From: Felixounavirus LF82P2 | Sequence record: OZ035741.1 | Length of the DNA stretch: 64,000 nt | Reading direction: 5' to 3' (one strand) | Translations under genes and position numbers: made by a program | Part shown: positions 1 through 64,000 of the stretch, in pieces | Numbering within the stretch: the stretch's first letter is position 1 | Layout: each line of letters begins with the position of its first letter | Notes under the pieces: model-generated | The model's database searches: none | The model's input: the letters and a program-made list of their open reading frames with translations, nothing else | Told to the model about the DNA's origin: nothing

Positions 1-29
1 CTGAATAATTCTATTTGCGGAGGCGCTTA

Positions 30-1631
30 ATGGACTTAAATGCTGTTAAGCAGAAGCGAGTGGAAGATGTTAGGAAAGTCCTAGCTGGAGAGTTGGGGCT
101 TTCTGATGAAGTAAAAGAAATTATTAAATCATTCGGTAAAGACCCCTCTAAATTCCTTCCAACTCAAATTCTGACTTTATTAAGATACACACCAGACCAA
201 GTTCGCCTTATCTTTAAATTGATGACTGATAAGAACTATGTAGCCCCTCAGCCGGGTTCTCAAGAGGTCTTTTTAAATACTAATGCTGACTTGGTTCTCT
301 ATGGTGGTGCTGCTGGTGCTGGTAAGACTGCCGCATTGTTAATGGACTCTTTAAGATTTATTGAAGACCCTAACTATAATGCTGTATATTTCCGTCGAAA
401 TACAACACAGTTACAAGGTGGTTTATGGCCTGCTGCAAAGAAACTATTTGGTAAGTTTGGTGGGATTCCTCACGAGCAGAAAATGACTATCACATTCCCT
501 TCTGGGGCAACTATCAAGTTTACCTACCTAGAACTTGAAAAGCACGCTGAAGGTCATCAGGGTATTGAATACTCAGCTATTTACTTTGACGAAGGTACAC
601 ACTTCTCTGCTTCACAGATTTCATACCTACAAACCCGTCTACGTTCTGGTGCTGAAGGCGATTCATACATGAAGATTTCCATGAACCCAGACAGAGACCA
701 CTTTATTTACGATTGGGTAGAGCCATTCTTAGATGAAGAAGGCTACCCAGACCCTGAAAAATGTGGTCGTATTCGTTGGTATGTAATGAACGATGGCGTG
801 ATGGTTTCTGATTGGGAGAGAGACAAGATTCTTGAAATGTTCCCCCTTGAGATTCCTCAAACATACACCTTTATTTCTGGTACGATTGATGATAACCCAA
901 TCCTTGACTTCTTAGAGCCTAAGTACCGTGGTAAGTTGGAAAACAACACTCCTGTAAACGTTGCAAGACTTCGTTTCGGTAACTGGAAGGCTCGTGCAGA
1001 AGGTTCAAACTATTGGCAAAGACAATGGTGTGAAATTGTTGATTCACTCCCAGAAGATGTATTTGATGTTAGAGCATGGGACTTAGCAGCAACTTTACCA
1101 TCTGAGATTAACCCTAATCCAGACTGGACAGCAGGTGTTAAGATGGGTAAATCTAAAAAAGACGGTTGCTATTATATCATTGATGTAGTAAGATTTAGAG
1201 ATAGACCCTCTGGAGTCGAAACACAAATTAATTTGACTGCTGAAAGTGACGGTAAGCGAACTGGTATTTTTATCCCTCAAGACCCAGGCGCTGCTGGTAA
1301 ATCCTACGCAACATCCCTCATCAGGAAACTTGCCGAGAAAGGTTATCGAGCAAGAGCCAAACCAACAAATAAAGATAAAGTTACCCGCTTTGCGGGATTT
1401 TCTGCTGCTTCTGAAGCTGGACTTGTAAAAGTCTTGAGAGGTAGTTGGAATGAAGCTTACTTTCAAGAACTTGAAGGCTTTTGTGGTGACGGTAAAACTA
1501 AAGATGACCAAGTGGATGCTACCAGTGATGCTTTCAACAGTCTTAACGAAGTTAAATTATTCAAGCCACCATCAATGGGTGCTCACACAGATTTAGTGAG
1601 AGGAAACCCATATGAGGGGCTTAGACGTTGA
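30..1631 (+). CDS. terminase large subunit
   Basis: Walker A LYGGAAGAGKT near residue 95; sits immediately upstream of portal; ORF-track start at 15 is TTG, first ATG at 30 is preceded by GGAGG at 19-23. Confidence 0.85.
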   Translation: MDLNAVKQKRVEDVRKVLAGELGLSDEVKEIIKSFGKDPSKFLPTQILTLLRYTPDQVRLIFKLMTDKNYVAPQPGSQEVFLNTNADLVLYGGAAGAGKTAALLMDSLRFIEDPNYNAVYFRRNTTQLQGGLWPAAKKLFGKFGGIPHEQKMTITFPSGATIKFTYLELEKHAEGHQGIEYSAIYFDEGTHFSASQISYLQTRLRSGAEGDSYMKISMNPDRDHFIYDWVEPFLDEEGYPDPEKCGRIRWYVMNDGVMVSDWERDKILEMFPLEIPQTYTFISGTIDDNPILDFLEPKYRGKLENNTPVNVARLRFGNWKARAEGSNYWQRQWCEIVDSLPEDVFDVRAWDLAATLPSEINPNPDWTAGVKMGKSKKDGCYYIIDVVRFRDRPSGVETQINLTAESDGKRTGIFIPQDPGAAGKSYATSLIRKLAEKGYRARAKPTNKDKVTRFAGFSAASEAGLVKVLRGSWNEAYFQELEGFCGDGKTKDDQVDATSDAFNSLNEVKLFKPPSMGAHTDLVRGNPYEGLRR

Positions 1632-1647
1632 TAGCTAGGTGAGAAGA

Positions 1648-3114
1648 ATGGCAGATATTACAGAAACACAAGAAAGCTTACCACCATTTAGAATGGGTGA
1701 AGTAGGTTCTTTGGGTCTGAAGGTTAAGAATGGAAGAATCTATGAAGAACCTCGTCAGGCACTAAGGTTCCCTGAAAGTATTAAAACTTTCCAATTAATG
1801 ATGCGTGACCCTGCTGTAGCAGCATCTGTAAATATTATTAAGATGTTTGTCAGAAAAGTCAACTGGAGATTCGTACCTCCAAAGGGAAAAGAGCAAGACC
1901 CTAAAATGCTTGAAAGAGCAGACTTCTTTAATTCTTTAATGGATGACATGGAGCATGATTGGGCAGATTTTATTAATTCTGTAATGTCATTCTGCACTTA
2001 TGGGTTCTGTGTTAACGAGAAAGTTTATAAGAAGCGACAGGGTAAAAAAGGAAAGTACCAGTCAAAATTTGATGATGGTCTAATTGGATGGGCTAAATTA
2101 CCAATCAGAAACCAATCAACACTTGATAAGTGGTATTTTGACGAAGACTTTAGAAAAGTTACTGGTGTTAGACAGAATCTGAGAAATGTTTCACATATTG
2201 CTGGAGCAATTAATCTCGGAGAAAGGCCACTAACAAGAAAACTTCCACGAGCTAAATTCATGCTGTTTAAGTATGATGATGAATATGGAAACCCAGAAGG
2301 TCGTTCACCATTACTTAATGCCTATGTACCGTGGAAGTATAAAGTTCAGATTGAAGAGTACGAAGCCGTTGGTGTTTCAAGAGACTTGGTAGGTATGCCA
2401 AAGATTGGTTTACCACCAGATTATCTGGATGAAAATGCAGAACCTGAAAAGAAAGCTTTCGTACAATACTGCAAAACTGTTGTTAACGATATGATTGCTA
2501 ATGATAGAGCAGGTTTAATCTGGCCTAGATATATCGACCCAGATACTAAAGAGGATATTTTCGAGTTCTCATTAGTTTCTAGACAGGGTGCTAAAGCATA
2601 CGATACAGGTTCTATTATTGACAGATATTCCAAGCAGATTATGATGGCATTTATGTCAGATGTTCTTGCTATGGGTCAGTCAAAATATGGTTCATTCTCT
2701 CTTGCAGATTCTAAGACAAGCTTACTAGCAATGTCAGTGGATATTCTGCTGAAGCAAATTAAGAACGTAATTAACCGTGATTTAGTTGCACAGACTTATG
2801 CTCTTAATATGTGGGATGATGAAGAACATGTACAAATCACATATGATGATATCGAAACTCCAGACCTTGAAGCAATTGGTTCTTATATCCAGAAGACTGT
2901 TGCAGTAGGTGCTTTGGAAGTTGACAAAGAGCTATCTAACAAGCTTAGAGAGCATATTGGTCTTCCTCCTGCTGATGAGTCTCAGCCAGTATCTGAAAAG
3001 CTTTCTCCAAATAGTCAAAGCCGTTCAGGAGATGGTTATAAGACCGCTGGAGAAGGTACTGCAAAGACACCTTCAGCGAAAGACCCAAGCACAGCAAATA
3101 AGGCAAATAAATAA
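1648..3114 (+). CDS. portal protein
   Basis: about 490 aa ORF directly after terminase with acidic C-terminus; track start 1639 is GTG, ATG at 1648 follows GGTGAG; call is by size and synteny. Confidence 0.65.
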   Translation: MADITETQESLPPFRMGEVGSLGLKVKNGRIYEEPRQALRFPESIKTFQLMMRDPAVAASVNIIKMFVRKVNWRFVPPKGKEQDPKMLERADFFNSLMDDMEHDWADFINSVMSFCTYGFCVNEKVYKKRQGKKGKYQSKFDDGLIGWAKLPIRNQSTLDKWYFDEDFRKVTGVRQNLRNVSHIAGAINLGERPLTRKLPRAKFMLFKYDDEYGNPEGRSPLLNAYVPWKYKVQIEEYEAVGVSRDLVGMPKIGLPPDYLDENAEPEKKAFVQYCKTVVNDMIANDRAGLIWPRYIDPDTKEDIFEFSLVSRQGAKAYDTGSIIDRYSKQIMMAFMSDVLAMGQSKYGSFSLADSKTSLLAMSVDILLKQIKNVINRDLVAQTYALNMWDDEEHVQITYDDIETPDLEAIGSYIQKTVAVGALEVDKELSNKLREHIGLPPADESQPVSEKLSPNSQSRSGDGYKTAGEGTAKTPSAKDPSTANKANK

Positions 3115-3614
3115 TGGCTGAAGTTATCTCTATTTCAAATGCTACACGAGTGCATTCGTATAGAGGTGTTCTTATCATTACTGACAAATTATCTGTAGAG
3201 GCTGGCTCAAGGGTCAGCCTTTCAGGTTATGTAAGTGATGGTGGAACCTCTGACGTTTTCACTATTTGTAGGTTACTTGATGCTCCAATGAGTGGAAAAC
3301 CGTTTATTTCAGGAAATTGTAGTGAAATTGTTAAAATTCCATTTGACAGTTCATGCCTTTTGGGTGTAAAGTTATATAACTGCGAGAATAAACGTATCAA
3401 TGTTAATAGCATTGAAGCCGCTTTCATTACCCTCGACACTGCATTTCAATCTCCAATGACAGTTAATAAAGAAACAAACAGACTTGAATACATTTTTTCA
3501 CAAAATGATTACAAAGTACTTGTCAAAGGTAAAGTATATGATATGATTGTAAATGTGGTAGATGAATCTGGTAACCATTCAACAGTCCTTAAACAAAAAG
3601 TAAGGTTTAATTAA
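3114..3614 (+). CDS. hypothetical head-module protein
   Basis: 166 aa ORF, ATG start overlapping portal stop; no recognisable motif. Confidence 0.4.
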   Translation: MAEVISISNATRVHSYRGVLIITDKLSVEAGSRVSLSGYVSDGGTSDVFTICRLLDAPMSGKPFISGNCSEIVKIPFDSSCLLGVKLYNCENKRINVNSIEAAFITLDTAFQSPMTVNKETNRLEYIFSQNDYKVLVKGKVYDMIVNVVDESGNHSTVLKQKVRFN

Positions 3615-3946
3615 TGGGAACATTAACTATTGATGGTAAGAATAAAATCCTCGCCACGCTAACCCCAACGACTATTATTTTACACAATGTAGACCCAACG
3701 GCAGACCCTACAGCAAATAAGGTTACTCAGCCAGTGGCTATTTATTTTTCTGAACCGGATAATGGCTTAATTGCCTCAGAAGATACAGTTAACATTACTG
3801 TTCCAGCTTCTGCAACGGTCTCACACTATAGCTTGTGGGATGCTAACGATAAATGCGTGGCAACTGGTGCTCTTAGCAAACCTCAATTCTTTGCTGAAGA
3901 AGGTATCTATGTTATCTCTTCAGTCTCTGTAGATTTAAACAAATAG
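3614..3946 (+). CDS. hypothetical head-module protein
   Basis: 110 aa ORF translationally coupled to upstream gene; no motif. Confidence 0.4.
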   Translation: MGTLTIDGKNKILATLTPTTIILHNVDPTADPTANKVTQPVAIYFSEPDNGLIASEDTVNITVPASATVSHYSLWDANDKCVATGALSKPQFFAEEGIYVISSVSVDLNK

Positions 3947-3957
3947 GGTGAGTAAAA

Positions 3958-5304
3958 ATGAGTTCGAATATCTTCAGACTTGCTGATAGATTATTCAACC
4001 AACCTTTACTAGCCACTGAATCATTAGCTCACTCAGCAGCAACTTATGTGAATAACAGATTGCTGGGTGATGTCCAAGCAGCAGTAAACTTTGATAAACC
4101 CAAAGGTGAAGCAAGAAGTCTTTTAAAAGTAAAAGATGACATTGCTATTATCCCTATTATGGGTGGTTTAACCCATCGTATGACATTCATTGATGCAATG
4201 TGTACAGGTGGATTAAGCTCTTATGAAGGTTTGCGCAGAGGCTTTGACGAAGCTTTAGCAGATGAGTCAATCAAGACTATTGTTCTGCACATCGATTCTG
4301 GTGGTGGTGAAGCTTCAGGTTGCTTTGAATTAGCACGTCACATTATGGCTTCAAGAGGCCAAAAGAAAATTATTGCTTATGTAGATGAGTTCGCTTGTTC
4401 CGCTGCATACGCTCTTGCATCTTCTGCTGAAGAAATTATTGCATCACCAGATGCAGATGTTGGTTCTATTGGTGTAATTATGGTTCATCAGGAATTAACT
4501 AAGGCATTTGAAAAGAATGGCGTAACAATTAACGTCATCAAAGCTGGTGAGTTTAAAGGTATGGGTTCACCATTCCAAGCACTCTCAGAAGAAAGCAAAG
4601 AAAGACTTCAAAAGAGAATTAATGATACCTACGCAACCTTTACAGGTTTTGTAGCCGAATCCCGTAATCTCTCTGAAGAAGCTGTAAAGAATACTGAGGC
4701 GAATGTTTATTCTGCTCAGGAAGCTCTTGAACTTGGTTTAATTAACTCAATCATGTCTCAAGATGATTTCTTAAATTACTTACAAGGTTCTGAAGAGGCT
4801 CCTGTAAGTTTAAACGTTAACAATTCAGGTGAAGAAATGACTGAACAAGAAAAGCAAGAACTAGAAGCTTTGCGTCTTCAGGTTGCTCAAATGAAAGCTA
4901 AAGAACAGGAAGCTGCTTTGTCAGATTTGACTAATAAGATTTCTGCTTCTGCTGAAGCTTTTGGGTTTGATGCAAAAGAAGCTGCAACGACTATTTTAGG
5001 TGCTGGTCTTGATAACCCTCTGAGCGTTCTGTTTATGAATGCTATGGAAGGTGCTAACCAGAAACTTAATGAAACTATCGCGTCCCATGCTTCTGCAATG
5101 GAAGAAAAAGAATCAGAAATTACCAAGCTGAAAGAAACTGCTGGTGCTGTTCTTGAACATTCCAACGCTATGGAAGAAGTGGGTAATGACGGCGAAGCTG
5201 ACTTGGTTGAAGAAGAAAAAGAACCAGCTAAAAATGCTTCCGAAGACACCGCTGAACAACGCAAACTGGCTCTCCAGAATGCTCTAAAATCTCTTATCAA
5301 ATAA
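3958..5304 (+). CDS. prohead protease (S49/ClpP-like) fused to scaffold-like coiled-coil domain
   Basis: N-terminal region resembles S49/SppA-type serine peptidases (IPIMGGLT...IDSGGGEASG); C-terminal half is a low-complexity E/A/K-rich coiled coil typical of scaffolds; RBS GGGTGAG. Confidence 0.65.
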   Translation: MSSNIFRLADRLFNQPLLATESLAHSAATYVNNRLLGDVQAAVNFDKPKGEARSLLKVKDDIAIIPIMGGLTHRMTFIDAMCTGGLSSYEGLRRGFDEALADESIKTIVLHIDSGGGEASGCFELARHIMASRGQKKIIAYVDEFACSAAYALASSAEEIIASPDADVGSIGVIMVHQELTKAFEKNGVTINVIKAGEFKGMGSPFQALSEESKERLQKRINDTYATFTGFVAESRNLSEEAVKNTEANVYSAQEALELGLINSIMSQDDFLNYLQGSEEAPVSLNVNNSGEEMTEQEKQELEALRLQVAQMKAKEQEAALSDLTNKISASAEAFGFDAKEAATTILGAGLDNPLSVLFMNAMEGANQKLNETIASHASAMEEKESEITKLKETAGAVLEHSNAMEEVGNDGEADLVEEEKEPAKNASEDTAEQRKLALQNALKSLIK

Positions 5305-5315
5305 GGAACACAATA

Positions 5316-5693
5316 ATGGCATATCAAGGTTTTACTAAGTTAGGTAACAGAGAACCTCTGAATGATATCATTCTTTGGGAACAGATTACCCCAACAGGCC
5401 ACTCTCGTAAAGAGTACACTCCAGTTGCTTCAACAGAATACCGCGTAGGTGAAGTTCTGAAAGCAGATGGTACTAAGGTACAAGCTGGAGAAGAAGCCCA
5501 AGCAGACTCTGTATGTATCGTTAATTTCTACGCAGACCTGCAACTGTCTTATCATGGTCAGTTGAAAGTGGTAGGTATCCACCGTGATGCAGAACTGAAA
5601 GACCTGCTAACTCTTGAATCAAGCGTTGATGCTACTGAAGTCAAGAAAGCTCTGGCTGCTAAAGGTATTGATTTCGTACCAACTGGCCTGTAA
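5316..5693 (+). CDS. hypothetical head protein (possible decoration protein)
   Basis: 125 aa ORF between protease-scaffold and major capsid gene. Confidence 0.35.
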   Translation: MAYQGFTKLGNREPLNDIILWEQITPTGHSRKEYTPVASTEYRVGEVLKADGTKVQAGEEAQADSVCIVNFYADLQLSYHGQLKVVGIHRDAELKDLLTLESSVDATEVKKALAAKGIDFVPTGL

Positions 5694-5726
5694 TAACAAT
5701 AATAAGACATTCTGGAGAATTTTACA

Positions 5727-6833
5727 ATGTTGACTAATTCTGAAAAAAGCAGATTTTTCCTTGCTGACCTGACTGGTGAAGTCCAGTCTATCCCTAATAC
5801 TTATGGGTATATTTCCAACTTAGGTCTGTTCCGTTCAGCACCAATCACCCAAACTACTTTCCTTATGGACTTGACTGATTGGGATGTTAGCTTGCTTGAT
5901 GCGGTAGACCGTGATAGCCGTAAAGCAGAGACTAGCGCACCTGAGCGTGTTCGTCAAATCAGCTTCCCAATGATGTACTTCAAAGAAGTTGAAAGCATTA
6001 CTCCTGATGAGATTCAGGGTGTACGTCAGCCAGGCACTGCAAACGAACTTACTACTGAAGCTGTAGTACGTGCTAAGAAGCTGATGAAGATTCGTACCAA
6101 GTTCGATATTACTCGTGAGTTCCTGTTTATGCAAGCTCTGAAGGGTAAAGTTGTTGATGCTCGTGGTACTCTGTATGCTGACCTGTACAAGCAGTTCGAC
6201 GTTGAGAAGAAGACTATTTACTTCGACCTTGACAATCCTAATGCTGACATTGACGCTGCTATTGAAGAACTGCGTATGCACATGGAAGACGAAGCTAAGA
6301 CTGGCACTGTAATCAACGGTGAAGAAATTCACGTAGTTGTTGACCGCTTATTCTTCAGCAAACTGGTTAAACACCCTAAGATTCGTGACGCTTATCTTGC
6401 ACAGCAGACTCCGCTGGCTTGGCAACAGATTACTGGTTCTCTGAGAACTGGTGGTACTGACGGCGTTCAGGCTCACATGAACACTTTCTACTACGGTGGT
6501 GTTAAGTTTGTCCAGTACAACGGTAAGTTCAAAGACAAGCGTGGTAAGGTTCACACTCTGGTGAGTATTGATAGTGTAGCAGCAACTGTTGGTGTAGGTC
6601 ATGCTTTCCCTAACGTTTCTATGCTGGGTGAAGCAAACAACATCTTCGAAGTGGCATATGGTCCATGTCCTAAGATGGGTTATGCAAATACACTTGGTCA
6701 GGAACTGTACGTATTCGAATACGAAAAAGACCGTGACGAAGGTATTGACTTTGAAGCTCACTCTTACATGCTGCCATACTGCACACGTCCTCAGTTGCTG
6801 GTAGACGTTCGTTCTGACGCTAAACCAGACTAA
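5727..6833 (+). CDS. major capsid protein
   Basis: 368 aa ORF after protease-scaffold, RBS GGAGA, high codon-usage quality; call is by synteny and size. Confidence 0.6.
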   Translation: MLTNSEKSRFFLADLTGEVQSIPNTYGYISNLGLFRSAPITQTTFLMDLTDWDVSLLDAVDRDSRKAETSAPERVRQISFPMMYFKEVESITPDEIQGVRQPGTANELTTEAVVRAKKLMKIRTKFDITREFLFMQALKGKVVDARGTLYADLYKQFDVEKKTIYFDLDNPNADIDAAIEELRMHMEDEAKTGTVINGEEIHVVVDRLFFSKLVKHPKIRDAYLAQQTPLAWQQITGSLRTGGTDGVQAHMNTFYYGGVKFVQYNGKFKDKRGKVHTLVSIDSVAATVGVGHAFPNVSMLGEANNIFEVAYGPCPKMGYANTLGQELYVFEYEKDRDEGIDFEAHSYMLPYCTRPQLLVDVRSDAKPD

Positions 6834-6854
6834 TATTCTTAAGGAGGGTTATGA

Positions 6855-7304
6855 ATGTGCTATACAGGCGACCCAGCCAATAACCCTCTTGATAGAGTAA
6901 GAATCCTCTGCACAGACACCAATAATGATGAAATTCTTATTGAACAGTCTGTGCTAGAGTGGTTCTATCTAGAATCTGGAAAGGATGAAAAGAAAGCAGC
7001 CATCAAAGCTCTTAAATATTTACTCTTTCAAGTAGCCAAGATGGGAGATGAGAAGGTTGGTGGTGTTTATTTACGTAACTCTTCCAGATTCAAATCTCTG
7101 AAAGCTGTTTATGACGACCTTGTTAAAAGCTCTGTTTCAGGACTACCCTATGCAGGTGGTATTAATCAGTGTGATATTGACATGCGTCGTCAGAATCCTT
7201 GCTCTGTCAAGAAATACACAGAATATGGTGATGCTGCCAGATACGAAGGCAGAGATTACTGCAACCGTGTTAATGGCGTATTTATTATCGAGCGAGATGA
7301 ATAA
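6855..7304 (+). CDS. head-tail connector/completion protein (hypothetical)
   Basis: 149 aa ORF with strong RBS AAGGAGGG; position between capsid and sheath. Confidence 0.35.
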   Translation: MCYTGDPANNPLDRVRILCTDTNNDEILIEQSVLEWFYLESGKDEKKAAIKALKYLLFQVAKMGDEKVGGVYLRNSSRFKSLKAVYDDLVKSSVSGLPYAGGINQCDIDMRRQNPCSVKKYTEYGDAARYEGRDYCNRVNGVFIIERDE

Positions 7305-7786
7305 TGGTTAAAAGGGTTATTCACCCCGCGAGAGCAAAATTAGTCGGGGCTATGAAGAACTTGCAAACGGCTAATGCTCAAGTTGGGTATTTTCAAGAAC
7401 AAGGTCAACATAGCTCTGGTTTTTCTTATCCTGCTTTAATGTATTTACAAGAAGTTATTGGGGTTCCTTCAGCTTCTGGTAAAGTATATCGTAGGTTGTT
7501 TGAAATCACTATGATGCTAAACAAACAGACCTTGTTAGAGCAGACTAAGAAGAATCTATATAAGCAACTTAGCAGTCTCAACACAGACCCTTCAAATACC
7601 TTAGAAGCATTTGCAAAGAATGCTCAAAAGGCAATTAAAAGAGGTTTTGGTAATTCTGCTATCCTCCCTCCTAACGCACCTTCCACAGTCAAGAAAAAAG
7701 GCTTTAACGCACCTCTTGTTGAGACAGGTGACTTAAGAGATAACCTTGCTTATAAAATTTCTACTAAGAAGGGTATTAAGAAATGA
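7304..7786 (+). CDS. head-tail connector/completion protein (hypothetical)
   Basis: 160 aa ORF in tightly packed operon. Confidence 0.35.
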   Translation: MVKRVIHPARAKLVGAMKNLQTANAQVGYFQEQGQHSSGFSYPALMYLQEVIGVPSASGKVYRRLFEITMMLNKQTLLEQTKKNLYKQLSSLNTDPSNTLEAFAKNAQKAIKRGFGNSAILPPNAPSTVKKKGFNAPLVETGDLRDNLAYKISTKKGIKK

Positions 7787-8184
7787 GACTCTTAAACAGA
7801 CACAGCTTTGTAGTAAAGCGTAAAGTCTCTGAAGACGGTTATTATAACGATGATGGTGATTGGGTAGCTTCACAAGATATTGTAGAGGTTAACTGTAAAG
7901 GTAATATCCAGCCATACATCAAAGGTTCTGTAAAGAATGGTACACAGATTGCTTTACCGGAAGGTATTAGGCTTACCGATACAAGAATCCTGTATACCAC
8001 ATATAAACTTAGAACTTCAGATGATGTAGAGTGGAATGAGTCTGATATTGTTATGATTGATGGTCATGAGTATGAAGTATTTATGACTATGGATTGGTCA
8101 CAGCAATTAGCCCATACGTCCCATTATGAATATATCATTATTAGAAGGGATAAAATGAATGCAGTTAGAAACAGCAGAACTTGA
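7783..8184 (+). CDS. head-tail connector/completion protein (hypothetical)
   Basis: 133 aa ORF, ATGA overlap with upstream gene. Confidence 0.35.
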   Translation: MRLLNRHSFVVKRKVSEDGYYNDDGDWVASQDIVEVNCKGNIQPYIKGSVKNGTQIALPEGIRLTDTRILYTTYKLRTSDDVEWNESDIVMIDGHEYEVFMTMDWSQQLAHTSHYEYIIIRRDKMNAVRNSRT

Positions 8185-8758
8185 AAAAGGTCTAGTTAGA
8201 ACCTTAGTGGATGTTATTGGTCACAGATTAGCTCGTGATAAAAATAATAGGCCAAACGTAATTAGGGCTTACCCTTCTGATAACTCAAATGACAAAGGTT
8301 TAAAACCTGACCAGCCATTTATCACCGTATATTGTCAGGATGCTGCAACACCTTATGGTTGGGTTCTTGATAAGTTTGTTGAGGATGATGTAGTTTGCTA
8401 CAGAATTGCTTTTCAGATTCCAGTATTAATTACGGTGAATGGTAAAGGTGCTCACAGTATTATGCTTGAGCTTAAACAACGATTAGAGATGAGTTCAGTC
8501 AGAGATTTAATCCTTGAAGAAACAGGAGCTACAGTACTGGACACTGGAGCAATCCCAAATGATTACACTTATCTCAATACAGATTTCGAAAATTCTGCAC
8601 CTCTTGTTGTAACTCTTGTAAAAAACTCAGTCCTGAAAGATGAACGTGGAAGTATTATTGAGCGTGTCATTGTTGATGGTGAGTTAGTTTATGAAGAAGG
8701 ACAAGAGCCACCAGAATATATTATCCATCTAGATGTAGACTCCAAAGGGGTAAAATAA
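8159..8758 (+). CDS. tail completion/neck protein (hypothetical)
   Basis: 199 aa ORF immediately upstream of sheath gene. Confidence 0.35.
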   Translation: MQLETAELEKGLVRTLVDVIGHRLARDKNNRPNVIRAYPSDNSNDKGLKPDQPFITVYCQDAATPYGWVLDKFVEDDVVCYRIAFQIPVLITVNGKGAHSIMLELKQRLEMSSVRDLILEETGATVLDTGAIPNDYTYLNTDFENSAPLVVTLVKNSVLKDERGSIIERVIVDGELVYEEGQEPPEYIIHLDVDSKGVK

Positions 8759-10111
8759 ATGTGGAATCCAATTGTTAATGTAGATATTACATTGAACACC
8801 GCAGGAACTACAAGAGAAGGTTTTGGTTTGCCACTATTCTTAGCTTCAACAGATAACTTTGAAGAAAGAGTCCGTGGTTACACTTCCTTAACTGAAGTTG
8901 CTGAAGATTTCGATGAAAACTCTGCTGCATATAAGGCTGCTAAACAACTTTGGAGTCAGACTCCTAAAGTAACTCAGCTTTATATTGGTAGACGTGCTAT
9001 GCAGTACACTGTATCAATTCCTGATGCCGTTACCGAAAGTACAGACTACTCAATTACTGTAGCTGCTGGCGGTGGAATTTCTCAACCATACCAGTACACA
9101 GCACAAGATTCAGACACTGCTGAGGTAGTGTTGCAACAGTTTAAAACACAGATTGAAGCTGACCCAACAATCAAAGATAAGGTTTCTGTGAATGTAACTG
9201 GTAGCAATGGCTCTGCCACAATGATTATTACCAAAGCTGGTGATAATGACTTTGTGAAAGTAACAACCACAGCACAGACTGTATATATTGCAAGTACAAC
9301 TGCCGATACAGCATCAACTGCTCTGGCAGCTATCGAAGCTTATTCTACCGACTGGTATTTCATTGCAGCAGAAGACAGAACTCAACAGTTTGTCTTAGCA
9401 ATGGCTTCTGAGATTCAGGCTCGCAAGAAAATCTTCTTTACAGCTAACTCTGATGTAGCAGCACTGCAAGGGACAGAATTAGCCAGTGCAAATGATGTTC
9501 CAGCACAGCTTGCTAAGAATATGTACACTCGCACAGTTTGCTTGTGGCATCACGCAGCAGCAGAAGATTACCCAGAGATGGCATACATTGCTTATGGTGC
9601 TCCATATGATGCAGGTTCAATTGCTTGGGGTAATGCTCAGCTAACTGGTGTAGCAGCTTCTCTACAACCTTCTAATCAGAGACCTCTGACAAGTATTCAG
9701 AAGTCAGCTTTAGATGCACGTCACTGTAACTTTATTGACCTTGATGGTGGTGTTCCAGTGGTTCGTAGAGGGATTACTTCTGGTGGGGAATGGATTGATA
9801 TCATCCGTGGTGTTGACTGGTTAGAATCAGACCTGAAAACTTCTCTGAGAGACTTGCTAATTAACCAGAAGGGTGGTAAGATTACTTATGATGATACTGG
9901 TATTACCCGTATTCGTCAAGTCATTGAAACCTCTCTGCAAAGAGCAGTCAACAGAAACTTCCTGTCATCTTACACAGTTAATGTTCCTAAAGCCTCTCAA
10001 GTTGCTTTGGCAGACAAGAAAGCTCGTATCCTGAAAGATGTTACCTTCGCAGGTATCTTAGCAGGGGCTATCTTGGATGTTGACTTGAAAGGTACAGTGG
10101 CTTACGAATAA
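8759..10111 (+). CDS. tail sheath protein
   Basis: 450 aa ORF directly followed by a 148 aa tube-size ORF and an intrinsic terminator; sheath-tube-chaperone-tape measure order. Confidence 0.55.
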   Translation: MWNPIVNVDITLNTAGTTREGFGLPLFLASTDNFEERVRGYTSLTEVAEDFDENSAAYKAAKQLWSQTPKVTQLYIGRRAMQYTVSIPDAVTESTDYSITVAAGGGISQPYQYTAQDSDTAEVVLQQFKTQIEADPTIKDKVSVNVTGSNGSATMIITKAGDNDFVKVTTTAQTVYIASTTADTASTALAAIEAYSTDWYFIAAEDRTQQFVLAMASEIQARKKIFFTANSDVAALQGTELASANDVPAQLAKNMYTRTVCLWHHAAAEDYPEMAYIAYGAPYDAGSIAWGNAQLTGVAASLQPSNQRPLTSIQKSALDARHCNFIDLDGGVPVVRRGITSGGEWIDIIRGVDWLESDLKTSLRDLLINQKGGKITYDDTGITRIRQVIETSLQRAVNRNFLSSYTVNVPKASQVALADKKARILKDVTFAGILAGAILDVDLKGTVAYE

Positions 10112-10126
10112 TAGAGGTAAATTGGA

Positions 10127-10573
10127 ATGGCTATGTATCAGCAATATTCCCCTAAAGACGTTGTATGTAGCTGGAATGGTATTGCCATTGAAGGCTTTGC
10201 CCCAGATTCATTCTTACGTCTACAGAGAACATCACCACTTGTGACACCAGTTGTTGGTGCAGGTGGTCAGGTTGCTCTGACAAGAAATGCAGACAAGACA
10301 GGTACTATTGAGATTGAGCTAATGCAGACTTCTCTCTCTAACCAGATGCTTTCTGCAATTCAAGCTAAACAAGACAATATGGAACTTGAAGAAGATATCT
10401 CTTCTAACTTCGTAATCTACGACCCATCAGGCTCTGTTCTGGCAACCGGTATTAATGCTTGGTTGCAGGAATTACCACAGATTGAACTTGGTCGTGACCA
10501 GAACTCTAAAACTTGGATTTTTGGTTGTGAGAAGCTAGACTACACTTCTACAATTCCAGCGTCAAGTGTTTAA
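10127..10573 (+). CDS. tail tube protein
   Basis: 148 aa ORF after sheath, followed by strong terminator. Confidence 0.5.
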   Translation: MAMYQQYSPKDVVCSWNGIAIEGFAPDSFLRLQRTSPLVTPVVGAGGQVALTRNADKTGTIEIELMQTSLSNQMLSAIQAKQDNMELEEDISSNFVIYDPSGSVLATGINAWLQELPQIELGRDQNSKTWIFGCEKLDYTSTIPASSV

Positions 10574-10585
10574 TAAATCCTATAA

Positions 10586-10617
10586 GGGGGAGACTTTAAA
10601 AGGTCTTCCCCTTTTTT
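10586..10617 (+). terminator. intrinsic terminator after tail tube gene
   Basis: stem GGGGGAGACT / GGTCTTCCCC (two G-U pairs), loop TTAAAA, then TTTTTT. Confidence 0.6.
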
Positions 10618-10646
10618 GTTTCTTTTAAAAGTATTAAGGAATCACA

Positions 10647-11045
10647 ATGAAAACAGAATCTAGAGTAATTAATGGCAAGAAAGTAAATATCGTTCTGCTT
10701 GGGGCAAGAGATGGTATTAAGATGTCTATGAAGTTGGGTAAAATTGTTGTTCCAACTTTTGCACAGATGCTGTCAAGTCTGACTGACAAGGGTAAGAAAG
10801 AAGCTCCAATGGTTCCATTTAAAGAACTTGTTGAAGCTTGTTTTGACAGAATTGAAGAAATTAACCTTGAAGAAATGGCTACCCTGTTATTTCAAGGGGC
10901 AACTGTTGATGACTTCCCACTTAATATTGATACATACTTCCAAGCAAACTATGGTGAATTTATTGATTACTTAGCATTTGCGCTGGAGGCAAACTTCGGA
11001 AGTTTTTTCGAAGCAAGCATTTTCAAAAGCCTAACTTCTCAGTAA
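10647..11045 (+). CDS. tail assembly chaperone
   Basis: 132 aa ORF between tube and tape measure; contains slippery heptamer T_TTT_TTC at 11003-11009 near its 3' end. Confidence 0.5.
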   Translation: MKTESRVINGKKVNIVLLGARDGIKMSMKLGKIVVPTFAQMLSSLTDKGKKEAPMVPFKELVEACFDRIEEINLEEMATLLFQGATVDDFPLNIDTYFQANYGEFIDYLAFALEANFGSFFEASIFKSLTSQ

Positions 11046-11047
11046 AC

Positions 11048-11286
11048 ATGGGTAACACTCTACAGACACCACTGACTGATGCTGCTGTAGAGGCAACCTA
11101 TGAAGAAGCAGACGAGATGAAATTTGTGCTTGCTATTTATGGTATGGAAGGGTGTAAAGAAACACTTGACCAACTCTTTGCTATGACATTCTCTGATTTA
11201 TTATCATTGAGACAATTTCTTGAAATTCAGAGGTCGTATAAAGAGGAAATTGCTTACAACGAACTTAGAAGAGCAGGAAAAATGTA

Positions 11287-11287
<1 letters not shown>
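11048..11287 (+). CDS. tail assembly chaperone, -1 frame extension ORF
   Basis: 79 aa ORF in the -1 frame relative to upstream chaperone; this frame is open back across the slippery site. Confidence 0.45.
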
Positions 11288-19303
<8,016 letters not shown>

Positions 19304-19305
19304 TA

Positions 19306-20493
19306 ATGGCAGTAGGTGAAATTCAAATTAGTGCCTTGCCTCAAGCAGCCTTACCAATTGACCTTAGTGATATCTTCCATCTTAAGCAGGGTATTGAGGA
19401 TAAGAGGTGTACTCTTGAGCAATTACTTGCTCCACACGCAAGCCTAAGAAATAACCCTCATGGTGTTACTAAGACACAAATTGGTTTAGATAATGTTATT
19501 AATGCTCTTCAATTAGTTGCTGCAAATAACTTATCAGATATTGTTAATGTAGCTGAGGCAAGAGCAAATCTACAGATTATGTCTTCAGAAGAGGTTAATA
19601 ACCTTGTCCAGCAACATATCAAGGACAAGAGTAACCCACACAATACAACTAAGGCACAGGTTGGTTTAAGTAATGTTCAGAACTGGACAACATCTAACCT
19701 GTATAACGAGGATGCAGATAAGTATGCTACAGCAAGAGCAGTAAATAACTTGTACAAGGCTGTTCAGGCTTCTTATCCAGTAGGTACTATCCATCTTTCT
19801 ATGAACTCTGCAAACCCTTCTACATACTTAATTTGTGGAGGTACTTGGGAGTTAGTTTCAAAAGGTAGGGCATTGGTTGGTTATGACTCTGATACAAGGC
19901 CAGCAGGTTCTGTATTTGGTGCTTCAACTGTCACTTTGTCAGTTAATAACATGCCTCAACACTCACATTCTGTATCTCTTAGTGGTGGTGGTCACACTCA
20001 TAATGCAACTGTTTCAATTTCAGCTTTTGACTATGGGACTAAGACTACCAACTCTTTTGACTATGGAACAAAGACCACTAACACAACTGGTAACCACAAT
20101 CACGTTGGTAGTGGGTCAACAAGTGCTGCTGGTGCTCACAACCACAGATTGACTTATGAAGCAGGTGGTGGTCTGTCGGAAAGACCTGCAATGGTTTGGT
20201 CTACAAGGAATGACCAATCGTGGTACTCAGCAGATGCTGTCTGCGAAGTCGCTGGTTCGCACACCCACTCTTTTAGCGTTACCACTAACACAACTGGTAA
20301 CCACAATCACACAGTGGGTATTGGTGCTCATAGCCATACAGTTGGTATTGGTTCACATACACACAACGGTACTGTGACAGTTTCTTCTTCTGAGCATACA
20401 CATAGCGGAAACACTAACAGTGTTGGTGGTGGACAAGCTTTCAACATTGAGCAGCCATCATTCGTACTGTATGTATGGCAGAGAACAGCTTAA
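19306..20493 (+). CDS. tail fibre protein with HxH-rich tip
   Basis: N-terminal phage fibre repeats (NPHGVTKTQIGLDNV, NPHNTTKAQVGLSNV); C-terminus rich in HxH motifs (GNHNH, SHTHS, GAHSHTVGIGSHTHNG) like metal-binding fibre tips; tandem 30-bp duplication at 20025-20084. Confidence 0.7.
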   Translation: MAVGEIQISALPQAALPIDLSDIFHLKQGIEDKRCTLEQLLAPHASLRNNPHGVTKTQIGLDNVINALQLVAANNLSDIVNVAEARANLQIMSSEEVNNLVQQHIKDKSNPHNTTKAQVGLSNVQNWTTSNLYNEDADKYATARAVNNLYKAVQASYPVGTIHLSMNSANPSTYLICGGTWELVSKGRALVGYDSDTRPAGSVFGASTVTLSVNNMPQHSHSVSLSGGGHTHNATVSISAFDYGTKTTNSFDYGTKTTNTTGNHNHVGSGSTSAAGAHNHRLTYEAGGGLSERPAMVWSTRNDQSWYSADAVCEVAGSHTHSFSVTTNTTGNHNHTVGIGAHSHTVGIGSHTHNGTVTVSSSEHTHSGNTNSVGGGQAFNIEQPSFVLYVWQRTA

Positions 20494-20502
20494 TTTCTTT
20501 AC

Positions 20503-20523
20503 AGGGGCTTTATAGCCCCTTTT
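20503..20523 (+). terminator. terminator-like hairpin after first fibre gene
   Basis: AGGGGCT-TTAT-AGCCCCT followed by TTT. Confidence 0.45.
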
Positions 20524-20539
20524 AAGAGGAAAATTTATA

Positions 20540-22915
20540 ATGGCAGATTACAAATTGAGTGAATTAAACTCAATCGATACAATCCGTTCAGATGACCTTC
20601 TTCATGTCAGAGTTAAAAAGAGACCTGAAATGCTGGGTGATGAAGACCGTCGAATGACCTATCAAGATTTCTTAGCATCTTTTAAGCTTGAGAGATTTGT
20701 TCAGATTGCTGGTAGCACTATGACAGGTGACTTAGGGATTGTTAAGTTACTTTATGGTGGTAAGGTAGTATTTAACCCGACAGGCTCTTCTGAGATTACT
20801 ATTGGGGATGTTTTAAAGACTTTTAAAATTAACGCAAATGGTCTTAAACTAACTATTGCAGATGCTTCAAGGTCGGCAACTGTTTATCATACTCTGAATA
20901 AGCCAAGCCCTAATGAGCTTGGGATGAGAACTAATGAAGAGAATGATGCAAGATACTCAAGATTAGCTGCAAATAACATCTTTACCTTCCAACAGGTTAT
21001 TCAAGCAAATGGCGAAGCTATTAGACTAAAAAACTCTTCTGAGAACTCCCCGTTATATATTAGAGGACAGGATAGCACTGGTGCTAATAGGTGGTATGTA
21101 GGTAATGGTTCAGGGAATGATGATGTTATTATCCACAACTACAAGACAGGTTGTGAAGTTAATCTGTCTAGTGTTGCTGCTATTAGCAAAACACTAAGAA
21201 TCACTGGTCAAGTTCAACCATCTGACTTCTCTAACTTAGATGCTAGATATTTTACTCAGACAGTAGCTAATCAGAGATTTGCACAGTTAAATGCTAGTAA
21301 TGTTCTTTATGGTGCTAATACATTTAAAAAAGATGTTGTATTTAACTCAGATATCCCTGTCATTCTTAAGAGTCTAACAGCTAACAAACCATTATATATT
21401 CTAGGTAGAGATGACCAAAACTCCAACTTGTGGTTTGTTGGTAAAGGTGGTTCGGGAACAGAGATTAAATTCTATAACTATGTGAGTGATACTGTTTTAG
21501 AGTTGTCTGAGACGGCAAGATTTAATAAAACTTTGAGGATTACTGGTCAAGTTCAACCTTCAGATTGGACTAACATTGACTCTAGGTACATCCCAGCAGC
21601 TACTTTGAGTAATCTTGCCAAGCTGAGTGATGCAAACACTTTCAGGTCTGCACAGGTTATCAATCTGAATGGCTCATTGTTACAGCTAAAGAACACTACA
21701 CAAGACAGAGAGCTTTACTTTGCTGGTCATAATGCTGATGGTGTTAGAAGGTGGTACATCGGTAATGGGGAACCATCCAACCCAACAAGATTTACTATCC
21801 GCAACGACAGAACTGCAACTACGCTTTATATGCAAGACGATTTCTTGTTGGATAAAACTGTCAGAATTACTGGTCAAGTTCAACCTTCAGATTTCTCTAA
21901 CTTAGATGCTAGATATTTCTTAAAAACAAAACTGTTAAACCAATCTTTAATGACAAGGACAGCTAATAGACTGGATGACCCATCATCATTCAACAAAGAT
22001 TGTTCAGGGTTTGTAAGAAACAACGCTATTGAGCAGGGTCTGAAAGATTTAGCCATCCATGTAGCACATTCTGCTGGTATTGCTCATGCCAGAGGTATTG
22101 CTTTTACATATGGGTCTAAAGGTCTTGATGTCTTCACATACGCTTATGGGTCAGATGGAGCATATGTTGGAGAGGCACAGTTGTATTCAACGGCATTTAA
22201 ACCAGCCCCTTCAGATATTGGTGCATACACTAAAGCTGAAACTGACCAGAAGATTGCACAGGCAGTAAGTGACTCTACAGACCTTAACAAAATCTATCCA
22301 GTAGGTATTGTAACATGGTTTAACAGTAATGTTGACCCTAATACGGCACTTCCTGGTCTAACTTGGACGTACCTGAACAATGGTGTTGGTAGAACTATCA
22401 GAATTGCAGCAGCAAATGGTTCAGATGTTGCTACAACTGGCGGTTCAGATTCTGTAACGTTAGCTGTTGGTAACTTACCATCACACACCCACAGCTTCTC
22501 TGCTACCACTTCATCTTTTGATTATGGTACGAAGAGCACTAATAGCACTGGTGGTCATACTCACTCTGTAAGTGGTACAACAAGTGCTGCTGGTAACCAC
22601 GCTCACCACTTAGGTCTGCTATTGGTTAATGGTGGTGATGCTCAGTACGGTTATACAACTGTTAGCAATAACAAGACGAGAACTCTTGACTGGCTTGACA
22701 GAACTGATAACAAGTTCCCTAACACTAACACAACTGGTAACCATACACACACATGGTCTGGTACTACAAGTAACACTGGTGCTCACACCCACTCTGTAGG
22801 TATTGGTGCTCACACCCATACAGTTAGTGGTAACACTGGTGGTACAGGTTCTGGTTCAGCATTTAGTGTCACTAACCAGTTCTACAAGTTAATGGCTTGG
22901 GTGAGAACTGCTTAA
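20540..22915 (+). CDS. tail fibre protein (long) with HxH-rich tip
   Basis: 791 aa; three internal repeats each ending [10 protein letters not shown](F/W)(S/T)N(L/I)D(A/S)RY; C-terminal HxH block ([43 protein letters not shown]) homologous to the 19306 fibre. Confidence 0.75.
20960..21920 (+). repeat. three tandem ~330-bp intragenic repeats in tail fibre gene
   Basis: near-identical DNA segments ACTGGTCAAGTTCAACC(A/T)TC(T/A)GA at about 21203, 21541 and 21869 encode the repeated [10 protein letters not shown] motif. Confidence 0.6.
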
Positions 22916-22922
22916 TCCCTTG

Positions 22923-22951
22923 TTGACTGATTGTTAAGATGGTGTTAATAT
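22923..22951 (+). promoter_or_regulatory. sigma70-like promoter (TTGACT-17-TAATAT) with overlapping 9-bp inverted repeat
   Basis: TTGACT at 22923-22928, TAATAT at 22946-22951; inverted repeat AAGATGGTG (22936-22944) / CACCATCTT (22968-22976). Confidence 0.4.
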
Positions 22952-22994
22952 TCTTTATGGGTATTCTCACCATCTTGGCTGATGAGGTGATTAA

Positions 22995-23189
22995 ATGCCT
23001 ACAATCCTAGCAATTCTTCTAAAAAATCTAGGTAGCTTCTTCTGGAAACTCATTTTATCCCTTCTAAGTGAATACATGATTGAGAAAGTGTTCTTTAAGC
23101 TTGCAAGATACCTTGCGAGTAAAACAGACACACCTATTGATGATGAGTTCGTAGATAACTTAGAAAAAGCTTTTAAGGGGGAGAAATAA
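22995..23189 (+). CDS. small hydrophobic protein (possible holin-like)
   Basis: 64 aa, hydrophobic N-terminal half (ILAILLKNLGSFFWKLILSLL); ATG with upstream promoter. Confidence 0.35.
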   Translation: MPTILAILLKNLGSFFWKLILSLLSEYMIEKVFFKLARYLASKTDTPIDDEFVDNLEKAFKGEK

Positions 23190-23561
23190 ATGAAGTGGCT
23201 AGAGGAAGCTTTTAAAAATAATATTGGTGCAATTGTAGTTGGTATTTTTAGTGTTATTGGGATGTATACCACTATGCAAGTTTCAAGTGGTAAGCAAGAA
23301 GTGTCTGTCACAACAAAGTTACAGCAGCTAGATAATTATTCCAAAAGTAACTATTCAGCTATTCGTGATTTACAGTCTGACATGAGACTGATTCAGCTAG
23401 GGATGGAGAACCAGAAAGTTCAGTTAGAGAATGTTAAGGGTGAAAACGCAAAACTTACCAAAACTCTTGATAAATTCTCTGACAGTGTGAATAATCTGGC
23501 TCAATCAGTATCAGCCCTCCAAGCTATTACTGAAAAGAACACAAAGAATACTGAAAAATAA
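23190..23561 (+). CDS. single-pass membrane protein with coiled-coil ectodomain
   Basis: 123 aa, one TM segment (IGAIVVGIFSVIGMYTT) then heptad-like coiled coil; RBS GGGGGAG. Confidence 0.45.
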   Translation: MKWLEEAFKNNIGAIVVGIFSVIGMYTTMQVSSGKQEVSVTTKLQQLDNYSKSNYSAIRDLQSDMRLIQLGMENQKVQLENVKGENAKLTKTLDKFSDSVNNLAQSVSALQAITEKNTKNTEK

Positions 23562-23566
23562 AGTTT

Positions 23567-23596
23567 AAGGCTCCTTTTTACGGGAGCCTTTTTTGT
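23567..23596. terminator. intrinsic terminator between convergent modules
   Basis: stem AAGGCTCC / GGAGCCTT with 8-nt loop, then TTTTGTTTT; lies between the + strand structural operon and the - strand thyA operon. Confidence 0.6.
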
Positions 23597-23597
23597 T

Positions 23598-24497
23598 TTA
23601 CTTACCTACTGACAGAGGTGCTTCAATCTTCCCTGCATGTTGGTAGTTGTTAATGCCACCAATAAAATCACTTGCAGTAAGATGTTTTAAGTCACTTAAA
23701 GTGTTAAGTGGTACACCAATCTCAAAAGTAGGTGCATGGAACTCTTCGTTGTTCATCAGTTCATAAACCTGCTTCATATGATTCTGATAAATCTGAGTAT
23801 CCCCAAAGACACCTATCAAGTATCGTGGAGTGTACCCAGTCATCTTACAAAGAACTTCCAGAATAAAACCATAAGACGCAATATTAAACGGAAGTCCTAA
23901 AAAGGTGTCTACAGAACGTTGATACCATTGTAAGTCAACTTCACCTTCGTTAGTGATATAAATCTGAAACAGAACATGACAAGGTGCTAAAGCCATCGAG
24001 TTGGCTGCAATATCTGCTGCATTCCAAGCATTAACAAGCATGTAACGGTCTGTGATATCACCTTTCATCTTCGTTACTAAGGTCTCTAACTGGTCTACAA
24101 CACAACCATTATGACCTTCAAAGTTTCTCCACTGAACCCCGTAGATTCTCCCACCTGCATCCTCTAACCAGTCTTGCTCAGAAGAATAGTTAGAGCTTAA
24201 CCAGCGTTTAAAGTCATCTGACCAGATAGTCCAGCGTTCTCCATCATTTTCACCCCAAGTACGGTAACGGAGTTCGCCAAGTTTATTCTCACCATTCAGG
24301 AACCATAAAGCTTCCCCAATAACTTGCCGTGTAAACACCTGTTTAGATGTTAAGAGTGGAAAACCAGTACGCATATCAAAGCGAAACTGTGGTGGAGCAA
24401 ATGCAGAGATAACATCTCCAGTTCTTGTAGTACGCAGTTCACCAACGGATAAAACATGGTTCAGTATATTTTTGTAACTTGAATCTGCTTGTGACAT
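23598..24497 (-). CDS. thyA: thymidylate synthase
   Basis: clear ThyA motifs: RTGTG-like RTTRTGD, GFPLLTSK, WFLNGE, SAWN-like VNAWN, ALAPCH active-site Cys, LYQRS-like QWYQRSVDTFLGLPFNIASY, GDTQIYQNHM. Confidence 0.9.
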   Translation of the reverse strand: MSQADSSYKNILNHVLSVGELRTTRTGDVISAFAPPQFRFDMRTGFPLLTSKQVFTRQVIGEALWFLNGENKLGELRYRTWGENDGERWTIWSDDFKRWLSSNYSSEQDWLEDAGGRIYGVQWRNFEGHNGCVVDQLETLVTKMKGDITDRYMLVNAWNAADIAANSMALAPCHVLFQIYITNEGEVDLQWYQRSVDTFLGLPFNIASYGFILEVLCKMTGYTPRYLIGVFGDTQIYQNHMKQVYELMNNEEFHAPTFEIGVPLNTLSDLKHLTASDFIGGINNYQHAGKIEAPLSVGK

Positions 24498-24498
24498 A

Positions 24499-25044
24499 TC
24501 AAAAGTGTCCTTTTACTTGTGGAACATAGATTTCAAAGGTTGCTTTACCATCTACTGATGGTTTTGACTGAATCTTAGCGAAAATTTGACGGTCATGCAA
24601 CTTATCAAAGAAATTCTCAAAAGGTAGATGCACAGTTGCCTCTTCAGTAACTTCATGGAAAACTGTATGGAACACTACATCAGCATACGGTAAAGCACTG
24701 ACAAGAATACCTACACCACCAATTACGAAGACGTCTTCTTCAATATTACTATCAAGATACTTTAAAAATGCTCCAAAAGAATCTTGATGAGCCTTAGCAA
24801 ACATAACATCATCTTTGGTGAAGTCCATACCATAATAAGGCACAGAATTTGTTAAGATGAGGTTTGTACGTTCTGGTAAAGGTTTATTGCCCAGAGTCTT
24901 AAAAGTCTCGTTACCCATAACTACTAAGTTGTCTTTAGTAAGTCTCTTAAACTCTTGCATATCCTGTTTATGTCTAGGCCACGGCATACCAGTCGGTGTA
25001 CCAAATTCACCGTTTTCACCACTTGCAAATATTAGCTTAATCAT
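24499..25044 (-). CDS. folA: dihydrofolate reductase
   Basis: DHFR motifs MPW, VVMGNETFKTLGNKPLPERTNLIL, VIGG; directly downstream of thyA. Confidence 0.85.
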   Translation of the reverse strand: MIKLIFASGENGEFGTPTGMPWPRHKQDMQEFKRLTKDNLVVMGNETFKTLGNKPLPERTNLILTNSVPYYGMDFTKDDVMFAKAHQDSFGAFLKYLDSNIEEDVFVIGGVGILVSALPYADVVFHTVFHEVTEEATVHLPFENFFDKLHDRQIFAKIQSKPSVDGKATFEIYVPQVKGHF

Positions 25045-25301
25045 TTTGTAAACCCTTTCTTAATGAACCAGTTGATGACACTCTTCACAGCTTTATTGCT
25101 ATGGTAGATTAAGTGTGGTGTAGGTTGGTATGAACCATAAGCCCAGAAAGCAATGATTTCATTACACCCTGTACACCTTGTACTCTCTTCAGCGATATGA
25201 CCATTGACTATTTCACTTACCTCACCTTGCAAGTCTGTACATCCACAATGTGGACATCGGATAGGTGTTCCATCAGACTCATAGCAGTGTTCAATTTTCA
25301 T
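25041..25301 (-). CDS. zinc-ribbon protein
   Basis: 86 aa with CPHCGC ... CTGC four-Cys pattern. Confidence 0.45.
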   Translation of the reverse strand: MKIEHCYESDGTPIRCPHCGCTDLQGEVSEIVNGHIAEESTRCTGCNEIIAFWAYGSYQPTPHLIYHSNKAVKSVINWFIKKGFTK

Positions 25302-25817
25302 CTATTTAACCTCAAAAACTGGCTCAAGAACCAATATAAAGTCTACACAGTCATCTTCTTCATCCAGAATACCATCAAAGTTCTTAGGAACGAAGTCGAA
25401 GAGGCTCATAACAAAACAGTCAGAAGTGACCCTGATAGTTCCTCCAATGTTCTCTACAGTTAACACTGTACGACTTTCTTTTACCTCCCTCAGAAGATTA
25501 CCCACAAAGTCATCTAAGAAGTACTTCATCAGTGACTTAAACCCTTTAGGATAATCTGTACCAGAGTATGTTTCAATCTGAGGCACAAGCTTAACATTTA
25601 TACTAGTCTTTGTTAAGAACGTGTTAGAGAACATACTATCAGGTAACTTACAAACAGTCTTCCCAGTACCTTCATGTTCAATCTCAACAAAACCAGCTTC
25701 GTCGCCACATGTAACTATTTTAAAAGATGCTTCATTCTCATACTGTGAAGCCATAAACTTTTTAAGCATCTCTTTAAGGAAATCTGCATGAGCATCTTGT
25801 AAGTAGATATCAATCAT
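25302..25817 (-). CDS. hypothetical protein
   Basis: 171 aa ORF, no recognisable motif. Confidence 0.4.
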   Translation of the reverse strand: MIDIYLQDAHADFLKEMLKKFMASQYENEASFKIVTCGDEAGFVEIEHEGTGKTVCKLPDSMFSNTFLTKTSINVKLVPQIETYSGTDYPKGFKSLMKYFLDDFVGNLLREVKESRTVLTVENIGGTIRVTSDCFVMSLFDFVPKNFDGILDEEDDCVDFILVLEPVFEVK

Positions 25818-25830
25818 AGTTAATCACCTA

Positions 25831-26190
25831 TTATGGGAACAAACACTTAATGTCATCGTTTTTGAAAACGAAACTTGTGTAGTTATGACCATCAACATCC
25901 AACCAAACAGCCTGAACATCTACACCATCAAGATTCTGGTAAAGCTCTTTGATGAAGTGGTCTTTCACAAGCTGACTGCTAGTTGTTTCCAGCTTAATGT
26001 TCGAGATTGCTGAACCTACAGCCATATAGCCCATGACACGTTTCTTCTCAGTATGCTTAATCTTACCATCTTTGTAAGCCATAATGAGATTGGAGAGAAT
26101 CTTCACACCATAATACTTTTCAAGGTGAGTGGGTACGCCATAAAAGCCTAATGCGAAGTTTTCAGAGTGGATAATGTTTTCACGTTTCAT
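25831..26190 (-). CDS. hypothetical protein
   Basis: 119 aa ORF, no recognisable motif. Confidence 0.4.
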   Translation of the reverse strand: MKRENIIHSENFALGFYGVPTHLEKYYGVKILSNLIMAYKDGKIKHTEKKRVMGYMAVGSAISNIKLETTSSQLVKDHFIKELYQNLDGVDVQAVWLDVDGHNYTSFVFKNDDIKCLFP

Positions 26191-26191
26191 A

Positions 26192-26491
26192 TTAATCTGC
26201 CAACCTTAAATTAAAATTAACACCAAATTTTTCACATACTTCCAACATATACTCAAGGGAGACGTTACCAGTGAGATGGATTATGTTGGATACACGAGCC
26301 TGAGAGATACCACAAATTTTAGCAACTTGCTCTTGAGAAAGACCTCTGGATTTAATCTCTCTCTTAAAACGATGTGCAACGAAATCTCTCATTTCATCTA
26401 CATCCATTGGACAAATATAACTCTCCATTTCAGCCTCTCTATCAGCCTCCCAATCATCTTGTGGAGCATAAGGGTCAAAAATCTCATTCAT
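26192..26491 (-). CDS. HTH (XRE/Cro-like) DNA-binding protein
   Basis: helix-turn-helix LSQEQVAKICGISQARVSNIIH; track start at 26521 is TTG, first ATG at 26491 (MNEIF...) overlaps the stop of the upstream ORF by 8 nt. Confidence 0.6.
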   Translation of the reverse strand: MNEIFDPYAPQDDWEADREAEMESYICPMDVDEMRDFVAHRFKREIKSRGLSQEQVAKICGISQARVSNIIHLTGNVSLEYMLEVCEKFGVNFNLRLAD

Positions 26492-26696
26492 CTTTCTTCT
26501 TCCGTTTGCGTGAAGTGTCAATCAATGAATCTATGTTTGTAGCCCTAACCTTTTCACGTTCATCGTTAAGATAATCGTCAAGAGCCTTTTCAATCTGTGA
26601 ATCATCTTGACAGATGACTGTAAAGACTGTAAATCCGTCTGTATCGTCAATTATCTTACCATAACCGCTTCTGGGATGTAACTTTTTAAGAGCCAT
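26484..26696 (-). CDS. small protein with basic C-terminal tail, coupled to HTH gene
   Basis: 70 aa, C-terminus SRKRKKKDE; stop overlaps the HTH gene start. Confidence 0.4.
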   Translation of the reverse strand: MALKKLHPRSGYGKIIDDTDGFTVFTVICQDDSQIEKALDDYLNDEREKVRATNIDSLIDTSRKRKKKDE

Positions 26697-26697
26697 A

Positions 26698-27081
26698 TCA
26701 AATACCTGTGCAGCTTCTGTTTTCTAAGAAATACTCAACACCATACATAGCTTTTTGCATCAAATCTTCTTTAAACTGGATACGGTGGTTGAGCATAGTT
26801 TGTACATCAATATCGTCATGGTGTTTATCTTTAATATTTGCAGATTGCAGGAAATACTCTGCAAGAACACGATATTGATAGTCAGTTACCTTATCAGTCA
26901 TCTCTGTCAAAGACTCTTCAGAGATTGGTTTAAGTAGCTCACCTTTAGATAGAGCAACACCTTTAACAATCTGGCAAGTGTCTTCTGGGACACCTGATAA
27001 GTCCACATTGGGAAGTTCTGTTGCATTGACTGGTAAATTCATTGCCATAACCATTGCAGCAGCTAATAAAATCTTTTTCAT
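26698..27081 (-). CDS. secreted/periplasmic protein with Sec signal peptide
   Basis: N-terminus MKKILLAAAMVMAMNLPVNA then TE; RBS GAGG 6 nt upstream of ATG at 27081. Confidence 0.5.
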   Translation of the reverse strand: MKKILLAAAMVMAMNLPVNATELPNVDLSGVPEDTCQIVKGVALSKGELLKPISEESLTEMTDKVTDYQYRVLAEYFLQSANIKDKHHDDIDVQTMLNHRIQFKEDLMQKAMYGVEYFLENRSCTGI

Positions 27082-27125
27082 AATGACCTCAAAGTTATAT
27101 TAAATTTTGTATTACGTTGAGTATA

Positions 27126-27171
27126 AAAATAAGCTATAACACCTGACTTGTCAACAGATTTTATAGCTTAT
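27126..27171 (-). promoter_or_regulatory. putative promoter (-35 TTGACA on minus strand) flanked by 10-bp inverted repeat
   Basis: minus-strand TTGACA at 27149-27154, weak -10 TATTTT at 27126-27131; ATAAGCTATA (27129-27138) and TATAGCTTAT (27162-27171) form a perfect inverted repeat. Confidence 0.3.
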
Positions 27172-27189
27172 TTGGCAGATTTTTTATAA

Positions 27190-27430
27190 GGCTACTGCCA
27201 TCCTTCCATACCTTACCTTACCACACCTAACCATACCTAACCAAACTACACCATACAATACCTTGTTAAAAGACCCTTTTAAAGACATTTTAAAAAGGTA
27301 AGTCTCATTTTAATGTAGCTGAGACTAACTACCCTTACCTAACCTTACATCACCTTACAAAGCCAAACCTCACAATACCGAACCATACCTAGCATCACTT
27401 AAAAACCCTCTTAAAAGACTCTTAAATGAT
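27190..27430. repeat. G-depleted (C/A-rich) degenerate tandem repeat region, two ~115-bp units
   Basis: + strand 27199-27264 contains no G (CCTTACC / CCTAACC-type heptamers); second unit 27318-27400 has 3 G; each unit ends with TTAAAAG(A)C-type motifs; noncoding. Confidence 0.5.
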
Positions 27431-27485
27431 GCTGGTGAGTACCCGTTGGTTTATGCTGCTCAGTATACTCACCAAATTTTCTATG

Positions 27486-27674
27486 TCAACAACTTTCTAA
27501 TAAAGTTTTATGAAGATTTTGCTTAACGACCCGCCTCACATGCCTGTGTTCTTTCTTAATAAAGAGTGACCTCTTCTTGTCAGAGCGCCTATTCTTGTAA
27601 GTATTACTAGGATACTTATCATGAACCGGACAACAGCTACCCGGATTTGTAAACTTGATAATCTCTCTTTTCAC
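27486..27674 (-). CDS. small basic protein
   Basis: 62 aa, Arg/Lys-rich, immediately downstream of ligase. Confidence 0.35.
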   Translation of the reverse strand: MKREIIKFTNPGSCCPVHDKYPSNTYKNRRSDKKRSLFIKKEHRHVRRVVKQNLHKTLLESC

Positions 27675-28774
27675 TATTCATAATCCCTAATAACTAGCCC
27701 AACAGGGAACTGTAAAGAACCCTTACGAGTCATCTTCTGGAACTGAACCGTTAAAGGCTTCCCGATAAACTCTTCAGGATGCTCAGCAAGATACTGTTTC
27801 TTCTCGTGTGTAGTTTTCCATGAAACATCTACAAAGACGTTAGGAAGAGTCTCTACAACGAACTTACCATGACCACGCTTATCGGTCTTTACACCAGTCA
27901 CTTTAAACTCTTCAGTGTGCATCTTCTTGTGCTTAATCAAGAAGTATGAACGGTGACAACACTCATAGAAGGAGTCTTCAGAGATTGAACGGTACATTGC
28001 ACCTTCAAACTTAGCTTCAACCCACTTATCATGAGCTTCATCAAACTCTTCCCAAGAATTTACACGGATAGTCTGTACAGGAACAACTCTACAGGTATCC
28101 CCAAGCTCAACAATAGGTGAGTTATCAATAACTTCACGACGCTCAGGCCAAGATTTTGAATTGTCACAGATATCATACCAGTAGAATTTAAGAAGGTGAC
28201 GGTCTGGATTGTCAGCATTCTTAATCATAGATACAATATCTTCTAAGTCCCAACCATGAGCATAAATCTCTCCGTCAAAGTCTTCAACTTGCGGATGTAA
28301 TTTAAGCAACAAAAGCAAATCTGGGATTAGTTCTGTTGGAACGTTGTAAACAGTATTCTCACGAGAATAAGCTGTGAAACTGACTGCATCAGCATCTCTT
28401 GAAATTCTACAACGGACACCATCAAGTTTTGGTTGAGCATCAGCAGGGAACTTCAGATACTTTGCATGACTAACCTTTGCAGCATCATGAGCAAGCTGTA
28501 CACCTACCTTCTCAGTATTCTGTGCAGACTCTTTTGTGTAAGCATAACCTTTGCGGTCAACTTGCTTTTTATACTTAGCAGCAACTTCAAAGAGGGCTTG
28601 CTGTTCAGCGTTACGCTCATTCTTTTTACCGATGTTTTTAGGCTCTGCTGTATACTCTTCAAACATCATCTTGCCATTTTCTTTACCGTAGGTTGTAATA
28701 ACTTTGTCACCTACAGCAACGCATGACCAGACGTTGAAGGAACCGTCTTTATTTTGTTTGTACAGAATTGTCAT
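27674..28774 (-). CDS. ATP-dependent DNA ligase
   Basis: adenylation motif I KLDGVR (PKLDGVRCRI); 366 aa, typical of compact phage ligases. Confidence 0.75.
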   Translation of the reverse strand: MTILYKQNKDGSFNVWSCVAVGDKVITTYGKENGKMMFEEYTAEPKNIGKKNERNAEQQALFEVAAKYKKQVDRKGYAYTKESAQNTEKVGVQLAHDAAKVSHAKYLKFPADAQPKLDGVRCRISRDADAVSFTAYSRENTVYNVPTELIPDLLLLLKLHPQVEDFDGEIYAHGWDLEDIVSMIKNADNPDRHLLKFYWYDICDNSKSWPERREVIDNSPIVELGDTCRVVPVQTIRVNSWEEFDEAHDKWVEAKFEGAMYRSISEDSFYECCHRSYFLIKHKKMHTEEFKVTGVKTDKRGHGKFVVETLPNVFVDVSWKTTHEKKQYLAEHPEEFIGKPLTVQFQKMTRKGSLQFPVGLVIRDYE

Positions 28775-29076
28775 TTTCTCTTACCACCAATCTCTACGTC
28801 GATAACTTGAACATCGCCAGCAACATCAAACTTATGTATGATGCTTTCCACAGTATAAGTCCAACCATCAATGCGAACCATCTCACCTTCTCGTGGAACT
28901 ATTGGATTACGTTGAGCTACAGTTGTAGTGGAGTGAACAACATCATAACGATAGATATAGTTTACTAGGACTTCCATCGTGAAAACCTCACTCAATAACC
29001 GTAGTATGTGATTGTCCATTTTTGCCATAGCTGTAAGATGTTGTTGTTTGAGAGTTTGGACATCTGACAACAACAA
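28771..29076 (-). CDS. hypothetical protein
   Basis: 101 aa ORF; true start uncertain. Confidence 0.3.
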   Translation of the reverse strand: MLLSDVQTLKQQHLTAMAKMDNHILRLLSEVFTMEVLVNYIYRYDVVHSTTTVAQRNPIVPREGEMVRIDGWTYTVESIIHKFDVAGDVQVIDVEIGGKRK

Positions 29077-29224
29077 TATCTCTGCTTATAGCATCACCAT
29101 GTAACTTGTATACTCTGCAATCTTGCATCTCTGGTGGGAGGCTATAAGAAGCATTTTTATCTTCATAAGAAGGGTTGCAGCCAGATAGAAAAATAACACC
29201 AAGCGCAATTACCACTTTCCACAT
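28988..29224 (-). CDS. small lipoprotein (outer-membrane type)
   Basis: internal ATG at 29224 with GGAG 8 nt upstream; signal MWKVVIALGVIFLSG followed by Cys (lipobox LSGC); residue +2 is Asn; mature part about 62 aa with 3 further Cys. Confidence 0.5.
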   Translation of the reverse strand: MWKVVIALGVIFLSGCNPSYEDKNASYSLPPEMQDCRVYKLHGDAISRDIVVVRCPNSQTTTSYSYGKNGQSHTTVIE

Positions 29225-29237
29225 AACACTACTCCTA

Positions 29238-29480
29238 TTACTGTTCACGATGTTCTACTTCTCTGTACGTTCGTCGATAGTATATAATAAGCTGTGCTAA
29301 CTCGTTGCTTTTAACATCTGAACGTAGCAGTTGCCAATCAAAACCTTTACCGACTCTTCCATATAAACTAAACAGTTTTACTTTGCGTTTCATTTTGGTA
29401 TACCAATACTCAGAAGTCAATATTAATACGTTCGCCCTTAAGGACTCCAGTACGGTCTCTTGCAATCTTGCCGTCAACAA
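29238..29480 (-). CDS. hypothetical small protein
   Basis: 80 aa ORF in tightly packed early block. Confidence 0.3.
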   Translation of the reverse strand: MLTARLQETVLESLRANVLILTSEYWYTKMKRKVKLFSLYGRVGKGFDWQLLRSDVKSNELAQLIIYYRRTYREVEHREQ

Positions 29481-29637
29481 TAAGGATATGTGCAGCCCTT
29501 AAAGAGTCACTATTAAAAGCTTTTACGAACTTACTAGGCATCACTACAATGGGCATCTCCTGAATCAACTCTGGAGTATAGCAATTGTCGTGAAGTTGCT
29601 GAATAACGTCTGCAAGTGTCATTTTTGATGTCTCCAA
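29410..29637 (-). CDS. hypothetical small protein
   Basis: 75 aa ORF, overlaps neighbour in a different frame. Confidence 0.3.
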   Translation of the reverse strand: METSKMTLADVIQQLHDNCYTPELIQEMPIVVMPSKFVKAFNSDSLRAAHILIVDGKIARDRTGVLKGERINIDF

Positions 29638-29828
29638 TACTCAATGTCAATAAGTTCTTGTGCAATGCTTTTAAGGTTACCTTTCAAGAAAACCTTCTCA
29701 GAACCTGAAAGAGATGAATTGTCAATTAACCTGTTCATTCTCTCAAACAACTTCTGCTTACGATTTTTGATAGTCTCCTTTGAAGCACCTTTCATCATTG
29801 CTGCATGGGTTCTTCCACGATGGCTCAT
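29619..29828 (-). CDS. hypothetical small basic protein
   Basis: 69 aa ORF, Lys/Arg-rich. Confidence 0.3.
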   Translation of the reverse strand: MSHRGRTHAAMMKGASKETIKNRKQKLFERMNRLIDNSSLSGSEKVFLKGNLKSIAQELIDIEYWRHQK

Positions 29829-29879
29829 AAGCCCTCCTATATAAGATACAGTATAAGGTACTCTTCCATGAGCACCTTG

Positions 29880-30443
29880 TCAACTTAGTTTTGCAAACTC
29901 TCCGTGGAGTTTAATAGCAGCTTCACAGTAAGCTTTATGGGCTTCTTCTGGTGTGTCAAACATACCAAGATGATAGTTTTTACCTTGTAAACGTATCATT
30001 GCTCGAAACCTTTTACTTATCTTCTGTACACCTTTTGGCAACCCAGATGGGGACTTTCTTGACCGATTGCAAGAGTTTTGTGAAGCTGTACAAACCCTTA
30101 AATTCAAGTACCTATTGTCCCAACCGTCCCCATTCTTATGGTCAACCTGTAAGTTTTTATCAGGCAGGTATCCATCCACATATAGTATTGCTAGACGGTT
30201 AGCTTGGTAGCCTTTACCATCAAGCAATAACTGAACAGACTTGTGACCATCTGTGTTTATCCTATAATTTCCTGCCTTTTTACCTCCAAAACGAGAGTTG
30301 AAGTTCTTATTGCCTCGTGATACCGGCTCTCTAAACTTCCAAGTAAAGACCCCTGTTTCGGGGTCGTAGTCCAATAGCTCCTTAAGACGAATTTCTGTAA
30401 TCATTTCAACACCATCAATGTACTTCCAACCAGCTCTTACCAA
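29880..30443 (-). CDS. HNH homing endonuclease with AP2-like DNA-binding domain
   Basis: HNH motif VDHKNGDGWDNRYLNLRVCTASQN; N-terminal YDPETGVFTW shared with paralogue at 39995-40519; overlaps 3' end of DNA polymerase gene. Confidence 0.7.
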   Translation of the reverse strand: MVRAGWKYIDGVEMITEIRLKELLDYDPETGVFTWKFREPVSRGNKNFNSRFGGKKAGNYRINTDGHKSVQLLLDGKGYQANRLAILYVDGYLPDKNLQVDHKNGDGWDNRYLNLRVCTASQNSCNRSRKSPSGLPKGVQKISKRFRAMIRLQGKNYHLGMFDTPEEAHKAYCEAAIKLHGEFAKLS

Positions 30444-33114
30444 CCTTACCTGTGCCAGTTACAAGCGTCTCACTCTTCAAACCTAAATTCTTAGATGCCT
30501 GACCATACATCCAGTCAGTTATGGCTTTCACTTCTTGAGTCATACTTTCTGGACATTCCCAACTGTTTTCATCGTGGTATGCCAGCAAAAGCCTAGCACC
30601 AATTGCTGGTTTTCGTCCATTTAATTTTGTCAACCCTTCTTCACATGCTCTTCTACAAGCAAGGTTAATTGCCTCATTTTGAATCTGAGCCTCCGAACCC
30701 ATGAGCAAATAATTCAATAACTTATGTGGAGATTTACACCACAACCAAGCTCCAGCAACCTTTACGAAGCCACCTTTAGAGATTGCAGCAGTCTTACCAA
30801 ACACCTCTTCAAGTGCCTTTTTAGTTGCTTTGTAGTCAGCTTCCAAGTCATCTAGCAGCTTCTTAATTTTAGGCAAACGAATAAAGTAAGTCTGTTTAGT
30901 CAGTGCACCTTCCTGAGTAGTTGCAGCTTTAATCGTCTTAGCAAACTTCTCATCACCTGCACCGAACAGCAGTGCATAGATACCATTCTTAGCTTTCTTA
31001 CGGCCTTTGCTAATCTCATGGAGGAGGTTCTCATCCTGAGTAGCTCGACAAGTCAAGATGTCCTGCTCATCATTCAAGCTAAAGTAAATACTGTTCAGTG
31101 TATGTGCATCAGTCCCTGAATAGACAACGTACAGGTCATTTTCAGAGTCATAGCGAAGGTACTTATCAATCTCTGGGTTGAGGTACTCATCAAAATGTTT
31201 GCAGTAATAGCGTCCATCTTCTTGACGAATGAACTCAATTTCTTCTTTACCTTGCGTTACCGCTTTGGTGAAGTCCTTATCACCCATAAAGTTACAAAGC
31301 AGAACTAGCTGGGCTGAGTTCATGTCTACAGAGACAACGTTAGTACCTTCCTCACAAATCCACACTGCCCTCATTGGTTCCCCATAGACAGCAGCACCAG
31401 ACGGTACGTTTACAATACCATATTGTGTCATACGTCCAGTTGAAGTACCGAACACCATTGCACCAGCACTAAGGCGACCATCAGGACGAATCTGGTTCAA
31501 CCAACCTTTTTCATCATCCTTTGAGTTCTCAATAGTTCTGCGTCGGTGCATCAAAGTATAGTACTTAGCAATCTTCTGTCCAAGTTCACCTTCAATCGTA
31601 TCATAAGATGATTCAGTAAGTTTTGGTGAAGTACGGATTAAGCAAGGCTCAAGCAAATCTGTGTATTTCTTCACAGACCAGTTATGCTCGATGTACTGGA
31701 CGCCTTCATGCTCGACATAACTCAATCCACACCGTTCTACCATCTCCTGCCACTTAGGATGTTTTGTAATCATCTTTTTATTGTCTTTGAAACGACAAAC
31801 TTTGACAGGGCGACCGTCTGAGTCTTTCTTGTAGTTCCAGTCATCTGGAATCCAACCAACTGATTTCAAGTAGTCTTTTACAACTGCTACCTGAGTCATA
31901 CGAGAAACTTCAAACTCAATTGGTGTATATGGTGCATCAATCAATCCTGTGTAGCGACTTGACTCAAGTTCAAAGTGGTTAACAACGTGGCTGTTATAGT
32001 ACTTCACAGTTTTGACTGTTTTTACTGGCTTCCAGTCTTTGCATTTCTTACCAATCTTTGCGTTCAACTCATTGCAAATTGCACGAGCATCCTTCATTGC
32101 TACAAAGCCTTCCTTGTACTCTTCACCAGTTACAGAGTTGGTTGGTGTATAGCAATTTCTCTTTTCAATGTTAAAAATCTTTGTAGTTGGCTTACCAAAT
32201 GGTTTGATTTCGTATGTCTGCATCTCACCGTTACGCACCTGTTGACGGTACTTCGTCTTAGGATACTTGGTGATTCTCTTCAACCCATCTGCATGACCAA
32301 ATGTTTCAACATACTCATTCCAAGCCTTTGCAAACTCTTCACCAGTTACTTTACCTTTGGTCTTAATAGTTGGAGGTAGATGTGGTTCAACCTCTGAAGC
32401 AAGCTCATTAGTCAACTTGTCAAGTTCCTTTACATGGAACTCCATAAGCTCTTTATCAGCTTTCCAACCATTGATAGCTTGCTGGCTCATCCAGAAAGAT
32501 GTTTCTTTAGCTCGCATGTAGGTTTCATAAGTATCTATGCCACACTTCTTAAGCTTGAGATACTCATTATCAAGTGCCCGTTTAGTTTTGGCGTTAATAC
32601 GGATATCTTCTACAACACGAGTGAAGATTTCTGCATTCCACACACCCCAATGTTCAATCTCTGGTTTACGAACACCAACACGAGCACCCCATGCAGCCAA
32701 ACCATGAGCACCTTTATAACCCTTTGGAGTTGGTCTATCCATCCACTGAACACGAGACTGGATAAGAGAATCCTGAAAGAAATTACTCCACGGTTTACAC
32801 TTTGGGTTATCAAAGTTCCATAAATCAGGTGCAATGTGATTGAAAACCCACCAGTCATAACCGAGACCGTTATGGATGCAAAGACGTTTTGCCTTTAACG
32901 CAAACTCAATACCTTCACGTAAGCCACCCTTGATGTACTTGGTGTACTTGTGACCGAGAATAGGTTCATCTGTAAAGACCCATACAGGTGGCTCTTCATC
33001 GTCAGATTTATAGTCTGCGAAAGCCATTACGTGCACTTTAGTGAACTCAAGGAGTAAACCATCAGTTTCTGTATCACCAACTAAATGTAAGTTTTTAAAA
33101 TCTACGTTTTCCAT
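30415..33114 (-). CDS. DNA polymerase, family A, with 3'-5' exonuclease domain
   Basis: exo motif DTETDGL; Pol A motif A-like VVSVDMNSAQLVLL, motif B-like KNGIYALLFGAG, motif C YHDE; best start ATG at 33114 (MENVDF...) with RBS AGGGAG, track start 33144 is further upstream. Confidence 0.85.
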   Translation of the reverse strand: MENVDFKNLHLVGDTETDGLLLEFTKVHVMAFADYKSDDEEPPVWVFTDEPILGHKYTKYIKGGLREGIEFALKAKRLCIHNGLGYDWWVFNHIAPDLWNFDNPKCKPWSNFFQDSLIQSRVQWMDRPTPKGYKGAHGLAAWGARVGVRKPEIEHWGVWNAEIFTRVVEDIRINAKTKRALDNEYLKLKKCGIDTYETYMRAKETSFWMSQQAINGWKADKELMEFHVKELDKLTNELASEVEPHLPPTIKTKGKVTGEEFAKAWNEYVETFGHADGLKRITKYPKTKYRQQVRNGEMQTYEIKPFGKPTTKIFNIEKRNCYTPTNSVTGEEYKEGFVAMKDARAICNELNAKIGKKCKDWKPVKTVKTVKYYNSHVVNHFELESSRYTGLIDAPYTPIEFEVSRMTQVAVVKDYLKSVGWIPDDWNYKKDSDGRPVKVCRFKDNKKMITKHPKWQEMVERCGLSYVEHEGVQYIEHNWSVKKYTDLLEPCLIRTSPKLTESSYDTIEGELGQKIAKYYTLMHRRRTIENSKDDEKGWLNQIRPDGRLSAGAMVFGTSTGRMTQYGIVNVPSGAAVYGEPMRAVWICEEGTNVVSVDMNSAQLVLLCNFMGDKDFTKAVTQGKEEIEFIRQEDGRYYCKHFDEYLNPEIDKYLRYDSENDLYVVYSGTDAHTLNSIYFSLNDEQDILTCRATQDENLLHEISKGRKKAKNGIYALLFGAGDEKFAKTIKAATTQEGALTKQTYFIRLPKIKKLLDDLEADYKATKKALEEVFGKTAAISKGGFVKVAGAWLWCKSPHKLLNYLLMGSEAQIQNEAINLACRRACEEGLTKLNGRKPAIGARLLLAYHDENSWECPESMTQEVKAITDWMYGQASKNLGLKSETLVTGTGKVGKSWLEVH

Positions 33115-33144
33115 TTTTACTCCCTCTAAAATCATTAACCTCAT

Positions 33145-33371
33145 ACATTACTGCAAAAAATTATAAAAAGCAAGTTGACAATGCACTTGACAAGGTGTTA
33201 ATCTTTGCGAAGTGGGTTTTTACTTAAAAGGTTACTTAACAGTTTAACTATACAGATACTTTAAAACTCTTAAAAGATTATTTAATAGCTTTTAAAAAGC
33301 TTTAAAGTATAACGTATAGAATACGTTAAGATAAAAGATTAAAACTTAATAGTTACTTAAAAGAGGCTTAC
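33145..33371. promoter_or_regulatory. divergent intergenic control region (DNA polymerase operon / rightward early operon)
   Basis: tandem TTGACA hexamers at 33175-33180 and 33187-33192; minus-strand TATAAT at 33160-33165; TAGAAT at 33317-33322 embedded in palindrome AACGTA-TAGAA-TACGTT; AT-rich with TTAAAAG repeats. Confidence 0.35.
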
Positions 33372-33794
33372 ATGCAGAAAATGTTTGTTCACCCAGACAT
33401 AGCTGACTTTGTTAGAGCTTTGCAGAAGTTGGAAGAACTTGACATTGCTGCTCAGCGGGAATATGCTCACCATCACAGGAGAATGGTTGATATACAACAT
33501 GAAATAGAGTTGTCTGAAAACTATGAAGACGACTTAAAATGCTCTGTATTTGAGCATATGAAAGATGTTGCTACAGCGAGACGTAAAGCTAAAGACACAG
33601 TTGCTTTACTAGATTCTCTTAAAAAGAGGTTGCAAAGTGGTACAGACCTGTGTAATCTAGCGTCACTGATTAACGATGTTGAAACTTCTTGGGATAGGCA
33701 CTATTATCCACGTTCTGAAAAGACACTTGACTTTTCTTCATCCGAAAACTTAAAATGTTCTAGAAAGAAACTTAACCAACTGAGAGAGAAATAA
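33372..33794 (+). CDS. hypothetical early protein
   Basis: 140 aa ORF, first gene of rightward block. Confidence 0.4.
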   Translation: MQKMFVHPDIADFVRALQKLEELDIAAQREYAHHHRRMVDIQHEIELSENYEDDLKCSVFEHMKDVATARRKAKDTVALLDSLKKRLQSGTDLCNLASLINDVETSWDRHYYPRSEKTLDFSSSENLKCSRKKLNQLREK

Positions 33795-33795
33795 T

Positions 33796-34608
33796 ATGAA
33801 TATCGATGTAGAAAAGATGCTTGAAGAGAAAGGTGTTGATGAAGCATTCTTAATCAATGCCGTAGAAATCATGGCTATGATTCTTCGTGGTAATAACTAC
33901 ACAGAACAGTTTATGCCTGCAAGCTATAACTTGCCTGAAGACAAGTCTGATAACGGTGCTTTTGCAGAACAGGTCAACATGATGTTAACAGACACTACAC
34001 TTGCTCTGGCATCTATTGCGGTTGGTGTTGATGCACTTGCTGAGTTCATTTTTTATGAAATGCAAAAGAATGACTATATCAGGATGTCAGACGAAGATAA
34101 GGAACTGTTGCTGACTAAGGACACTGATTTCATTATTGATACGCTTATCTCATCAACGAGTGCTGTTATGGCTGTTCTTGAGAAGCGTATGGAAGAGAAA
34201 CTTTCACGATATGAAAAACTTGATTGGGGCGTAGAAGAATTAAACCCACGAATCAAAGAGATTATCCAGCAAACTAAAGAGTCTTTGGAAGAAGCTGTTG
34301 AAAATGACTCTGTAGCTGACATTGAACCACTTCAGGTGAAAGTTGCACTGATGATTCCAGCTATCTCTACGATGATGAATATCGTTGCACTAATCCAACT
34401 GTCACAGATGATGGGTGTGAGTATTGAGTTCATTGAGGAAATGACTGGTGGCGTTAGTATGCAAGCAATCAATGATGTTCTGGTGAGCATTGGTGCTTCA
34501 ATCATTGAAGAGAAGCTGCGCATTAACTTTGGTGATGATTTTGTGAAGCAAATCTCAGCTATGGCTGAAAAAGAGTATTCACAGGCTAATACTGACCAAC
34601 TGCACTAA
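33796..34608 (+). CDS. hypothetical acidic protein
   Basis: 270 aa ORF, acidic; followed by terminator. Confidence 0.4.
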   Translation: MNIDVEKMLEEKGVDEAFLINAVEIMAMILRGNNYTEQFMPASYNLPEDKSDNGAFAEQVNMMLTDTTLALASIAVGVDALAEFIFYEMQKNDYIRMSDEDKELLLTKDTDFIIDTLISSTSAVMAVLEKRMEEKLSRYEKLDWGVEELNPRIKEIIQQTKESLEEAVENDSVADIEPLQVKVALMIPAISTMMNIVALIQLSQMMGVSIEFIEEMTGGVSMQAINDVLVSIGASIIEEKLRINFGDDFVKQISAMAEKEYSQANTDQLH

Positions 34609-34625
34609 GTCTTTATAAATCTTAC

Positions 34626-34650
34626 AAGCCTCCTTAGTTGGGGGCTTTTT
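34626..34650 (+). terminator. intrinsic terminator
   Basis: AAGCCTCC-TTAGTT-GGGGGCTT followed by TTTTT. Confidence 0.5.
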
Positions 34651-34669
34651 AGTAATTAATGGAGATAAG

Positions 34670-35413
34670 ATGAGTAATATTATAGCATTTACTGGAAAGG
34701 CGCGTTCTGGAAAAGACACCTCATGTTCTATTGTGAAGAACATCTTAGAGGATGAGCACGGCTACAATGTTGCAGTAATGGCCTTTGCAGACAACCTTAA
34801 ACTATCTGCATCAAAGATATTTGACTTGACTTGGAATGACCTGTACGGTGAAACTAAAGAGACTCCGCAGGTATTTGACTTATCATATCATGAACTGATG
34901 TTTAAAGTTACGGAAGCTATGGAGTTCACCTTCAGGGATGAACGTTACCATATGGACTTCAAGCTTATGTCAGAGTTAACCGGACGATTAATCATGGAGC
35001 TTAAGAAGGTTGCTAAACCGACTCTATTGACACGTCTGGGGTTTAGTAAAAAGTATAAATTCTCATCAAGACAAATTCAACAGATTTGGGGTACTGAAGT
35101 TGTCCGTAAAGTAATGGGCGACAAGTTCTGGTCTAAAGACCTTGAAAAAAGAATGGTTAGATTCCATGAAATGTGCTCACTTAGAAATCAATATGGTTTT
35201 GTCTTAATCAGTGATTTAAGATTTGACTCTGAAGCTGAATGGCTGAGTAGATTTGCACACCAAACTATTGAAGTAAAAAGAGACAATGTGGACAAAGTTT
35301 CATCACATGTTTCAGAAAATGGGATTTCTACAAAATATGAGCGTGACATTATTCATAATAATGGTACTCTTGCAGACCTTGAGAACAAGCTAAGAGCCAT
35401 CATTAAAGTTTGA
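34670..35413 (+). CDS. deoxynucleoside monophosphate kinase
   Basis: P-loop FTGKARSGKDT matches T4 gene 1 dNMP kinase N-terminus (SGVKRSGKDT); C-terminal NNGTLADLENK resembles T4 NDGSLEEL. Confidence 0.75.
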   Translation: MSNIIAFTGKARSGKDTSCSIVKNILEDEHGYNVAVMAFADNLKLSASKIFDLTWNDLYGETKETPQVFDLSYHELMFKVTEAMEFTFRDERYHMDFKLMSELTGRLIMELKKVAKPTLLTRLGFSKKYKFSSRQIQQIWGTEVVRKVMGDKFWSKDLEKRMVRFHEMCSLRNQYGFVLISDLRFDSEAEWLSRFAHQTIEVKRDNVDKVSSHVSENGISTKYERDIIHNNGTLADLENKLRAIIKV

Positions 35414-35622
35414 AAGAGATAATGAAGATGAGAGTAAAAGACAATTTTAAAGTTATTGACCACCGTTTAGTGGAACTCTCATCTCTTTCCAATGAGGTAA
35501 TGATTGAACGTCTTAAGAGAGTTGAATCACGAAGGAAAGAGATTGCAGATGAAATTCATGAACTGGACAAGATTGAAAATGGATTGAAGGCAGAACTACA
35601 ACGAAGAGGTGCTAATGTCTAA
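35410..35622 (+). CDS. hypothetical coiled-coil protein
   Basis: 70 aa ORF translationally coupled on both sides. Confidence 0.35.
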   Translation: MKEIMKMRVKDNFKVIDHRLVELSSLSNEVMIERLKRVESRRKEIADEIHELDKIENGLKAELQRRGANV

Positions 35623-37600
35623 AGGTCGTAAATTGAAAGAGGCTGGTCAGTTTGTTGGTCATTGCGCATGTCCACGTTGTGGTTCATCAGATGCTGGTTC
35701 AATCTATCACCATGACGATGATTCTTATTCAATGACTTGCTTTAGTTGTAACAAAGGTTTCCCAGAGTGGGATTTTGATAAAGGACAAATCGTGAGCACT
35801 TATTCTACTGGTTCAGACAATAAAAACCGTACTTTCCGTGGAATGGATTTAGACGATGTGAGAGAAAACCTTGAAGCAATGGACTTAAAGGACAGGAAGA
35901 TTCCTGCAAAAGTTCTTGAGCGTTTGGGTATCAAGGTTGACATTGACAGTGACGGTGAAATTGATGCGCATTTCTATCCAACTTACAAACGTAATGAAGA
36001 TGGTAAGCTAGAGCACGTCGGTTACCGTGTACGTCATCGTTATCCAGAAGACCATCCAAAAGAACACCTACGAGGTAAGCTAAAAGACTTCTCAGGTGGT
36101 GTTGGAGACATTAAAGGTGAACTGGCAATGTTCGGTTCATGGATTGCTCCAGAAGGTGGTAACCGTCTATTCATCTGGGAAGGTGAGATGGAATGTGCGA
36201 CAGCAATCTATATGACTTCTCTTGCGATTAAGGACAAGTCTCGTCGTAAGAATTACTGTCACGTATCTGTTCCATCAGGTGCAAACATCAAGTCTATCAA
36301 AGATAACTATCAGTACATTACATCCTTTGATGAAATTTACTTGTGCTTTGATAACGATGAAGCAGGTGCTAAAGCTACTAAAGAGGCTGCTGGTATCCTA
36401 CCTATTGAGAAGGTTCGTTTATTCCAGTACCCAGAGGGTGTAAAAGACCTTAACGAATGGTGGACAAAGTTCTATAAAGAAAAAGATACAGTTCTGGAAG
36501 GATTTAAGCAGCGTATCTACAATGCACCTCGTTACTGCCCTGCTGGTATCAAGAACTTCGCAGATGGTTTTGAGGCAATGAAGAATCGTGGTCAGATTCC
36601 ATTGATTCCTTTCCCAGAATCATTCGGAGATTTGAACAGACTGACTTATGGTGGTTATGGTTTAGGTGAGATTACAACTCTGGCAGCACCCTCTTCAGTG
36701 GGTAAATCTGCATACACTCGTGAAATGATTTATACTGCTTGGAAAGATACCGATTACAATATTGGTGTAATTCCTGTAGAAGATACCTATGAAGAGTTGA
36801 TGGAGATGCTCTGTGCAATCCACCTGAGCAAGCAGATTTCTGAGATTCCTTATGACGAACGTGATTGGGATGAATTGAAGAAGGCACACGCAGAACTGTC
36901 TAAAGGTCGTCGTATCCACATCGTTGACCATCAAGGGGCAATTGACCAAGATAACTTGCTGGAGTTTGTTGACTATCTTGTTAACAGCTTAGACTGTAAG
37001 ATTATTATTCTTGACCCTATTACGTTGGCTCTGTCACGTTCAGATACGGACGAAGAGGAAGTTTTATCTGAGCTATTGCGTCGTTGCAAACGCTACCAGT
37101 ATGCACAGGTGAACGTCTGTCACGTTCGTAAGAGTGCAGGTGGTCAGAAGGCTAACTCCGAAGGTGGAGATATCTCTGAAGAGGATATTAAAGGTTCTGG
37201 TGCGTATTTCCAGATTTCTATGAACAACATTCTGTTAATGCGTAACAAGGTTGACCCAGACCCTGTTAAGAAAAACTTGACAAAAATCAAGTTAACTAAA
37301 TGCCGTCGTCACGGTAAGTCAACAGGTATTGCTGGTCATACTTGGTACAATCCAGATACAGGACGTCTCATTAAAGCCTCTGGTTGTGGAGTTGACATTG
37401 ATGGTGCAGCAGAAAATATTCGCCAACAGTTTGGTATTGGTGAAGCTGAAGACCATTACGATGACTCTTTGCCACATTATGAGGATGAAGTGTTTGACCG
37501 TGAGACTGGTGAAGTCTATACTGAAGAGCAGCGTCAAAGCTCAACGATTCCACCTGTATTAAGTGAGGATGCAGATGACTGCCCGTTCGAAACTGAGTGA
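35609..37600 (+). CDS. DNA primase-helicase (T7 gp4-like bifunctional)
   Basis: N-terminal zinc finger CACPRCGSSD ... CFSCNKG; central TOPRIM-like acidic region; C-terminal DnaB-type Walker A APSSVGKSA. Confidence 0.8.
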   Translation: MLMSKGRKLKEAGQFVGHCACPRCGSSDAGSIYHHDDDSYSMTCFSCNKGFPEWDFDKGQIVSTYSTGSDNKNRTFRGMDLDDVRENLEAMDLKDRKIPAKVLERLGIKVDIDSDGEIDAHFYPTYKRNEDGKLEHVGYRVRHRYPEDHPKEHLRGKLKDFSGGVGDIKGELAMFGSWIAPEGGNRLFIWEGEMECATAIYMTSLAIKDKSRRKNYCHVSVPSGANIKSIKDNYQYITSFDEIYLCFDNDEAGAKATKEAAGILPIEKVRLFQYPEGVKDLNEWWTKFYKEKDTVLEGFKQRIYNAPRYCPAGIKNFADGFEAMKNRGQIPLIPFPESFGDLNRLTYGGYGLGEITTLAAPSSVGKSAYTREMIYTAWKDTDYNIGVIPVEDTYEELMEMLCAIHLSKQISEIPYDERDWDELKKAHAELSKGRRIHIVDHQGAIDQDNLLEFVDYLVNSLDCKIIILDPITLALSRSDTDEEEVLSELLRRCKRYQYAQVNVCHVRKSAGGQKANSEGGDISEEDIKGSGAYFQISMNNILLMRNKVDPDPVKKNLTKIKLTKCRRHGKSTGIAGHTWYNPDTGRLIKASGCGVDIDGAAENIRQQFGIGEAEDHYDDSLPHYEDEVFDRETGEVYTEEQRQSSTIPPVLSEDADDCPFETE

Positions 37601-37856
37601 TAGCTATAAAAGAGAGGGGTTCACACCCTTATTTGAAGAAAAAAGCTTAAATAAATTTCATGAAGAGTGTTTGACAAAGATTGATAGGTTCTATAGAATG
37701 CTCCACATGAAATGCGATGGAGAAGTTGAAATAGAACAGCAGTTCCATCAAAGTATGATTACAGTCATCATTACACTGCCTCAGCATAATATTGGTTGGC
37801 TGTTTATAATGAAAGAAAATGTGTTTGAATATCAAGTATATCGGAGAATATCATGA
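37563..37856 (+). CDS. hypothetical protein
   Basis: 97 aa ORF overlapping 3' end of primase-helicase in another frame; uncertain. Confidence 0.3.
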   Translation: MRMQMTARSKLSDSYKREGFTPLFEEKSLNKFHEECLTKIDRFYRMLHMKCDGEVEIEQQFHQSMITVIITLPQHNIGWLFIMKENVFEYQVYRRIS

Positions 37857-38002
37857 AACACTCTAAAGCATTTGAAAAAGTTTTTGGGGATTCCTTAAAA
37901 GCCACTGCTGGAAAACCAGCAAAATACTATGAAGAAAAACGTGTAAGAACTGGAAAAACTGCACGTAAAGCAGCTTCTAAAGATAAGCACAACTTCCAGT
38001 AA
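37853..38002 (+). CDS. small lysine-rich protein (49 aa), absent from the >=60 aa ORF track
   Basis: ATG at 37853 preceded by GGAGA (37843-37847), ATGA overlap with upstream ORF; translation MKHSKAFEKVFGDSLKATAGKPAKYYEEKRVRTGKTARKAASKDKHNFQ. Confidence 0.35.
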   Translation: MKHSKAFEKVFGDSLKATAGKPAKYYEEKRVRTGKTARKAASKDKHNFQ

Positions 38003-38009
38003 TTAGTAT

Positions 38010-38047
38010 TTGACAATAGAGTATCAACAAATTAGAATTGATACTCT
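38010..38047 (+). promoter_or_regulatory. sigma70-type promoter TTGACA-17-TAGAAT with overlapping 10-bp inverted repeat
   Basis: TTGACA 38010-38015, TAGAAT 38033-38038; perfect inverted repeat AGAGTATCAA (38018-38027) / TTGATACTCT (38038-47) spans the spacer and -10; 28 nt upstream of the SSB gene. Confidence 0.5.
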
Positions 38048-38074
38048 TCATAAATTGAGATAGAGGTTTAAATA

Positions 38075-38932
38075 ATGTCTAAAGTTGTTAAAATGAAAGC
38101 TCCGGTAGAGAAGTACAACGGTACTGAACGTCAAACTCTGCGTTACCTGCTGAAAGATGTCTGGTTTTATTACCTGAACACTTCACCACGTCCGGGTAAA
38201 GGTAAATCTATTGACAAGAAATTCCCAGGAAAAGATTGTAACTACAGCGTATCAATTCTGGCAGAAGACGGTAACAAACTCTTTAAAGAGTTTACTAAGT
38301 CTAAGAAGAACCCAGAGGGTTGGGATAAAGTTACTACTGAAGCAGTTGATGCAGATGACTTCGAAGAGAAGTTTGGCTGCAAACCACCATTTGAAGCAGA
38401 CACTTACTACATCTTGAAAGTAAGTCGTGCAGCAGCTTATAAAGATGGTGCTGTATGGACAGCTAAACAGTCATTCCCTGTAATGCTGATTGAAGAAGTG
38501 AATGGTAAGCGTGTAGCTGTTAAGCAGCCGATGAAGAAAATCAAAGCTCAAGCATCTGATAAACATGAAGATGACAAGAACTATGATGTAATTCATCCAG
38601 ATATCGCAGTTGGTAACGGTTCTTTTGGTAGTGTGATTCTTTCTACTCACTTCTACACTTTTGAGAACAATGTTCTGACAAAACCTATTCAGGAACAGTT
38701 TATCATCGATACCCTTGTACCTTACACTGGTGGTAACGGTGCTAATGGTGAACCTGAACTGGATGAAGATGAACTGGCTATGCTTGGTCTTGATGGTGTC
38801 GAAGATAACGGTGAAATCACTGAAGAAGACGCAACAGACCATAAATCTTCGAATGATTCTGATGATGGTGATGATGAAGATTTGCCAGACCCAGATGACG
38901 AAGAAGATGAAGACTTCGATACAGAAGACTAA
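38075..38932 (+). CDS. single-stranded DNA-binding protein
   Basis: 285 aa with highly acidic C-terminal tail (DDGDDEDLPDPDDEEDEDFDTED) typical of phage SSBs; strong upstream promoter and downstream terminator. Confidence 0.5.
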   Translation: MSKVVKMKAPVEKYNGTERQTLRYLLKDVWFYYLNTSPRPGKGKSIDKKFPGKDCNYSVSILAEDGNKLFKEFTKSKKNPEGWDKVTTEAVDADDFEEKFGCKPPFEADTYYILKVSRAAAYKDGAVWTAKQSFPVMLIEEVNGKRVAVKQPMKKIKAQASDKHEDDKNYDVIHPDIAVGNGSFGSVILSTHFYTFENNVLTKPIQEQFIIDTLVPYTGGNGANGEPELDEDELAMLGLDGVEDNGEITEEDATDHKSSNDSDDGDDEDLPDPDDEEDEDFDTED

Positions 38933-38949
38933 TCTCTAAAAGTTACTTT

Positions 38950-38978
38950 AAAGCCCTGTACTTAGTATGGGGCTTTTT
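38950..38978 (+). terminator. intrinsic terminator after SSB gene
   Basis: AAAGCCC ... GGGGCTTT stem followed by TTTTT. Confidence 0.45.
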
Positions 38979-38994
38979 CATATGGAGAGCCATA

Positions 38995-40041
38995 ATGGAG
39001 AAGTACACATTAACAAAACTTCCCGATTCAGTTACACATGTTTTTATTGACTCTGACAGCATTGCCTATAAAGGTGCTTGTGTAGTTGAGAAAGCAAAAT
39101 ATAAATACGTCAATAAACTCACAGCAGAAGAATCTGAACCATTTGACAATGCGAAAGATGCTGCAAGATGGTTAGCAGACCAGAGAATCCTTGTGGAAGA
39201 ACTTGGCCTGACATTTGATGAAGATGAATGGGAAAGACAGACTTGGAAAGAAGCTAAGAGTGAAAAAGAAGCTATCATGGCTACTCAACAGGTGCTTCAG
39301 GAATGGCTTAAGATTGTTGGTAAAGAAAGAACTTGGGTAGGCTATTTAACAGAGAAAGGTGTGCATAAACATAAAGACATTAAAGGTCTTGAGCACCAAT
39401 ATCAAGGGAACCGTAAAGATGCTGTCACACCAACACACTTAGTCGCTTGTCGTGAATACCTTCTGTCAAGACCAGAGTTCAAACTCTTAAAGGGAGGATT
39501 CGAAGCCGATTCAATCGTAATTGCTAAAGCTGAAAAGATGGGTAAGAAAGCTGCTCTTATGAGTATTGACAAAGACCTTCGACAAGCTGAAGGAACTTAT
39601 TGTATTGATATGACTTATGAAAAGTCACCACTAATTTTTATCGCTGATAATAATGTTGGTGATATCTGGGATTGTCCTATCAAATCAAAACCAAAAGCTG
39701 CAAAAACAGTTGGTGTAGGTTTTAAATTCTTGTGTTATCAGGCTGTTGCTGGAGATAATGCAGACAACTACTTCGGCCTAAAAGGTGCTGGTAAAGTAGC
39801 TGTGATGAATGCTTTAGATGGTAAAGAGACCTACAAAGAGTGTCTTGACGCTATCTATGAACTCTATGCTAAAAAAGACTCTTATACCTATGTGTCATGG
39901 GATGGACAGACTGTTACAAAGACACCGTTAGAGTTAATGGAACAGCATTTCTTCCTAGCTTATCAAGAGCGAAATAAATCAGATATTTTTTCATTTGAAA
40001 AGTATGGTTGGACTCCAAATGTTGACTCAGCAGATACTTAA
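38995..40041 (+). CDS. 5'-3' exonuclease / flap endonuclease (RNase H-like)
   Basis: FEN-family motifs: acidic VFIDSDSIAYKG, EADSIVIAKAEKMGKKAALMSIDKDLRQ (compare T4 RNase H EADDHIAVL...SSDGDFTQL), HhH-like GDNADNYFGLKGAGK. Confidence 0.65.
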   Translation: MEKYTLTKLPDSVTHVFIDSDSIAYKGACVVEKAKYKYVNKLTAEESEPFDNAKDAARWLADQRILVEELGLTFDEDEWERQTWKEAKSEKEAIMATQQVLQEWLKIVGKERTWVGYLTEKGVHKHKDIKGLEHQYQGNRKDAVTPTHLVACREYLLSRPEFKLLKGGFEADSIVIAKAEKMGKKAALMSIDKDLRQAEGTYCIDMTYEKSPLIFIADNNVGDIWDCPIKSKPKAAKTVGVGFKFLCYQAVAGDNADNYFGLKGAGKVAVMNALDGKETYKECLDAIYELYAKKDSYTYVSWDGQTVTKTPLELMEQHFFLAYQERNKSDIFSFEKYGWTPNVDSADT

Positions 40042-40519
40042 AGAATATCTACACTATGACCCCGAAACAGGGGTCTTTACGTGGATAAAGAAATCAGCTA
40101 ACAGAACAGTTATAGGTTCCATTGCAGGTACACCACATAAGCGAGGTTATATTAGGATAAAAATTAAAAGAAAACCCTATATGGCTCATGATTTAGCAAT
40201 CCTGTACACAGACGGTTTCCTACCTAACAGAGTAGACCATCGCAACGGTATTACTAATGATAATCGGAGATTAAATCTAAGGGTTTGCACACAAGCTGAA
40301 AACTCTTGGAATAGAAGAACACACTCCAACAACACATCTGGAGTTAAGGGTGTATCTTTCTATAAGGCTAACCAAAAATGGAAGGCCAGAGTTATGACAC
40401 ACGGAGTATCTCACTTTCTGGGGTATTTTGACAGTATTGAAGATGCCAAAGATGCAGTCACAAAGAAAAGAGAAGAACTACATAAAGAGTTTTCAAATCA
40501 CGGAGAAGCTTATGAATGA
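39995..40519 (+). CDS. HNH homing endonuclease with AP2-like domain
   Basis: HNH motif VDHRNGITNDNRRLNLRVCTQAEN; YDPETGVFTW shared with the 29880-30443 paralogue; overlaps 3' end of upstream gene. Confidence 0.7.
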   Translation: MKSMVGLQMLTQQILKEYLHYDPETGVFTWIKKSANRTVIGSIAGTPHKRGYIRIKIKRKPYMAHDLAILYTDGFLPNRVDHRNGITNDNRRLNLRVCTQAENSWNRRTHSNNTSGVKGVSFYKANQKWKARVMTHGVSHFLGYFDSIEDAKDAVTKKREELHKEFSNHGEAYE

Positions 40520-41013
40520 AGATTAAAGGATTTGGCAATTGCCCCACCTATGGTCATTGGGTATCTTTATGTGGGGAAGTTGACCCCACTAAACATTTTG
40601 GCTTTGTCTATTTAGTACACTGTAAGAAGACTGGACAATATTATATCGGAAAGAAACAGCTTAATAGTGTGACTAAAAGAAAAGTTGCTGGCAAGACTCG
40701 GAAGAAGGTAGTCACTAAGGAGAGTGATTGGATGACTTATGAGACTTCTTCTGAGTATATCAAAAAAGATATTGAAAGCTTTGGAAAAGAATCTTTTGAC
40801 TTTTATATTATTCAAACCTACTACACGAAAGGTGGTCTAGTTTATGGTGAAGCAAACCTCCAACATAAATTCGATGTAATGACAAAAAGGATTGACTCTA
40901 AGCTCAGACTCTTCTACAATGCCAATATTGCAGCAATTAAGTTTATTACTAAAGAAACTTATGAAGATGCTGAAAAAAGAATCCATAAGGTAATGAAAGC
41001 AAATTGTGCTTGA
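40516..41013 (+). CDS. GIY-YIG family endonuclease
   Basis: N-terminal FGFVYLVHCKKTGQYYIGKKQ matches GIY-x10-YIG architecture. Confidence 0.5.
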   Translation: MKIKGFGNCPTYGHWVSLCGEVDPTKHFGFVYLVHCKKTGQYYIGKKQLNSVTKRKVAGKTRKKVVTKESDWMTYETSSEYIKKDIESFGKESFDFYIIQTYYTKGGLVYGEANLQHKFDVMTKRIDSKLRLFYNANIAAIKFITKETYEDAEKRIHKVMKANCA

Positions 41014-41019
41014 TAACTA

Positions 41020-41283
41020 TTGAGAGAGAATAAAATGTTTAACAAAAGTAAAGCTGTGAGTCATGTAGCAAAGGTTGACAGCAAGATTGAAGAACTTGAG
41101 CGCATTCTTGCAAATGCCAGAGAGTCAATAATTAAAGAAGTTGAAGCTGTTGAATCCCAAATGCAGCACCTAATGCTTAAACGTCAAGAGTTACGTGAGC
41201 ATCTGGAATATATTGAAACACGAGAGCTAAAAGTTAACAGATATTTTAAGGAGTCCGAATGTTTAACTCAAGAGAATCAGTAA
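41020..41283 (+). CDS. hypothetical coiled-coil protein
   Basis: 87 aa ORF. Confidence 0.3.
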   Translation: MRENKMFNKSKAVSHVAKVDSKIEELERILANARESIIKEVEAVESQMQHLMLKRQELREHLEYIETRELKVNRYFKESECLTQENQ

Positions 41284-42014
41284 AAAACTGGAACCTTCGT
41301 TGTGGAAACACTCAAAAGCAACCTTACAGTAATGAGTATTGGGAATCTTTAAAATCTCAATCTCTGTGTATGCTTGAAGAAGCAAAAGAGCTTGTAAAAG
41401 CAATTGAAGAGAAAGACCCCATTGAGACACTGGATGCTCAGGCGGATTTACAATATGTTCTTGACGGTTTGATTTACCTGTCACAACATGACCACAATGG
41501 TGCTATGAAAGCTGTTTGCCATAATAATGACCTGAAGTACACAGATGACTATGAAGAAGCTTTAAAACGTCTTGCAGACATTGAAAAGCGTACTGGTCAA
41601 GAGTGTATTATCAGAATGTCAGTAGTTGATGGTAAAGAGTGGTATGCGATTGTTCGTGCAGCCGATGGGAAGATTATGAAGCAATCAAATCTCCCTAAAG
41701 TACAGCTTGGTGAATACATTGTAGAACTTGAAAGCCAAGAACTTTTTGTGGTAGTATCTGAGACATGCGTTATCTGCAAAGGTATTGTAGGTAGCTTAAA
41801 GGATTTGGGTGTAGATGGTTTTGTAGAAGTTAATCCAATTACCTCTAAAGCAGATAAAGACTTCTGTAAAGAGAATGGACTATGGATTGCAGATATTGTC
41901 TACTATGATGGTGAGCAGTTCCATGTAACCTCATACCCGAAACTGAATTATGATGCTAATAACCTGAAGTGCTGGTTAAAAGGGGTTGGTTATAATGGAT
42001 TCACAGAACATTAA
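41259..42014 (+). CDS. MazG-like nucleoside triphosphate pyrophosphohydrolase domain protein
   Basis: N-terminal all-alpha NTP-PPase-like motif LEEAKELVKAIEEKDPIETLDAQADLQYVLDGL; C-terminal ~130 aa extension of unknown function. Confidence 0.45.
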   Translation: MFNSRESVKNWNLRCGNTQKQPYSNEYWESLKSQSLCMLEEAKELVKAIEEKDPIETLDAQADLQYVLDGLIYLSQHDHNGAMKAVCHNNDLKYTDDYEEALKRLADIEKRTGQECIIRMSVVDGKEWYAIVRAADGKIMKQSNLPKVQLGEYIVELESQELFVVVSETCVICKGIVGSLKDLGVDGFVEVNPITSKADKDFCKENGLWIADIVYYDGEQFHVTSYPKLNYDANNLKCWLKGVGYNGFTEH

Positions 42015-42318
42015 TAAAGAGGGTGTGGCTCAGAAGAGCCACTTCTCAAACTACAACATTTCTATGACGGTGTTTATGAATGACCCGTTACTAGAAAAGT
42101 ATGGTGAGACTCCAGATACACTTCTGGACAATGAACAAGTTTTAAAAGCAGTCCTGTACAAATACGGGATTGACATTGAGAAAGAGTATTCTTTTGAAAT
42201 CTGCCAACACAGGAATACTTTTGGGAAAGTTGTGATGGCCCCGCTCTTTATGGGTGTAGAAAGGACTGACTATGGTTGGTTATATCTAAAAAGAAACTTG
42301 GAGAAATACCGTGTCTAA
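41986..42318 (+). CDS. hypothetical protein
   Basis: 110 aa ORF. Confidence 0.3.
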   Translation: MVIMDSQNINKEGVAQKSHFSNYNISMTVFMNDPLLEKYGETPDTLLDNEQVLKAVLYKYGIDIEKEYSFEICQHRNTFGKVVMAPLFMGVERTDYGWLYLKRNLEKYRV

Positions 42319-42649
42319 AGCAAAAAAGCTATCTTATGATGATATTGTCTCAGGTGCTAAGTTAGGCGTTGACAGCCTCGGACAAGATGTTAAGCACGGG
42401 GACACAGTTATGTACTGTGATGACCGAAGAGGCAGAAGTGCAATCTTGTTTGGAAGAATTGTTTGCAAGATGCGAGGCAATTACGTTGTTGCAGACATGG
42501 ATGTGAACGTTACACAAAAACTTGAAACACTTATGAATGATAATACACCATCATGGTTCTCCCTGAATTGTATGCACACTTCTTCAGTCACAAAAGTAAG
42601 TGATAAGTTTTACGATATGTGGCAGAATGAGCAAATTTTCAAGATTTAA
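42311..42649 (+). CDS. hypothetical protein
   Basis: 112 aa ORF followed by terminator. Confidence 0.35.
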   Translation: MSKAKKLSYDDIVSGAKLGVDSLGQDVKHGDTVMYCDDRRGRSAILFGRIVCKMRGNYVVADMDVNVTQKLETLMNDNTPSWFSLNCMHTSSVTKVSDKFYDMWQNEQIFKI

Positions 42650-42654
42650 ACTAG

Positions 42655-42677
42655 GGAGCCTCTTCGGAGGCTCTTTT
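42655..42677 (+). terminator. intrinsic terminator
   Basis: GGGAGCCTC-TTCG-GAGGCTC(T) stem then TTTT. Confidence 0.6.
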
Positions 42678-42695
42678 CATCTGTAGGATTCGAAA

Positions 42696-44930
42696 ATGAT
42701 TAAGACAATTAAAAAATCAAATGGTACAGTAGTAAGCTTTGACCCAGAAAGACTGAATAAGTGGGCATCATGGGCAGATAAACGTGGAATTATCTGGTCA
42801 GAAGTCACTATGGAAGCTATGAAACGTGTCTATGAGGGTTGCACTACAAAAGAGATGCACCAAGCCATGATTGATGTTTGTGTTGATAAACAAACTCAAG
42901 AGTACTCAGATATGGCTGGGCGGCTACTTCTAGGGATTATCTACAAAGAAGCCTTTGGAGGCTTTACTAAGGTTCCTACGCTGATTACCTTCGTTAAAAA
43001 TATGGAGAGAGCAGGACTTTGGGAGAAGATGGACTATTCACAGGAAGAGCTTGAATACCTGCAAGGTTACATCGTACACTCAAAAGATATCTCTTACGGC
43101 TATGCGGTCTTGAAACAGTTCAGAGACAAGTACGGTATCCGTGATATTAAAACGGGAAGACTGTTTGAGTCACCACAATTTATGTTTATGGGTATGGCTA
43201 TGAAAGCCTTTGAGAAGCAACCAAAGCACCGTAGACTGCAAGATGTTATCAAGCTGTACACTTACCTATCTGACCTGAAGATTAACGCTCCTACACCTTA
43301 TTTAAACGGTTTAAGAGCAACTAAATCAGGCTATGCGTCATGCTGTTTGATTAAGGCAAATGATACTGCTGAGTCACTTGGTATTGCTGCAAAGGTTGCT
43401 TATGATATGACCACAAAGCAAGCTGGTATTGGTATGCTGATGGAGACTCGAACTATTGGTGATGGTATCCGTCAAAATACTATTGAGCACATGGGTAAGC
43501 TACCTTATTACAAGCTTGTACGTTCATCTGTAGAGGCAAACAAACAGAAGAGTCGTGGTGGTTCAGCTAATAACTTCTACACTGCTCTAGACCCGCAGAT
43601 TGAAGATTTACTGCGTTTGAAGCACCCTACAACGGTTCCTTCTAAACGTATTAATGAGATGGACTACTCATTCGGCACAAACGATTATTTCTGGCAGTGT
43701 GTCCAGTATGATACAGATTGGTTGCTATTCTCTTACAAAGATGCACCAAAACTCTATGACATGTTCTACACAGCATCTGCTGATGAGTTTGCTATGGCAG
43801 TTGGTCACGCAGTACATTCAGGTGTTAAACACAGACGGGTAAAGGCTCGTGAAATTGCTAAACTGTTTATTCAGCAGCGTTATGCTACAGGTCGTGTGTA
43901 TCCATTCTTCACTAACAATGCAAACACACATACACCATTCAAAGAACCATTGAAGATGTCAAATCTTTGTATGGAAATTGTATTGCCAGTGTATGGTTTT
44001 GAGAAAGAGACAGACCTTTACAGAGACGATGCTGTGAAAGAGGATGGTGAGGTGGCTCTTTGCTTCCTAGCTAGTTTGGTTGCAGGGAGAATTTCAGAAG
44101 ATGAATACGCTGACGTTGCTTATTATGCTCTTGCAATGGTTGACTCCGTTATTGACCTTATGGATTATCCGTATCCGTCGATGCGTAACCATGTTCAGAA
44201 GCGTCGTTCTGTTGGGATTGGCCTTACAAATGTGGCTCATTACCTTGCGAAGAACTACGTGAACTACTCTTCACGAGCAGGTAAAACGAAGCTTCATGAA
44301 CTTGCAGAGATGCACTCTTACTATCTACATGAAGCCTCTCTGAGACTTGCTAAAGAGCGTGGAGTTCCAGAGTACATGAAGTTCACTAAGTATCCTGAAG
44401 GCTGGGTTCCTCCAAAGACAGCCAACAAGAAGATTGATGAGAAGCATGATGCAAAACTAAGATATGATTGGGATGACTTAGCACAACGTATCAAAGAAAA
44501 TGGTGGAATCCGAAACTCTGTATTAGAAGCTTACATGCCTAATGAGAGTTCTTCACTAGCAACTAATACGACAAACGGCTTGTACCCAATTCGTGACTTT
44601 ATTTTAACTAAAAAGTCTGCAACTGGTAACGTACTGTTTATTGTTCCAGATTATGAAGAGTTGAAGTATGTATATGAAATTGCTTGGGGTATTGACACCT
44701 TTGACCTGATTGATTGTTATGCAATTGTTCAAAAGTTCACTGGTCAAGCTATCTCTTCAGACTTCTATGTTGACTATGCAAAGTCTAAGAAGGTATCATT
44801 GGCTCAAGCTTTGAAGTACATGATTTATGCCAACTCTGTAGGTATGAAAACCATGTACTACCTTAACAGTCGCATTGGTGTAGGTAAATCTGCACTGCAA
44901 GATGCTTATTGCGAGGGATGTGGTGTTTAG
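42696..44930 (+). CDS. nrdA: ribonucleoside-diphosphate reductase large subunit (class I)
   Basis: N-terminal ATP-cone (IKKSNGTVVSFDPERLNKW), 744 aa, C-terminal Cys pair (CEGCGV); followed by nrdB. Confidence 0.9.
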   Translation: MIKTIKKSNGTVVSFDPERLNKWASWADKRGIIWSEVTMEAMKRVYEGCTTKEMHQAMIDVCVDKQTQEYSDMAGRLLLGIIYKEAFGGFTKVPTLITFVKNMERAGLWEKMDYSQEELEYLQGYIVHSKDISYGYAVLKQFRDKYGIRDIKTGRLFESPQFMFMGMAMKAFEKQPKHRRLQDVIKLYTYLSDLKINAPTPYLNGLRATKSGYASCCLIKANDTAESLGIAAKVAYDMTTKQAGIGMLMETRTIGDGIRQNTIEHMGKLPYYKLVRSSVEANKQKSRGGSANNFYTALDPQIEDLLRLKHPTTVPSKRINEMDYSFGTNDYFWQCVQYDTDWLLFSYKDAPKLYDMFYTASADEFAMAVGHAVHSGVKHRRVKAREIAKLFIQQRYATGRVYPFFTNNANTHTPFKEPLKMSNLCMEIVLPVYGFEKETDLYRDDAVKEDGEVALCFLASLVAGRISEDEYADVAYYALAMVDSVIDLMDYPYPSMRNHVQKRRSVGIGLTNVAHYLAKNYVNYSSRAGKTKLHELAEMHSYYLHEASLRLAKERGVPEYMKFTKYPEGWVPPKTANKKIDEKHDAKLRYDWDDLAQRIKENGGIRNSVLEAYMPNESSSLATNTTNGLYPIRDFILTKKSATGNVLFIVPDYEELKYVYEIAWGIDTFDLIDCYAIVQKFTGQAISSDFYVDYAKSKKVSLAQALKYMIYANSVGMKTMYYLNSRIGVGKSALQDAYCEGCGV

Positions 44931-44985
44931 TTTTAACAACTATGAGGGTCGTAAAAGACCCTCTAAAAATAACTTTGGAGAGACC

Positions 44986-45243
44986 ATGAAAGATTTAATA
45001 GAAAAACATGAGCGACCAATATACTTGCTCTACAAACCCCGCAAAGCATTGTACTATGTGAGCAGCACAGGTATCATGATAAAGCAGAATAATGACTTAT
45101 GGGTCACTGGAGCCTCTTACATCTCTACAGCAGATGGTAAAATCTATGCAAGACCTTATGAGATGTTTAACAAAGAAAATTGGGAAGTTTTAGACAGAAA
45201 ACAAGCCTTAGAAATGATAAAGAAAGGAGAAATCACGCTATGA
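44986..45243 (+). CDS. hypothetical small protein between nrdA and nrdB
   Basis: ATG at 44986 preceded by GGAGAG; track ORF 44902-45243 begins earlier inside the nrdA tail and a hairpin (44944-44963); uncertain. Confidence 0.3.
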   Translation: MKDLIEKHERPIYLLYKPRKALYYVSSTGIMIKQNNDLWVTGASYISTADGKIYARPYEMFNKENWEVLDRKQALEMIKKGEITL

Positions 45244-46313
45244 TTAACCAGCACCCAATCTTTTTAGGTGGTGAGAGAAAAACTTTTGACTCACTTAATA
45301 AGCACTACCCAAAAATCTTTGAGCTTTATAAACAACAAAAAGCACAAGATTGGTCAGAAGATGAGTTCCCTTTTGAACAATCACGTCTTGATTTTGAGAG
45401 TGTTCCAGCATCTATGTCAGGTGTAATGCTTGAGATTCTTAAGTGGCAGTGGGAAGCAGATACTCAAGTTGCTAAGAGCTTGGCATTTGCCTTTGCACCA
45501 TTTATCTCTGATGACATCTATGCAACTGCAATTATGAAGCAGTCTGAGATTGAGAACCTTCATGCTTTGACTTACTCAGAGATTGTGAGGCAATGTATTA
45601 AAAACCCTGAAACAATCTTAGATGAGATTAACCAGAATGTTGCTGTGCAAGACCGATTAAAAACTGTGAATCGTGTTCTTGAAGAATTACTGGATGAAGG
45701 GATAAACTACCGACTGAGTTATGTCCGTGATTCACTTCTGGACAAAGACCCTTTACACTTCCATAAAGTGATTCTGAAAGGTCTATTTGCAGTGACTGCA
45801 CTGGAAGGTATATCTTTTATGGCATCCTTTGCATGTACTTTTGCACTTGATGCTCAAGATAAATTTCAGGGTATTGCTCAAGCGGTACAGAAAATTATGC
45901 TTGACGAAATCCTTCACACTAAAATTGATATTGAAGTTTTAAAAGAAACTTTAAGAGATGATGAGTGGCAGAAAGCTTTTCAACAAGTTCTTCCAGAGAT
46001 TAAAGTAATCTTAGATGAAGTAGTTGAAAGTGAAGAGAAATGGTCGTATTATATCTTCTCCGAAGGACGTGCTGTAGTTGGCTTAAATACAAAGCTTCTT
46101 CATGAGTGGGTTTACTATAATGCTGCACCACTGTATGATATGTTTGGCATTCCCAGAGATTTTGTAGCTCCTAAAGAACCACCTTTGAAGTACATGATTA
46201 AGAAGATGGAAATTGATAAAGAGCAGAATGCTAATCAGGAGCAACAGAACGGTGCGTACCTATTGAATACTGTTGTAGATGATTTGAATAGTGGATTTTT
46301 AGAGGTTCCTTAA
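45240..46313 (+). CDS. nrdB: ribonucleoside-diphosphate reductase small subunit (class I)
   Basis: ferritin-like di-iron protein; ATG at 45240 preceded by AAAGGAGAA, track start 45180 likely too far upstream; follows nrdA. Confidence 0.8.
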   Translation: MINQHPIFLGGERKTFDSLNKHYPKIFELYKQQKAQDWSEDEFPFEQSRLDFESVPASMSGVMLEILKWQWEADTQVAKSLAFAFAPFISDDIYATAIMKQSEIENLHALTYSEIVRQCIKNPETILDEINQNVAVQDRLKTVNRVLEELLDEGINYRLSYVRDSLLDKDPLHFHKVILKGLFAVTALEGISFMASFACTFALDAQDKFQGIAQAVQKIMLDEILHTKIDIEVLKETLRDDEWQKAFQQVLPEIKVILDEVVESEEKWSYYIFSEGRAVVGLNTKLLHEWVYYNAAPLYDMFGIPRDFVAPKEPPLKYMIKKMEIDKEQNANQEQQNGAYLLNTVVDDLNSGFLEVP

Positions 46314-46555
46314 TGACTTATGTAATTTACTCCAAAACTGGATGCCCTCAGTGTGAGACTGCAAAGAATTTTGCAAAAGCTCGTGGTATTGACCATGTTG
46401 TGAGAATGTTAGGGCAGGATTATGAACTGTCAGACCTGATGGATATTGCACAGATGCCAGTTCGTCAGATGCCATTCATCATGAAGACTGATGGTCAAAA
46501 TCTAAAACCTGTTGGGACGCTACAGAATTTTATGGCAGAGGTGAATAATGCTTAA
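46313..46555 (+). CDS. nrdH: glutaredoxin-like protein (NrdH-type)
   Basis: 80 aa with CPQC redox motif near N-terminus (YSKTGCPQCETAK). Confidence 0.75.
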   Translation: MTYVIYSKTGCPQCETAKNFAKARGIDHVVRMLGQDYELSDLMDIAQMPVRQMPFIMKTDGQNLKPVGTLQNFMAEVNNA

Positions 46556-46754
46556 ACGCCTTTGGGAAGGTTTGGTTGTTGATGCACCAGCCATTGTGAT
46601 TGGTATGCTTGTTGTTAACCTATTTACTGATTTTGAACAAGGTTCATTGTTTGGAGCCATGCTATTATGGGTTATCTTTGAAATATTAGAGATACAGCTA
46701 GGCATCACTGAAAAACTAAGAGAAATCTTTGCGAAGTTTTCTAAAAAGATTTAA
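46548..46754 (+). CDS. small membrane protein
   Basis: 68 aa with hydrophobic segments (AIVIGMLVVNLF, LFGAMLLWVIF). Confidence 0.35.
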   Translation: MLKRLWEGLVVDAPAIVIGMLVVNLFTDFEQGSLFGAMLLWVIFEILEIQLGITEKLREIFAKFSKKI

Positions 46755-46759
46755 AATGA

Positions 46760-46783
46760 AAGGGTCTCTTCGGAGACCTTTTT
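46760..46783 (+). terminator. intrinsic terminator
   Basis: AAGGGTCTC-TTCG-GAGACCTT then TTTTT. Confidence 0.6.
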
Positions 46784-46802
46784 AGCATGTAAAGGGGCAA
46801 TA

Positions 46803-48947
46803 ATGAACAAAGTACAGATTATTAAAAAGAATGGCTCACTTGAAGAACCTGATATCAAAAAAGTTTTAGCAGCAGTCACAAAGTCAGCTAACAGAGTTGG
46901 TTATAAAGAGCTTCCACCAGATGTTACTCAAGCTCTTGAGTCAGCATTTATGAGGATTCTGGTAAAGTCCACTAAACAGAATAATTTGCTAATTTCGGTA
47001 AATGATATTCACAGTATTGTTGAGGGTGCTTTGGCAGAAGTCAATCACGAGATTTATGAGTCTTACTCAACATATAGAAATTACCGTAAAGAGGTTGCTC
47101 AAAATTGGGATGAACTCTACCAGAAGACCAAAGATACACTCTTCTTAGGCGACCGAGAAAACGCTAATTTTGACAGCAGTTTAATTTCTACAAAAGGCTC
47201 AATTATTCGTGGTTACCTGACTAAAGAAATCTTTAAACAGTACCATTTAACACCAGAGGAACTTGAAGCCATTGAAAAAGGATTTATCTATATCCATGAT
47301 TTAAGAGACCTAATTTTTGGTGGTATCAACTGTTGCCTGTTTGACATTGGTAAAGTCCTGAAAGGTGGCTTTGAAATGTCTGGCATCGAATATTGTGAAC
47401 CGAAGTCTGTGCTGTCAGCCTTACAGGTTATTGGTGATGTAGTTCTTTCAGCAACTGCACAGCAATTTGGTGGCTTTACTTTAGCAGAGATTGATAAGGT
47501 ACTTGTACCGTATGCTAAGAAGTCTCTACGCTATCATGCTGAGAAAGCAGCATCTTATGGTATTCCTAAAGAACATTACCATAATTATGTCATGGAGCAG
47601 CTACAGATTGAATTAACTCAAGGTTTTCAGTCACTTGAAATGAAACTGAACACTGTACCTTGCAGCCGTGGTGATTTCGCATTCACAACTTTAACATTTG
47701 GGTTGCTCGACTCAGATATGTCTAATGAAGACAACCGACTACAATACATGATTGCAAGTACTCTCCTAGATGTTCGTATGAATGGACAAGGTAAGAGCAA
47801 GAAGCCTGTTGTATTTCCTAAACTGGTTTATATTTATGACCAGAAGAGACATGATGAAAATATCTGTCAAGGTCACCTGTACAGTAAAGCTATTGAGTGT
47901 TGCTCTAAAGCAATGTATCCAGATTTCTTAAGTGTATCTGGTCATGGTGCTGTAGCAGAGGCTTTTGAGCGTTCTGGCAAGGTTATTTCGCCGATGGGTT
48001 GCCGAGCGTTCTTATCTCCGTATCTTAACGAGAATGGGGAAGAGTTCTACGTTGGTCGTGCTAACATTGGTGCTGTATCTTTGAACTTACCAATGATTTA
48101 CCAGTATTCTAAAGAGAATGGTTTAGATTTCTGGAAAGAGCTTGATAAGTACCTAGAAATGATTCGCAGCTTCCACAAGAAACGCTACGAAATGATTGCT
48201 AATATGCCAGCAAGTTCTAACCCTCTTGCATTCACGCAAGGTGGTCTGTACAAAGGGACTAAGAAGCCTACTGATAAGGTTGGTTGGGATATCGTGAAAT
48301 CTTTCACAGCCTCTTTTGGGGTTACTGCTCTTGATGAGTTGTCTGTTCTTGCTGAGGGTAAACGACTCCATGAAGTTGGAAGCTGTAGTTTTGCATATGA
48401 TGTTCTGGCATACATTAACATGAAAACTGAAGAGTTTAAGAACGAAGATGGCTTCTTGTATGCGGTATATGGCACTCCAGCAGAGTCATTGTGTGGAACT
48501 CAGCTAAAACAGTTCAGAGATATGTTTGGTGTTATTAAAGGCGTTTCTGACAAGGAATACTTTACAAACAGTTTCCATATGAATGTTGCAGCAAACATCT
48601 CACCATTTGAGAAGCAGGACTTAGAAGAGCCATTCTTCCATATCTGTAGAGGTGGCAGAATCCAGTATGTAAGGGTAGCTAACCCAGAAAACTTACCAGC
48701 ACTTAAAAGTTGTATTACCAGAGGGATGTTGAAGGGTTTTTATCAGGGACTTAACTTTGACTTAGCAATCTGTGAACATTGTGGTAACAGACCAAAGGCT
48801 GATGTTGAAGAATGTGAGGTTTGTCATTCACACGATATCTCTGTGATTAACAGGGTGTGCGGGTACTTGTCATTCACAAAAATTAAAGGTCAGTCTCGAA
48901 TGAATGACGCTAAGATGGCAGAAATTAAGGATAGGGTTTCTATGTAG
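46803..48947 (+). CDS. nrdD: anaerobic ribonucleoside-triphosphate reductase (class III)
   Basis: C-terminal Zn-ribbon CEHCG ... CEVCH and glycyl-radical motif RVCGYL. Confidence 0.9.
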   Translation: MNKVQIIKKNGSLEEPDIKKVLAAVTKSANRVGYKELPPDVTQALESAFMRILVKSTKQNNLLISVNDIHSIVEGALAEVNHEIYESYSTYRNYRKEVAQNWDELYQKTKDTLFLGDRENANFDSSLISTKGSIIRGYLTKEIFKQYHLTPEELEAIEKGFIYIHDLRDLIFGGINCCLFDIGKVLKGGFEMSGIEYCEPKSVLSALQVIGDVVLSATAQQFGGFTLAEIDKVLVPYAKKSLRYHAEKAASYGIPKEHYHNYVMEQLQIELTQGFQSLEMKLNTVPCSRGDFAFTTLTFGLLDSDMSNEDNRLQYMIASTLLDVRMNGQGKSKKPVVFPKLVYIYDQKRHDENICQGHLYSKAIECCSKAMYPDFLSVSGHGAVAEAFERSGKVISPMGCRAFLSPYLNENGEEFYVGRANIGAVSLNLPMIYQYSKENGLDFWKELDKYLEMIRSFHKKRYEMIANMPASSNPLAFTQGGLYKGTKKPTDKVGWDIVKSFTASFGVTALDELSVLAEGKRLHEVGSCSFAYDVLAYINMKTEEFKNEDGFLYAVYGTPAESLCGTQLKQFRDMFGVIKGVSDKEYFTNSFHMNVAANISPFEKQDLEEPFFHICRGGRIQYVRVANPENLPALKSCITRGMLKGFYQGLNFDLAICEHCGNRPKADVEECEVCHSHDISVINRVCGYLSFTKIKGQSRMNDAKMAEIKDRVSM

Positions 48948-49518
48948 AATACAAATGAATTACGAACTAATATATAATGCAATTATTAAAAAGGCACATT
49001 CTGAAAGGGGTGTGCCTCTCACATACTACAAATGTCAAGGTAAGGGTTATGAAAGACACCATATCATACCAGTATGTCTAGGTGGCGATAAAATTAGTGG
49101 AGATAACATTGCTTTACTTACACCTAGAGAGCATTATATAGCTCATAAATTACTGGTTAAGATGTATCCAAACAATCATAAGTTATGGTTTGCATGGAGC
49201 AGGTTAGCTCATGATGGCCTAGATAGGAAAATATCATCCAGAGACTATGAAAAGGTAAGGGCTTTAAACTCGAAAGCTCTATCGATTGTGAATAAAGGTA
49301 GGGTTTTCACTGAAGAGCATCGAAGACGATTAGGAGAAGTTCAAATAGGTAATACAAAGTCAAAAGGTTGTAAAAGGTCTATGGAAACAAGGAAGAAGAT
49401 GTCAGAAGCCGGAAAAAAGCCAAAGAAAAAGAAAACTTGCCCGCATTGTGGCATGACTGGTGGTGCTGGTAACATGACTCGATATCATTTTGACAATTGT
49501 AAGAAAAAAAAAAAATAA
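48904..49518 (+). CDS. HNH homing endonuclease
   Basis: HNH-like RHHIIPVCLGGDKISGDNIALLTPREH; alternative start ATG 48955; ORF ends in Lys run encoded by A12 tract (49504-49515). Confidence 0.6.
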   Translation: MTLRWQKLRIGFLCRIQMNYELIYNAIIKKAHSERGVPLTYYKCQGKGYERHHIIPVCLGGDKISGDNIALLTPREHYIAHKLLVKMYPNNHKLWFAWSRLAHDGLDRKISSRDYEKVRALNSKALSIVNKGRVFTEEHRRRLGEVQIGNTKSKGCKRSMETRKKMSEAGKKPKKKKTCPHCGMTGGAGNMTRYHFDNCKKKKK

Positions 49519-49590
49519 CCTTATGTAAAACTTGACAAGGTGGTGTGGGTCTTGATAGGCTTACATCACCTTTTTATTTGGAGTTACATT

Positions 49591-49926
49591 ATGGACTTGT
49601 GGCTTTATGTAGCAGTTTGTGGGATTGTATGTCTGATAATCTTATTTATTCTTGGAATAATGCGATTTAGAGACATCATACAGTCAGATTTTTTACCTGA
49701 GTTTGCCATGATGGTTGGAGTTATTGCACTTTGTGTCTTGGCGGTGTTCTATTCATACAAAACTGTGATATGGATGAAGTCAAACAATTGTGTAAAAACT
49801 CATCAACATCGTGAGGTTACTTATTTTGTGAGTGTACTTAGTGGGAACACCACTGTACTTGTCCCACAAACTTCTGTAGAGTATCTTTACACATGTGATA
49901 ATGGTAAAACTATATGGTGGAATTAA
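49591..49926 (+). CDS. small membrane protein (2 TM)
   Basis: ATG at 49591 preceded by GGAG; track start 49540 is GTG; two hydrophobic helices. Confidence 0.4.
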   Translation: MDLWLYVAVCGIVCLIILFILGIMRFRDIIQSDFLPEFAMMVGVIALCVLAVFYSYKTVIWMKSNNCVKTHQHREVTYFVSVLSGNTTVLVPQTSVEYLYTCDNGKTIWWN

Positions 49927-50129
49927 CAATGGCAACACTCTTAAAGGTATTGACACCCACACTACACATAGTAATCTTCTTCTTTGGTGTTAGTGTTATG
50001 GTATGGGGTTTTTCAGACCCACAATGGAATTTCTCATATCATGGTCAGATGGATTTATGGTCATGCTTCAAACCATTTTTAGGGTTAGCTATAGCATTCA
50101 GTGCATTACCAACTAAGGTGAGATTATGA
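49914..50129 (+). CDS. small membrane protein
   Basis: 71 aa, hydrophobic (HIVIFFFGVSVMVWGF, LGLAIAFSAL). Confidence 0.3.
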   Translation: MVELTMATLLKVLTPTLHIVIFFFGVSVMVWGFSDPQWNFSYHGQMDLWSCFKPFLGLAIAFSALPTKVRL

Positions 50130-50521
50130 TTAAGTTGAACCAAAAACAATTAGAGTGGATTAAAGATTACGCCTCAGAGTGTGGCTCTTGCGAAAAGAAT
50201 CATGTAAGATACTCAACATTCCACACAGTATTCACATTGTATATCGGCGACAATGTTCTAAGTGATTCTGTAGAAGATGGCGTAGCATTGCCTAACGAAT
50301 TGCTTGACAAATTAGCTGTAGTCACTGGAACTTGGTCTGAAGAAGACGGTCATGAACTATCTAATGATATTGTCTTCTACAGTCTTGAAAACATTATGAA
50401 TCCAGAGTACATTATGCTAATGACTTGTGCACAAGACTGTGTGCCATTACAAAGCTTCATTAAAGAGCACTGCGAAGAGTTTATTACTAAACAGGTTCCC
50501 TGTCAGGTGGTGTTTGAATGA
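50126..50521 (+). CDS. hypothetical Cys-containing protein
   Basis: 131 aa ORF, CGSCE near N-terminus. Confidence 0.35.
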   Translation: MIKLNQKQLEWIKDYASECGSCEKNHVRYSTFHTVFTLYIGDNVLSDSVEDGVALPNELLDKLAVVTGTWSEEDGHELSNDIVFYSLENIMNPEYIMLMTCAQDCVPLQSFIKEHCEEFITKQVPCQVVFE

Positions 50522-50817
50522 GTAAAACAATTCGAAGAAAAGGTTTAAAGAACGTTCATGGACTCTATGAGTGGAGAAATGAGGTACGTAACAGAGAAAA
50601 TGCTTCAGATGTCTACTTCCATTCTGATATGATGTCCAGAAAAGGTGGCTCTTATGACTTTACAAGTCAGCCTTGTAGAGAGATTAAGCAGGCTACTAAA
50701 CGTCTTACAAGAACACAAATCAGGCAGCTTTCTAAGACATCCTTCTTAGATGAAGACTTTGACATTGATAGCAAGTCTCCAAAGAAAGCCGCTAAGAACA
50801 CTTATATGTATTGGTGA
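50518..50817 (+). CDS. hypothetical protein
   Basis: 99 aa ORF, basic. Confidence 0.35.
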   Translation: MSKTIRRKGLKNVHGLYEWRNEVRNRENASDVYFHSDMMSRKGGSYDFTSQPCREIKQATKRLTRTQIRQLSKTSFLDEDFDIDSKSPKKAAKNTYMYW

Positions 50818-50826
50818 GGTAACTAG

Positions 50827-51312
50827 ATGAATTACATGGAGATTCGACCATTTGACACAGCTAATGGTGAAGGGGTTCGTGTAAGCCTCTTCGTAGCTGG
50901 TTGTAAGCATCACTGTGAAGGCTGCTTTAACAGGGAGTCTTGGAAGTTTAATGCTGGTAAAGTATTTACTTATGCAAACCTCTACGTCATCATTAAGCTA
51001 ATGGATGATGAGGCCATCAGTGGGTTGTCAATACTTGGTGGGGAGCCTCTGGATGATAGAAACATTCAAGAGGTCACCAACATATGCAAGCGTATTAAAA
51101 CTGTTTATCCAGAAAAGTCTATATGGCTTTGGACAGGTTTTCAACTGCACGAAAAAATCCACTTAGATGTGATGAAATATGTTGACGTGGTGATTGATGG
51201 TAAGTATGATTCATCTAAACCAACAGTTAAACCATATCGTGGTTCTGATAACCAAAACCTCTGGAGAAAAGAGTATGGGTGGCAAGGTGATTGCCAATGG
51301 CGAGCAGAATGA
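50827..51312 (+). CDS. nrdG: anaerobic ribonucleotide reductase activating protein (radical SAM)
   Basis: radical-SAM cluster motif CKHHCEGCFN; size 161 aa. Confidence 0.85.
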   Translation: MNYMEIRPFDTANGEGVRVSLFVAGCKHHCEGCFNRESWKFNAGKVFTYANLYVIIKLMDDEAISGLSILGGEPLDDRNIQEVTNICKRIKTVYPEKSIWLWTGFQLHEKIHLDVMKYVDVVIDGKYDSSKPTVKPYRGSDNQNLWRKEYGWQGDCQWRAE

Positions 51313-51550
51313 TTATTCTGGTAAGTGGACTTATGACATCAACAAGTTAGATGCCTGGATGATTTATACGAGAGAAAAATTTGGTGCACGTTCATTATGT
51401 GCTCTTGCAACGATGGTGAAGAACGTTACCTTTGAAATTCATGAATCAGATAAGTTTGGAGACTTCTACAGGATTCAAAACATCAGAGAAGGTATAACTC
51501 CAATCGGTATCACTGAAGAAGAACTTCATAAGTTCTGTATTAAACTTTAA
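51275..51550 (+). CDS. hypothetical protein
   Basis: ATG 51275 preceded by GGAG; overlaps nrdG 3' end in another frame. Confidence 0.3.
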   Translation: MGGKVIANGEQNDYSGKWTYDINKLDAWMIYTREKFGARSLCALATMVKNVTFEIHESDKFGDFYRIQNIREGITPIGITEEELHKFCIKL

Positions 51551-51831
51551 TGAGAGAGACTAAAATGGGAATTTTAGGCAATATTAAAGCTGGCTTTTTG
51601 AAGGTACTGGCAAAAGCAGCAGCAATCATTTCTATGACTGGGAAGCAGGTTGGTGTAGATGCTTCAGCAATTGCACAGGTTCTTGCAAGCCAAATTGAAC
51701 AGCAGCCTTACATCCACGTTGGACGTGGTAAAGGTGGTAAAAAACAAGCACATCGACCAACTGGTGCAGCAGCAATTAAACGTGCAGCTAAGAAAGCTCG
51801 TAACCGTAAACGTAATAAGAAGGCTAAATAA
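51550..51831 (+). CDS. hypothetical protein with basic C-terminal tail
   Basis: 93 aa, C-terminus KRAAKKARNRKRNKKAK. Confidence 0.3.
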   Translation: MRETKMGILGNIKAGFLKVLAKAAAIISMTGKQVGVDASAIAQVLASQIEQQPYIHVGRGKGGKKQAHRPTGAAAIKRAAKKARNRKRNKKAK

Positions 51832-51833
51832 TC

Positions 51834-52145
51834 ATGAGCAAAGTTTATAACACTCGTAAGATTCAGATTGCAGTTCTGTGTCAGTTTATGGTTGAGCAAC
51901 ATAACGCACATTATTGTGGTACGGGATTTCTAACCTTTGGTGGCGAACACATCCCATTTAAGAAAGCTGTGAAGATGTACAACGAATCTCTTGATGGTAG
52001 TAAAGAGCTAGAACAGCTTAAACTAACTTACAATAAGAAAGACAAGAAGATTGTATGTCTAAACCACTCTATTAAACCTACAAATTACATTATAAGCAAC
52101 ATTGGCGAAGAAGGCTTCCTCAAAGTGTTGAAAATCTCACAGTAA
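51834..52145 (+). CDS. hypothetical protein
   Basis: 103 aa ORF followed by terminator. Confidence 0.35.
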   Translation: MSKVYNTRKIQIAVLCQFMVEQHNAHYCGTGFLTFGGEHIPFKKAVKMYNESLDGSKELEQLKLTYNKKDKKIVCLNHSIKPTNYIISNIGEEGFLKVLKISQ

Positions 52146-52157
52146 TATTATATGATT

Positions 52158-52183
52158 AGGGAACTGTAAAGGTTCCCTTTTTA
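52158..52183 (+). terminator. intrinsic terminator
   Basis: AGGGAAC-TGTAAAG-GTTCCCT then TTTTT. Confidence 0.6.
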
Positions 52184-52196
52184 TTTTGGAGATAAC

Positions 52197-52712
52197 ATGT
52201 ATCTGTCAAACCTGAAACGTTCGGCTGCAATGTCAGTTCTAAGACTCAGCTTTGAGGAACGTCAAGAATTTATAGACTCCCACAAATATGACCCTTCAAA
52301 TTCTAATCACATGGTTCTTTGGAATCGTGATAACTTCCGTGAAAGAGCACTTGTCCGTTATTACCCACACTACACAATAGATAACCTGTATGAATGGTGT
52401 GTTGTGAAGAACACCATTGCAACACTGAACAATCTTTGCAGGTATACGGGTAAGCAAACATTTACACTAGGCCACCACAAACCTGTTACAAAAGGTGGTG
52501 AACATCACTGTGCGAACTGGTTTATCCAAACTAAAGCTGATAACCAGAAGCAAGGAGATAGCCTCCTAAGTATCCCTAAGATGACCTATGAAGAGCAAGA
52601 GAAATATATCAAAAATAATATGCCAGATGTGCTTGACAACAACTATACAGATTTGGCAATATCTCTCCTGTTGAAGTTCGAGACAGTTTATAGGGCAACT
52701 TATAATGGCTAA
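52197..52712 (+). CDS. HNH-like endonuclease (putative)
   Basis: His/Asn-containing segment LGHHKPVTKGGEHHCANWFIQTKADNQKQG compatible with an HNH motif. Confidence 0.4.
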   Translation: MYLSNLKRSAAMSVLRLSFEERQEFIDSHKYDPSNSNHMVLWNRDNFRERALVRYYPHYTIDNLYEWCVVKNTIATLNNLCRYTGKQTFTLGHHKPVTKGGEHHCANWFIQTKADNQKQGDSLLSIPKMTYEEQEKYIKNNMPDVLDNNYTDLAISLLLKFETVYRATYNG

Positions 52713-52983
52713 AGAAAAGTGGGAGATTTTACCATTAGTCAGTGAAGGAGGTAATGGTTGTGAAATGTACATGATACGTGGTCATGTTCCAGAGCCAATT
52801 GCACTTGAGATGGTAAACAACTTTACAGATGGTTCTTACAAAGACTTAGGCGAACCAACTGTCAAGCAACAATGGGTTAAACCTGTACCAGACAGCACAG
52901 GTAACTGTAGTGTACTTTATCACGTTGTAGACCCTGCAAAATGCAAATCTGCAATGGCAGTAACAAACGTAACTTTTGATTGA
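52705..52983 (+). CDS. hypothetical protein
   Basis: 92 aa ORF. Confidence 0.3.
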   Translation: MAKEKWEILPLVSEGGNGCEMYMIRGHVPEPIALEMVNNFTDGSYKDLGEPTVKQQWVKPVPDSTGNCSVLYHVVDPAKCKSAMAVTNVTFD

Positions 52984-53876
52984 GAGAGAAAACTATGAAA
53001 ACATCTATCCGTGTTACAGTTCATTCACCAACTAAAGGGACTCATGAAGAAGAGTTTAACATCGTCCAATTCCCTTCTGGTGAGATTGGTGGACACTTTT
53101 CGCCAGAGTTTGTTGATTTTACTGCTTATGCAGCATCATCCATCAACAATGTGATTATGATTGTAAAAGGTTATGACAAGGACACATTGTTTGCTGTGGC
53201 ACTTGCTAAAGAAGCAATTGATGATTTAATTCCTCATGATTATGCTTTAAAGACTGTCATCTTTTACTACTTACCAAATGCACGATATGACCGTCACATG
53301 TTTAAAGGTGACGCAGCAGCTTTAAAGGTTTTTGCTAAACAGATTAATGCAATGGGATTTGGCGCAGTCTGTGCAGTTGACCCTCACAGTTATGTACCAG
53401 ATAACCTGTTTAACTGCTTCCAAAGTATTCCTCAAAAGGAGATTGCAGTCCACTATGCAAATGACCCTCTAATTGATTACTTAGTAGCCCCAGATGCAGG
53501 TGCTGCTAAGAAGATTGCAGAGACTGCTAAAGAGGTGGATAAACCATACATCACAATGTCTAAAGTGCGTAACCTTAAGACTGGTGAAATTACTGGTATG
53601 CGAATCCTTGATGATGTTGATTTGACAGATAAAACCGTCATGATTCTGGATGATATCTGTGATGGTGGTCGAACCTTCATAGAAGCAGCGAAGCATCTTC
53701 GTGAAGCAGGTGCAAAACGTGTGGAACTTTATGTAACACATGGTATCTTCTCTAAAGATGTTGAAAACCTTCTTGACAATGGTATCGACCATATTTACAC
53801 TACAAACTCTTTAGGCGAAGCTAAAGACCGTGGCTTAACACATTACAGTCAAGTTACTGTAGCAAACCTTGATTGA
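52980..53876 (+). CDS. ribose-phosphate pyrophosphokinase homologue (Prs-like; possibly ADP-ribose pyrophosphokinase)
   Basis: aligns by eye with E. coli Prs: AVDPHS vs TVDLHA, VAPDAGA vs VSPDIGG, PRPP loop VMILDDICDGGRT, AGAKRVELYVTHGIFS vs GAKRVFAYATHPIFS. Confidence 0.8.
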   Translation: MREKTMKTSIRVTVHSPTKGTHEEEFNIVQFPSGEIGGHFSPEFVDFTAYAASSINNVIMIVKGYDKDTLFAVALAKEAIDDLIPHDYALKTVIFYYLPNARYDRHMFKGDAAALKVFAKQINAMGFGAVCAVDPHSYVPDNLFNCFQSIPQKEIAVHYANDPLIDYLVAPDAGAAKKIAETAKEVDKPYITMSKVRNLKTGEITGMRILDDVDLTDKTVMILDDICDGGRTFIEAAKHLREAGAKRVELYVTHGIFSKDVENLLDNGIDHIYTTNSLGEAKDRGLTHYSQVTVANLD

Positions 53877-53885
53877 AAGTTTATA

Positions 53886-53906
53886 GGGGCTTAAAAGCCC
53901 CATTTT
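53886..53906 (+). terminator. hairpin (weak terminator/attenuator) between Prs-like and NAMPT-like genes
   Basis: GGGGC-TTAAAA-GCCCC followed by ATTTTG. Confidence 0.35.
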
Positions 53907-53921
53907 GAGAGAGATTAAAAG

Positions 53922-55703
53922 ATGACTAAATCACTTTATGCAGTACCAGCAGGTTTAAACGCAGATGCTTACAAATCTGGTCATGTTTACCAGTACCCTA
54001 GTGCAACAGAGTACTTGATGTTCAACCTGACACCACGTAGTGACAAATGGTTTAACAGCCCCTTAGCAATTGATGGTGTAGTAGCTTTTGGTATTCAACG
54101 TTTCGTTAAAGATTACTTGATAGACCACTGGAACGCCACTTTCTTTGAACGTGATAAAAAAGAAGCCATTGATGAAATCTTAGAAGTCATGAATGGTGTT
54201 CTGGGTAAAGATGCTATCAGTCGAGAGCATTGGGAAGCACTTCACGACTTAGGTTATCTACCAGTTGAAGTATACGCTGTAGAAGAAGGTACAGTTGTCC
54301 CTATGCGTGTCCCAATGATTGTTTTCCAGAACACTGTTTCAGGTTTCCATTGGGTAGCAGGTTATCTGGAAGATGCTTTCTCTGCTGAGATTTGGAAGGC
54401 TTGTACCATTGCAACTATTGCATTGCACTACAAACGTATCTGTAAGAAGTGGGCTGACCTTACTTGTGACAACGACTTACATTTGCCTTATCAGTGCCAT
54501 GACTTTGCTATGCGTGGTATGTCCGGCTTTACTGATGACGCATTTAACGCTGTAGGCCACTTAACCAGCTTTAAAGGAACTGATAGCTTCCCTGCTGTGT
54601 ATACGGCTAAACGAATCTATGGACAGTCCTACCCAATCTCTGATATTGGTAGCTCTGTACCAGCCACTGAGCACTCTGTAATGTGTGCAAACATTGCTTG
54701 GGAAGGTGGTAATGAGTTGATTGAAGAAGAAAGACGCTTTAAAGGTGAGTTACAAACCTTCCGTCGTTTCTTAACAGAAACTTACCCAACTGGTATTGCA
54801 AGTATTGTTTCAGATACTTATAACTTCTGGAGAACTGTGTCAGAAATCTTACCAGCACTCCGTAAAGAAATTATGGAACGTGATGGTAAACTGGTAATTC
54901 GCCCTGACTCTGGAGACCCTGTACATATTGTCACAGGTTATAAAGCAATCCACTTAGAGTGTGCTAAAAAGGCTTATTACGAGCACCTAAGCAAGCTTGA
55001 AGCCAGCGACACAATGTTGAATGCTGTTCTGAACATGAAGCTTGAAAACATCAATTATGGTATTGCTGGATGGCTACTGTCAGAAGGCTACGAAATGGTT
55101 GTTGACAGAGAAGACTTTGAAGTTGCTGATACAGTGCTGTTGAAAAATGCTTATATGGTTGGTTCTGCAAACGTTGTAACACGTCCTGTAGCGGAGATTG
55201 ATGGAGCTATCAAGACACTGTATAACATCTTTGGAGGAACTATCAACTCTAAAGGTTTTAAAGTACTGGATGAGCATATCGGGCTTATTTATGGCGACTC
55301 TATCACGCTGGAACGTGCAAACGAAATACTGAAGCGTTTGTATGAAATGGGTTTTGCAAGCTCTAACGTAGTGTTTGGTGTAGGTTCTTACACTTACCAG
55401 TACATGACTCGTGACACCTTTGCATTTGCTGTCAAAGCAACTCTTGCAAGCATTGGTGGTAAAGAGATTATGCTTGCAAAAGACCCTAAAACAGATAGTG
55501 GTGTTAAGAAATCTGCCTTTGGTGGTGTAGCACCTATGTGGGATGGTGATAAGCTGAAAGCTGTAGATGGCTATGGATTCCAGAGTTTTGCAGATGTACT
55601 TGACCACCCAGCTTGTGCTTTACGTTTAGTCTTTAGCGACTCTGAGCAGTTTGGTTACACAACTCTTGGGGATATTCGAAATAATATTGACAAGCAGCTT
55701 TAA
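53922..55703 (+). CDS. nicotinamide phosphoribosyltransferase homologue (NAMPT-like)
   Basis: aligns by eye with human NAMPT: NADAYKSGHVYQYP vs ATDSYKVTHYKQYP, CHDFAMRGMSG vs LHDFGYRGVSS, HLTSFKGTDS vs HLVNFKGTDT, SVPATEHS vs SVPAAEHS, IVSDTYN vs VVSDSYD, LVIRPDSGDP vs LIIRPDSGNP. Confidence 0.85.
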   Translation: MTKSLYAVPAGLNADAYKSGHVYQYPSATEYLMFNLTPRSDKWFNSPLAIDGVVAFGIQRFVKDYLIDHWNATFFERDKKEAIDEILEVMNGVLGKDAISREHWEALHDLGYLPVEVYAVEEGTVVPMRVPMIVFQNTVSGFHWVAGYLEDAFSAEIWKACTIATIALHYKRICKKWADLTCDNDLHLPYQCHDFAMRGMSGFTDDAFNAVGHLTSFKGTDSFPAVYTAKRIYGQSYPISDIGSSVPATEHSVMCANIAWEGGNELIEEERRFKGELQTFRRFLTETYPTGIASIVSDTYNFWRTVSEILPALRKEIMERDGKLVIRPDSGDPVHIVTGYKAIHLECAKKAYYEHLSKLEASDTMLNAVLNMKLENINYGIAGWLLSEGYEMVVDREDFEVADTVLLKNAYMVGSANVVTRPVAEIDGAIKTLYNIFGGTINSKGFKVLDEHIGLIYGDSITLERANEILKRLYEMGFASSNVVFGVGSYTYQYMTRDTFAFAVKATLASIGGKEIMLAKDPKTDSGVKKSAFGGVAPMWDGDKLKAVDGYGFQSFADVLDHPACALRLVFSDSEQFGYTTLGDIRNNIDKQL

Positions 55704-55717
55704 AAGTATATGATAAG

Positions 55718-55739
55718 AGGCTCCTACGGGAGCCTTTTT
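55718..55739 (+). terminator. intrinsic terminator
   Basis: AGGCTCC-TACG-GGAGCCT then TTTTT. Confidence 0.65.
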
Positions 55740-55753
55740 AATTTCTGGAGAAG

Positions 55754-56101
55754 ATGATGGATAGCCTTTCTATATGGTTTAACAAGAAACCTGTGCAACC
55801 AAAATACTTACAAGTTGCCTATACAGACATCCTTGAAGTTCTCGGTAAAGAAAAGTTTGAAAAGTTTTGTGAAGGTATCTACAATCACCACTGCCAATTT
55901 GCTACAAAAGAAGGTATGTTTGTCATAGAACAATTCTTTGGCAGAGACCCAGATGACTATGAAGAGATTAGCTTTGTAATGAAATACATGATAGATTATA
56001 TTGAAAATCGTGGATTCGAAGTTAATCCTGAGTTTTATGAACATGAGGGTGTACCTTTAGCAAAAGGTTTTGATGGTATACTCGTTAACTGGACTTGGTG
56101 A
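55754..56101 (+). CDS. hypothetical protein
   Basis: 115 aa ORF. Confidence 0.35.
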   Translation: MMDSLSIWFNKKPVQPKYLQVAYTDILEVLGKEKFEKFCEGIYNHHCQFATKEGMFVIEQFFGRDPDDYEEISFVMKYMIDYIENRGFEVNPEFYEHEGVPLAKGFDGILVNWTW

Positions 56102-56442
56102 AAACTATGAAAATCAAAGAGATGAATATCAACATTGTCTTAGAAGAACGTTGGGAGAATATTAAGAAACCTGAAAATGGTCATAAGTTCCTTAACAAAA
56201 TTTTAGTAGCAGCTAAAGAAGAACTGACTGGTAAGATTGCAGCAGCAATCACAATAAAGGTCTGCGTAAAAGGTCTTCCAGACAATCACCAATTTGCACT
56301 TGACGAGTTTAAAGGAAGCTTCTACAATCCAAACAAACAGATGCTTGAAAGTAACTTTGCAGTGTCTACAAGTATCGTTCATGACAGAAGCTTTATCCTT
56401 TACAAGAATATGAGAGGTGAGTCATGCAAGCATATTGGATAG
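56095..56442 (+). CDS. hypothetical protein
   Basis: 115 aa ORF. Confidence 0.35.
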   Translation: MVKTMKIKEMNINIVLEERWENIKKPENGHKFLNKILVAAKEELTGKIAAAITIKVCVKGLPDNHQFALDEFKGSFYNPNKQMLESNFAVSTSIVHDRSFILYKNMRGESCKHIG

Positions 56443-56600
56443 AAATTTTGCTGTCACTTGGTAGTGTAGCAGTATTTGTTTACCTCCTTTGTAAGTACTT
56501 TGCAGAGCACAAAAAATGTGACTACTGTAATGGAGAGGGGTACATAAGGGCAGGATGTTGCCCTATGTGTGGTGGTTCTGGTAAAATGTTTAATAAGTAA
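56424..56600 (+). CDS. small membrane-anchored protein with DnaJ-type CxxCxGxG zinc-finger repeats (58 aa), absent from the >=60 aa ORF track
   Basis: ATG 56424 preceded by GAGAGGTGA; translation MQAYWIEILLSLGSVAVFVYLLCKYFAEHKKCDYCNGEGYIRAGCCPMCGGSGKMFNK: one hydrophobic helix then CDYCNGEG and CPMCGGSG. Confidence 0.4.
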   Translation: MQAYWIEILLSLGSVAVFVYLLCKYFAEHKKCDYCNGEGYIRAGCCPMCGGSGKMFNK

Positions 56601-56628
56601 TTTAACAGTAAACTGAGAGGAAAGTATT

Positions 56629-58995
56629 ATGCGCATGGTAAATGACCACGCAGAAGTGATTAAGAGTTCAACTTCTTTAGAGACGTCTCAAGCACAGATT
56701 ACAATGACACCTGAGATGTTCAGCCTTTTGAGTTCTGGTGTATATACCTTTAAAGAAAGGGCAGTGATTCGTGAACTGTCATGTAACGCAGTAGATGCTC
56801 AGAAAGAAGCTGGAAAAGAGAACATCCCATTCCATGTGCATTTACCTACTCGTTTTGAGCCTTACTTCGAAGTTCGTGATTTTGGAACTGGATTGACTCA
56901 TGATAAAGTTATGAGTTTGTACCTAAACTATGGAGCTTCTACGAAGAATGACTCTAATGACTACATTGGTGCAATGGGTATCGGCTCAAAGTCACCATTT
57001 GCAATTGCTCAGTCATTCACAGTATCTAGTTATGTTGACGGTGTTGTTAATAAGTACTCTGTTTATCTTGAGAATGGTATCCCTCAAGTAACTAAGCTGA
57101 CAACTAACCAAACAAAAGAACCTAATGGTTTAGCTGTACGTGTGGCAGTTGCTGACCACCGTATCTCAAAGTTCTTTGAAGAAGCTGGGAATGTGTACTC
57201 ATACTTCACTGTAAAACCAGAAAGTAATATTGAGTACGACGATGTATTAGCAGATATGAACGTAATTGCCCGTGAAGAAGGTGTTTATGATGCCATGATT
57301 CATAAGCACAGCTGGCGTTCTAGTGATAACAGGACAGAGTTTAATGTGGTGATGGGTAACATTGCCTATCCAGTGAACATGGAAGCGTTACTTGGTGATG
57401 ATTTCTTCAAAGTCTTGCCAGAGTTTTTCCGTAGGAGCGTAGACCTTGTAAACATCTACATGCCTATTGGTTCAGTTGCTATTGCAGCTTCTCGTGAAGC
57501 ATTGCAGATGAATGACACGACAAAAAATGTTATCATTGAGGCTACTAAAAAGATAACTGAAGCAATTACAAAGGATGTTATCAAAAAGATTAACAATCAG
57601 CCCACACTCATGGATGCTGCACAGGCTTATGCTGAGTTGCGTTTGAACTCACGAGAAATGTTTAATGCTGTGTGTCCAAAGCTAGAGTGGGGAGGCGTTA
57701 AGCTTGATTCTCTGGAAGAAGAGTTGCTAAACATTCGTCGCGGGATTATCTACGCAGAAGACGGCTCAGTCATTTATGAACGTGACGGTAAAGGTAACAT
57801 TAAGGTTGATAGGAACGGAAACAACATCCCTAAAGTAGATTACCTTTATGACCCAGTTGCTTATGTCAAGTTCAACTCTTTAGAGAGTAAGATTCGTGCA
57901 ACAGCACTTTCCTACACTCAAGAGGCAAGTATGTTCAATATCTTTGGTGCAATGCGTAAAAGCCAAATTGAACAGTTTTTGTTTGTTATAAATGACCGTC
58001 GCAATAAAAATGGTACTGAGAAGACTGTAGGACGCAATCAAATCTTGCGTGGTGCATGTCGAGACTATGCCAGTGAGTCTAGTCTGTTTCACAGATACAA
58101 TGGTATTGTCTTTGTATTCTCAACTGAAAAAGAGTTAGATGACCTAATCAATCTACACAAACTTGATAAAAGCTTGTTAAAGATTGTGAAGATGTCTGAT
58201 AAGGAACACCATTATCAGCGTAAAGAAGCTGTAAGAGGTGTTGTAAAACTCTGGAAAGCTGTTCCAGCAGAAGGTGTAGCTTCCTATAAAGAGGTTTCAG
58301 AGGACTTTGATACAATTGAAGAACCCCAGCTTTACATTAAGGCAATTGGTGACACAGTTGATGGTGAATGTTTTTGCTCATCCCCAGAAGATGTAGCTAA
58401 GTCAGTTGCTAATGTTATTGGAAAGACAGTCTATGTTTTCCGAAAAGCAAATTGGAAAAAGATACCAGAAGACTGGATTGAAGTAGATGAGAAACTCTTG
58501 AACGATAGCTTAACTGATGTTCATTGGATTAATCATAACAGGTATATGACACGTATCTATATGAATGGTGTCCTTGACCTTACAAGCAGTTGGATTATTG
58601 CCAGAAACTTTACGTTCAATAACAGGAAGATTTCTCGTGGCTATTGCTATTCACGGGATACAAACAAAACTATCTTCCTAGAAGGTAATGAAGAGGCTGT
58701 AGAGGCAATGTTTGGTAAAATCCAGTATGTTGCTGCACCATTTGCATACACTTACACTATTAGTGTGTTGAAAACTTTGAAAGATTGTCTTGACAACGAT
58801 ACAAAGCTTTACAAGAAAATTAAGAAAGCTGGTGACCGTATGGTTATTAAGGTGACAAACTACCTTTCAAAAAGAAAACAAGAAAACTTCTTGCTTTCCC
58901 ATTTAGATTGGAATAAAGTGTCACCCATCGAAGTGAGTAAGTTCTTAGGTTTTGATGTGAAGTGTGTTCCAGAAGGAACTACAGTTTACGATTAA
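56629..58995 (+). CDS. rIIA: rIIA-like protein (GHKL ATPase fold)
   Basis: N-terminal GHKL/Bergerat motifs: N-box ELSCNAVDAQ, G1 DFGTGL, G2 GAMGIGSKS; 788 aa, comparable with T4 rIIA; followed by a candidate rIIB. Confidence 0.6.
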   Translation: MRMVNDHAEVIKSSTSLETSQAQITMTPEMFSLLSSGVYTFKERAVIRELSCNAVDAQKEAGKENIPFHVHLPTRFEPYFEVRDFGTGLTHDKVMSLYLNYGASTKNDSNDYIGAMGIGSKSPFAIAQSFTVSSYVDGVVNKYSVYLENGIPQVTKLTTNQTKEPNGLAVRVAVADHRISKFFEEAGNVYSYFTVKPESNIEYDDVLADMNVIAREEGVYDAMIHKHSWRSSDNRTEFNVVMGNIAYPVNMEALLGDDFFKVLPEFFRRSVDLVNIYMPIGSVAIAASREALQMNDTTKNVIIEATKKITEAITKDVIKKINNQPTLMDAAQAYAELRLNSREMFNAVCPKLEWGGVKLDSLEEELLNIRRGIIYAEDGSVIYERDGKGNIKVDRNGNNIPKVDYLYDPVAYVKFNSLESKIRATALSYTQEASMFNIFGAMRKSQIEQFLFVINDRRNKNGTEKTVGRNQILRGACRDYASESSLFHRYNGIVFVFSTEKELDDLINLHKLDKSLLKIVKMSDKEHHYQRKEAVRGVVKLWKAVPAEGVASYKEVSEDFDTIEEPQLYIKAIGDTVDGECFCSSPEDVAKSVANVIGKTVYVFRKANWKKIPEDWIEVDEKLLNDSLTDVHWINHNRYMTRIYMNGVLDLTSSWIIARNFTFNNRKISRGYCYSRDTNKTIFLEGNEEAVEAMFGKIQYVAAPFAYTYTISVLKTLKDCLDNDTKLYKKIKKAGDRMVIKVTNYLSKRKQENFLLSHLDWNKVSPIEVSKFLGFDVKCVPEGTTVYD

Positions 58996-59000
58996 AGTGT

Positions 59001-59030
59001 TTGACAAGGGGCTTCAAAGCCCCTTAGAAT
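59001..59030 (+). promoter_or_regulatory. TTGACA-18-TAGAAT promoter-like element with palindrome in spacer (also the hairpin ending rIIA)
   Basis: TTGACA 59001-59006; AAGGGGCTT / AAGCCCCTT palindrome 59006-59025; TAGAAT 59025-59030. Confidence 0.4.
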
Positions 59031-59074
59031 AACCTCACAAAATGATTTATTAACTAACAAGAGAGAGTAATAAG

Positions 59075-60184
59075 ATGACTACTAAAACTAAAGCACAGAT
59101 TGACGCAGAAATTTACAAACTGGTTAAAGAAGGTAAGCTGACTAAAACAGCTATTGCACAGAGATTTAATACTTCAACCCGTTCAGTTGGTCGTGCTGTA
59201 GAGCGTCATGAAGCAACTTTAAAAGGGGATAAGAAGGCAACTTCTACACCAGCTACGAAGACTTTGAAGCAAGTTGCTAAGACATTTAAAAAGAAAGCTG
59301 ACAAACCAGTTGAAAAGGTCGTTAAAGATGCTGTACAGAAAGCTCCAGTAAATAAACTGCATGAAGCTATGCAGAAAGATGACAAAATTGAGTACATGAT
59401 TACTGGCGACTCTGTAATTATGACTTATGGTTCAGAATCTGAAATTGTTGAGTCTACTCATCCGAACTATCAAGAGATTGTAGTTCATGTTGTGAAAGGT
59501 GAGTTCAAGAAAGCCTTTGAACTGATGAATATTCGTAAGTCTATCGAAAACTTCACTCAGGGTGCTATCACAATCAAAGGTGACAAGCTATTCTACGGTG
59601 CTGTTGAGATGCGTTCTACTCTGGTTGACCGTATTCTTCACATGATGAAGACTGGAGATAAAGGCTTTGAACGCCTTGTGATGTTCTTCGAAAAACTGAT
59701 GGAAAACCCATCTAAAGACTCTGTAGAACAACTTTGGGGCTTTGTATCTCACCTTGATGTTGAAATTGATGAAGAAGGCTACATCATTGGTTGGAAGAAA
59801 GTATCTACTCGTGAAGGTAAGCTGGTTGACTCCCACACCTACAAAGTTCCTAACGATTTGGGTAACATTGTAGAGATGCCACGTTGGATGGTTGATAATA
59901 ACCGTAACGTGACTTGCTCTCAAGGTCTTCATGTTGGTGCTTGGGATTATGTTCGTAGCTTCTCAGGTGATACAATCCTGAAAGTTCGTGTCCACCCACG
60001 AGATGTTGTATCTGTTCCAACTGATTACAATGATATGAAAATGCGTTCATCACGTTATGAAGTTGCAGCTATCGTTGATAGCCAGCGTAATGTTCTGAAA
60101 GCATGGGATGGCAAGACTGAAGCTCTACATGTTATCGTTGGTACTGCTGGCGAACTTATTTCTCAGCGTAAACGTGAAATCTAA
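59075..60184 (+). CDS. rIIB: rIIB-like protein (by synteny)
   Basis: 369 aa ORF immediately downstream of rIIA-like gene; no independent motif recognised. Confidence 0.4.
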   Translation: MTTKTKAQIDAEIYKLVKEGKLTKTAIAQRFNTSTRSVGRAVERHEATLKGDKKATSTPATKTLKQVAKTFKKKADKPVEKVVKDAVQKAPVNKLHEAMQKDDKIEYMITGDSVIMTYGSESEIVESTHPNYQEIVVHVVKGEFKKAFELMNIRKSIENFTQGAITIKGDKLFYGAVEMRSTLVDRILHMMKTGDKGFERLVMFFEKLMENPSKDSVEQLWGFVSHLDVEIDEEGYIIGWKKVSTREGKLVDSHTYKVPNDLGNIVEMPRWMVDNNRNVTCSQGLHVGAWDYVRSFSGDTILKVRVHPRDVVSVPTDYNDMKMRSSRYEVAAIVDSQRNVLKAWDGKTEALHVIVGTAGELISQRKREI

Positions 60185-60201
60185 TAAGTAATTCTCTTAA
60201 A

Positions 60202-60224
60202 AGGCTGCTTCGGCGGCCTTTTTT
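60202..60224 (+). terminator. intrinsic terminator
   Basis: AGGCTGC-TTCG-GCGGCCT (one G-U pair) then TTTTTT. Confidence 0.6.
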
Positions 60225-60225
60225 A

Positions 60226-60254
60226 TTTGTATTTTGTGCAGAGTGCTGTATAAT
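60226..60254 (+). promoter_or_regulatory. putative promoter with consensus -10 TATAAT
   Basis: TATAAT at 60249-60254 preceded by TG; weak -35 TTTGTA at 60226-60231; 32 nt upstream of the SLT-like gene. Confidence 0.3.
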
Positions 60255-60285
60255 TGTTGTCACGATAAACTAAACAGGAGAACCA

Positions 60286-60834
60286 ATGAAGAAATTGATT
60301 CTAGGTTTGTGCTTAATGTTTACAGCACACTTATCTTATGCAGTTGACTGCCCAGAGCTATCAATTAGCCAAAAAGTGAACATGTTAAAAGCTTACCAGT
60401 ATGGCGAGAATAACATGGGTAAAGGTTGGGGTATCACTCTAGCAGCTATAGCCTTACAAGAGTCAGAGTTAGGTCTGAAGGTAGAAAATAAAAAGACACA
60501 TGATTATGGTATTTTCCAGAATCACTTGAAGACTGTTGTAAAGCGTAACAAAATTAGCCCTAATGTGGCTAAAAAGAAACTCTTAAGAGACTTTGATTAT
60601 GCTGCGAAGGAAACTCACAAAGAGCTTGAGTTTTGGACAAAGGTGCATGGTCAGCCAAAGTCAAAGAAGACTTTACAAAAAGTTTTAGCATCATATAATG
60701 CTGGGTATTCGTACAGAATCCCTAAAGCTAAGAAGTATTCTCAAGATGTCTATAACAACATGAAAGTAATTGCTCAATGTGAATTTGCAACAAACATTTC
60801 TAAGGTAAATCATGAAAAAATTAAGAAAGTCTGA
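60286..60834 (+). CDS. secreted lytic transglycosylase-like protein (SLT domain; candidate endolysin or virion peptidoglycan hydrolase)
   Basis: Sec signal peptide MKKLILGLCLMFTAHLSYA; SLT-like catalytic region AIALQESELG ... HDYGIFQN. Confidence 0.5.
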   Translation: MKKLILGLCLMFTAHLSYAVDCPELSISQKVNMLKAYQYGENNMGKGWGITLAAIALQESELGLKVENKKTHDYGIFQNHLKTVVKRNKISPNVAKKKLLRDFDYAAKETHKELEFWTKVHGQPKSKKTLQKVLASYNAGYSYRIPKAKKYSQDVYNNMKVIAQCEFATNISKVNHEKIKKV

Positions 60835-61507
60835 TGAAGTACTGTGTCATGCTTATGACTTACATCCTCATGAGTTAGGTCTTGATTCCTGTGTATGGTC
60901 TCCAGAACAGTGTAGGGATTTTGAAGACACTGCAAGAGAAGTTGTATGTTCACTTGAAGAGTTCCACACATCAGAACCAATTGTGAACGTTGTGGACAAA
61001 GAGACTGGACAATCTATAGGAGTAAGTCGTGATAGCTTAGTCATAGTCAATAAAGACCTTGTAGAAAAAGGGAATCTCATCTTAGCAGATATTGATGGTG
61101 TTCTTACAAATTTTAATCACGAAGATTGTTCAACGGAATTGACTGATGGGTCATTCTCACAGTACACTAATCTTCTTGATTCTGTAAGAGCAAAACCAAC
61201 GTATGTTTTTAGTATTATTGATGCAATTGCTAATCATGCTGCCATTGGACTCTTGACAGCGAGAGGTGAATCTCAGAGAATACCTACTGAGATGTTTTTA
61301 AGGCATAACATAGAGCATGACTACATGCTTTTTATGCGTGGTTTTGGAACTAACTCTATAAGTGCAGAAAGTTTGAAAGTGAGGATGATTCAGTCTTGCA
61401 TCCTGCCTTACTTTAATATAGTATGTTTTATAGAAGACACAGAGAAGAATGTGCAGAAGGTGAACAGAATCCTTCCACACATTAAAACCATGTTAGTTAA
61501 ACATTGA
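60812..61507 (+). CDS. HAD-like phosphatase (putative)
   Basis: possible HAD motif I LILADIDGVLT (DxDG[VT]); otherwise unassigned. Confidence 0.3.
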   Translation: MKKLRKSDEVLCHAYDLHPHELGLDSCVWSPEQCRDFEDTAREVVCSLEEFHTSEPIVNVVDKETGQSIGVSRDSLVIVNKDLVEKGNLILADIDGVLTNFNHEDCSTELTDGSFSQYTNLLDSVRAKPTYVFSIIDAIANHAAIGLLTARGESQRIPTEMFLRHNIEHDYMLFMRGFGTNSISAESLKVRMIQSCILPYFNIVCFIEDTEKNVQKVNRILPHIKTMLVKH

Positions 61508-61517
61508 GAGAAAACTT

Positions 61518-61982
61518 ATGAACAATATCATTACGGTAGCACTGGACGATACGGTAAACAAATCTGCAATAGTTCGTAAAATGATTCAAGGTAACTTTGA
61601 AGGTAAAATTTTTCGTGCTGTTAATGTAAAAGCTGATGGCAGCATTCGTGAATATCGTGCATTATTGAATGTTAAAAAACACGTAAAAGGTGCTGGTTCA
61701 ACTACTGCACACAAAGAAAACCTGATGACTATCTATGATATGGGCAAGGCTTCAGAGTTAGGTGCTGAAGGTATCGTTAAAGAAGGTGCTCCGTATCGCT
61801 CTTTCAATCTGGAAACTACTCTTATGCTTTCCTTTACAAGTGGTTCTAAAACAATCACTTATCTCTTTACTGATGCTGCAACGGTATCTGCTATTAAGGA
61901 TAGCACTGTCAAAGCTGGCGTAGTTGCTGCTGCAAAAGCTTCTTCGATGGCTGCGAATATCCTTGCTAAAGTCCTCGGTTAA
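61518..61982 (+). CDS. hypothetical protein
   Basis: 154 aa ORF followed by strong terminator. Confidence 0.35.
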   Translation: MNNIITVALDDTVNKSAIVRKMIQGNFEGKIFRAVNVKADGSIREYRALLNVKKHVKGAGSTTAHKENLMTIYDMGKASELGAEGIVKEGAPYRSFNLETTLMLSFTSGSKTITYLFTDAATVSAIKDSTVKAGVVAAAKASSMAANILAKVLG

Positions 61983-61993
61983 GGTTAAGATAC

Positions 61994-62015
61994 AGGCTCC
62001 TTCGGGAGCCTTTTT
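61994..62015 (+). terminator. intrinsic terminator
   Basis: AGGCTCC-TTCG-GGAGCCT then TTTTT. Confidence 0.65.
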
Positions 62016-62034
62016 CATTTTAGGAGATTGTTAA

Positions 62035-62382
62035 ATGACATTTAAAGAGTTCTGTCAAGCTACTTTCATAATTGTTTTCTTAGTTGGTGCAGGTGTCTGG
62101 GGAGGATACTCTTACAGAGACTATCAAGTTGCTGAAACTGAGCTAAATAATGAGAAACTAATAAGTGTTGCTAAAGATGCTTATCAGGAAGGTTTAGCCA
62201 CACTCAGCACCAATTACAAAAATGATTTGAAAGATGTGCTTGCTAAGAATAAGCATACAAAAGAGGTACTAACATATGAAAAAACTAAGCCAGAGTTTTA
62301 TAATGTTTGTGTTACTGATAACTATGTCAGGGTGTTCAACGAACAAAGTGAGCAGTACATTCAAAAACTCCCAAGTAAGTGA
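62035..62382 (+). CDS. i-spanin-like protein (Rz-like; N-terminal TM plus periplasmic coiled coil)
   Basis: 115 aa; N-terminal TM FIIVFLVGAGVWGGY then helical charged domain; a lipoprotein ORF is embedded in its 3' end in another frame. Confidence 0.4.
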   Translation: MTFKEFCQATFIIVFLVGAGVWGGYSYRDYQVAETELNNEKLISVAKDAYQEGLATLSTNYKNDLKDVLAKNKHTKEVLTYEKTKPEFYNVCVTDNYVRVFNEQSEQYIQKLPSK

Positions 62383-62545
62383 GGGTGATAAGTACACCCA
62401 AGAAGAATCACGGTATATCATCAAAGGCAACACAGGCAGCGATGTAGCAGCAGCCCTTGAGTTCTATCGTGACGGCTTTTACCAGTGCACAATCAAAGCT
62501 AACAACCTTATTGACATGATTTTATTAGGGAATAAGCAGCAATGA
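62276..62545 (+). CDS. o-spanin-like lipoprotein (Rz1-like), overlapping i-spanin gene
   Basis: signal plus lipobox MKKLSQSFIMFVLLITMSG-C; starts inside the 62035-62382 ORF in a different frame; atypical for Rz1 (89 aa, not Pro-rich). Confidence 0.35.
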   Translation: MKKLSQSFIMFVLLITMSGCSTNKVSSTFKNSQVSEGDKYTQEESRYIIKGNTGSDVAAALEFYRDGFYQCTIKANNLIDMILLGNKQQ

Positions 62546-62811
62546 CAGAGAATCAAGATACTTTTTACGTAGAAGGGTACTTACTGTTACCACGACCAAA
62601 AGAGACTTATATGCGAATTGATTTCTCACCAACCATTATGGATAATGTGATGTGCCATATCTTTATGCAAGGTGTCACAGCACAGCTTAAACATGTTGGT
62701 AAAGAGTGCAAAATAAAGGTTGACACTCATCCAGAAATCAAAGAGAATCACTACACATGGTTCTTACCAGATTCTAAAGAAATCTTAGCAGTTCTTAAAA
62801 CGAGGAAGTAA
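62542..62811 (+). CDS. hypothetical protein
   Basis: 89 aa ORF. Confidence 0.3.
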   Translation: MTENQDTFYVEGYLLLPRPKETYMRIDFSPTIMDNVMCHIFMQGVTAQLKHVGKECKIKVDTHPEIKENHYTWFLPDSKEILAVLKTRK

Positions 62812-62813
62812 CT

Positions 62814-63140
62814 ATGCAGATTAATGGAAGAGACTTTGTAGCCGTTTACTATGAGAAAGGTAAAGAAGTTGGCGTAGCACAAGTATCTTATGGCAATGGT
62901 AAGTGGCTATATGGAACAATCGCAGTAGTAGGAACAAGAAGTGATACAAAAACCTTTAAAGATTGTGTTGACCTTCTTGAAGAATCCATCCAGAATCATT
63001 GGTGTCTGATATGGATGACTGATAACGAAGTGATGGAGCGTTTCAAAAAGATTGATATCAACATTGACAGTATTGAGCATGTTGATTTATATGAACTAAC
63101 TGAGAAGGTAAACTATGAAAGTAATACTAGCCAGAGATAA
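62814..63140 (+). CDS. hypothetical protein
   Basis: 108 aa ORF. Confidence 0.3.
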   Translation: MQINGRDFVAVYYEKGKEVGVAQVSYGNGKWLYGTIAVVGTRSDTKTFKDCVDLLEESIQNHWCLIWMTDNEVMERFKKIDINIDSIEHVDLYELTEKVNYESNTSQR

Positions 63141-63342
63141 AAAGACACGAAAACTTATAAGGTCAGCAGTATTCATTGGACGAAATGAGGTCATCCCATT
63201 TACAGCAAATGATGTGATAGCTTACAGGAAGAACTTAGTATTCACTGACTGCTTACGTGGCTTCATCTCTGAACCATTGGAAGACTTTAAAAGTCGTTGT
63301 GGTAAAGGTATCATCATTCAAGAGGCAATTATTCATGGCTGA
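63115..63342 (+). CDS. hypothetical protein
   Basis: 75 aa ORF. Confidence 0.25.
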   Translation: MKVILARDKKTRKLIRSAVFIGRNEVIPFTANDVIAYRKNLVFTDCLRGFISEPLEDFKSRCGKGIIIQEAIIHG

Positions 63343-63535
63343 CTTCTGTAAAGACTGTTCTATCGAAATGTTCGGACGTGATACAGGTGACTTAAAAGGT
63401 CTTATCACTGAAGATGATTTTAAAGCTGGTTATGCAATGCCAGTAATCTGTGAAGGTTGTGGGTGCATCTGGGTAGACCATGAGGGGCAACGTGTAAAAC
63501 CTTCAGAAGATAAAGAATCTTGGGAGAGATGCTAA
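63335..63535 (+). CDS. small Cys-rich (zinc-binding) protein
   Basis: internal ATG 63335 (MADFCKDCS...); CKDC ... CEGCGC pattern; track ORF starts at 63257. Confidence 0.3.
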   Translation: MADFCKDCSIEMFGRDTGDLKGLITEDDFKAGYAMPVICEGCGCIWVDHEGQRVKPSEDKESWERC

Positions 63536-64000
63536 ATGGGTATTGTAAAAATCATCAATGGTGATATCTTTGCTGCATTTGATAAAGGTAAGTTTGACAT
63601 CATTGGTCATGGTTGTAACTGCATGAACCTAATGGGCGCAGGTATCGCTGACAAGATTTCTAAACTTTACCCAAAAGCATATGAGACCGATACAGAAGTT
63701 TATCTCTATGCAGGTGGTATAGGTCACAAACCCTGTGAGAATTTACTAGGTAATTTCTCTGTAGCACGCTTAAAACAAGGTCGTATAGCTAACCTTTACA
63801 CTCAGCTTAAGACTGGTAAAGATGCCCGATACAGTGCTTTAGAGTCATCTTTGAAACAGCTTAACAGATACTGTGAAGTTAATCAGTTGAAGAAAGTTGG
63901 TTTACCTATGATTGGTGCAGGTATCGGTGGACTTGACCCTCAAGCCATCACAGTTATCATCAATCAGGTGATGAAGAGTGTAGATGTTTATCTGTATGTC
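63536..64000 (+). CDS. macrodomain protein, TARG1/DarG-like (3' partial, runs off window)
   Basis: ATG 63536, no stop before window end; translation MGIVKIINGDIFAAFDKGKFDIIGHGCNCMNLMGAGIADKI ... VGLPMIGAGIGGLDPQAI parallels TARG1-type macrodomain motifs (HCIS.D.RMGAGIA and MPRIGCGLDRL). Confidence 0.55.
   Translation, partial: MGIVKIINGDIFAAFDKGKFDIIGHGCNCMNLMGAGIADKISKLYPKAYETDTEVYLYAGGIGHKPCENLLGNFSVARLKQGRIANLYTQLKTGKDARYSALESSLKQLNRYCEVNQLKKVGLPMIGAGIGGLDPQAITVIINQVMKSVDVYLYV

Follow-up and report, generated by a model that had tools for sequence, protein, structure and literature searches.

Conserved lineage-restricted genes and a palindrome with a predicted promoter beside repeat arrays in a Felix O1-like phage

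Introduction

Type II VIPR systems, which are recently described RNA-guided loci of inter-phage warfare with vipr as a RAMP homologue, are the closest described counterpart of the region considered here. In the accessible part of the preprint that describes them, VIPR loci are defined as vipr and vap only, the vrRNAs consist of 9–16 tandem YNNGG repeats in which GGY is conserved and NN is hypervariable, followed by a structured 3' tail, and the Vap proteins of type II bind DNA and are winged-helix- or HTH-like (bioRxiv 10.64898/2026.04.26.720920). Neither the state in which vrRNAs are kept without vipr nor the palindrome and promoter treated below is discussed in that part of the preprint.

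Functional information on the genes next to such a locus comes from relatives. In a genome-wide CRISPRi-ART survey of phage SUSP1, knock-down of agp031-037 was scored 'Not Fit' throughout, as it was for the orthologues of all six genes discussed here (u171 corresponds to agp032 and hth99 to agp035); the score applies to SUSP1, has an acknowledged false-negative rate, and was also given to the ligase and to td (PMC11879866, supplementary files 8 and 16). In Felix O1, ORFs 83, 84 and 87, which map to u171, u119 and sec127 by gene order, are transcribed with a maximum at 25 min (PMC3185647). Because the gene block is already known from more than 250 sequenced phages and has already been assayed in SUSP1, finding it here changes little by itself.

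A conserved gene block upstream of frd

The window, by which the whole 64-kb stretch of DNA analysed is meant, belongs to a Felixounavirus, a Felix O1-like myovirus. Its six minus-strand ORFs (25041-27081) all lie where a preliminary description of this DNA had placed them, and the view of them as small genes without metabolic homologues is borne out; they are also real and lineage-restricted. All six are under purifying selection (dN/dS 0.02-0.13), comparable to that on td and frd. Two other statements have to be corrected: the genes are located upstream, not downstream, of frd/folA in the direction of transcription, and they are not 'accessory' in the sense of variable, as five of the six are found in every one of 258 related records. 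Furthermore, the sec127-s70-HTH-u119 block is syntenic in 258/258 Felixounavirus, Suspvirus and Mooglevirus records, and sec127, s70 and the HTH gene are co-distributed in the same 258 records.

The six ORFs belong to PHROG families of unknown function, that of hth99 (phrog_1373) being labelled 'transcriptional regulator'. Searches of all ORFs against Pfam, NCBIfam, PADLOC and PHROGs returned nothing beyond the HTH domain, generic zinc-ribbon hints and these unknown-function PHROGs, and single-sequence and profile searches of the PDB gave no meaningful match for the block proteins. The match to PDB 8vd6 ('CAP REPEAT') is meaningless, being that of a designed repeat protein hitting the HTH helices, and the labels 'nucleoside triphosphate hydrolase', 'heme-degrading enzyme-like' and 'Walker B motif' found in some GenBank records have no profile or fold support.

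Proteins encoded by the block

The first gene in the direction of transcription, sec127 (26698..27081, minus strand; 127 aa), encodes a protein with a predicted Sec signal peptide, as had been proposed. It is composed of an MKK n-region, the h-region ILLAAAMVMAMNLPV and an AxA-type cleavage site (VNA/TE), as judged by eye and rule and by conservation rather than by SignalP, and divergent orthologues that are 32-33% identical retain the site as ASA/MK, AVA/MK or AYA/DM. This level of identity between genera, compared to 66-76% for the neighbouring genes, reflects very fast divergence; Cys36 and Cys124 are invariant across orthologues. In a high-confidence structure model, which matches no characterised fold, the mature part is a three-helix bundle, and the modelled pairing of the two cysteines, incompatible with the cytoplasm, is consistent with periplasmic folding. 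The protein would be exported by Sec, cleaved after VNA and stapled by a disulfide. Once in the periplasm, it would take part in an interaction that evolves fast, and the foremost guess for its role is superinfection exclusion or envelope modulation. As a fast-evolving, predicted exported three-helix protein, it is a reasonable target for exclusion and host-range assays.

The next gene, s70 (26484..26696, minus strand; 70 aa; phrog_4473), encodes a protein with a basic C-terminal tail (SRKRKKKDE) and is under the strongest constraint in the block (dN/dS 0.018). It stands beside the HTH gene in 258/258 records and is found nowhere else. An exhaustive HMMER search of 1.84e9 representatives recovered its own cluster only, besides spurious matches to two giant cadherin-repeat adhesins, whose score is the sum of twelve repeat matches of ~25 bits each, and no significant match was obtained in Pfam, NCBIfam, PADLOC or the PDB.

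The XRE/Cro-C1-type helix-turn-helix of hth99 (26192..26491, minus strand; 99 aa from ATG) is well founded, PF01381 (HTH_3) matching residues 43-93 at 39.7 bits against a Pfam cut-off of 23 (E 4.9e-10), in addition to PF13744 (E 1.6e-6). The protein has an acidic 35-aa N-terminal extension, and the 99-aa form is favoured over a 109-aa version from an upstream TTG because the orthologues begin with MNE[IV]FDPY. Its distribution is confined to the same ~258 Ounavirinae records, plus two weak Zymomonas matches. The ATG of hth99 (26491-26489) overlaps the s70 stop codon (26486-26484) by 8 nt (ATGAATGA), exactly as first reported, and the annotations of SUSP2, Mijalis and SUSP1 contain it as well. 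The HTH protein would be produced via translational coupling with the 70-aa basic-tailed protein, and may be a non-essential DNA-binding regulator, perhaps of its own operon or of a competitor's genes.

Among the HTH gene, s70, sec127 and u119, only u119 (25831..26190, minus strand; 119 aa, alpha/beta) has homologues found in distant Ounavirinae, including Erwinia/Kolesnikvirus, Hafnia and Cronobacter phages. Its structure model, likewise of high confidence and without a match to a characterised fold, has one winged-helix-like half. It would represent a phage-specific alpha/beta fold that accompanies the ligase/DHFR module across the whole subfamily, and this combination of fold and company points to a probable role as a nucleic-acid-associated helper. 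Since its fold is modelled with confidence and resembles none that is known, u119 is also a reasonable candidate for the assays mentioned for sec127. The least conserved member of the block is u171 (25302..25817, minus strand; 171 aa; phrog_4422, E 2.5e-91; dN/dS 0.13), which is 40% identical to its Mijalis orthologue, is split into two ORFs in SUSP2, and has no match in Pfam, NCBIfam, PADLOC or the PDB. The last gene, zn86 (25041..25301, minus strand; 86 aa; phrog_2993, E 5e-42; dN/dS 0.075), does contain the zinc ribbon ascribed to it, of the C4 type (CPHC...CTGC), and the four cysteines are conserved among orthologues. Its stop codon overlaps the start of frd (DHFR) by 4 nt (ATGA), and its family extends to 411 phage records, among them those of Krischvirus, Klebsiella and Vibrio phages. 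The scores of zn86 against the NCBIfam models Lar (TIGR03655, 18.7 bits) and ECs_2282 (NF047912, 20.8 bits) stay below the respective cut-offs of 39.6 and 37.

The palindrome and the adjoining arrays

Two sigma-70-like promoters are predicted on the minus strand ahead of sec127. P2 (27126..27154), in front of the gene, has TTGACA at 27154-27149 and, 17 nt downstream, a weak -10 TATTTT (10/12 consensus match); the site was annotated as a promoter by the authors of phage ASO1A and is invariant in four lineages. P1 (27462..27489; TTGACA-16-TATACT, 11/12) is nearly consensus, is the best promoter match in 23-30 kb and is conserved in relatives; from its sequence, it is expected to serve the vrRNA units, and transcription from it may continue into the operon.

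The -35 hexamer of P2 is enclosed by a palindrome (27127..27173), which was characterised by inverted-repeat and folding analysis as AAATAAGCTATAA-21 nt-TTATAGCTTATTT. The inverted repeat around TTGACA is thus confirmed, while its length, initially given as 10 bp, is 13 bp for the perfect arms (27127-27139 / 27161-27173), or 19 nt at 89%. Measured between their centres, the arms are 34 bp apart, and neither contains a dyad of its own. No other perfect inverted repeat with arms of 12 bp or more and a loop of up to 40 nt exists in the 64 kb, which is only mildly unusual by chance, as Markov-1 simulations gave a mean of 0.33 such 12-mers per sequence; the palindrome is judged real because it is conserved and not for its rarity. 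It is invariant in four lineages, with variation confined to the loop and the extension and with TTGACA itself unchanged, and it is absent from the Kolesnikvirus and Hafnia relatives examined, as is the HTH gene. No second copy occurs in the 64 kb; when short palindromes that recur in the manner of an operator were sought there, only terminator-like GGGGCT/AGCCCC hairpins came up, and Rfam has no match in 26900-27800. As minus-sense RNA, the palindrome forms an 18-bp hairpin followed by UUUUUAUAC, with a folding energy of -17.8 kcal/mol (z -4.35) versus -14.5 for the antisense strand, the sense strand being stabilised by G-U pairs. The stem is AU-rich with a 9-nt loop, and the hairpin is not called by a simple terminator consensus scan.

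The palindrome directly follows two (GGYNN)12 arrays, both of which are outside the coordinates of the preliminary description. Unit 2 (27174..27296, minus strand) has the leader AAAATGTCTTTAAAAGGGTCTTTTAA, 12 YNNGG repeats (27265-27208) and the tail GGAAGGATGGCAGTAGCCTTATAAAAAATCTGCC (27207-27174), and unit 1 (27297..27432, minus strand) has 12 YNNGG repeats (27392-27335) and the tail GGGTAGTTAGTCTCAGCTACATTAAAATGAGACTTACC (27334-27297), then TTTTT. The leader hairpin of unit 1 (27432-27391) contains G-U pairs that exist on the minus-sense RNA only. Both units have the features of vrRNAs, and their sequence identifies the two arrays as belonging to type II VIPR. In a comparison of 32 loci, 74 of 81 arrays had a length equal to 3 modulo 5, and the tails have covarying stems and a conserved loop. 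An array identical to that of unit 2 is present in a vipr-positive relative, and the gene that neighbours the arrays in relatives matches PDB 36pp, 'SUSP1 Vipr protein' (E 2e-130). In every genome, whether it has 1, 2 or 5 units, the palindrome is located directly 3' of the last vrRNA tail. Earlier readings of the GGTNN arrays, as an R-loop origin, an RNA polymerase pause array, a G-quadruplex, a TRAP-like protein-binding RNA, an opposite-strand Rho rut site or a Shine-Dalgarno-like ribosome sponge, are superseded by VIPR.

A tblastn search of the 64-kb window with Vipr and Vap1 yielded only matches with E >2, ~22 kb of the genome lying outside the window. Felix O1 itself is also without vipr and vap, and a vipr-like gene is missing from 140 of the 258 related records. 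Undegraded vrRNA arrays persist in all eight of the vipr-less loci examined (Felix O1 included), and intact units behind a near-consensus promoter are present in the vipr-less window, Felix O1, LinBro and ASO1A. Searches for targets of the two vrRNAs under the 1-nt-skip rule found nothing that matched exactly over the full length in GTDB genomes or IMG/VR, the hits of a 10-NN sub-pattern were all due to chance and lay in AT-rich unrelated MAGs, and no self-target of at least 75% was found in the window. This vipr-less, array-keeping state bears on the loss, exchange or in-trans use of RNA-guided systems.

A probable operon at the VIPR boundary

The explanation that we favour, and regard as reasonably likely, is that six lineage-restricted genes are promoter-proximal in a shared operon, behind a palindrome that bounds the VIPR locus and includes a promoter. 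One long minus-strand operon, common to Felixounavirus, Suspvirus and Mooglevirus, would comprise sec127, s70, the HTH gene, u119, u171, zn86, frd and td, and would be transcribed from P2 inside the palindrome and/or by read-through from the strong upstream P1. When transcribed from P1, the palindrome would fold into the 18-bp hairpin with its U-run and end or insulate the upstream vrRNA array, and on this ground it would mark the VIPR/operon boundary and carry a promoter, rather than being primarily an HTH operator. The hairpin probably has a double role, ending the vrRNA array and also housing the operon promoter, which makes the 'palindrome promoter' the likely downstream boundary of the VIPR locus. 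As the six genes are kept by selection even though a related phage could dispense with its orthologues in lytic growth on a laboratory host, they most likely have conditional functions in host adaptation or inter-phage conflict, and not core replication or regulatory functions. The general idea of conditional or conflict functions had been raised beforehand, and it fits the Not Fit scores in SUSP1, the fast-diverging exported protein and the VIPR locus next door.

Alternative explanations

The palindrome could instead be an operator, with the HTH protein binding the two 13-bp arms around the -35 hexamer and autoregulating the operon, possibly with s70 as a co-factor. A real XRE HTH is encoded within the operon that P2 would drive, TTGACA lies at the centre of the dyad, the loop varies between invariant arms, PADLOC 'Control_protein' models of restriction-modification C-proteins match hth99 weakly, and the HTH gene and the palindrome are confined to exactly the same clade, a co-distribution that this model predicts. 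We nevertheless consider it unlikely, because arms 34 bp apart and lacking an internal dyad are atypical for a dimer of a 99-aa HTH protein, no second site exists in the 64 kb, the HTH protein differs by 24-30% between genera that have an identical palindrome, and its knock-down had no fitness effect in SUSP1. Moreover, the perfect conservation runs into the adjoining vrRNA tail and has a parallel in the vipr-vap cassette, which is 97-100% identical; HTH binding is therefore not needed to account for it. The operator model also has a concrete rival now in the stable sense-strand hairpin with its U-run. In a further model the palindrome is an RNA element only, i.e. a terminator or RNase III-type processing site that closes the vrRNA array, TTGACA does not function as a promoter, and read-through from P1 serves the operon. 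The stability of the sense-strand hairpin and the run that follows it, its position after the last vrRNA tail regardless of unit number, and the weak -10 of P2 are all in line with this proposal, but a perfect TTGACA with a 17-nt spacer to TAnnnT, kept in all lineages, is unlikely to be idle, and a constraint on the stem alone would leave the loop free, yet TTGACA is invariant. An effective terminator at this position would also starve frd and td of transcription, and the RNA-only model is less probable again than the operator.

Other proposals concern the genes and arrays. The suggestion of a toxin-antitoxin-like pair would make s70 a toxin, encoded first as in HigBA, HicAB and MqsRA, and neutralised by the HTH antitoxin. 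The gene order, the 8-nt overlap of a small upstream ORF with a downstream HTH gene, and the small sizes do resemble toxin-first type II modules, and the HTH domain has sub-threshold NCBIfam matches to HipB-type (23.2 bits, cut-off 71.65), HigA (20.4, cut-off 47.7) and PezA (22.3, cut-off 290) antitoxin models. These matches, none of which reaches its cut-off, represent generic HTH similarity, as does all that the six ORFs returned against toxin-antitoxin and defence models. In addition, Pfam, NCBIfam and PADLOC contain no toxin family to which s70 could be assigned, the protein has no homologue outside these lytic phages among the 1.84e9 representatives, and SUSP1 was not harmed when its putative antitoxin gene was knocked down. 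Toxins of toxin-antitoxin modules are usually patchy in phages, whereas no gene of the block is under stronger constraint than s70 and the pair is strongly conserved in one clade of virulent phages. This reading is hardly credible and can now be set aside. It is also very improbable that some of the six genes serve VIPR, either as extra Vap-like DNA binders (the HTH protein, u119) or by enabling phages without vipr to make use of their retained vrRNAs. The genes physically adjoin the arrays, the Vap DNA binders in the accessible part of the preprint are winged-helix- or HTH-like, one half of u119 is winged-helix-like, the clade that has the arrays is also that of the sec127-s70-HTH block, and repeat integrity is undiminished in vipr-less genomes; however, that part of the preprint limits the loci to vipr and vap, the six proteins bear no resemblance to Vipr or Vap1, and u119 is also present in Kolesnikvirus and Hafnia-phage loci, whose ~9-kb neighbourhoods have no such arrays. 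A broader speculation, to which we give little credence, is that the vrRNA units of vipr-less phages are working parts rather than decaying remnants, perhaps guides for the Vipr of a co-infecting relative or satellite or decoys that sequester it, and that the invariant palindrome/promoter and the constantly linked sec127-s70-HTH genes constitute the output of one and the same inter-phage conflict module.

Comparison with known systems

Under the favoured explanation of a promoter-proximal block at a VIPR boundary, the nearest system is the type II VIPR of SUSP1. The window shares with it the 12-repeat YNNGG units, the hypervariable NN and the hairpin tail of ~34-38 nt, and its arrays occupy the slot of the SUSP1/SUSP2 VIPR between the ligase and sec127. 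SUSP1 has vipr and vap1, whereas the 64-kb window has neither, and, unlike SUSP1 vipr, vap1 and the vrRNAs, the six genes are not described as VIPR components in the accessible part of the preprint.

Among regulators, hth99 resembles the XRE/Cro-C1 proteins, such as restriction-modification C-proteins and phage Cro, in its small size, its above-cut-off HTH_3 domain and the position of its operon behind a palindrome-bearing promoter. It differs in its 35-aa acidic N-terminal extension and in a candidate site with half-sites 34 bp apart rather than adjacent, and this phage has no lysogeny module, nor did knock-down of the HTH gene have a phenotype in SUSP1. Similarly, zn86 is comparable to the Lar and ECs_2282 zinc-ribbon proteins in its CxxC...CxxC spacing and small phage or prophage origin, but it has a 35-aa C-terminal extension, and the similarity is confined to the metal-binding knuckles.

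The superinfection-exclusion proteins T5 Llp and T4 Imm are a lipoprotein and a membrane protein, respectively, whereas sec127 is predicted to be a soluble three-helix bundle cleaved by SPase I, without sequence or fold similarity to T4 Sp, Imm or T5 Llp. What it has in common with all three is that they are small exported proteins from non-late (early or middle) genes of virulent phages, non-essential in the laboratory (in the case of sec127, for the SUSP1 orthologue) and rapidly diverging between relatives.

Gene content and conservation of the block

The six small minus-strand genes adjoining frd, the DHFR gene, form an ordinary block of conserved hypothetical genes, which have been sequenced hundreds of times before and screened once already. 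Their main interest lies in two well-modelled, predicted folds without known function, and in the 'palindrome promoter', which appears to be the edge of a VIPR remnant kept by more than half of the Felix O1-like phages. Positions 24400-27700 match 254 phage records (Megablast), 212 of which do so at 80% query coverage or more with 90-96% identity. Almost all belong to Felixounavirus (Felix O1-like myoviruses of Escherichia, Salmonella and Shigella), and the top match is 94% identical. Records named 'Campylobacter phage A126' (43 kb, MG065668.1) and 'Staphylococcus phage SA1' (147 kb, GU169904.1) carry the Felixounavirus block at 92-100% identity and are most likely mislabelled or chimeric assemblies.

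In annotated relatives the plus strand holds tail fibre and holin genes followed by a bidirectional terminator, and the minus strand holds, in map order, td, frd, six small genes, an intergenic region and the DNA ligase gene. The finding therefore comprises the six genes from frd to the intergenic region, which by transcription direction lie upstream of frd and not, as the preliminary description had it, downstream (of folA, its name for frd). Convergent holin and td are separated by the bidirectional intrinsic terminator at 23567-23590, AAGGCTCC-loop-GGAGCCTT with a T-run on each strand, which matches t79/t80 of the Felix O1 paper (PMC3185647). All six ORFs are present exactly where they had been placed, namely zn86 (25041-25301), u171 (25302-25817), u119 (25831-26190), the HTH gene (26192-26491), s70 (26484-26696) and sec127 (26698-27081). 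The 8-nt overlap of the HTH ATG with the stop of the 70-aa s70 ORF (ATGAATGA), which had also been noticed, is annotated in SUSP2, Mijalis and SUSP1 as well, and there is a 4-nt overlap between zn86 and the start of frd.

The products are full-length members of PHROG families 2993 (zn86), 4422 (u171), 4116 (u119), 1373 (HTH), 4473 (s70) and 4332 (sec127), all annotated as 'unknown function' except that of the HTH protein. The SUSP1 annotation table assigns the same families to agp031 (phrog_2993), agp032 (4422), agp034 (4116), agp035 (1373), agp036 (4473) and agp037 (4332) (PMC11879866). Nei-Gojobori dN/dS, calculated from 9-28 Felixounavirus orthologues per gene, is 0.018 for s70, 0.037 for u119, 0.075 for zn86, 0.091 for sec127, 0.12 for the HTH gene and 0.13 for u171, with td (0.022) and frd (0.14) as reference.

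The order sec127-s70-HTH-u119 is the same in Suspvirus SUSP2 and Mooglevirus Mijalis, to which the window's proteins show amino acid identities of 32-33% (sec127), 54-63% (s70), 70-76% (HTH) and 66-71% (u119). u171 is 40% identical to its Mijalis orthologue and is split in SUSP2 into two ORFs (207 + 303 bp; 2767-3284 of locus L004); SUSP1 has a single 519-bp gene (agp032), and the SUSP2 split is either a frameshift or pseudogene or a sequencing error. Suspvirus and Mooglevirus also have an extra 166-aa gene in this region (phrog_9143) that the window lacks. In tblastn searches, s70 and the HTH gene share an identical set of 258 records, with only two weak Zymomonas HTH matches elsewhere. u119 occurs in 300 records, including Ounavirinae of Erwinia (Kolesnikvirus), Hafnia and Cronobacter at 35-36% identity, and it likewise lies between ligase and frd in those representatives from Erwinia and Hafnia phages that were inspected. 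The zn86 family is broader, with 411 phage records that include Krischvirus, Klebsiella and Vibrio phages.

Predicted proteins and published functional data

The proposed zinc ribbon of zn86 is borne out by CPHC (16-19) and CTGC (43-46), and its four cysteines are retained in the SUSP2 and Mijalis orthologues. The similarity is generic, as the ECs_2282 and Lar models reach half their cut-offs and all PDB matches have E >0.3. u171 had no match in any library searched. The XRE-type HTH is recovered by PF01381 at 39.7 bits (cut-off 23); the XRE domain is a generic one, preceded by an acidic extension at the N-terminus. Judged by sequence, the HTH protein is placed in the XRE family and the five others in catalogued, uncharacterised phage families.

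A toxin-antitoxin-like pair of s70 and the HTH protein, as the overlap had suggested, failed in each membership test run. Scores of the HTH protein against antitoxin and C-protein models are far under the cut-offs. In a phmmer search of 1.84 billion representatives, s70 retrieves its own cluster plus two giant adhesins with cadherin repeats, which are spurious, their scores being the sum of about 12 weak repeat matches.

The 127-aa sec127 product has the predicted signal peptide already described (MKK, a hydrophobic core and VNA|TE), and orthologues at 32-33% identity retain the AxA rule and two invariant cysteines. The 33 cluster representatives obtained by profile search are 29-42% identical, and many are singletons; the family is therefore highly diversified. 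sec127 is also the fastest-diverging gene of the block. Shigella phage vB_SflM_004 encodes a chimeric protein (P0023), whose signal peptide is of the Felixounavirus type and whose mature part is of the Mooglevirus type.

In Felix O1, RT-PCR signals of ORFs 83, 84 and 87 peak at 25 min and that of ORF 81 at 10 min (PMC3185647, Table 3). By gene order, with td as ORF 80 and frd as ORF 81, the former three would correspond to u171, u119 and sec127. Temporal regulation in Felix O1 is described as unknown in the genome paper (PMC3185647). Furthermore, a genome-wide CRISPRi-ART screen has been carried out on SUSP1 (PMC11879866), where the orthologues of all six genes are 'Not Fit', with fitness of -1.6 to +0.4 and KS p ≥0.2 (supplementary file 16). 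Although td and ligase also score Not Fit, which shows that the screen yields false negatives, the result speaks against an essential role in regulation or replication on a laboratory host. A putative function of the six genes in host takeover, exclusion or anti-defence is reasonable. The best candidate for such a role is sec127, whose product is predicted to be exported and disulfide-stapled; it is hypervariable, is non-essential in SUSP1 and adjoins a locus of inter-phage warfare.

vrRNA arrays upstream of the palindrome

The intergenic region upstream of the palindrome is made up of units that each comprise a leader, a repeat run and a hairpin. The leader is either a hairpin, formed only in the minus-sense RNA as several of its pairs are G-U, or the box AAAAGGTCTTTAAAnAGGGTCTTTTAA. 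The middle is a run of GGTNN repeats with a 5-nt period, a periodicity found nowhere else in the 64 kb, and the unit ends in a hairpin whose loop (AGCYACRTTAAAA) is conserved and whose stems covary among four paralogue types. Across 32 loci, array length is exactly 3 mod 5 in 74 of 81 arrays, which have 10-19 YNNGG units (counted as for the window's two 12-unit arrays), with GGY conserved and NN hypervariable.

By literature match, these arrays are identified as vrRNAs of VIPR systems, as defined in a preprint (bioRxiv 10.64898/2026.04.26.720920). According to the preprint, Vipr is a RAMP-like protein that binds RNAs of alternating GGY/NN motifs with a structured tail and, skipping 1 nt, reads DNA via the NN dinucleotides. 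In phage SUSP1, the model system, vipr and vap1 are flanked by vrRNAs, and the natural targets are mostly a satellite phage. Between the arrays, relatives carry two genes, for phrog_4652 (195 aa; SUSP1 agp039) and phrog_5926 (146 aa; SUSP1 agp038). The longer of the two products is matched in the PDB by 36pp, 'SUSP1 Vipr protein' (E 2e-130).

Among the matches listed for a (GGTNN)6GGT scan of IMG/VR are similar arrays from many unrelated viral contigs. The IMG/VR loci L043, L053, L088, L042, L050, L060, L062 and L086 carry degenerate (GGTNN)n arrays, often multi-copy, in which the conserved spacers are specific to the contig. Such arrays often finish with GGTAAGGTAAGG right before a start codon, those of L056 and L105 lie directly upstream of a tRNA gene, and they presumably represent other VIPR types. 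The matches in L035, L051, L045 and L075 are plain microsatellites.

The window's two units (27174-27296 and 27297-27432, minus strand) are preceded by P1 (27489-27462, minus), a near-consensus sigma-70 promoter (TTGACA-16-TATACT). A perfect 9-bp inverted repeat (27433-27441 / 27466-27474; GGTGAGTA.../...TACTCACC) flanks its -10 hexamer and start region, so that P1, like P2 (the promoter before sec127), lies within an inverted repeat, but one of a different geometry. A conserved 62-aa ORF after the ligase gene (27486-27674, minus; phrog_5428, dN/dS ~0.10) has its TGA stop within the TTGACA -35 hexamer of P1.

The palindrome and promoter P2

The minus-strand TTGACA (27154-27149) of P2 is present as described, with TATTTT 17 nt downstream (10/12 match), and was independently annotated as a promoter by the authors of phage ASO1A. 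The inverted repeat around it is also real, but its arms are perfect over 13 bp (27127-27139 / 27161-27173) rather than 10 bp, and extend to 19 nt at 89% under relaxed matching. No other perfect inverted repeat of 12 bp or more with a loop up to 40 nt exists in the 64 kb; simulated sequences contain a mean of 0.33 such 12-mer repeats each. Together with GGTATGGAAGGATGGCAGTAGCCTTATAAAAAATCTGCC and TTATACT, the TTGACA-containing palindrome forms a block of ~95 nt upstream of sec127, which in the alignment is identical across Felixounavirus, SUSP2, Mijalis and a fourth lineage, bar three variable sites that all fall within the loop or extension. Divergence starts directly past TTATACT, where sec127 identity falls sharply.

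Binding of the palindrome arms by the HTH protein, which would make the repeat an operator, fits the confinement of HTH gene and palindrome to one common clade. This explanation is nevertheless unlikely, as the half-sites are 34 bp apart and lack an internal dyad, no second palindrome copy exists in the 64 kb, and the HTH protein has diverged by 24-30% while the site is unchanged. HTH binding cannot be deduced from the perfect conservation of the site, as the vrRNA tail beside it and the neighbouring vipr-vap cassette are conserved to the same degree. The palindrome starts one base past the last vrRNA's tail. Its minus-sense RNA folds into an 18-bp hairpin (-17.8 kcal/mol, z -4.35), which is more stable than the antisense one because of G-U pairs and is followed by UUUUUAUAC. 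Since hairpin and UUUUUAUAC come right after the last vrRNA tail, the palindrome is read as an array boundary that also carries P2. It would mark the downstream boundary of the VIPR array, as a terminator or processing hairpin for P1 transcripts, and the same element would house the sigma-70 promoter of the sec127...td operon.

Vipr-less loci and possible exchange of the VIPR segment

The window keeps two complete vrRNA units (27174-27432, minus) with 12 YNNGG repeats each and conserved hairpin tails; vipr and vap were not found in the 64 kb (tblastn E >2). Felix O1, LinBro and ASO1A have one vrRNA unit without vipr, which is present in only 118 of 258 related records. In relatives, the vipr-vap cassette lies at 4696-5723 of locus L001, 5368-6398 of SUSP2 (L004) and 5558-6588 of L005, and is also found in L012. 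Where present, Vipr (195 aa) and Vap1 (146 aa) show 97-100% identity across Felixounavirus, Suspvirus and Mooglevirus, whereas the flanking genes are 33-76% identical across the same genera. Together with the identity of the ~95-nt palindrome block, this suggests that the entire VIPR segment has recently undergone horizontal exchange or gene conversion.

Strict GGY conservation is 75% in vipr-less versus 77% in vipr-positive arrays, and one of the window's two arrays is identical to an array of a vipr-positive phage. The arrangement leader A-tail 1, leader B-tail 4 may be the recombination product of two 'leader A-tail 1' units in a five-unit, JLBYU32-like locus. Compared with type II VIPR, as characterised in the preprint, the window's adjacent arrays correspond to the definition of vrRNAs, whereas the vipr/vap genes that belong to this type are missing from its locus throughout the 64 kb, and the locus therefore represents an orphan-guide variant.

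Follow-up and report, generated by a model that had tools for sequence, protein, structure and literature searches.

What does a 404-nt gap between genes, lying beside the DNA ligase gene of a Felix O1-like myophage (Felixounavirus), encode? The DNA analysed here, called the window, is a stretch of 64,000 nt of this phage (64 kb), and about 20 kb of the phage's genome lies outside it. The gap (27082-27485) stands between the DNA ligase side (ligase gene, 27674-28774, minus strand, Pfam DNA_ligase_A_M, followed by a 62-aa ORF between ligase and gap) and a gene for a 127-aa hypothetical protein (26698-27081, minus strand). As the initial annotation had stated, it is the largest noncoding stretch, being the largest internal stretch of the window without an ORF of at least 60 aa, and a tRNA scan of the window likewise returned none. 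An 801-nt probe over the region matched 230 phage records, nearly all of them Escherichia or Salmonella Felixounaviruses. A search of 26500-28000 against Rfam 15 at E ≤ 10 gave only sub-threshold noise, with best matches of 14-21 bits against thresholds of 35-54 and E > 3. The element is mentioned in neither the Felix O1 nor the UAB_Phi87 genome paper, and literature searches found no Felixounavirus transcriptome.

The initial annotation had described the + strand of the gap as G-depleted DNA built from heptamers, an observation that was confirmed in part. The G-free + strand run is 67 nt long (27198-27264) and is the longest in the window, TTAAAAGAC-like motifs flank each unit, and the hairpin corresponds to an inverted repeat with 9-nt arms (27433-27441 and 27466-27474). 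The period and the meaning had to be revised. Tandem Repeats Finder gave periods of 5, 10, 15, 20 and 25 in the gap, and together with the minus-strand register this indicated a true period of 5 nt rather than 7. The second unit (27318-27400), said to hold only 3 G, contains 6. The chance estimate for the G-free run was overstated, because the + strand is generally G-poor here. The second-longest + strand G-free run (57 nt, 26200-26256) is located within the 3' part of a minus-strand HTH regulator gene, and since it falls in coding sequence, composition alone is a weaker signal than had been estimated.

On the minus strand, two arrays of 13 in-register NNGGT units each were identified (27200-27264 and 27327-27391), and when the window was shuffled 50 times, no NNGGT run was longer than 7 units. 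Relatives were sampled from IMG/VR via the 127-aa gene (23 contigs) and from GenBank (two records), and their upstream region was aligned in transcribed orientation. Over 24 relatives the flanks were about 99% identical, while the tracts differed at NN and kept GGY. Among 540 units from relatives, positions 3-5 were G (0.83), G (0.91) and T (0.85) or C (0.08), and positions 1-2 (NN) were near-random, accepting any base. Indels in the tracts were 5-nt steps, with 8 to 18 units per array and 1 to 5 arrays per relative. The alignment of relatives showed not conserved heptamers but a GGY kept every 5 nt with NN free. Moreover, relatives carry C at NN of the transcribed strand, for example TCAGGTCAGGT, so that G depletion is not a conserved property and the G-free strand of the window is incidental. 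The emphasis on heptamers and G depletion was an artefact of reading the non-transcribed strand of one genome.

The protein partner of such arrays was identified from their genomic neighbourhood. A scan of IMG/VR with (GGTNN)6GGT matched at least 120 loci, plain microsatellites among them; 48 of the 120 matches listed were complex, high-entropy arrays, and many of these were composed of several arrays, the blocks being separated by short conserved punctuation. When all ORFs within 3.5 kb of the complex arrays were clustered, one family of about 200 aa was found beside the array in 37 of the 48 complex loci listed; its gene was on the GGT strand in nearly all cases, and its end usually lay a short way upstream of the first array. 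This family, phrog_4652, has no annotated function and no Pfam domain, and it also occurs in some Felix-like contigs. A profile of 34 of its members matched a single PDB entry, 36pp, 'SUSP1 Vipr protein' (E = 1e-80). In addition, the Felixounavirus member P0009 is about 97% identical to the 36pp chain, and its AlphaFold model (pLDDT 94.6) is closest to Csm3/Cas7 RAMP subunits (TM ~0.5). The phrog_4652 protein is Vipr.

[quoted passage not shown] The NN bases pair with double-stranded DNA by a '1-nt skip rule', and binding silences transcription; the main target of SUSP1-clade guides is a satellite that parasitises the phage, some satellites possess vrRNAs of their own, and some vrRNAs aim at other VIPR systems (10.64898/2026.04.26.720920). 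Vipr forms a right-handed filament with one protomer per repeat on a vrRNA with 12 repeats, in which the GGY bases are flipped into Vipr and an R-loop triplex is formed on the target (10.64898/2026.04.26.720927). The system is known only from preprints of 2026, and its discovery began from the protein (10.64898/2026.04.26.720920, 10.64898/2026.04.26.720927).

The window locus is a guide-only locus of this already known system. The gap very probably encodes two vrRNA genes of type II VIPR of the SUSP1/Felixounavirus clade, and the identity of the two elements as vrRNA genes is held with high confidence. In phage wV8, whose Vipr is about 98% identical to P0009, the order is ligase, promoter P1, vrRNA, vrRNA, vipr, vap1, vrRNA, vrRNA and the 127-aa gene, and each of the two intergenic regions of wV8 that bear vrRNAs can be aligned with the window gap, so that homology is found together with synteny to experimentally characterised loci. 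The genomic slot and the promoter are the same as in Felixounaviruses with a Vipr about 97% identical to that of SUSP1. The number of guides differs, with two in the window compared with four in wV8 and five in some relatives.

Both repeat tracts have the form expected of SUSP1-clade type II vrRNAs, with 12 YNNGG repeats per RNA (within the range of 9-16), conserved GGY and hypervariable NN. The vrRNA1 tract (27332..27391, minus strand, NNGGY register) has the NN bases TA AT TC AT GA TT TT AA GA AA TA AA. Its GGY is canonical in 8/12 units, and the non-canonical units, counted as 3 to 4 of 12, read TGT or GGG, with similar degeneracy in vipr-positive phages. The vrRNA2 tract (27205..27264, minus strand), which is the + strand G-free run, has the NN bases AA AT AT GT TT TA AT TA GT AA AA AT, and canonical GGN was counted in 10/12 units by eye and in 9/11 in trimmed scoring. 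The vrRNA2 tract is identical in two vipr-positive relatives (L017 and L025). A CRISPR array, with identical direct repeats of 23-50 nt and unique spacers of similar length, was not found, because there are only two units, what is conserved in them is the tail and leader, and the variable part is a 5-nt repeat. The earlier statement that no CRISPR-like regularity explains the gap nevertheless missed the nature of the element, which is read here as a VIPR guide RNA, VIPR being a RAMP system related to CRISPR.

Each tract is followed by a tail of 38 nt, in line with the tail of about 38 nt with hairpin and pseudoknot in SUSP1-clade vrRNAs and with the invariable 3' tail of about 40 nt that defines vrRNAs. 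The vrRNA1 tail is of type alpha (27297..27334, minus strand, GGGTAGTTAGTCTCAGCTACATTAAAATGAGACTTACC) and folds as an H-type pseudoknot, with a stem pairing 27329-27332 with 27315-27318 and a hairpin pairing 27322-27326 with 27301-27305. The vrRNA2 tail, of type gamma (27170..27207, minus strand, GGAAGGATGGCAGTAGCCTTATAAAAAATCTGCCAAAT), has the same pseudoknot, with 27202-27205 paired to 27188-27191 in the stem and 27195-27199 to 27174-27178 in the hairpin. The structure was derived from an ungapped alignment of 12 distinct tails (the two of the window, the third type of wV8 and satellite tails) and not from the figure in the preprint. In this alignment 99.1% of cells were paired and compensatory changes were observed at 8/9 pairs; none of 500 shuffles was as good, and sliding the partner by 1-3 columns lowered the value to 28-43%. 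The stem covaries, with AAGG:CCTT in gamma and GTAG:CTAC and GTGG:CCAC in other tail types, and the hairpin covaries too.

A near-consensus sigma-70 type promoter, P1 (27462..27489, minus strand; TTGACA, 16-nt spacer, TATACT; 11/12 consensus matches), is kept in the vipr-positive wV8 and in vipr-negative relatives. By its sequence, P1 would drive transcription into the vrRNA region from a start near 27455. The inverted repeat TGGTGAGTA / TACTCACCA (27433..27474, 9/9 complementary, 24 nt between the arms) overlaps the P1 -10 box and is conserved in vipr-positive and vipr-negative phages. Because its 5' arm contains the -10 hexamer, a P1 transcript would not include the whole hairpin, and the repeat may serve as an operator, which could be bound by the nearby HTH protein (26192-26521) or by Vap1.

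Before repeat tract 1 lies leader A (27392..27432, minus strand), a conserved imperfect palindrome, GCATCATTTAAGAGTCTTTTAAGAGGGTTTTTAAGTGATGC, and before repeat tract 2 lies the homologous leader B (27265..27296, minus strand, TTTTTAAAATGTCTTTAAAAGGGTCTTTTAAC). The leaders are 32-41 nt long and are predicted to form a long RNA hairpin whose 3' arm reaches into the first pentamers. The leader motif, tested as a possible phage promoter, was found nowhere else in the window and is confined to this locus. The leaders might be a processing site, perhaps for an RNase III-like enzyme, that sets the vrRNA 5' end. Downstream, an AT-rich hairpin followed by a T run (27120..27173, minus strand) is a possible terminator of the vrRNA transcript. 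Its sequence is invariant in 24/24 relatives; a simple terminator scan detected no terminator, as the hairpin has too few G-C pairs to pass it. In the loop of this hairpin lies a further promoter sequence, P2 (27126-27154, minus strand; TTGACA, 17-nt spacer, TATTTT), from which the 127-aa gene, with its start at 27081, would be transcribed.

Together these features suggest how the locus may work. Host RNA polymerase would start at P1 on the minus strand, and the transcript would give rise to two RNAs of about 95 nt (computed 95-96), each with 12 YNNGG pentamers and a 38-nt pseudoknotted tail. In relatives that carry the system, according to the preprints, a Cas7-like Vipr protomer would occupy each pentamer to build a helical filament, GGY would be flipped into the protein, NN would pair with double-stranded DNA with every third base skipped, and the bound target would be transcriptionally silenced. 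By computation, vrRNA2 appears to target a chromosomal satellite of E. coli, one with tail genes in common with Felix-like phages, where its guide fits a promoter region.

The satellite match was judged against a criterion of at least 80% NN match to a natural DNA target under the 1-nt skip rule. Nineteen E. coli and Salmonella satellite loci were recovered via a Dit-like tail protein that they have in common with the phage. As a positive control, guides of vipr-positive relatives matched the satellites, one of them at 26/28 positions in the satellite tape-measure gene. At one site among the 19 satellite loci, vrRNA2 matched 20/22 NN positions (91%; loci L153-L157, 4069-4101), and none of 300 shuffled guides was as good. 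[quoted passage not shown] One of the two window guides accordingly appears to fit a satellite target by the 1-nt skip rule, as SUSP1-clade guides do, and the satellite belongs to the target class reported for the SUSP1/Felixounavirus clade. Among the satellite loci, vrRNA1 had no match better than the null, its best one being equal to that of the shuffles. Its 9-NN pattern gave at least 120 hits in GTDB genomes, read as chance matches in taxa that are AT-rich and unrelated; over the full length the best of them reached 22/24. The exact 1-nt-skip patterns of both guides had no match in IMG/VR, no self-targets with up to 3 mismatches were present in the window, and a BLAST search of 5,426 E. 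coli genomes with the gap gave no match.

Several satellites carry vrRNAs themselves. In ten loci (L152, L158-L166) one vrRNA each was seen, with 9-15 repeats, a beta-like pseudoknot tail and no vipr, lying roughly 2.6-3.2 kb inside the left end, with the tail genes on the other strand. Genes in the satellites run from a resolvase through small genes, the tape measure and the Dit-like protein to a serine recombinase; the E. coli satellites are integrated near yciI/yciA, those of Salmonella near yccJ and a wrbA-like (FMN_red/Flavodoxin) gene. Like the window locus, these vrRNAs are guide-only and must borrow Vipr from another element, and their tails fit the same pseudoknot. They differ in residing in small integrated satellites, whereas the window belongs to a full-size lytic myophage of the helper type, and in their tail subtype, beta-like as opposed to the alpha and gamma tails of the window.

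In contrast to the SUSP1-clade VIPR system, the window has neither vipr nor vap1 in cis. Neither tblastn nor the family HMM detected vipr in the 64 kb, and a weak tblastn match of a phrog_4652 member (window 739-999) was antisense to the terminase gene and was rejected as spurious. For vap1, tblastn of the window with the 147-aa wV8 protein gave a best E value of 0.65. In the closest relative of full length, the final 26 kb likewise showed neither gene. The two components of a complete type II locus beyond its guides, a RAMP vipr of about 195 aa and an adjoining vap1, are thus lacking from the 64 kb analysed. About half of the Felix-like genomes are in this state: vipr was present in 14/26 Felix-like loci and absent from 12/26, the window's included, and 118 Felix-like GenBank records contained vipr, compared with 230 that share the locus. 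Felix O1 is apparently among the Felixounaviruses without vipr.

Because no vipr is present in the 64-kb window, its guides are orphans and could act only if Vipr were supplied in trans, which might come, for example, from a co-infecting vipr-positive Felixounavirus. The origin of this state is suggested by DR_4 of wV8, an annotated 58-bp direct repeat on each side of vipr-vap1 that comprises the alpha tail together with leader B. If its two copies recombined, what remained would be P1, leader A, an array, the alpha tail, leader B, an array and the gamma tail, and the window locus looks like the product of such a deletion in a wV8-like ancestor. The orphan arrays show no visible decay, the canonical GGY fraction being 0.76 in vipr-negative arrays compared with 0.78 in vipr-positive ones.

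The explanations that dispense with a guide RNA can be weighed against the same data. The gap might function as DNA, as an iteron array or replication origin or as a packaging or recombination site, and its place within a replication-gene cluster beside the ligase gene, its strand-asymmetric composition and its AT-rich flanks would suit such a role. It is nevertheless very improbable. An iteron-type origin would hold several conserved copies of one 17-22-bp binding sequence, and these were not found: the repeat unit measures 5 nt, and at two positions in every five the sequence is free to change, both within a genome and from one genome to another, even between genomes whose flanks are about 99% identical. 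The number of units (8 to 18) and of arrays (1 to 5) also varies, arrays of this type recur beside a RAMP RNA-binding protein in unrelated phages, and the covariation of the tails supports single-stranded folding. Equally improbable is a role of structure or composition alone, as two-tetrad G-quadruplexes, an R-loop, an antisense Rho-utilisation site or a TRAP-like ring array. G-quadruplexes could arise from a (GGNNN)n sequence, an RNA of the + strand would be rich in C and poor in G, and a triplet with a 2-nt spacer is the binding geometry of TRAP. Indeed, the TRAP sites of the Bacillus trp leader RNA also have a conserved triplet, a free 2-nt spacer, about 11 repeats and one protein subunit per 5-nt unit; they differ in having (G/U)AG where vrRNAs have GGY, in a closed 11-mer ring in place of a helical filament, and in spacers that are inert, whereas those of vrRNAs carry targeting information. 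Moreover, GG is followed by a conserved Y, relatives have C among their NN bases, a + strand promoter upstream was looked for and none was found, and the identified partner protein with its solved mechanism supersedes these readings. Among the candidates dropped once the adjacent family was recognised as Vipr were the TRAP-like site, G-quadruplexes, an R-loop origin and an antisense rut, as well as a primase-site array, a Shine-Dalgarno or CsrA sponge and PAM-rich decoy DNA. Of the three roles that the initial annotation had proposed, then, only that of a structured noncoding RNA stands, in the form of two minus-strand guide RNAs with covariation-supported pseudoknots in their tails and a sigma-70 promoter upstream.

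If the elements are vrRNA genes, what remains to be weighed is whether they still have a use. The chance that the window guides are still useful in trans is put just below even, and that they are functionally dead, a recent relic left by deletion of vipr-vap1, is a tentative reading of much the same weight; trans use and relic are about equally likely. A relic agrees with the lack of vipr and vap1 in the window, with an architecture as expected from DR_4 recombination in a wV8-like ancestor, with the identity of vrRNA2 to a guide of vipr-positive relatives, which suggests recent descent, and with the lone, rather degenerate array of some vipr-negative relatives (5/8 canonical units in L002 and 5/9 in L005). 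Dead guides would persist because too little time has passed and because their 3' part overlaps the promoter of the next gene. Yet P1 and at least one array are kept in 11/11 vipr-negative relatives examined, the GGY content is equal in the two groups, and related vipr-negative array pairs differ mostly at NN (28 vs 8, in a test biased by array detection). Furthermore, satellites carry vrRNAs without vipr, so that guide-only loci relying on a borrowed effector have a precedent. A third possibility, that the orphan vrRNAs are decoys which soak up a competitor's Vipr or load it with their own guides, blunting or redirecting its VIPR, is considered improbable. It resembles RNA anti-CRISPRs built of solitary CRISPR repeats, and it would explain the retention of a strong promoter, intact tails and intact GGY motifs; vrRNAs that target other VIPR systems have been reported (10.64898/2026.04.26.720920), and co-infection is plausible because about half of the Felix-like genomes (118 vs 230 records) carry vipr. 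But two guides make a small sponge, and a pure decoy would have no need of a sensible target such as vrRNA2 has. Orphan CRISPR arrays and solitary repeat units likewise are guide or guide-mimic RNA genes without effector genes and can act in trans or as decoys, whereas the window has no repeat-spacer structure, its guide information is non-contiguous, in two of every five bases, and vrRNAs work with just one RAMP protein, which assembles into a filament.

A broader proposal extends trans use from the window to its relatives. Guide-only vrRNA loci in about half of the Felixounaviruses, those without vipr, may be kept by selection as trans-acting parasites or saboteurs, although we regard this as rather unlikely. 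During co-infection, a guide-only phage would load the Vipr of a vipr-positive relative with its own guides. If this were true, the vipr-less phage would gain free protection against satellites or would divert the effector of a competitor. As a separate observation, an orphan guide of a vipr-negative relative (L007 2180) matched the satellite tape-measure gene (L151 8619) at 24/28 NN positions, at the site matched 26/28 by the guide of the vipr-positive phage.

Since VIPR was discovered from its protein, guide-only loci are invisible to that approach. A classic phage lineage carries intact-looking vrRNA genes with a promoter and without vipr, in about half of Felix O1-like genomes. What becomes testable is whether vrRNAs can work with Vipr supplied in trans, whether a guide-only locus cheats, serves as a decoy or is debris, and how frequently the vipr-vap1 cassette is lost via its own flanking repeats. 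For annotation, the rule that follows is that (NNGGY) in at least 9 copies followed by this tail is a vrRNA gene and not a 'repeat region'. Public records annotate parts of these vrRNA genes merely as 'repeat_region' (MN850564.1 42917-42966, L001 2817-2866; EU877232.1 DR_4, L147 2759-2816 and 4152-4209), and the vipr gene of wV8 appears in its public record as 'hypothetical protein 95'.

Two further observations concern the array-bearing contigs of IMG/VR. In unrelated contigs, 5-20 vrRNA-like blocks were found in tandem with very short conserved punctuation, for example in L123 (3226-4392, GGCAGTT punctuation) and L045 (2215-3404, AAGGAATGGTTTAATGAATTTAAT punctuation), and also in L051, L034, L035, L138, L116 and L130; they probably represent further types of VIPR, whose arrays are staggered or packed densely. 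In addition, a second recurrent neighbour of the arrays is a protein of about 160 aa, phrog_15946, with the motif FEWND..AGE.YR.QQAR (L026 3257-3742; L055 7855-8337; L123 4419-4928; also in L051, L084 and L140), which is a candidate Vap-type accessory protein.

Follow-up and report, generated by a model that had tools for sequence, protein, structure and literature searches.

The minus strand of Felixounavirus LF82P2 encodes, at 28988..29224, a lipoprotein precursor of 78 aa that is an ordinary member of a catalogued family, DUF4884 or phrog_902, and that is found in hundreds of sequenced Felixounaviruses. The window referred to throughout is the whole 64,000-nt stretch of DNA that was analysed (OZ035741.1). 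The gene is real and under strong purifying selection. Its product is a direct member of the family and shows no structural difference from it. It is not a homologue of the receptor-blocking lipoproteins with which it shares size and organisation. The role put forward tentatively below as the likeliest is receptor-independent exclusion of other phages, or protection of the envelope of the infected cell. The literature searched holds no functional study of the DUF4884 family or of a Felixounavirus lipoprotein, and no member with a described phenotype.

The gene and its surroundings

The coding sequence runs from an ATG at 29224-29222 to a TGA at 28990-28988 and is identified by its dN/dS ratio, by its match to phrog_902 and by the record of phage LinBro, which annotates the identical 237-nt CDS with the same ATG start. 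An AGGAG Shine–Dalgarno motif, read from the sequence, lies 7 nt 5' of the ATG (29232..29236, minus strand) and is directly abutted by the TAA of the upstream ORF (29240-29238). The motif is retained in orthologues for which this ATG is the sole possible start. Orthologues of the wV8-like and Moogle-like types have an in-frame stop just 5' of the ATG, with AGGAG or a similar ribosome-binding site (RBS), so that the ATG is the only start available in those genomes. The preliminary description had chosen this internal ATG, with a GGAG-type RBS, as the beginning of a 78-aa precursor, and the relatives support the choice. An alternative in-frame GTG (29246..29248, minus strand) would yield a precursor of 86 aa; it overlaps the upstream ORF and has a weak GAGAAG RBS here. 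In Mushroom-like orthologues TGT replaces the ATG and the upstream GTG is obligatory, giving a precursor that begins MNNKVKSCVKAMVAL and continues to an LxGC lipobox. Each of the two starts produces a valid lipoprotein signal peptide. Initiation at the GTG had been proposed as grounds for abandoning the lipoprotein assignment, on the argument that the signal peptide would then be buried. That argument is invalid, because the GTG merely lengthens the n-region of the signal peptide, and the longer version is kept as a lipoprotein in the Mushroom-like relatives. Since both versions are proper signal peptides, the signal for export and lipidation has been kept by selection through the change of start codon.

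Pairwise comparison of 22 Felixounavirus orthologues over the mature region gives a median dN/dS of 0.055. The alternative of a chance ORF or of a remnant without function, for which the missing annotation in the phage XTG1 record and the frameshifted copies in two assemblies might speak, is already refuted by this value, by conservation of the gene in hundreds of phage genomes and more than 1,200 clusters, and by the maintenance of RBS and signal peptide across start-codon changes. In the XTG1 record (L001, KT184316.1) the lipoprotein ORF is present at 36270-36443, and in several other GenBank records the site is annotated with two hypothetical proteins that overlap. Two Logan assemblies (P0013 and P0014) contain 64-aa versions that are frameshifted after about residue 45. 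These are either real pseudogenes or assembly errors; because such versions exist, the phage may be able to do without the gene. A six-frame scan of the 64 kb for a lipobox behind a hydrophobic core, taken from every start, returned the lipoprotein ORF and one other, a 35-aa ORF with a TTG start at 50667..50774 that is regarded as spurious. The scan was strict and missed the o-spanin candidate at 62276 discussed below because the lipobox of that protein begins with Met.

The 2.9 kb around the gene are 99.8% identical to Felixounavirus LF82P1 and share 88–96% identity with many Felix O1-like myophages that infect E. coli, Salmonella, Shigella and Citrobacter. The window opens at the terminase gene, and the structural module occupies the plus strand to about 23.5 kb. 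The DNA-metabolism block on the minus strand comprises the DNA polymerase (30415-33144), an HNH/AP2 endonuclease, small ORFs, the DNA ligase (27674-28774) and thymidylate synthase. The lipoprotein gene had been placed in an early region, among tiny ORFs and next to the ligase gene. The placement among tiny ORFs stands: they lie upstream (29238-29390/29480, 29410-29622 and 29619-29828), within the DNA-metabolism module. The ligase, however, is not the adjacent gene, as a 68-aa ORF intervenes (28771-28977, minus strand). Packing is tight, and this next gene downstream begins 10 nt past the TGA of the lipoprotein gene. Because it is packed within the DNA-metabolism block, the lipoprotein is probably produced ahead of the products of the late and lysis genes, to judge by gene neighbourhood alone. 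Promoter-like sites are no commoner than chance, and no terminator-like site was found between the polymerase and a hairpin at 23567-23590; this hairpin is the one result of the terminator scan that rises above chance. Among 27 diverse loci, no neighbour gene is conserved outside the genus. In other phages the homologue sits among small unannotated ORFs, and a Vibrio example adjoins replication genes.

Several further features of this part of the genome were recorded. The hairpin at 23567-23590 (AAGGCTCC...GGAGCCTT) resembles a bidirectional terminator, with T-runs on both sides, and separates the converging structural (plus-strand) and DNA-metabolism (minus-strand) blocks. Relatives such as XTG1 and Mushroom have one more ORF, of 219 nt, where the 68-aa ORF directly follows the ligase gene in the present genome; it is missing from the window, which accounts for a difference of about 195 bp in alignment length. 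The DNA polymerase of the window is a single intact ORF of 909 aa, whose 3' end is overlapped by the free-standing HNH/AP2 endonuclease gene (29880-30443, minus strand). Phages Mushroom and LinBro have the polymerase annotated as two pieces, with an endonuclease VII gene between them in LinBro. The minus strand at 26698-27081 encodes a 127-aa protein of phrog_4332 with a signal peptide of the signal-peptidase-I type (MKKILLAAAMVMAMNLPVNA/TE). In Citrobacter-type Felixounaviruses this protein is 31–34% identical, against about 80% for thymidylate synthase and about 90% for the ligase. Because its identity falls so far below theirs, it is a fast-evolving secreted protein of the DNA-metabolism block.

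The lipoprotein and the DUF4884 family

The precursor reads MWKVVIALGVIFLSG/CNPSYEDKNASYSLPPEMQDCRVYKLHGDAISRDIVVVRCPNSQTTTSYSYGKNGQSHTTVIE, where the stroke marks the predicted cleavage site and the mature part begins CNPSYEDKN and ends TTVIE. Residues 1-15 form the predicted signal peptide (29180..29224, minus strand), with an n-region MWK and a hydrophobic core VVIALGVIF, and are conserved in the family. The lipobox L-S-G/C follows (29177..29188, minus strand). Its cysteine, Cys16 (29177-29179), is the predicted acylated residue and becomes residue 1 of the mature protein; Asn occupies position +2 (Asn17) and Pro position +3. In E. coli, lipoproteins with Asp at +2 stay in the inner membrane. 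With Asn at +2, therefore, Lol-dependent transfer to the outer membrane is predicted. The preliminary description had deduced a canonical lipobox with Asn at +2, outer-membrane sorting and a Cys-containing mature domain of about 62 aa. The lipobox is there, and 196 of 203 relatives have one; the mature domain is 63 aa long when the lipidated Cys is counted; and the predicted outer-membrane destination gains support from Asn17.

The mature domain (28991..29179, minus strand) was modelled with AlphaFold2 as a tether of about 20 residues followed by a four-stranded antiparallel beta meander. The model is all-beta and has a mean pLDDT of 70.8, which corresponds to moderate confidence. In mature numbering its strands cover residues 5-7, 22-27, 34-39, 44-51 and 55-62. 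Beyond the lipidated residue, the mature part contains two cysteines. Cys36 (29117..29119, minus strand) lies in a D-C-K/R-V-Y motif. Cys55 (29060-29062) lies in the family signature VVRCPNSQTTTSY, which spans residues 52-64 (29033..29071, minus strand). A C36–C55 disulfide is predicted because both cysteines are invariant in alignments A1–A3 and their positions flank adjacent strands in the model. The protein ends in ...GKNGQSHTTVIE, a polar C-terminus that contains no membrane segment. A resemblance of the C-terminal TTVIDG segment to TonB boxes was dropped as unsupported. Fold searches with the AlphaFold2 model gave no specific or informative match, sequence searches of the PDB returned nothing relevant for either the single protein or the family profile, and scans against Pfam, NCBIfam and PADLOC yielded noise or matches to the signal peptide only.

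The lipoprotein matches PHROG phrog_902, annotated as function unknown, over residues 1-76 (E 1.3e-16). Nearly all homologues carry a precomputed PF16225:DUF4884 label (E<=1e-5); hmmscan against a local Pfam-A did not return PF16225 for any of 27 sequences drawn from two overlapping alignment sets. A 'DUF4884 domain-containing protein' is also listed, by that paper's own label, in the description of a T1-like phage genome (PMC12210894). A profile search of 1.84 billion representative proteins identified 1,273 clusters at E<=1e-3, of which 815 reached E<=1e-10; the best 150 matches are all small proteins of 71–154 aa. With tblastn, a homologue was found in 585 phage records. Apart from Felixounaviruses, they include Vequintavirinae-type phages (Pectobacterium CB7, Escherichia 4MG), jumbo phages of Yersinia, Erwinia, Serratia and Escherichia, T4-like phages of Aeromonas and Acinetobacter, Vibrio phage JSF10 and many 114-kb Vibrio phages. 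The family belongs to large virulent phages of Gammaproteobacteria, and its range covers Felix O1-like, T4-like, jumbo, rV5-like and ICP1-like phages. Some annotations already point to lipidation: CB7_100 of Pectobacterium phage CB7 is a 'putative lipoprotein', and the homologues of Aeromonas phage Aeh1 and Vibrio phage JSF10 are entered as 'Lipoprotein'.

Members share a common architecture. The lipobox, present upstream in about 97% of the 203 motif-bearing homologues, is followed by the tether, by D-C-K-x-Y and then by V-V-R-C-P-N-S-x-T-T-T-S-Y, with two invariant cysteines (A1–A3). Invariance or near-invariance is seen at the lipid Cys, at a Pro of the tether, at the D-C that opens strand 2 and at R-C-P-N-S-x-T. 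The distance from the lipid Cys to the RCPNS motif has a median of 37 residues (5th–95th percentile 35–43). Asp stands at +2 in about 13% of members, and localisation may therefore differ across the family, given the inner-membrane retention that this residue causes in E. coli. In P0027, P0060, P0065, P0072, P0074 and others, the core domain is followed by a C-terminal extension in which I-N-G-E-T-Y-[RK]-K or I-D-G-V-E-Y-x-P-K units are repeated.

Outside phages the motif is rare. The pattern VVRCPNSxT[TS], strict enough for divergent members to escape it, was scanned against the genomes of 185,579 bacterial and archaeal species, one per species, and gave a single confirmed locus, in Hylemonella gracilis, whose gene context is uninformative. 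Blastn against 5,426 complete E. coli genomes, which detects DNA down to roughly 65–70% identity, produced no match. Within the searches run, the DUF4884/phrog_902 family thus appears close to phage-only.

Possible roles in the infected cell

Among the functions considered, receptor-independent exclusion or envelope protection ranks first as a tentative choice, and takeover of the host envelope that involves no exclusion ranks second. Masking of the phage's own receptor and counter-defence share a distinctly lower place, and the prospects of a part in lysis or of a chance ORF are negligible. The pathway envisaged for the leading proposal is as follows. (i) The gene would be co-transcribed with the replication genes. 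(ii) The precursor would be exported by Sec, lipidated at Cys16 and cleaved by signal peptidase II. (iii) Asn at +2 would direct Lol sorting of the product to the inner leaflet of the outer membrane. (iv) The mature protein would then extend into the periplasm, its beta domain (about 45 residues, locked by a disulfide) suspended from a tether of constant length. (v) This domain may bind a conserved component of the envelope rather than the receptor of the phage itself. (vi) The outcome would be protection of the infected cell at the level of the envelope, either by exclusion of secondary phage entry or by stabilization of the envelope.

A conserved envelope target is likely because the family is widespread, nearly absent from the bacterial genomes scanned and untied to a receptor-binding gene. 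We infer the same from the near-invariant RCPNSxTTTSY domain, which is present in many unrelated virulent phages of Gammaproteobacteria independently of tail-fibre type. An objection to exclusion is that it is not obvious how a lipoprotein facing the periplasm could obstruct a phage that recognizes LPS. Receptor-independent exclusion by early envelope proteins is known from phage T4, whose Sp (spackle) and Imm proteins act in this manner and are not lipoproteins. Sp and Imm offer a possible functional analogy, as early exported or membrane proteins of a virulent myophage, and serve here as a lead only.

In a wider and more speculative form of this proposal, the DUF4884 lipoproteins could make up an unrecognized class of envelope effectors that many unrelated virulent phages of Gammaproteobacteria share and that work independently of the receptor-binding protein. 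The disulfide-locked RCPNSxTTTSY strand-turn might dock on one conserved machine, such as Bam, Lpt, Lol, TonB or Tol-Pal, and bring about generic superinfection exclusion or a shutdown of envelope biogenesis. From work on Llp, Cor and Rtp45 it is known that a lipoprotein acting from the periplasm can lock the LPS translocon and transporters of the outer membrane. The DUF4884 family, with its more than 1,200 clusters, is far more widespread than those three. If its target were identified, a new point of vulnerability in the Gram-negative envelope could come to light, and cross-exclusion between therapeutic phages in cocktails could be explained. The breadth and conservation of the family make the lipoprotein a moderately interesting experimental target.

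Takeover of the host envelope is a possible but less favoured explanation. The lipoprotein would inhibit or redirect a conserved machine or enzyme of the periplasm or outer membrane, for example cell-wall hydrolases, outer-membrane biogenesis or vesiculation, and would in this way keep the envelope intact, set the timing of lysis or halt envelope turnover. Conservation of the motif over phages of many hosts and independence of the gene from tail-fibre type fit such a role, as they fit exclusion. Two further points have been counted in its favour: the family is carried mainly by virulent phages, given its rarity in the bacterial genomes scanned, and the fixed length of the tether points to a target that lies at a set distance from the membrane. 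On the other hand, no likeness to known families of periplasmic inhibitors emerged from Pfam, NCBIfam, PADLOC or PDB comparisons, and no conserved partner gene accompanies the lipoprotein gene.

Masking of the phage's own receptor from the periplasm, in the manner of Llp and Cor, would protect the infected cell and spare progeny from adsorption to cell debris. Both Llp and Rtp45 are known to mask the receptor of their phage from the periplasmic side (PMC9586334; PMC12685063). The lipoprotein shares the organization of Llp, Cor and Rtp45, which combine a precursor of about 75–78 aa, a lipobox and a mature part of about 60 aa with two cysteines. The FhuA blockers Llp of T5 and Cor of T1, phi80 and N15 are the closest in plan, with precursors of 77-78 aa, and the likeness extends to carriage by a virulent phage. 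Rtp45, the exclusion lipoprotein of phage Rtp, binds LptDE; it is likewise small and periplasm-facing, with an internal disulfide and target contacts made by beta-strands, and sets a precedent for action on a conserved outer-membrane machine (PMC12685063).

Homology with these proteins was nevertheless rejected by profile comparison. Sequences of T5 Llp, Rtp45 and T1 Cor were taken from their phage genomes. Full-length Llp aligns with the family over the signal peptide and lipobox only. When the mature domains were compared with the family by hhalign, the probabilities were 3.3% for Llp, 0.1% for Rtp45 and 0.3% for Cor, values comparable to the 0.4% given by a second, unrelated lipoprotein, the o-spanin candidate of the window itself. 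The predicted fold likewise shows no match to the solved FhuA-Llp or LptDE-Rtp45 lipoproteins. The spacing of the cysteines differs as well: C36 and C55 here, as against positions near both ends of the mature protein in Llp and Cor.

Gene location and the behaviour of the tail fibres also speak against masking. The llp gene adjoins oad and rtp45 adjoins rtp43/44, both of them receptor-binding loci, and cor follows ST32 and ST31, no more than about 1.1 kb downstream of ST33, a gpJ-like tail gene (on this placement beside receptor-binding loci, see also PMC8594841). The Felixounavirus gene, in contrast, is 6–10 kb from the tail-fibre genes (19306-22915, plus strand) and on the other side of a strand switch. 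Comparison of 21 related contigs shows no co-variation between the mature lipoprotein and the fibres. In four of them (L055-L057 and L062) it is 100% identical, whereas tail fibre 1 is 36–38% and tail fibre 2 is 64–74% identical; in another (L067) the fibres are 97–98% identical and the lipoprotein 89%. Felixounaviruses, moreover, are reported to depend on the LPS core rather than on a protein receptor (PMC8594841), and phages that infect a wide variety of hosts carry the DUF4884 domain. Masking of the phage's own receptor is consequently improbable. The likeness to T5 Llp in size and organization that the preliminary description pointed out stands; it does not extend to homology, fold, gene location or co-variation with the tail fibres.

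Counter-defence is as improbable as receptor masking. The lipoprotein would neutralize a host or prophage defence located in the envelope, such as an exclusion or abortive-infection protein. An accessory early gene of virulent phages that is variably present, with possible frameshifted copies, would suit this purpose. Conservation of the domain across hosts, however, exceeds what would be expected for a strain-specific target, and PADLOC gave no match above noise.

A component of the lysis machinery, either an o-spanin or an accessory to the spanin complex, is by far the least convincing of the functional assignments. To be a small, phage-encoded lipoprotein predicted to reach the outer membrane is the defining property of o-spanins and a likeness to those of the Rz1 type. 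Unlike the genes of Rz1-type o-spanins, the lipoprotein gene is unpaired with an i-spanin gene and lies outside the lysis cassette, in the DNA-metabolism block. The ORFs on either side encode no membrane segments. The u-spanin alternative (T1 gp11-like) was rejected on the polar C-terminus, which has no transmembrane segment. The phage also has its own overlapped spanin pair within the window, at 62035-62545, and an o-spanin identity for the product of 28988..29224 was rejected. The i-spanin of this pair (62035-62382, plus strand) is a protein of 115 aa with an N-terminal membrane segment and corresponds to the Rz-like spanin of the LinBro annotation. The o-spanin candidate (62276-62545, plus strand) is an 89-aa lipoprotein (MKKLSQSFIMFVLLITMSG/C) that starts inside the i-spanin gene in another frame and has no similarity to the DUF4884 family. 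In the LinBro record, the Rz-like gene is the only one of the overlapped pair to be annotated.

Follow-up and report, generated by a model that had tools for sequence, protein, structure and literature searches.

The window, a stretch of 64,000 nucleotides from Felixounavirus LF82P2 (OZ035741.1), contains two adjacent, co-oriented genes that encode a Prs-like and a NAMPT-like protein. The genes, their neighbors, and the features discussed below are:

52158..52178, + strand: intrinsic-terminator-like hairpin with T-run
52197..52712, + strand: conserved 171-aa gene
52705..52983, + strand: conserved 92-aa gene, directly upstream of adps
52995..53876, + strand: adps, ADP-ribose pyrophosphate synthetase (PRPS-like), 293 aa
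52995..53450, + strand: diverged allelic block, Adps N-terminal domain
53886..53901, + strand: GC-rich spacer hairpin
53922..55703, + strand: namat, nicotinamide ADP-ribose transferase (NAMPT-like), 593 aa
54693..54737, + strand: small Namat insertion, aa ~258-272
54945..55202, + strand: large Namat insertion subdomain, aa ~342-427
55715..55738, + strand: intrinsic terminator closing the operon

The initial annotation had described an adjacent pair of plus-strand genes, and both open reading frames are indeed present, but the start it gave for the first, 52980, was wrong. The mechanical reading frame begins at a TTG at this position. This TTG shares nucleotides with the stop codon of the preceding gene and is part of a TTGAGAGAGA motif, which is also found ahead of the namat ATG. 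As translation from the ATG at 52995 yields 293 aa, the length annotated for homologues in four Ounavirinae genera, we assign adps to 52995-53876. Profile searches, which the initial annotation had proposed, confirmed both families. The first protein, which contains the PRPP-binding loop VMILDDICDGGRT quoted earlier, matches Pfam Pribosyltran (1.3e-11) and Pribosyl_synth (4.5e-10), as well as PHROG 619, "ribose-phosphate pyrophosphokinase" (2.3e-97). The second matches Pfam NAPRTase (5.9e-35) and NAMPT_N (1.7e-05) and PHROG 448 (1.3e-201).

A 45-nt spacer separates the two genes, which share one downstream terminator. This terminator, which closes the operon, has a 10-pair stem and a T-run (-17.2 kcal/mol, z -3.1). 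Bas63, Michonne, and phiSUSP1 have the identical hairpin and T-run, and the site is annotated "terminator" in Michonne. Upstream, a terminator scan detected an 8-pair stem followed by TTTTATTTTG at 52158..52178. It is conserved in both Bas63 and Michonne, the homologous Michonne site is likewise annotated "terminator", and it is probably the upstream boundary of the operon's transcription unit. Two further genes precede adps in the unit. The 171-aa gene belongs to phrog_3500 (6e-93; unknown function), has a weak match to an HNH-endonuclease PHROG (2.3e-06) and no significant Pfam domain, and is syntenic in Bas63, phiSUSP1, and Michonne. The 92-aa gene, whose stop codon overlaps TTG 52980, belongs to phrog_4726 (3.7e-60; unknown function), has no Pfam match, and is syntenic in three other genera.

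The spacer contains a real hairpin, consisting of a 6-bp stem with five G-C pairs and a tetraloop, followed by AUUUUG (centroid -11.5 kcal/mol, z = -2.7). The earlier description of this hairpin as lacking a strong U-tract was fair, since the tract comprises only four U's and the hairpin did not pass the T-run criterion of the terminator scan. Bas63 and Michonne keep the stem, GGGGCT/AGCCCC, but differ in loop and flanking sequence. With no stem changes among the three genomes carrying the hairpin, covariation speaks neither for nor against it. It is possible that the hairpin acts as a partial terminator or an RNA-stability element, and it may, as suggested earlier, permit differential expression of the two genes. 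No Rfam families or tRNAs were found anywhere in the window.

The region is 92-97% identical to many Felixounaviruses, among them JohannRWettstein/Bas63, the phage in which NAD+ reconstitution pathway 1 (NARP1) was discovered by deleting genes 79-80 (Osterman et al., 2024, bioRxiv 10.1101/2024.02.11.579819). Our two genes are orthologous to this pair (bas63_0079-0080). The phages share genus, gene order, protein lengths (293 and 593 aa), the 45-nt spacer with its hairpin stem, the downstream terminator, and the neighbors from nrdG to rIIA. Namat is 99.0% identical to Bas63 gp80 (587/593), and Adps is 77.8% identical to gp79 (228/293), with a different allele in its N-terminal half. We conclude, with a probability of about 0.92, that this pair constitutes the core NARP1 operon of a Felixounavirus. 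The proposal that they form a phage NAD+ reconstitution module was therefore borne out; as the NARP1 operon of FelixO1-like coliphages has been characterized before, the finding is real but not new.

NARP1 restores NAD+ from the fragments that remain when bacterial immune systems destroy it. In the window, Adps would convert ADPR and ATP to ADPR-PP and AMP. Namat would then exchange the pyrophosphate of ADPR-PP for nicotinamide, yielding NAD+ and PPi directly, with neither an NMN intermediate nor an NMN adenylyltransferase. This chemistry had been described correctly in the initial annotation, which had the Prs homologue acting on ADP-ribose and the NAMPT homologue adding nicotinamide. For the window operon, both the ADPR-PP chemistry and the counter-defense phenotype are expected by analogy with published orthologues. 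Bas63 lacking genes 79-80 is ~20-fold more sensitive to SIR2-HerA (Osterman et al., 2024, bioRxiv 10.1101/2024.02.11.579819) and no longer produces ADPR-PP. For Bas63, whose protein "did not purify well", the activities were shown through in vivo metabolomics. The reactions were demonstrated in vitro with the SPbetaL1, ICP1, DyoEdafos, and P. foliorum enzymes, and the Gary homologue was also used in biochemistry. The assayed homologues from SPbetaL1, ICP1, DyoEdafos, and Gary share 29-39% (Adps) and 42-47% (Namat) identity with the window proteins.

The main alternative is canonical salvage, in which the Prs-like protein makes PRPP from ribose-5-phosphate, the NAMPT-like protein makes NMN from PRPP and nicotinamide, and host NadR or PncC/NadD complete NAD+. 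All of the Pfam, PHROG, and NCBIfam names, which are those of Prs and NAMPT/NAPRTase, agree with this scheme, and the initial annotation held that sequence alone could not tell it from NARP1. This was overcautious, since the distinguishing features of both enzymes are readable in the sequence, and we consider canonical salvage scarcely credible.

For the first enzyme, we compared the window Adps with that of Vibrio phage ICP1, for which crystal and cryo-EM structures are available (Liu et al., 2026, PMC13586617). Despite 31% overall identity, the eight residues F18, R87, H121, D161, K185, D212, D213, and D216 (ICP1 numbering) are all invariant in the window protein. As most of them are also conserved in E. 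coli Prs, they indicate an intact active site and not specificity. Only positions 214, 215, 217, and 221 of the PP loop, which reads I-C-D-G-G-R-T-F in the window and M-I-D-T-G-G-T-L in E. coli Prs, discriminate Adps from Prs, and the window shares Cys215 and Phe221 with ICP1. Two ICP1 residues are not conserved: the adenine-contacting F92 is Met in the window, with Phe at +1, and the donor-capping F223 is Glu. Since both are likewise replaced in Bas63, which is functional in vivo, and the loop bearing F92 is deleted in the active DyoEdafos Adps, these residues are not family-wide features.

Window Adps also lacks parts of canonical Prs. In alignments with E. coli Prs, an N-terminal helix segment and the C-terminal region are missing, including the alpha11-alpha12 regulatory/filament module of PRPS, whose helices are likewise gone from ICP1 Adps. 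A 12-residue segment of E. coli Prs has no counterpart in the window protein, which ends 8 residues before it, and the Pfam domain Pribosyltran_N finds no match in window Adps. Among NCBIfam models, Adps scores 124.8 bits on the loose subfamily model TIGR01251 (cut-off 113), covering only aa 87-292, and falls short of every Prs equivalog (best 104.7 bits against cut-offs of at least 296). For comparison, ICP1 Adps, whose activity has been verified biochemically, reaches 98 bits on TIGR01251, and E. coli Prs reaches 423-533 bits on this model and NF002320. Judged by these curated-model scores, pairwise identities, and gene linkage, the first enzyme appears to belong to the phage Adps clade and not to canonical Prs. 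Of Adps-clade genes, 97% have a Namat homologue in the immediate neighborhood (Osterman et al., 2024, bioRxiv 10.1101/2024.02.11.579819).

The second enzyme carries the adenine clamp that is absent from canonical Nampt. The Namat signature GSxΦxΦxΦTRD (the SCH motif) reads GSYTYQYMTRD at aa 488-498, with aromatics at positions 3 and 7 and Met as Φ3, which is usually Asn or Val. At the same position, the canonical enzymes have GAQTYQRNTRD (HdNadV) and GGALLQKVDRD (Xcc Nampt). In the SCL loop, the third residue is Arg, Lys, or Tyr and, if Lys or Tyr, the fourth stacks, as was modeled for Bas63 Namat (Lan et al., 2026, PMC12774641). The window loop, TPRSDKWF, has Lys42 followed by Trp43, as in Bas63, and would supply the stacking residue. 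The catalytic core (D15, Y17, F195, R198, D221, H251, R327, and D329) is invariant across 31 homologues and corresponds to D13, Y15, F189, R192, D215, the catalytic His, R306, and D308 of SPbetaL1 Namat. The latter is the best solved relative (9w5x/9w5w; phmmer 1.7e-128), and an AF2 model of the window protein (pLDDT 93.2) superimposes on 9w5x with a target-normalized TM of 0.95 (Foldseek). Thus, SPbetaL1 (9W5W, 9W5X; Lan et al., 2026, PMC12774641) resembles the window in the Namat core and clamp; it differs in stacking via Arg40 rather than Lys-Trp, and in its length of 491 aa, with neither of the insertions described below.

Two points about Namat agree with canonical salvage: it passes the NCBIfam equivalog NF006629 (469 against a cut-off of 405), and SPbetaL1 Namat makes NMN from PRPP in vitro. 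Published results on orthologues argue the other way. The Bas63 operon functions in a pncC nadR double-deletion host, ADPR-PP was seen only when this operon was present, and purified SPbetaL1 Adps gave no product in a Prs-type assay. We therefore rejected canonical Prs/NAMPT salvage on the equivalog scores, the motifs, and the double-deletion result. As Namat retains PRPP-to-NMN activity in vitro, some canonical salvage may nevertheless take place beside NARP1.

We also searched for CTP_transf_like, NUDIX, Macro, and RyR domains. Neither the flanking genes nor 40 non-structural ORFs of at least 60 aa between 23.5 and 63.5 kb contained any of them. The scanned ORFs are those outside the structural genes (1-23.5 kb) and other than six large genes recognized by eye from their sequence (DNA polymerase, primase-helicase, NrdA, NrdB, NrdD, and rIIA). 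Even at an E value of 1 or better, no Macro or RyR Pfam match was found in ten neighboring genes. The earlier statement that the window contains no NMN adenylyltransferase holds within the scanned ORFs, as does the absence of Macro and RyR partners. As no NMNAT, Nudix, Macro, or RyR domain occurs in these ORFs, the window variant is the plain two-gene NARP1 core.

These results also set the window apart from related systems. NARP2 (KVP40-type Nampt plus Nmnat/Nudix) and NARP3 (PnuC plus NadR) likewise restore NAD+ against NAD+-depleting immunity, and NARP2 also uses a NAMPT-family enzyme. NARP2 was rejected because the scanned ORFs contain no NMNAT or NUDIX domain; moreover, the NAMPT homologue of the window bears the Namat clamp. 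NARP1-AP of Vibrio phage Gary, with its Macro-domain Adpp, and the RyDEP-extended operon of DyoEdafos share the Adps and Namat core but have a third gene between adps and namat. Both were rejected for the window, in whose scanned ORFs no Macro or RyR domain was found and whose 45-nt spacer carries the hairpin only.

The main value of these assignments lies in annotation. Public records, PHROGs, Pfam, and NCBIfam retain the names Prs and nicotinamide/nicotinate phosphoribosyltransferase, while experiments support the names Adps and Namat, which form a counter-defense operon. The assignments also allow a phenotype to be predicted for a group of phages employed in typing, biocontrol, and therapy. 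A phage carrying this window should resist NAD+ depletion of the SIR2-HerA, DSR1/2, type I Thoeris, SEFIR, and Kongming types. Following the published logic, aRES-type defense should still be effective against it, since it has no Adpp phosphatase.

Three features of the operon appear to be undescribed so far: the alleles of the Adps N-terminal domain, the Namat insertion subdomain, and the spacer, with its short conserved hairpin and its use by homing endonucleases. We regard them as modest leads, not discoveries. The adps-namat spacer is a homing-endonuclease landing site in relatives, as that of phiSUSP1 houses a homing endonuclease gene.

The Adps N-terminal domain is, on sequence comparison, an allelic swap relative to Bas63. 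Over 52995-53450 the ungapped DNA identity is 58-76%, while the flanks are 93-99% identical; at the protein level, the N-terminal half is 65.6% and the C-terminal half 92.5% identical. Among Felixounavirus records, ~154 carry the window-type allele at 90% identity or more, and ~94 have alleles at 60-80%. The sequences suggest that the domain occurs in three or more deeply diverged alleles, which recombine separately from the remaining operon.

One reading of this divergence is that the N-terminal domain of Adps, and perhaps the Namat insertion, suit a modified ADPR (for example a phosphorylated or cyclic one) produced by particular defenses, in place of plain ADPR. The N-terminal half, which contacts the adenine and proximal ADPR in ICP1, is 34% different from that of Bas63 beside a 99% identical Namat, and known defenses evade NARP1 by making ADPR-1''-phosphate or cADPR, to which phages respond with added enzymes. 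However, those known responses are extra genes (Macro Adpp and RyDEP), which were not found in the scanned ORFs. Each ligand-contacting residue of ICP1 Adps that is found in Bas63 is also found in the window, and the Namat that has to use the product of Adps is practically identical to that of Bas63. As Felixounavirus records contain the window-type allele more often than the other type, it is also more likely to be the standard form than a specialized one. We therefore consider a shifted acceptor very unlikely and favor the ordinary NARP1 reaction; the window Adps presumably has the same activity as that of Bas63, despite its differing N-terminal domain.

The NAMPT homologue had been noted to be ~100 aa longer than cellular NAMPT, and rightly so, as solved Namat/NAMPT chains comprise 482-501 aa and the window protein 593. 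Two insertions account for the excess. The smaller (aa ~258-272) follows the catalytic-His motif EHSVMCANI and is missing in SPbetaL1, ICP1, Gary, DyoEdafos, and HdNadV; this site holds from 0 to ~40 aa among Namat homologues. The larger (aa ~342-427) starts after RPDSGDPVHIVTGY, ~10 residues past the ribose-binding RPDSGD strand, and is confidently predicted to be an autonomously folding subdomain of ~85 aa with an ordered alpha/beta fold. At the position of the larger insertion, Gary Namat carries a shorter one, which opens with a similar TGY...YYE motif. We detected no relatives of the subdomain by sequence or fold. The text of Lan et al. (2026, PMC12774641) does not discuss the insertion, and a literature search, which matched by prefix, returned only unrelated papers.

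These observations raise the idea, which we consider improbable, that NARP1 of the Ounavirinae may exceed a two-enzyme pathway, with the Namat subdomain and the Adps N-terminal alleles adapting to a host factor such as a defense that senses or inhibits NARP1. Within the same idea, the subdomain and alleles could instead serve as a regulatory lid or in substrate hand-off between Adps and Namat.

The initial annotation had described two adjacent plus-strand genes, one Prs-like and one NAMPT-like, from position 52980 to 55703, and an ORF listing confirmed both. The first mechanical ORF starts at a TTG at 52980, which shares bases with the stop codon of the 92-aa gene before it and lies within an exact TTGAGAGAGA motif. 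As translation from the ATG at 52995 yields a 293-aa product, the length of the annotated homologues in Felixounavirus, Suspvirus, and Mooglevirus, and the TTG overlaps the upstream stop codon, we retained the ORF and moved the gene start to the ATG. The genes, which we call adps and namat, and their surroundings are as follows.

52158-52178, plus strand: terminator-like site, upstream of a four-gene unit
52197-52712, plus strand: 171-aa gene, phrog_3500, with faint HNH-like similarity
52705-52983, plus strand: 92-aa gene, phrog_4726
52995-53876, plus strand: adps, ATG start, 293 aa
53886-53901, plus strand: hairpin in the 45-nt adps-namat spacer, 6-bp GC-rich stem, -11.5 kcal/mol, z -2.7
53922-55703, plus strand: namat, 593 aa
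55715-55738, plus strand: conserved intrinsic terminator 3′ of namat, -17.2 kcal/mol

Profile searches gave the names expected for Prs-like and NAMPT-like proteins: Adps matched Pribosyltran and Pribosyl_synth (Pfam) and PHROG 619, and Namat matched NAPRTase and NAMPT_N (Pfam) and PHROG 448.

Adps and Namat together constitute the core of NAD+ reconstitution pathway 1 (NARP1), in which Adps converts ADPR and ATP to ADPR-PP and Namat joins ADPR-PP to nicotinamide to form NAD+. NARP1 was discovered by deleting genes 79-80 of Escherichia phage JohannRWettstein (BASEL phage Bas63), which lowered plating on SIR2-HerA ~20-fold; the operon raised NAD+ during infection, was active in a pncC nadR double-deletion host, and gave ADPR-pyrophosphate only when both operon and defence were present (Osterman et al., bioRxiv 10.1101/2024.02.11.579819). 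Because the Bas63 protein purified poorly, enzymology was done on the SPbetaL1 homologues: Adps pyrophosphorylated ADPR and gave no product in a Prs-type assay, and Namat made NAD+ from ADPR-PP and nicotinamide, preferring ADPR-PP over PRPP (bioRxiv 10.1101/2024.02.11.579819). Lan et al. 2026 (PMC12774641) have since solved the structure of SPbetaL1 Namat, and Liu et al. 2026 (PMC13586617) that of ICP1 Adps.

Megablast of 52700-56100 returned 257 phage records, nearly all Felixounavirus, with a top identity of 96.9% and 91.7% for JohannRWettstein; a 25-kb query gave the same picture. Felixounaviruses are FelixO1-like myoviruses whose hosts are E. coli, Salmonella, Shigella, and Citrobacter. 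In protein alignments, Namat is identical to Bas63 gp80 at 587 of 593 positions (99.0%) and Adps to gp79 at 228 of 293 (77.8%). The genes from nrdG to rIIA/rIIB also follow one another in the same order, making the two pairs orthologues in sister phages of one genus that differ in the N-terminal half of Adps.

Canonical PRPP/NMN salvage was the alternative to NARP1, and the initial annotation held that sequence alone could not separate them. Several features of both proteins contradict that view. The Namat adenine-clamp motif is GSYTYQYMTRD, compared with GSFTYQYNTRD in SPbetaL1 Namat, GAQTYQRNTRD in the canonical H. ducreyi NadV (9ke8), and GGALLQKVDRD in the canonical Xanthomonas Nampt. The variable clamp loop, TPRSDKWF, has the Lys-then-stacking-residue arrangement described for Bas63 Namat, and the catalytic core common to the family is intact. 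An AlphaFold2 model of Namat (pLDDT 93.2, pTM 0.91) best matched SPbetaL1 Namat (target TM 0.95), followed by HdNadV (TM 0.93-0.94) and mammalian NAMPT (0.88-0.91). On the NCBIfam equivalog NF006629, "nicotinate phosphoribosyltransferase", Namat scores 469 bits, above the cut-off of 405, so that automated pipelines will go on assigning a name at odds with what its orthologue has been shown to do. Under the same name, homologues of ~495 aa that carry the Namat motif are encoded on Klebsiella, Cronobacter, and Erwinia chromosomes as well.

For Adps, all eight of the ICP1 residues F18, R87, H121, D161, K185, D212, D213, and D216 are conserved; ICP1 F92 and F223 are not, nor are they in Bas63 or the active DyoEdafos enzyme. 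The donor-binding PP loop reads I-C-D-G-G-R-T-F, as in other Adps, whereas that of E. coli Prs reads M-I-D-T-G-G-T-L. E. coli Prs also has an N-terminal helix segment and a C-terminal module that the window Adps lacks. Scores on curated NCBIfam models likewise separate the proteins.

NCBIfam scores of Adps and Prs proteins (cut-offs: TIGR01251 subfamily, 113 bits; Prs equivalogs, 296 bits or more)
Window Adps: TIGR01251, 124.8 bits, C-terminal two-thirds only; Prs equivalogs, 105 bits or less
E. coli Prs: TIGR01251, 422.7 bits; NF002320, 532.6 bits
ICP1 Adps (verified): TIGR01251, 98.0 bits; stricter Prs models, 80.1 bits or less

Together with the identities to gp79 and gp80, these motifs support the NAD+ reconstitution module preferred at the outset. 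Judged from sequence, the pair very probably (about 92%) is a functional NARP1 core operon. The system itself is already known, having been characterised genetically on the sister phage; the Namat insertion subdomain and Adps allelic diversity described below are the only points beyond the NARP1 literature cited.

Later work described NARP3 and NARP1 operons extended by a Macro-domain phosphatase (Adpp) or a RyR-domain glycosidase (RyDEP). Pfam scans of ten neighbouring genes and 40 further non-structural ORFs (23.5-63.5 kb) found no nucleotidyltransferase, NUDIX, Macro, or RyR domain, in agreement with the earlier remark that no NMN adenylyltransferase was evident. By the domain content of the ORFs scanned, the operon is a plain two-gene NARP1 core rather than NARP2, NARP1-AP, or a RyDEP-extended operon. 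If the published logic holds here, defences whose product is plain ADPR should fail against the phage, and aRES, whose product is ADPR-1''-phosphate, should still be effective. Lan et al. (PMC12774641) report that a phage dNMP kinase sets off the Kongming defence, which goes on to deplete NAD+. A deoxynucleotide monophosphate kinase gene lies at 34670-35413 (Pfam DNMK, 1.1e-19), so that the phage may carry the Kongming trigger as well as the NARP1 remedy, a speculative link.

Four genes, the 171-aa gene, the 92-aa gene, adps, and namat, lie between the two terminator sites. Bas63, Michonne (a Mooglevirus), and phiSUSP1 (another Ounavirinae relative) share the downstream hairpin and T-run without any change, and the Michonne record annotates the site as a terminator. 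The 171-aa and 92-aa genes are conserved and syntenic in four Ounavirinae genera; no link to NAD+ metabolism was found for phrog_3500 or phrog_4726. Given their position after the upstream terminator site and ahead of adps, both may share a transcript with NARP1. The hairpin previously noted between adps and namat is present and directly followed by AUUUUG. Its stem is kept unchanged, and so without covariation for or against it, in Bas63 and Michonne, while loop and flanks vary; the hairpin may plausibly act as a partial terminator or an element of RNA stability. The exact 10-mer TTGAGAGAGA has three copies in the window, two of them (52980-52989 and 53905-53914) placed 15 nt before the adps start and 17 nt before the namat ATG. 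Allowing one mismatch raises the number to 18, versus 8.4 expected. The copies before the two genes suggest a shared translation-initiation region.

Sliding-window DNA comparison with Bas63 revealed a diverged block, flanked on both sides by 93-99% identity, that starts with the adps ATG and runs to about 53450.

52995-53450, plus strand: diverged adps block (N-terminal domain), gap-free, 58-76% DNA identity to Bas63

Protein identity to Bas63 is 65.6% in the N-terminal half of Adps and 92.5% in the C-terminal half. The N-half of Bas63 matches its Michonne and phiSUSP1 counterparts at only ~77% identity. Since N-halves are 66-77% identical pairwise, at least three N-domain alleles circulate (window, Bas63, and Michonne/phiSUSP1 types); their C-terminal halves are 86-97% identical. 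Approximately 154 phage records encode an Adps ≥90% identical to that of the window; at 60-80% identity, the count is ~94. The adps-namat spacer of phiSUSP1 and of several Felixounaviruses contains a homing endonuclease gene. Speculatively, co-conversion around this site could explain the homogenised 3′ half and diverged 5′ half of adps.

Namat was indeed ~100 aa longer than cellular NAMPT, the excess consisting of two insertions relative to the SPbetaL1, ICP1, DyoEdafos, and canonical enzymes.

54693-54737, plus strand: small insertion, ~15 aa (Namat aa 258-272), after EHSVMCANI
54945-55202, plus strand: large insertion, ~85 aa (Namat aa 342-427), after RPDSGDPVHIVTGY

Both sites are hot spots of length variation in a set of 31 homologues (0 to ~40 aa, small; 0 to ~115 aa, large), and the long form is present in Ounavirinae-like phages with as little as ~46% identity. 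The large insertion is predicted to be an ordered beta-alpha-alpha-alpha-beta-beta-alpha-beta unit, with pLDDT 92-97 in the full-length model and pLDDT 94.3 and pTM 0.83 when modelled alone. It is confidently predicted to be an autonomously folding alpha/beta subdomain. A search of 1.84 billion representatives found no sequence relative outside Namats, and no fold relatives were found. As Bas63 carries the insertion and its NARP1 works, the insertion is compatible with function. The Namat of Vibrio phage Gary works in vivo and has a shorter insertion with a similar opening motif.

Elsewhere in the window are three homing-endonuclease-like genes.

29880-30443, minus strand: HNH_3 + AP2 gene adjoining the DNA polymerase gene
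40516-41013, plus strand: SegE-type GIY-YIG gene
48904-49518, plus strand: NUMOD3-containing ORF overlapping the nrdD 3′ end

Bas63 nrdD is annotated as a join of two pieces. Neither a tRNA gene (ARAGORN) nor an Rfam family at the gathering threshold was found in the whole 64 kb. A minus-strand block (23598-33144) between plus-strand genes encodes thymidylate synthase, DHFR, an HTH protein, an ATP-dependent DNA ligase, an HNH endonuclease, and a 909-aa putative DNA polymerase, and coincides with GC skew reversals at ~24 kb and ~33.5 kb.

Follow-up and report, generated by a model that had tools for sequence, protein, structure and literature searches.

The 64,000-nucleotide stretch of DNA analyzed here (Felixounavirus LF82P2, sequence record OZ035741.1; hereafter the window) carries a small gene whose product is best explained overall, at about even probability, as a single-pass inner-membrane zinc-knuckle protein serving as an accessory membrane-tethered protein-binding module. 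The comparative data indicate that this is almost certainly a genuine protein-coding gene under strong purifying selection, and its product very likely has one N-terminal membrane helix followed by a two-unit DnaJ-type knuckle. Public records already list the gene, which belongs to the core genes of the FelixO1-like phage subfamily.

The coding sequence of this mini-gene, stop codon included, occupies positions 56424-56600 on the plus strand and starts with an ATG at 56424; the 58-residue translation product is MQAYWIEILLSLGSVAVFVYLLCKYFAEHKKCDYCNGEGYIRAGCCPMCGGSGKMFNK, and its peptides include CDYCNGEGYIR and AGCCPMCGGSGK. It is preceded by a Shine-Dalgarno region (GAGAGGTGA, 56412-56420, plus strand) with a GAGG core at 56414-56417, 6 nt before the ATG, and GGAG or GAGG motifs at comparable spacing also precede the Mooglevirus, Suspvirus, Arno18, and Krischvirus orthologues. 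The start overlaps the 3′ end of an upstream 111-residue gene by 19 nt (56424-56442, plus strand), the stop of the latter being the TAG at 56440-56442. This overlap is identical in FSL SP-107, Z31, Tribble, Sf19, Mordin, EcSzw_1, Bas63, and FelixO1, and both it and the ribosome binding site are kept down to about 45% identity; the overlap suggests translational coupling of the two genes. Re-reading of the sequence thus reproduces the reading frame, its length, the ribosome binding site, and the overlap given in a preliminary description of this region.

The preliminary description also tied the case for this gene to conservation of its frame in relatives, and the frame is intact in 36 of the 36 loci compared; it persists across four genera at 45-56% identity. 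Among 22 distinct Felixounavirus coding sequences the variable sites are distributed 8/5/30 over the three codon positions, and dN/dS is 0.072 overall, with values of 0.094 for the transmembrane part and 0.053 for the knuckle. A contrary reading, that this is a chance or non-coding frame and that the real feature is either an RNA element or a competing 60-residue ORF on the minus strand (56454-56636), draws on the short length of 58 residues and on the overlaps with both the upstream gene and the minus-strand ORF. Against it are the codon-position bias and low dN/dS, the persistence of the frame across four genera, and a full-length match to PHROG 3931 (E 1.5e-33, 115.7 bits, residues 1-58 on positions 1-59 of 59). 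The minus-strand ORF, by contrast, is interrupted by in-frame stop codons in most relatives, with a stop even in Felixounaviruses that are ∼95% identical and one to four stops in other genera, and because of these interruptions we agree with the earlier view that it is spurious. As far as comparison of sequences can tell, the chance-frame reading is already effectively refuted and has a vanishingly small probability.

The mini-gene corresponds to ORF131 of FelixO1 (gp131, Felix01p243, NP_945023.1), which is on record as a ‘hypothetical membrane protein’, and its orthologues include Bas63 gene 83 (QXV81774), SUSP1 AVU07_agp080, and FSL SP-107 AGF89424. It is therefore not unannotated, as the preliminary description had it, having been recorded since the FelixO1 genome and falling within PHROG 3931, which is also the PHROG given for the SUSP1 orthologue (PMC11879866). 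It is annotated as a CDS in the 99.9%-identical FSL SP-107 record (AGF89424), with a COG0484 DnaJ zinc-finger note, and in FelixO1, Z31, Tribble, Bas63, and most of roughly 250 related records. The gene is indeed missing from the mechanical ORF track with its 60-residue cutoff, but not from the public records. The Felixounavirus copies of the protein are 96.6-100% identical, with equal length, position, and 19-nt overlap; the window copy is the same gene as FelixO1 gp131 and its orthologues, and represents another allele with no substantive difference. The literature found to name the gene by accession consists of a single genome table.

The gene lies within a co-directional block on the plus strand bounded by two intrinsic-terminator-like hairpins, one after the NAMPT gene (55715-55738) and one after rIIB (60199-60222); a terminator is annotated at the place matching the first of these in Tribble and Mordin. 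Rightwards from the upstream boundary are the overlapping 111-residue gene (56107-56442; FelixO1 ORF130, PHROG 4262), the mini-gene, then 28 nt downstream of it rIIA (56629-58995; PHROG 612, E 8.7e-189), and finally rIIB (59075-60184; so annotated in Bas63, SUSP1, and UAB_Phi87), which is the last gene of the block. The order NAMPT, 111-residue gene, mini-gene, rIIA is kept in Felixounavirus, Mooglevirus, Suspvirus, Arno18, and metagenomic relatives, and the mini-gene is directly upstream of rIIA in all Ounavirinae loci, with rIIA identities down to 40%. Some T4-like phages have the homologue in another setting, away from rII and NAMPT, where it overlaps the 3′ end of the glutaredoxin-like gene nrdH. 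The 111-residue protein has no match in Pfam, NCBIfam, or PADLOC, and its AlphaFold2 model (pLDDT 71) is an alpha/beta sandwich for which the IF3-C-like matches are weak and non-significant.

The AlphaFold2 model of the mini-protein is of moderate confidence (pLDDT 72) and contains an N-terminal helix at residues 3-28 (56430-56507, plus strand) plus the knuckle. The hydrophobic transmembrane core of the helix spans approximately residues 5-23, and the single hydrophobic helix of the preliminary description is recovered as one segment of transmembrane grade, with a Kyte-Doolittle value of 2.11 over 19 residues. Across genera, identity in the helix is 46-62%, compared with 25-40% for the non-ligand residues of the knuckle. 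In all nine of the nine family members considered there are no lysine or arginine residues in the N-terminal flank and two to six in the C-terminal domain, and an N-out/C-in topology is predicted with reasonable but not high confidence; the knuckle and the basic C-terminal tail would then lie at the inner membrane on its cytoplasmic side. The C-terminal domain carries a net charge of −3 in Suspvirus and 0 in Mooglevirus, and since this charge is zero or negative in some genera, the positive-inside argument is one of lysine and arginine counts only.

Downstream of the helix are two CxxCxGxG units, CDYCNGEG at residues 32-39 (56517-56540, plus strand) with putative ligands C32 and C35, and CPMCGGSG at residues 46-53 (56559-56582, plus strand) with putative ligands C46 and C49. 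The spacer between them is six residues (YIRAGC), rather than the eight first reported, and the four cysteines form the pattern CxxC-x10-CxxC. A six-frame translation of the whole window contains two CxxCxGxG matches, both of them in this ORF, compared with a mean of 0.16 in mononucleotide shuffles of the window. Comparison of the cysteine spacing in related phages had been suggested, and all four cysteines are invariant in the alignments (A1 and A2), together with G37, G51, and G53, down to 41% identity; G39 is replaced by aspartate in SUSP1, and C45 is not conserved, being isoleucine or proline in Arno18, P0009, P0096, and P0111. By its sequence the mini-protein belongs to the DnaJ-type CxxCxGxG zinc-knuckle motif class. 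The earlier reading of the motif as the DnaJ repeat unit stands insofar as two such units are present and a profile built from 12 family members matches the E. coli DnaJ cysteine-rich domain (1exk) with an E-value of 1.4e-10 in two ungapped stretches, but only half of the DnaJ domain is represented and the Pfam score is below cut-off. With two of the four DnaJ repeats, one zinc center is possible rather than two, and the invariant cysteines and glycines, together with the similarity to zinc-containing structures, indicate that the four cysteines probably bind one Zn2+ to form a small beta-knuckle.

Comparisons with known proteins emphasize both DnaJ and the Bacillus anti-TRAP protein (RtpA; 2bx9, 3lcz, 3ld0; PF15777), the latter being the closest structural match. 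Anti-TRAP is of similar size (the two proteins being ∼53-58 residues long), has one zinc site, and contains two CxxCxGxG-like units with the identical CxxC-x10-CxxC spacing. The best Foldseek matches in the PDB are to anti-TRAP 3ld0, 3lcz, and 2bx9, with rmsd values of 0.6-1.4 Å over 23-26 residues and 38-42% identity, although, with so tiny a domain, the matches do not reach significance (E-values 0.39-1.1); the family profile matches 3lcz with an E-value of 8e-3. Unlike the mini-protein, anti-TRAP is soluble and without a membrane helix, and its C-terminal helix drives trimer and dodecamer assembly, whereas the mini-protein family has only 5-9 residues after the knuckle (five after the last glycine in the window copy) and no C-terminal helix in the model. 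It also scores far below the anti-TRAP cut-offs of Pfam PF15777 (11.7 versus 32 bits) and NCBIfam NF058604 (14.4 versus 65). The DnaJ/Hsp40 cysteine-rich domain (PF00684, 1exk) shares the CxxCxGxG unit, with an ungapped alignment to repeats 3-4, and the PF00684 match covers profile positions 34-65 of 65 with a score of 18.3 against a cut-off of 32.7. In contrast to DnaJ, the mini-protein has two repeats rather than four and one possible zinc center rather than two, is membrane anchored, and lacks the J domain, the G/F region, and the C-terminal substrate-binding domains; scans of Pfam and NCBIfam gave no J-domain family with an HPD motif, and for TIGR02349, the DnaJ equivalog, the score is 18.6 bits where the cut-off is 377. 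In Pfam, the knuckle is matched best by DUF5351 (PF17302; E 9.3e-4, residues 32-54 on positions 1-28 of 29), also below cut-off (19.9 versus 27 bits), which adds nothing mechanistic since DUF5351 has no known function. The mini-protein thus falls under every curated cut-off for Pfam DnaJ_CXXCXGXG, Anti-TRAP, and DUF5351. A similar layout is seen in the Arabidopsis FtsH5-interacting protein FIP, in which, according to PMC5915565, a hydrophobic membrane anchor is followed by a DnaJ-like zinc finger that binds a membrane-associated partner; this likeness is an analogy only, and FIP-type proteins differ in that they are much larger, reside in the thylakoids of eukaryotes, and carry a transit peptide.

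An exhaustive profile search with the mini-protein family gave 2022 matches, nearly all of them multi-repeat CxxCxGxG proteins matched in the knuckle only. In the remote viral matches (L040-L044 and cyanophage S-RIM2), the CxxCxGxG sequence is an insertion within a large, unrelated protein, and these were rejected as family members. A scan of 185,579 genomes of bacteria and archaea revealed no homologue with both the transmembrane helix and the knuckle, only knuckle-level matches in unrelated taxa, in keeping with a phage-specific protein; a bacterial origin of the gene was considered and set aside on this single-protein genome scan. Against the PADLOC defense library, the mini-protein showed nothing beyond a weak motif match of 12 bits.

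The view that mini zinc-finger membrane proteins of phages are largely uncharacterized holds, although two published genome-wide screens include orthologues and show no laboratory phenotype. In the parts of the PhageMaP data considered, knockouts of Bas63 gene 83 have scores of at least zero in nearly all replicates of every condition examined; the defense backgrounds examined there show no gene 83 phenotype, and the main text names no gene 83 hit. Knock-down of SUSP1 agp080 was scored ‘Not Fit’. On laboratory hosts the mini-gene is dispensable, and Bas63 remains viable with gene 83 knocked out. HIDEN-SEQ does not include any Felixounavirus.

The constant association with rIIA raises the alternative that the mini-protein is an accessory rII subunit that would anchor or regulate the soluble rIIA and rIIB proteins at the inner membrane. 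In addition to the 28-nt gap and the terminator-bounded block, its helix is the sole segment of transmembrane grade encoded there, with a Kyte-Doolittle value of 2.11 compared to at most 1.3 for rIIA, rIIB, and the two upstream proteins. This role is nonetheless unlikely. On cells carrying qatABCD, PhageMaP scores for gene 83 are positive (+0.77/+0.66/+0.81) whereas those for rIIA (gene 84; −1.26/−1.30/−1.61) and rIIB (gene 85; −1.05/−2.46/−2.45) are negative, and gene 83 is thus not required for the rII function assayed. The T4-like homologues are beside nrdH and far from rII, and T4 rIIA.1, examined as a positional analogue, is unrelated and has neither cysteines nor a transmembrane helix. 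The mini-protein also diverges much faster than rIIA (34-56% versus 82-91% identity across genera, the latter for the rIIA N-terminus); because the rIIA N-terminus is uniformly 82-91% identical, this comparison does not discriminate, and it yields no readable signal of the tight co-evolution with rIIA that was considered, only the faster divergence of the mini-protein. A function in lysis timing, as a holin or as an antiholin-like regulator using its helix or cytoplasmic knuckle to bind the holin, is quite improbable. Whichard et al. (2010; PMC3185647), who sought holin candidates because FelixO1 has no holin beside its lysin, list gp131 among five such candidates, and its small size, membrane helix, charged C-terminus, and location beside genes historically named for rapid lysis agree with such a role; however, their criteria were two or three transmembrane domains plus a charged C-terminus, and gp131 has one helix. 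Plaques would still form without an antiholin, as is observed, but a sole holin would not tolerate the loss seen in the viable Bas63 knockout and SUSP1 knock-down. Furthermore, Bas63 genes 29, 153, 89, 90, and 123 are annotated as holin, spanins, and endolysin, and the neighboring ORF127-130 and ORF1 peak at 25 min by FelixO1 RT-PCR, and not late. No holin or antiholin known to us contains a zinc knuckle.

The CxxC pairs could instead be redox-active, such that the mini-protein would be a membrane-bound thiol-disulfide oxidoreductase, or the substrate or partner of a glutaredoxin-like protein, possibly in the periplasm. In the T4-like phages the overlap of the homologue with the 3′ end of nrdH is constant, PMC8262869 describes DnaJ as having oxidoreductase activity, an additional C45-C46 cysteine pair is common, and some genera have a C-terminal domain of net acidic charge. 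The nrdH overlap led us to examine whether the upstream gene of the Ounavirinae is thioredoxin-like, and this idea was rejected: the alpha/beta sandwich model of the 111-residue protein has no thioredoxin fold, its sequence contains no CxxC, and, as noted above, it has no match in Pfam, NCBIfam, or PADLOC. The invariant glycine positions are, moreover, those of the zinc-binding DnaJ and anti-TRAP knuckle, C45 is not conserved, and the distribution of lysine and arginine favors a cytoplasmic C-terminus. We consider a redox function very improbable.

We favor the membrane-tethered binding module, in which a single-pass inner-membrane protein would be oriented N-out/C-in with its knuckle facing the cytoplasm, and the sequence-specific helix and zinc knuckle would serve to retain or block, at the inner membrane, a partner from the host or the phage. 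The binding mode is modeled on anti-TRAP and the DnaJ zinc center, both of which act by binding proteins; anti-TRAP acts purely through binding another protein, and the DnaJ zinc center helps to engage DnaK. That this accessory binder participates in a host or defense interaction is a tentative reading that we place somewhat below even. In Bas63, genes 79 and 80 counter Sir2-HerA and genes 84 and 85 counter QatABCD, and as the mini-gene is located between the experimentally supported counter-defense modules PRPP synthetase/NAMPT and rIIA/rIIB, a host- or defense-specific role is the best guess; it is from gene neighborhood alone that the counter-defense guess is drawn, because no phenotype was seen in the PhageMaP defense backgrounds examined. 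It is doubtful that the protein is a membrane-tethered mimic of the DnaJ zinc center, acting as a host-takeover or counter-defense factor that holds its partner at the inner membrane; candidate partners may be a host protein of proteostasis or membrane quality control, such as DnaK or FtsH (as for plant FIP), or a membrane-acting abortive-infection effector, and the sequence-specific transmembrane helix may provide a second interaction surface.

A gene that is under strong purifying selection yet dispensable under all laboratory conditions tested bears the signature of a function required only in natural hosts. Small phage membrane proteins are routinely overlooked or left as ‘hypothetical’, and FelixO1-like phages are widely used in typing and biocontrol of Salmonella and E. 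coli. The position of the mini-gene between two proven counter-defense modules and its well-understood protein-binding knuckle make it a cheap and tractable experimental candidate, and if its target is a host chaperone, protease, or abortive-infection effector, it would represent a new class of mini anti-host proteins.

The window derives from a FelixO1-like phage (Felixounavirus, Ounavirinae), and over the 1.5 kb round the mini-gene it shares 99.9% identity with Salmonella phage FSL SP-107 and 93–97% with numerous phages of E. coli, Salmonella and Shigella. The mini-gene runs on the plus strand from an ATG at 56424 to the end of its stop codon at 56600, encoding a 58-aa product (MQAYWIEILLSLGSVAVFVYLLCKYFAEHKKCDYCNGEGYIRAGCCPMCGGSGKMFNK); its ribosome binding site region (GAGAGGTGA, 56412–56420, plus strand) has a GAGG core 6 nt 5′ of the ATG, and the gene overlaps its upstream neighbor by 19 nt. 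Read against the window sequence, the preliminary description is exact on all these points, but the gene is not unannotated as was claimed. It is present in the records of FSL SP-107 (AGF89424, which carries the comment ‘COG0484 DnaJ-class molecular chaperone with C-terminal Zn finger domain’), Z31 and Tribble (both ‘putative/hypothetical membrane protein’), Bas63 (bas63_0083, here gene 83) and FelixO1 (Felix01p243, NP_945023.1, ORF131, ‘hypothetical membrane protein’), and its product matches PHROG 3931, of unknown function, over its full length (E 1.5e-33). A 91%-identical copy in GU169904.1 (Staphylococcus phage SA1) and two ‘Campylobacter’ phage records suggests that these are mislabelled or contaminated.

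Thirty-five related loci, some from annotated phage records and others from IMG/VR contigs, were compared with the window and show that the gene is real, as had been proposed, and conserved. The plus-strand frame is unbroken in all 36 loci, and 22 distinct Felixounavirus coding sequences have 8, 5 and 30 variable sites at codon positions 1, 2 and 3, with a pooled Nei-Gojobori dN/dS of 0.072 (0.094 for the membrane part, 0.053 for the knuckle, the predicted Cys4 zinc site). The minus-strand ORF at 56454–56636, earlier dismissed as spurious, is broken by an in-frame stop codon in most of the relatives, close ones included. Orthologues in Mooglevirus and Suspvirus (45–56% identity) and in Pectobacterium phage Arno18 (about 36–41%) retain the start context, the hydrophobic helix and both cysteine motifs, and also the 19-nt overlap wherever the upstream gene exists. 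Five database proteins, P0003, P0005, P0006, P0007 (63 aa) and P0004 (41 aa), represent versions of the gene with a frameshift or an altered N-terminus, each a single sequence compared to hundreds for the intact forms. The shifts are at differing positions; four of the five enter one common alternative frame ending ...LISNLTVN. Errors of sequencing could account for them, or they may be rare pseudogenes. An A6 run lies within the gene at 56511–56516, where a 1-nt deletion would lead to a stop after 41 residues.

The protein consists of a membrane helix and one DnaJ/anti-TRAP-type Cys4 knuckle. The AlphaFold2 model (pLDDT 72) has a single long helix at residues ~3–28, and residues 32–53 hold CDYCNGEG and CPMCGGSG, separated by six residues (YIRAGC) rather than the eight originally given; no other CxxCxGxG match occurs in the six translated frames of the 64-kb window (shuffle mean 0.16). 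C32, C35, G37, C46, C49, G51 and G53 are invariant through the family and an additional C45 is not, so the four ligand cysteines are spaced CxxC-x10-CxxC, a spacing conserved in the related phages. In SUSP1, G39 is replaced by Asp (first motif CDECEGSD; locus L036 4001–4177, NC_028808 57142–57318) and is thus not essential; the SUSP1 copy of the gene clusters with Mooglevirus-type sequences, not with SUSP2/EcSzw_1.

A profile of 12 family members matches the E. coli DnaJ cysteine-rich domain (1exk) without gaps (E 1.4e-10) and anti-TRAP (3lcz, E 8e-3). Anti-TRAP chains are also the best three Foldseek matches of the model (rmsd 0.6–1.4 Å over 23–26 residues, 38–42% identity), with E-values that are not significant for such a small domain. 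All curated cut-offs are missed (DUF5351, 19.9 vs 27; DnaJ_CXXCXGXG, 18.3 vs 32.7; Anti-TRAP, 11.7 vs 32; RtpA, 14.4 vs 65), and membership of the DnaJ or anti-TRAP family is rejected. The preliminary reading of a membrane helix with DnaJ-type units therefore stands on the transmembrane-grade hydrophobicity of the helix core (KD19 = 2.11), the 1exk match and the invariant cysteines and glycines, whereas a full DnaJ zinc-finger domain does not: the protein has only two repeats, half of the DnaJ cysteine-rich domain, and thus one zinc centre at most, like anti-TRAP. The knuckle probably binds zinc.

The short N-terminal flank lacks Lys and Arg in all nine family members compared, and the C-terminal domain carries between two and six, with a net charge of zero or below in some genera; a zinc-thiolate site is also in keeping with the cytoplasm. 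An N-out/C-in topology is favored, if not strongly. Identity between genera is higher in the helix (46–62%) than among the knuckle residues that are not ligands (25–40%), and MQxYW[LI]E..LS.G is almost fixed, which suggests that the helix is more than an anchor and has specific contacts within the membrane.

The family is narrow and phage-specific. Searched exhaustively with the family profile, 1.84 billion representatives yielded 2022 matches, almost all of them multi-repeat CxxCxGxG proteins aligned over the knuckle only; full-length matches are a few 52–60-aa phage proteins. Remote viral matches were rejected as CxxCxGxG insertions inside large unrelated proteins, and bacterial genomes gave knuckle-level matches only, in unrelated taxa. 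Outside the Ounavirinae there is a clear homologue (42–44% identity) in Krischvirus-type T4-like phages.

Within the Ounavirinae this is a core gene fixed between NAMPT and rIIA, the order in every locus being PRPP synthetase, NAMPT, a variable small gene, the 111-aa gene, the mini-gene, rIIA and rIIB. Strong terminator-like hairpins at 55715–55738 (after NAMPT) and 60199–60222 bound a co-directional block in which the mini-gene is probably co-transcribed with its neighbors and encodes the only transmembrane-grade segment. A near-consensus sigma-70-like promoter (TTGACA-16-TATGAT, 11/12; promoter and hairpin together span 55687–55738) ends where the first hairpin starts, so that termination and re-initiation signals abut. 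By RT-PCR in FelixO1, expression of ORF127–130 and ORF1 (rIIA) is highest at 25 min and that of ORF2 (rIIB) at 10 min, with ORF131 not in the list; a second near-consensus promoter-like site, TTGACA-18-TAGAAT (11/12), at 59001–59030, in the 79-nt rIIA–rIIB gap, may explain the earlier rIIB peak. The variable slot holds a 115-aa gene (55754–56101, PHROG 20372); it is empty in FelixO1, where ORF130 directly follows nadV, and is filled by a ~71-aa protein in Mordin, SUSP1 and a further related locus, L047 (a DUF7279 protein). The 111-aa protein (56107–56442; FelixO1 ORF130, PHROG 4262) has no family match; it is modelled as a beta-alpha-beta-alpha-beta-beta sandwich, for which the matches, resembling the IF3 C-terminal domain, are no better than weak. 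In PhageMaP the rows for its Bas63 counterpart, gene 82, are empty.

The PhageMaP screen (bioRxiv 10.1101/2024.10.10.617714) used Bas63, 94% identical at this locus, and scores essential genes below zero. Gene 83 scores +0.25/+0.11/+0.48 on S17, +1.27/-0.07/-0.17 on a second laboratory host, and +0.10/+0.51/+1.16 and +0.39/+0.66/+0.88 in two defence backgrounds, and the main text names no phenotype for it. With CRISPRi-ART in SUSP1 (PMC11879866), the orthologue AVU07_agp080, targeted by seven guides, scores 1.05 (‘Not Fit’); rIIA is ‘Semi-Fit’. On these scores the gene is dispensable in the laboratory and non-essential in culture.

The position next to rIIA raises the question of an rII co-factor, a role weakened by PhageMaP: in QatABCD-expressing cells rIIA (g84, -1.26/-1.30/-1.61) and rIIB (g85, -1.05/-2.46/-2.45) drop below zero while gene 83 holds at +0.77/+0.66/+0.81, so the rII function assayed does not require it as a co-factor. 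The protein also diverges faster than rIIA, and the T4-like homologue lies far from rII, sharing 11 nt with the 3′ end of nrdH. This glutaredoxin-like neighbor is constant (L007 2495–2653, L050 4001–4177, L051 520–699, all in the nrdG/nrdH-to-gene-55 block); T4 rIIA.1, considered as a counterpart by position, is unrelated. The nrdH neighbor would fit a redox-active CxxC protein, which is not supported, as the upstream protein in Ounavirinae is not thioredoxin-like and the conserved glycines are those of a zinc knuckle. A part in lysis timing, following the 2010 listing of gp131 among five possible holins of FelixO1 (PMC3185647), is weakened by the single helix, the viable knockouts, the annotation of other lysis genes and the expression of the neighbors, which is not late.

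Anti-TRAP and the DnaJ zinc centre have purely protein-binding roles, and by analogy we tentatively favor, at somewhat less than even odds, an accessory protein-binding module tethered to the membrane, which would act on a host or phage partner at the inner face. The gene had already been catalogued and screened twice with no phenotype; this analysis adds an explicit account of its architecture, statistics on selection, a single predicted zinc site resembling that of anti-TRAP, the conservation of the helix and evidence that excludes an obligate rII role. PhageMaP reports that g79/g80 (PRPP synthetase/NAMPT) counter Sir2-HerA and g84/g85 counter QatABCD (bioRxiv 10.1101/2024.10.10.617714). Strong purifying selection, laboratory dispensability and a site between these two demonstrated counter-defence modules together point, tentatively, to a host-specific or defence-specific role.
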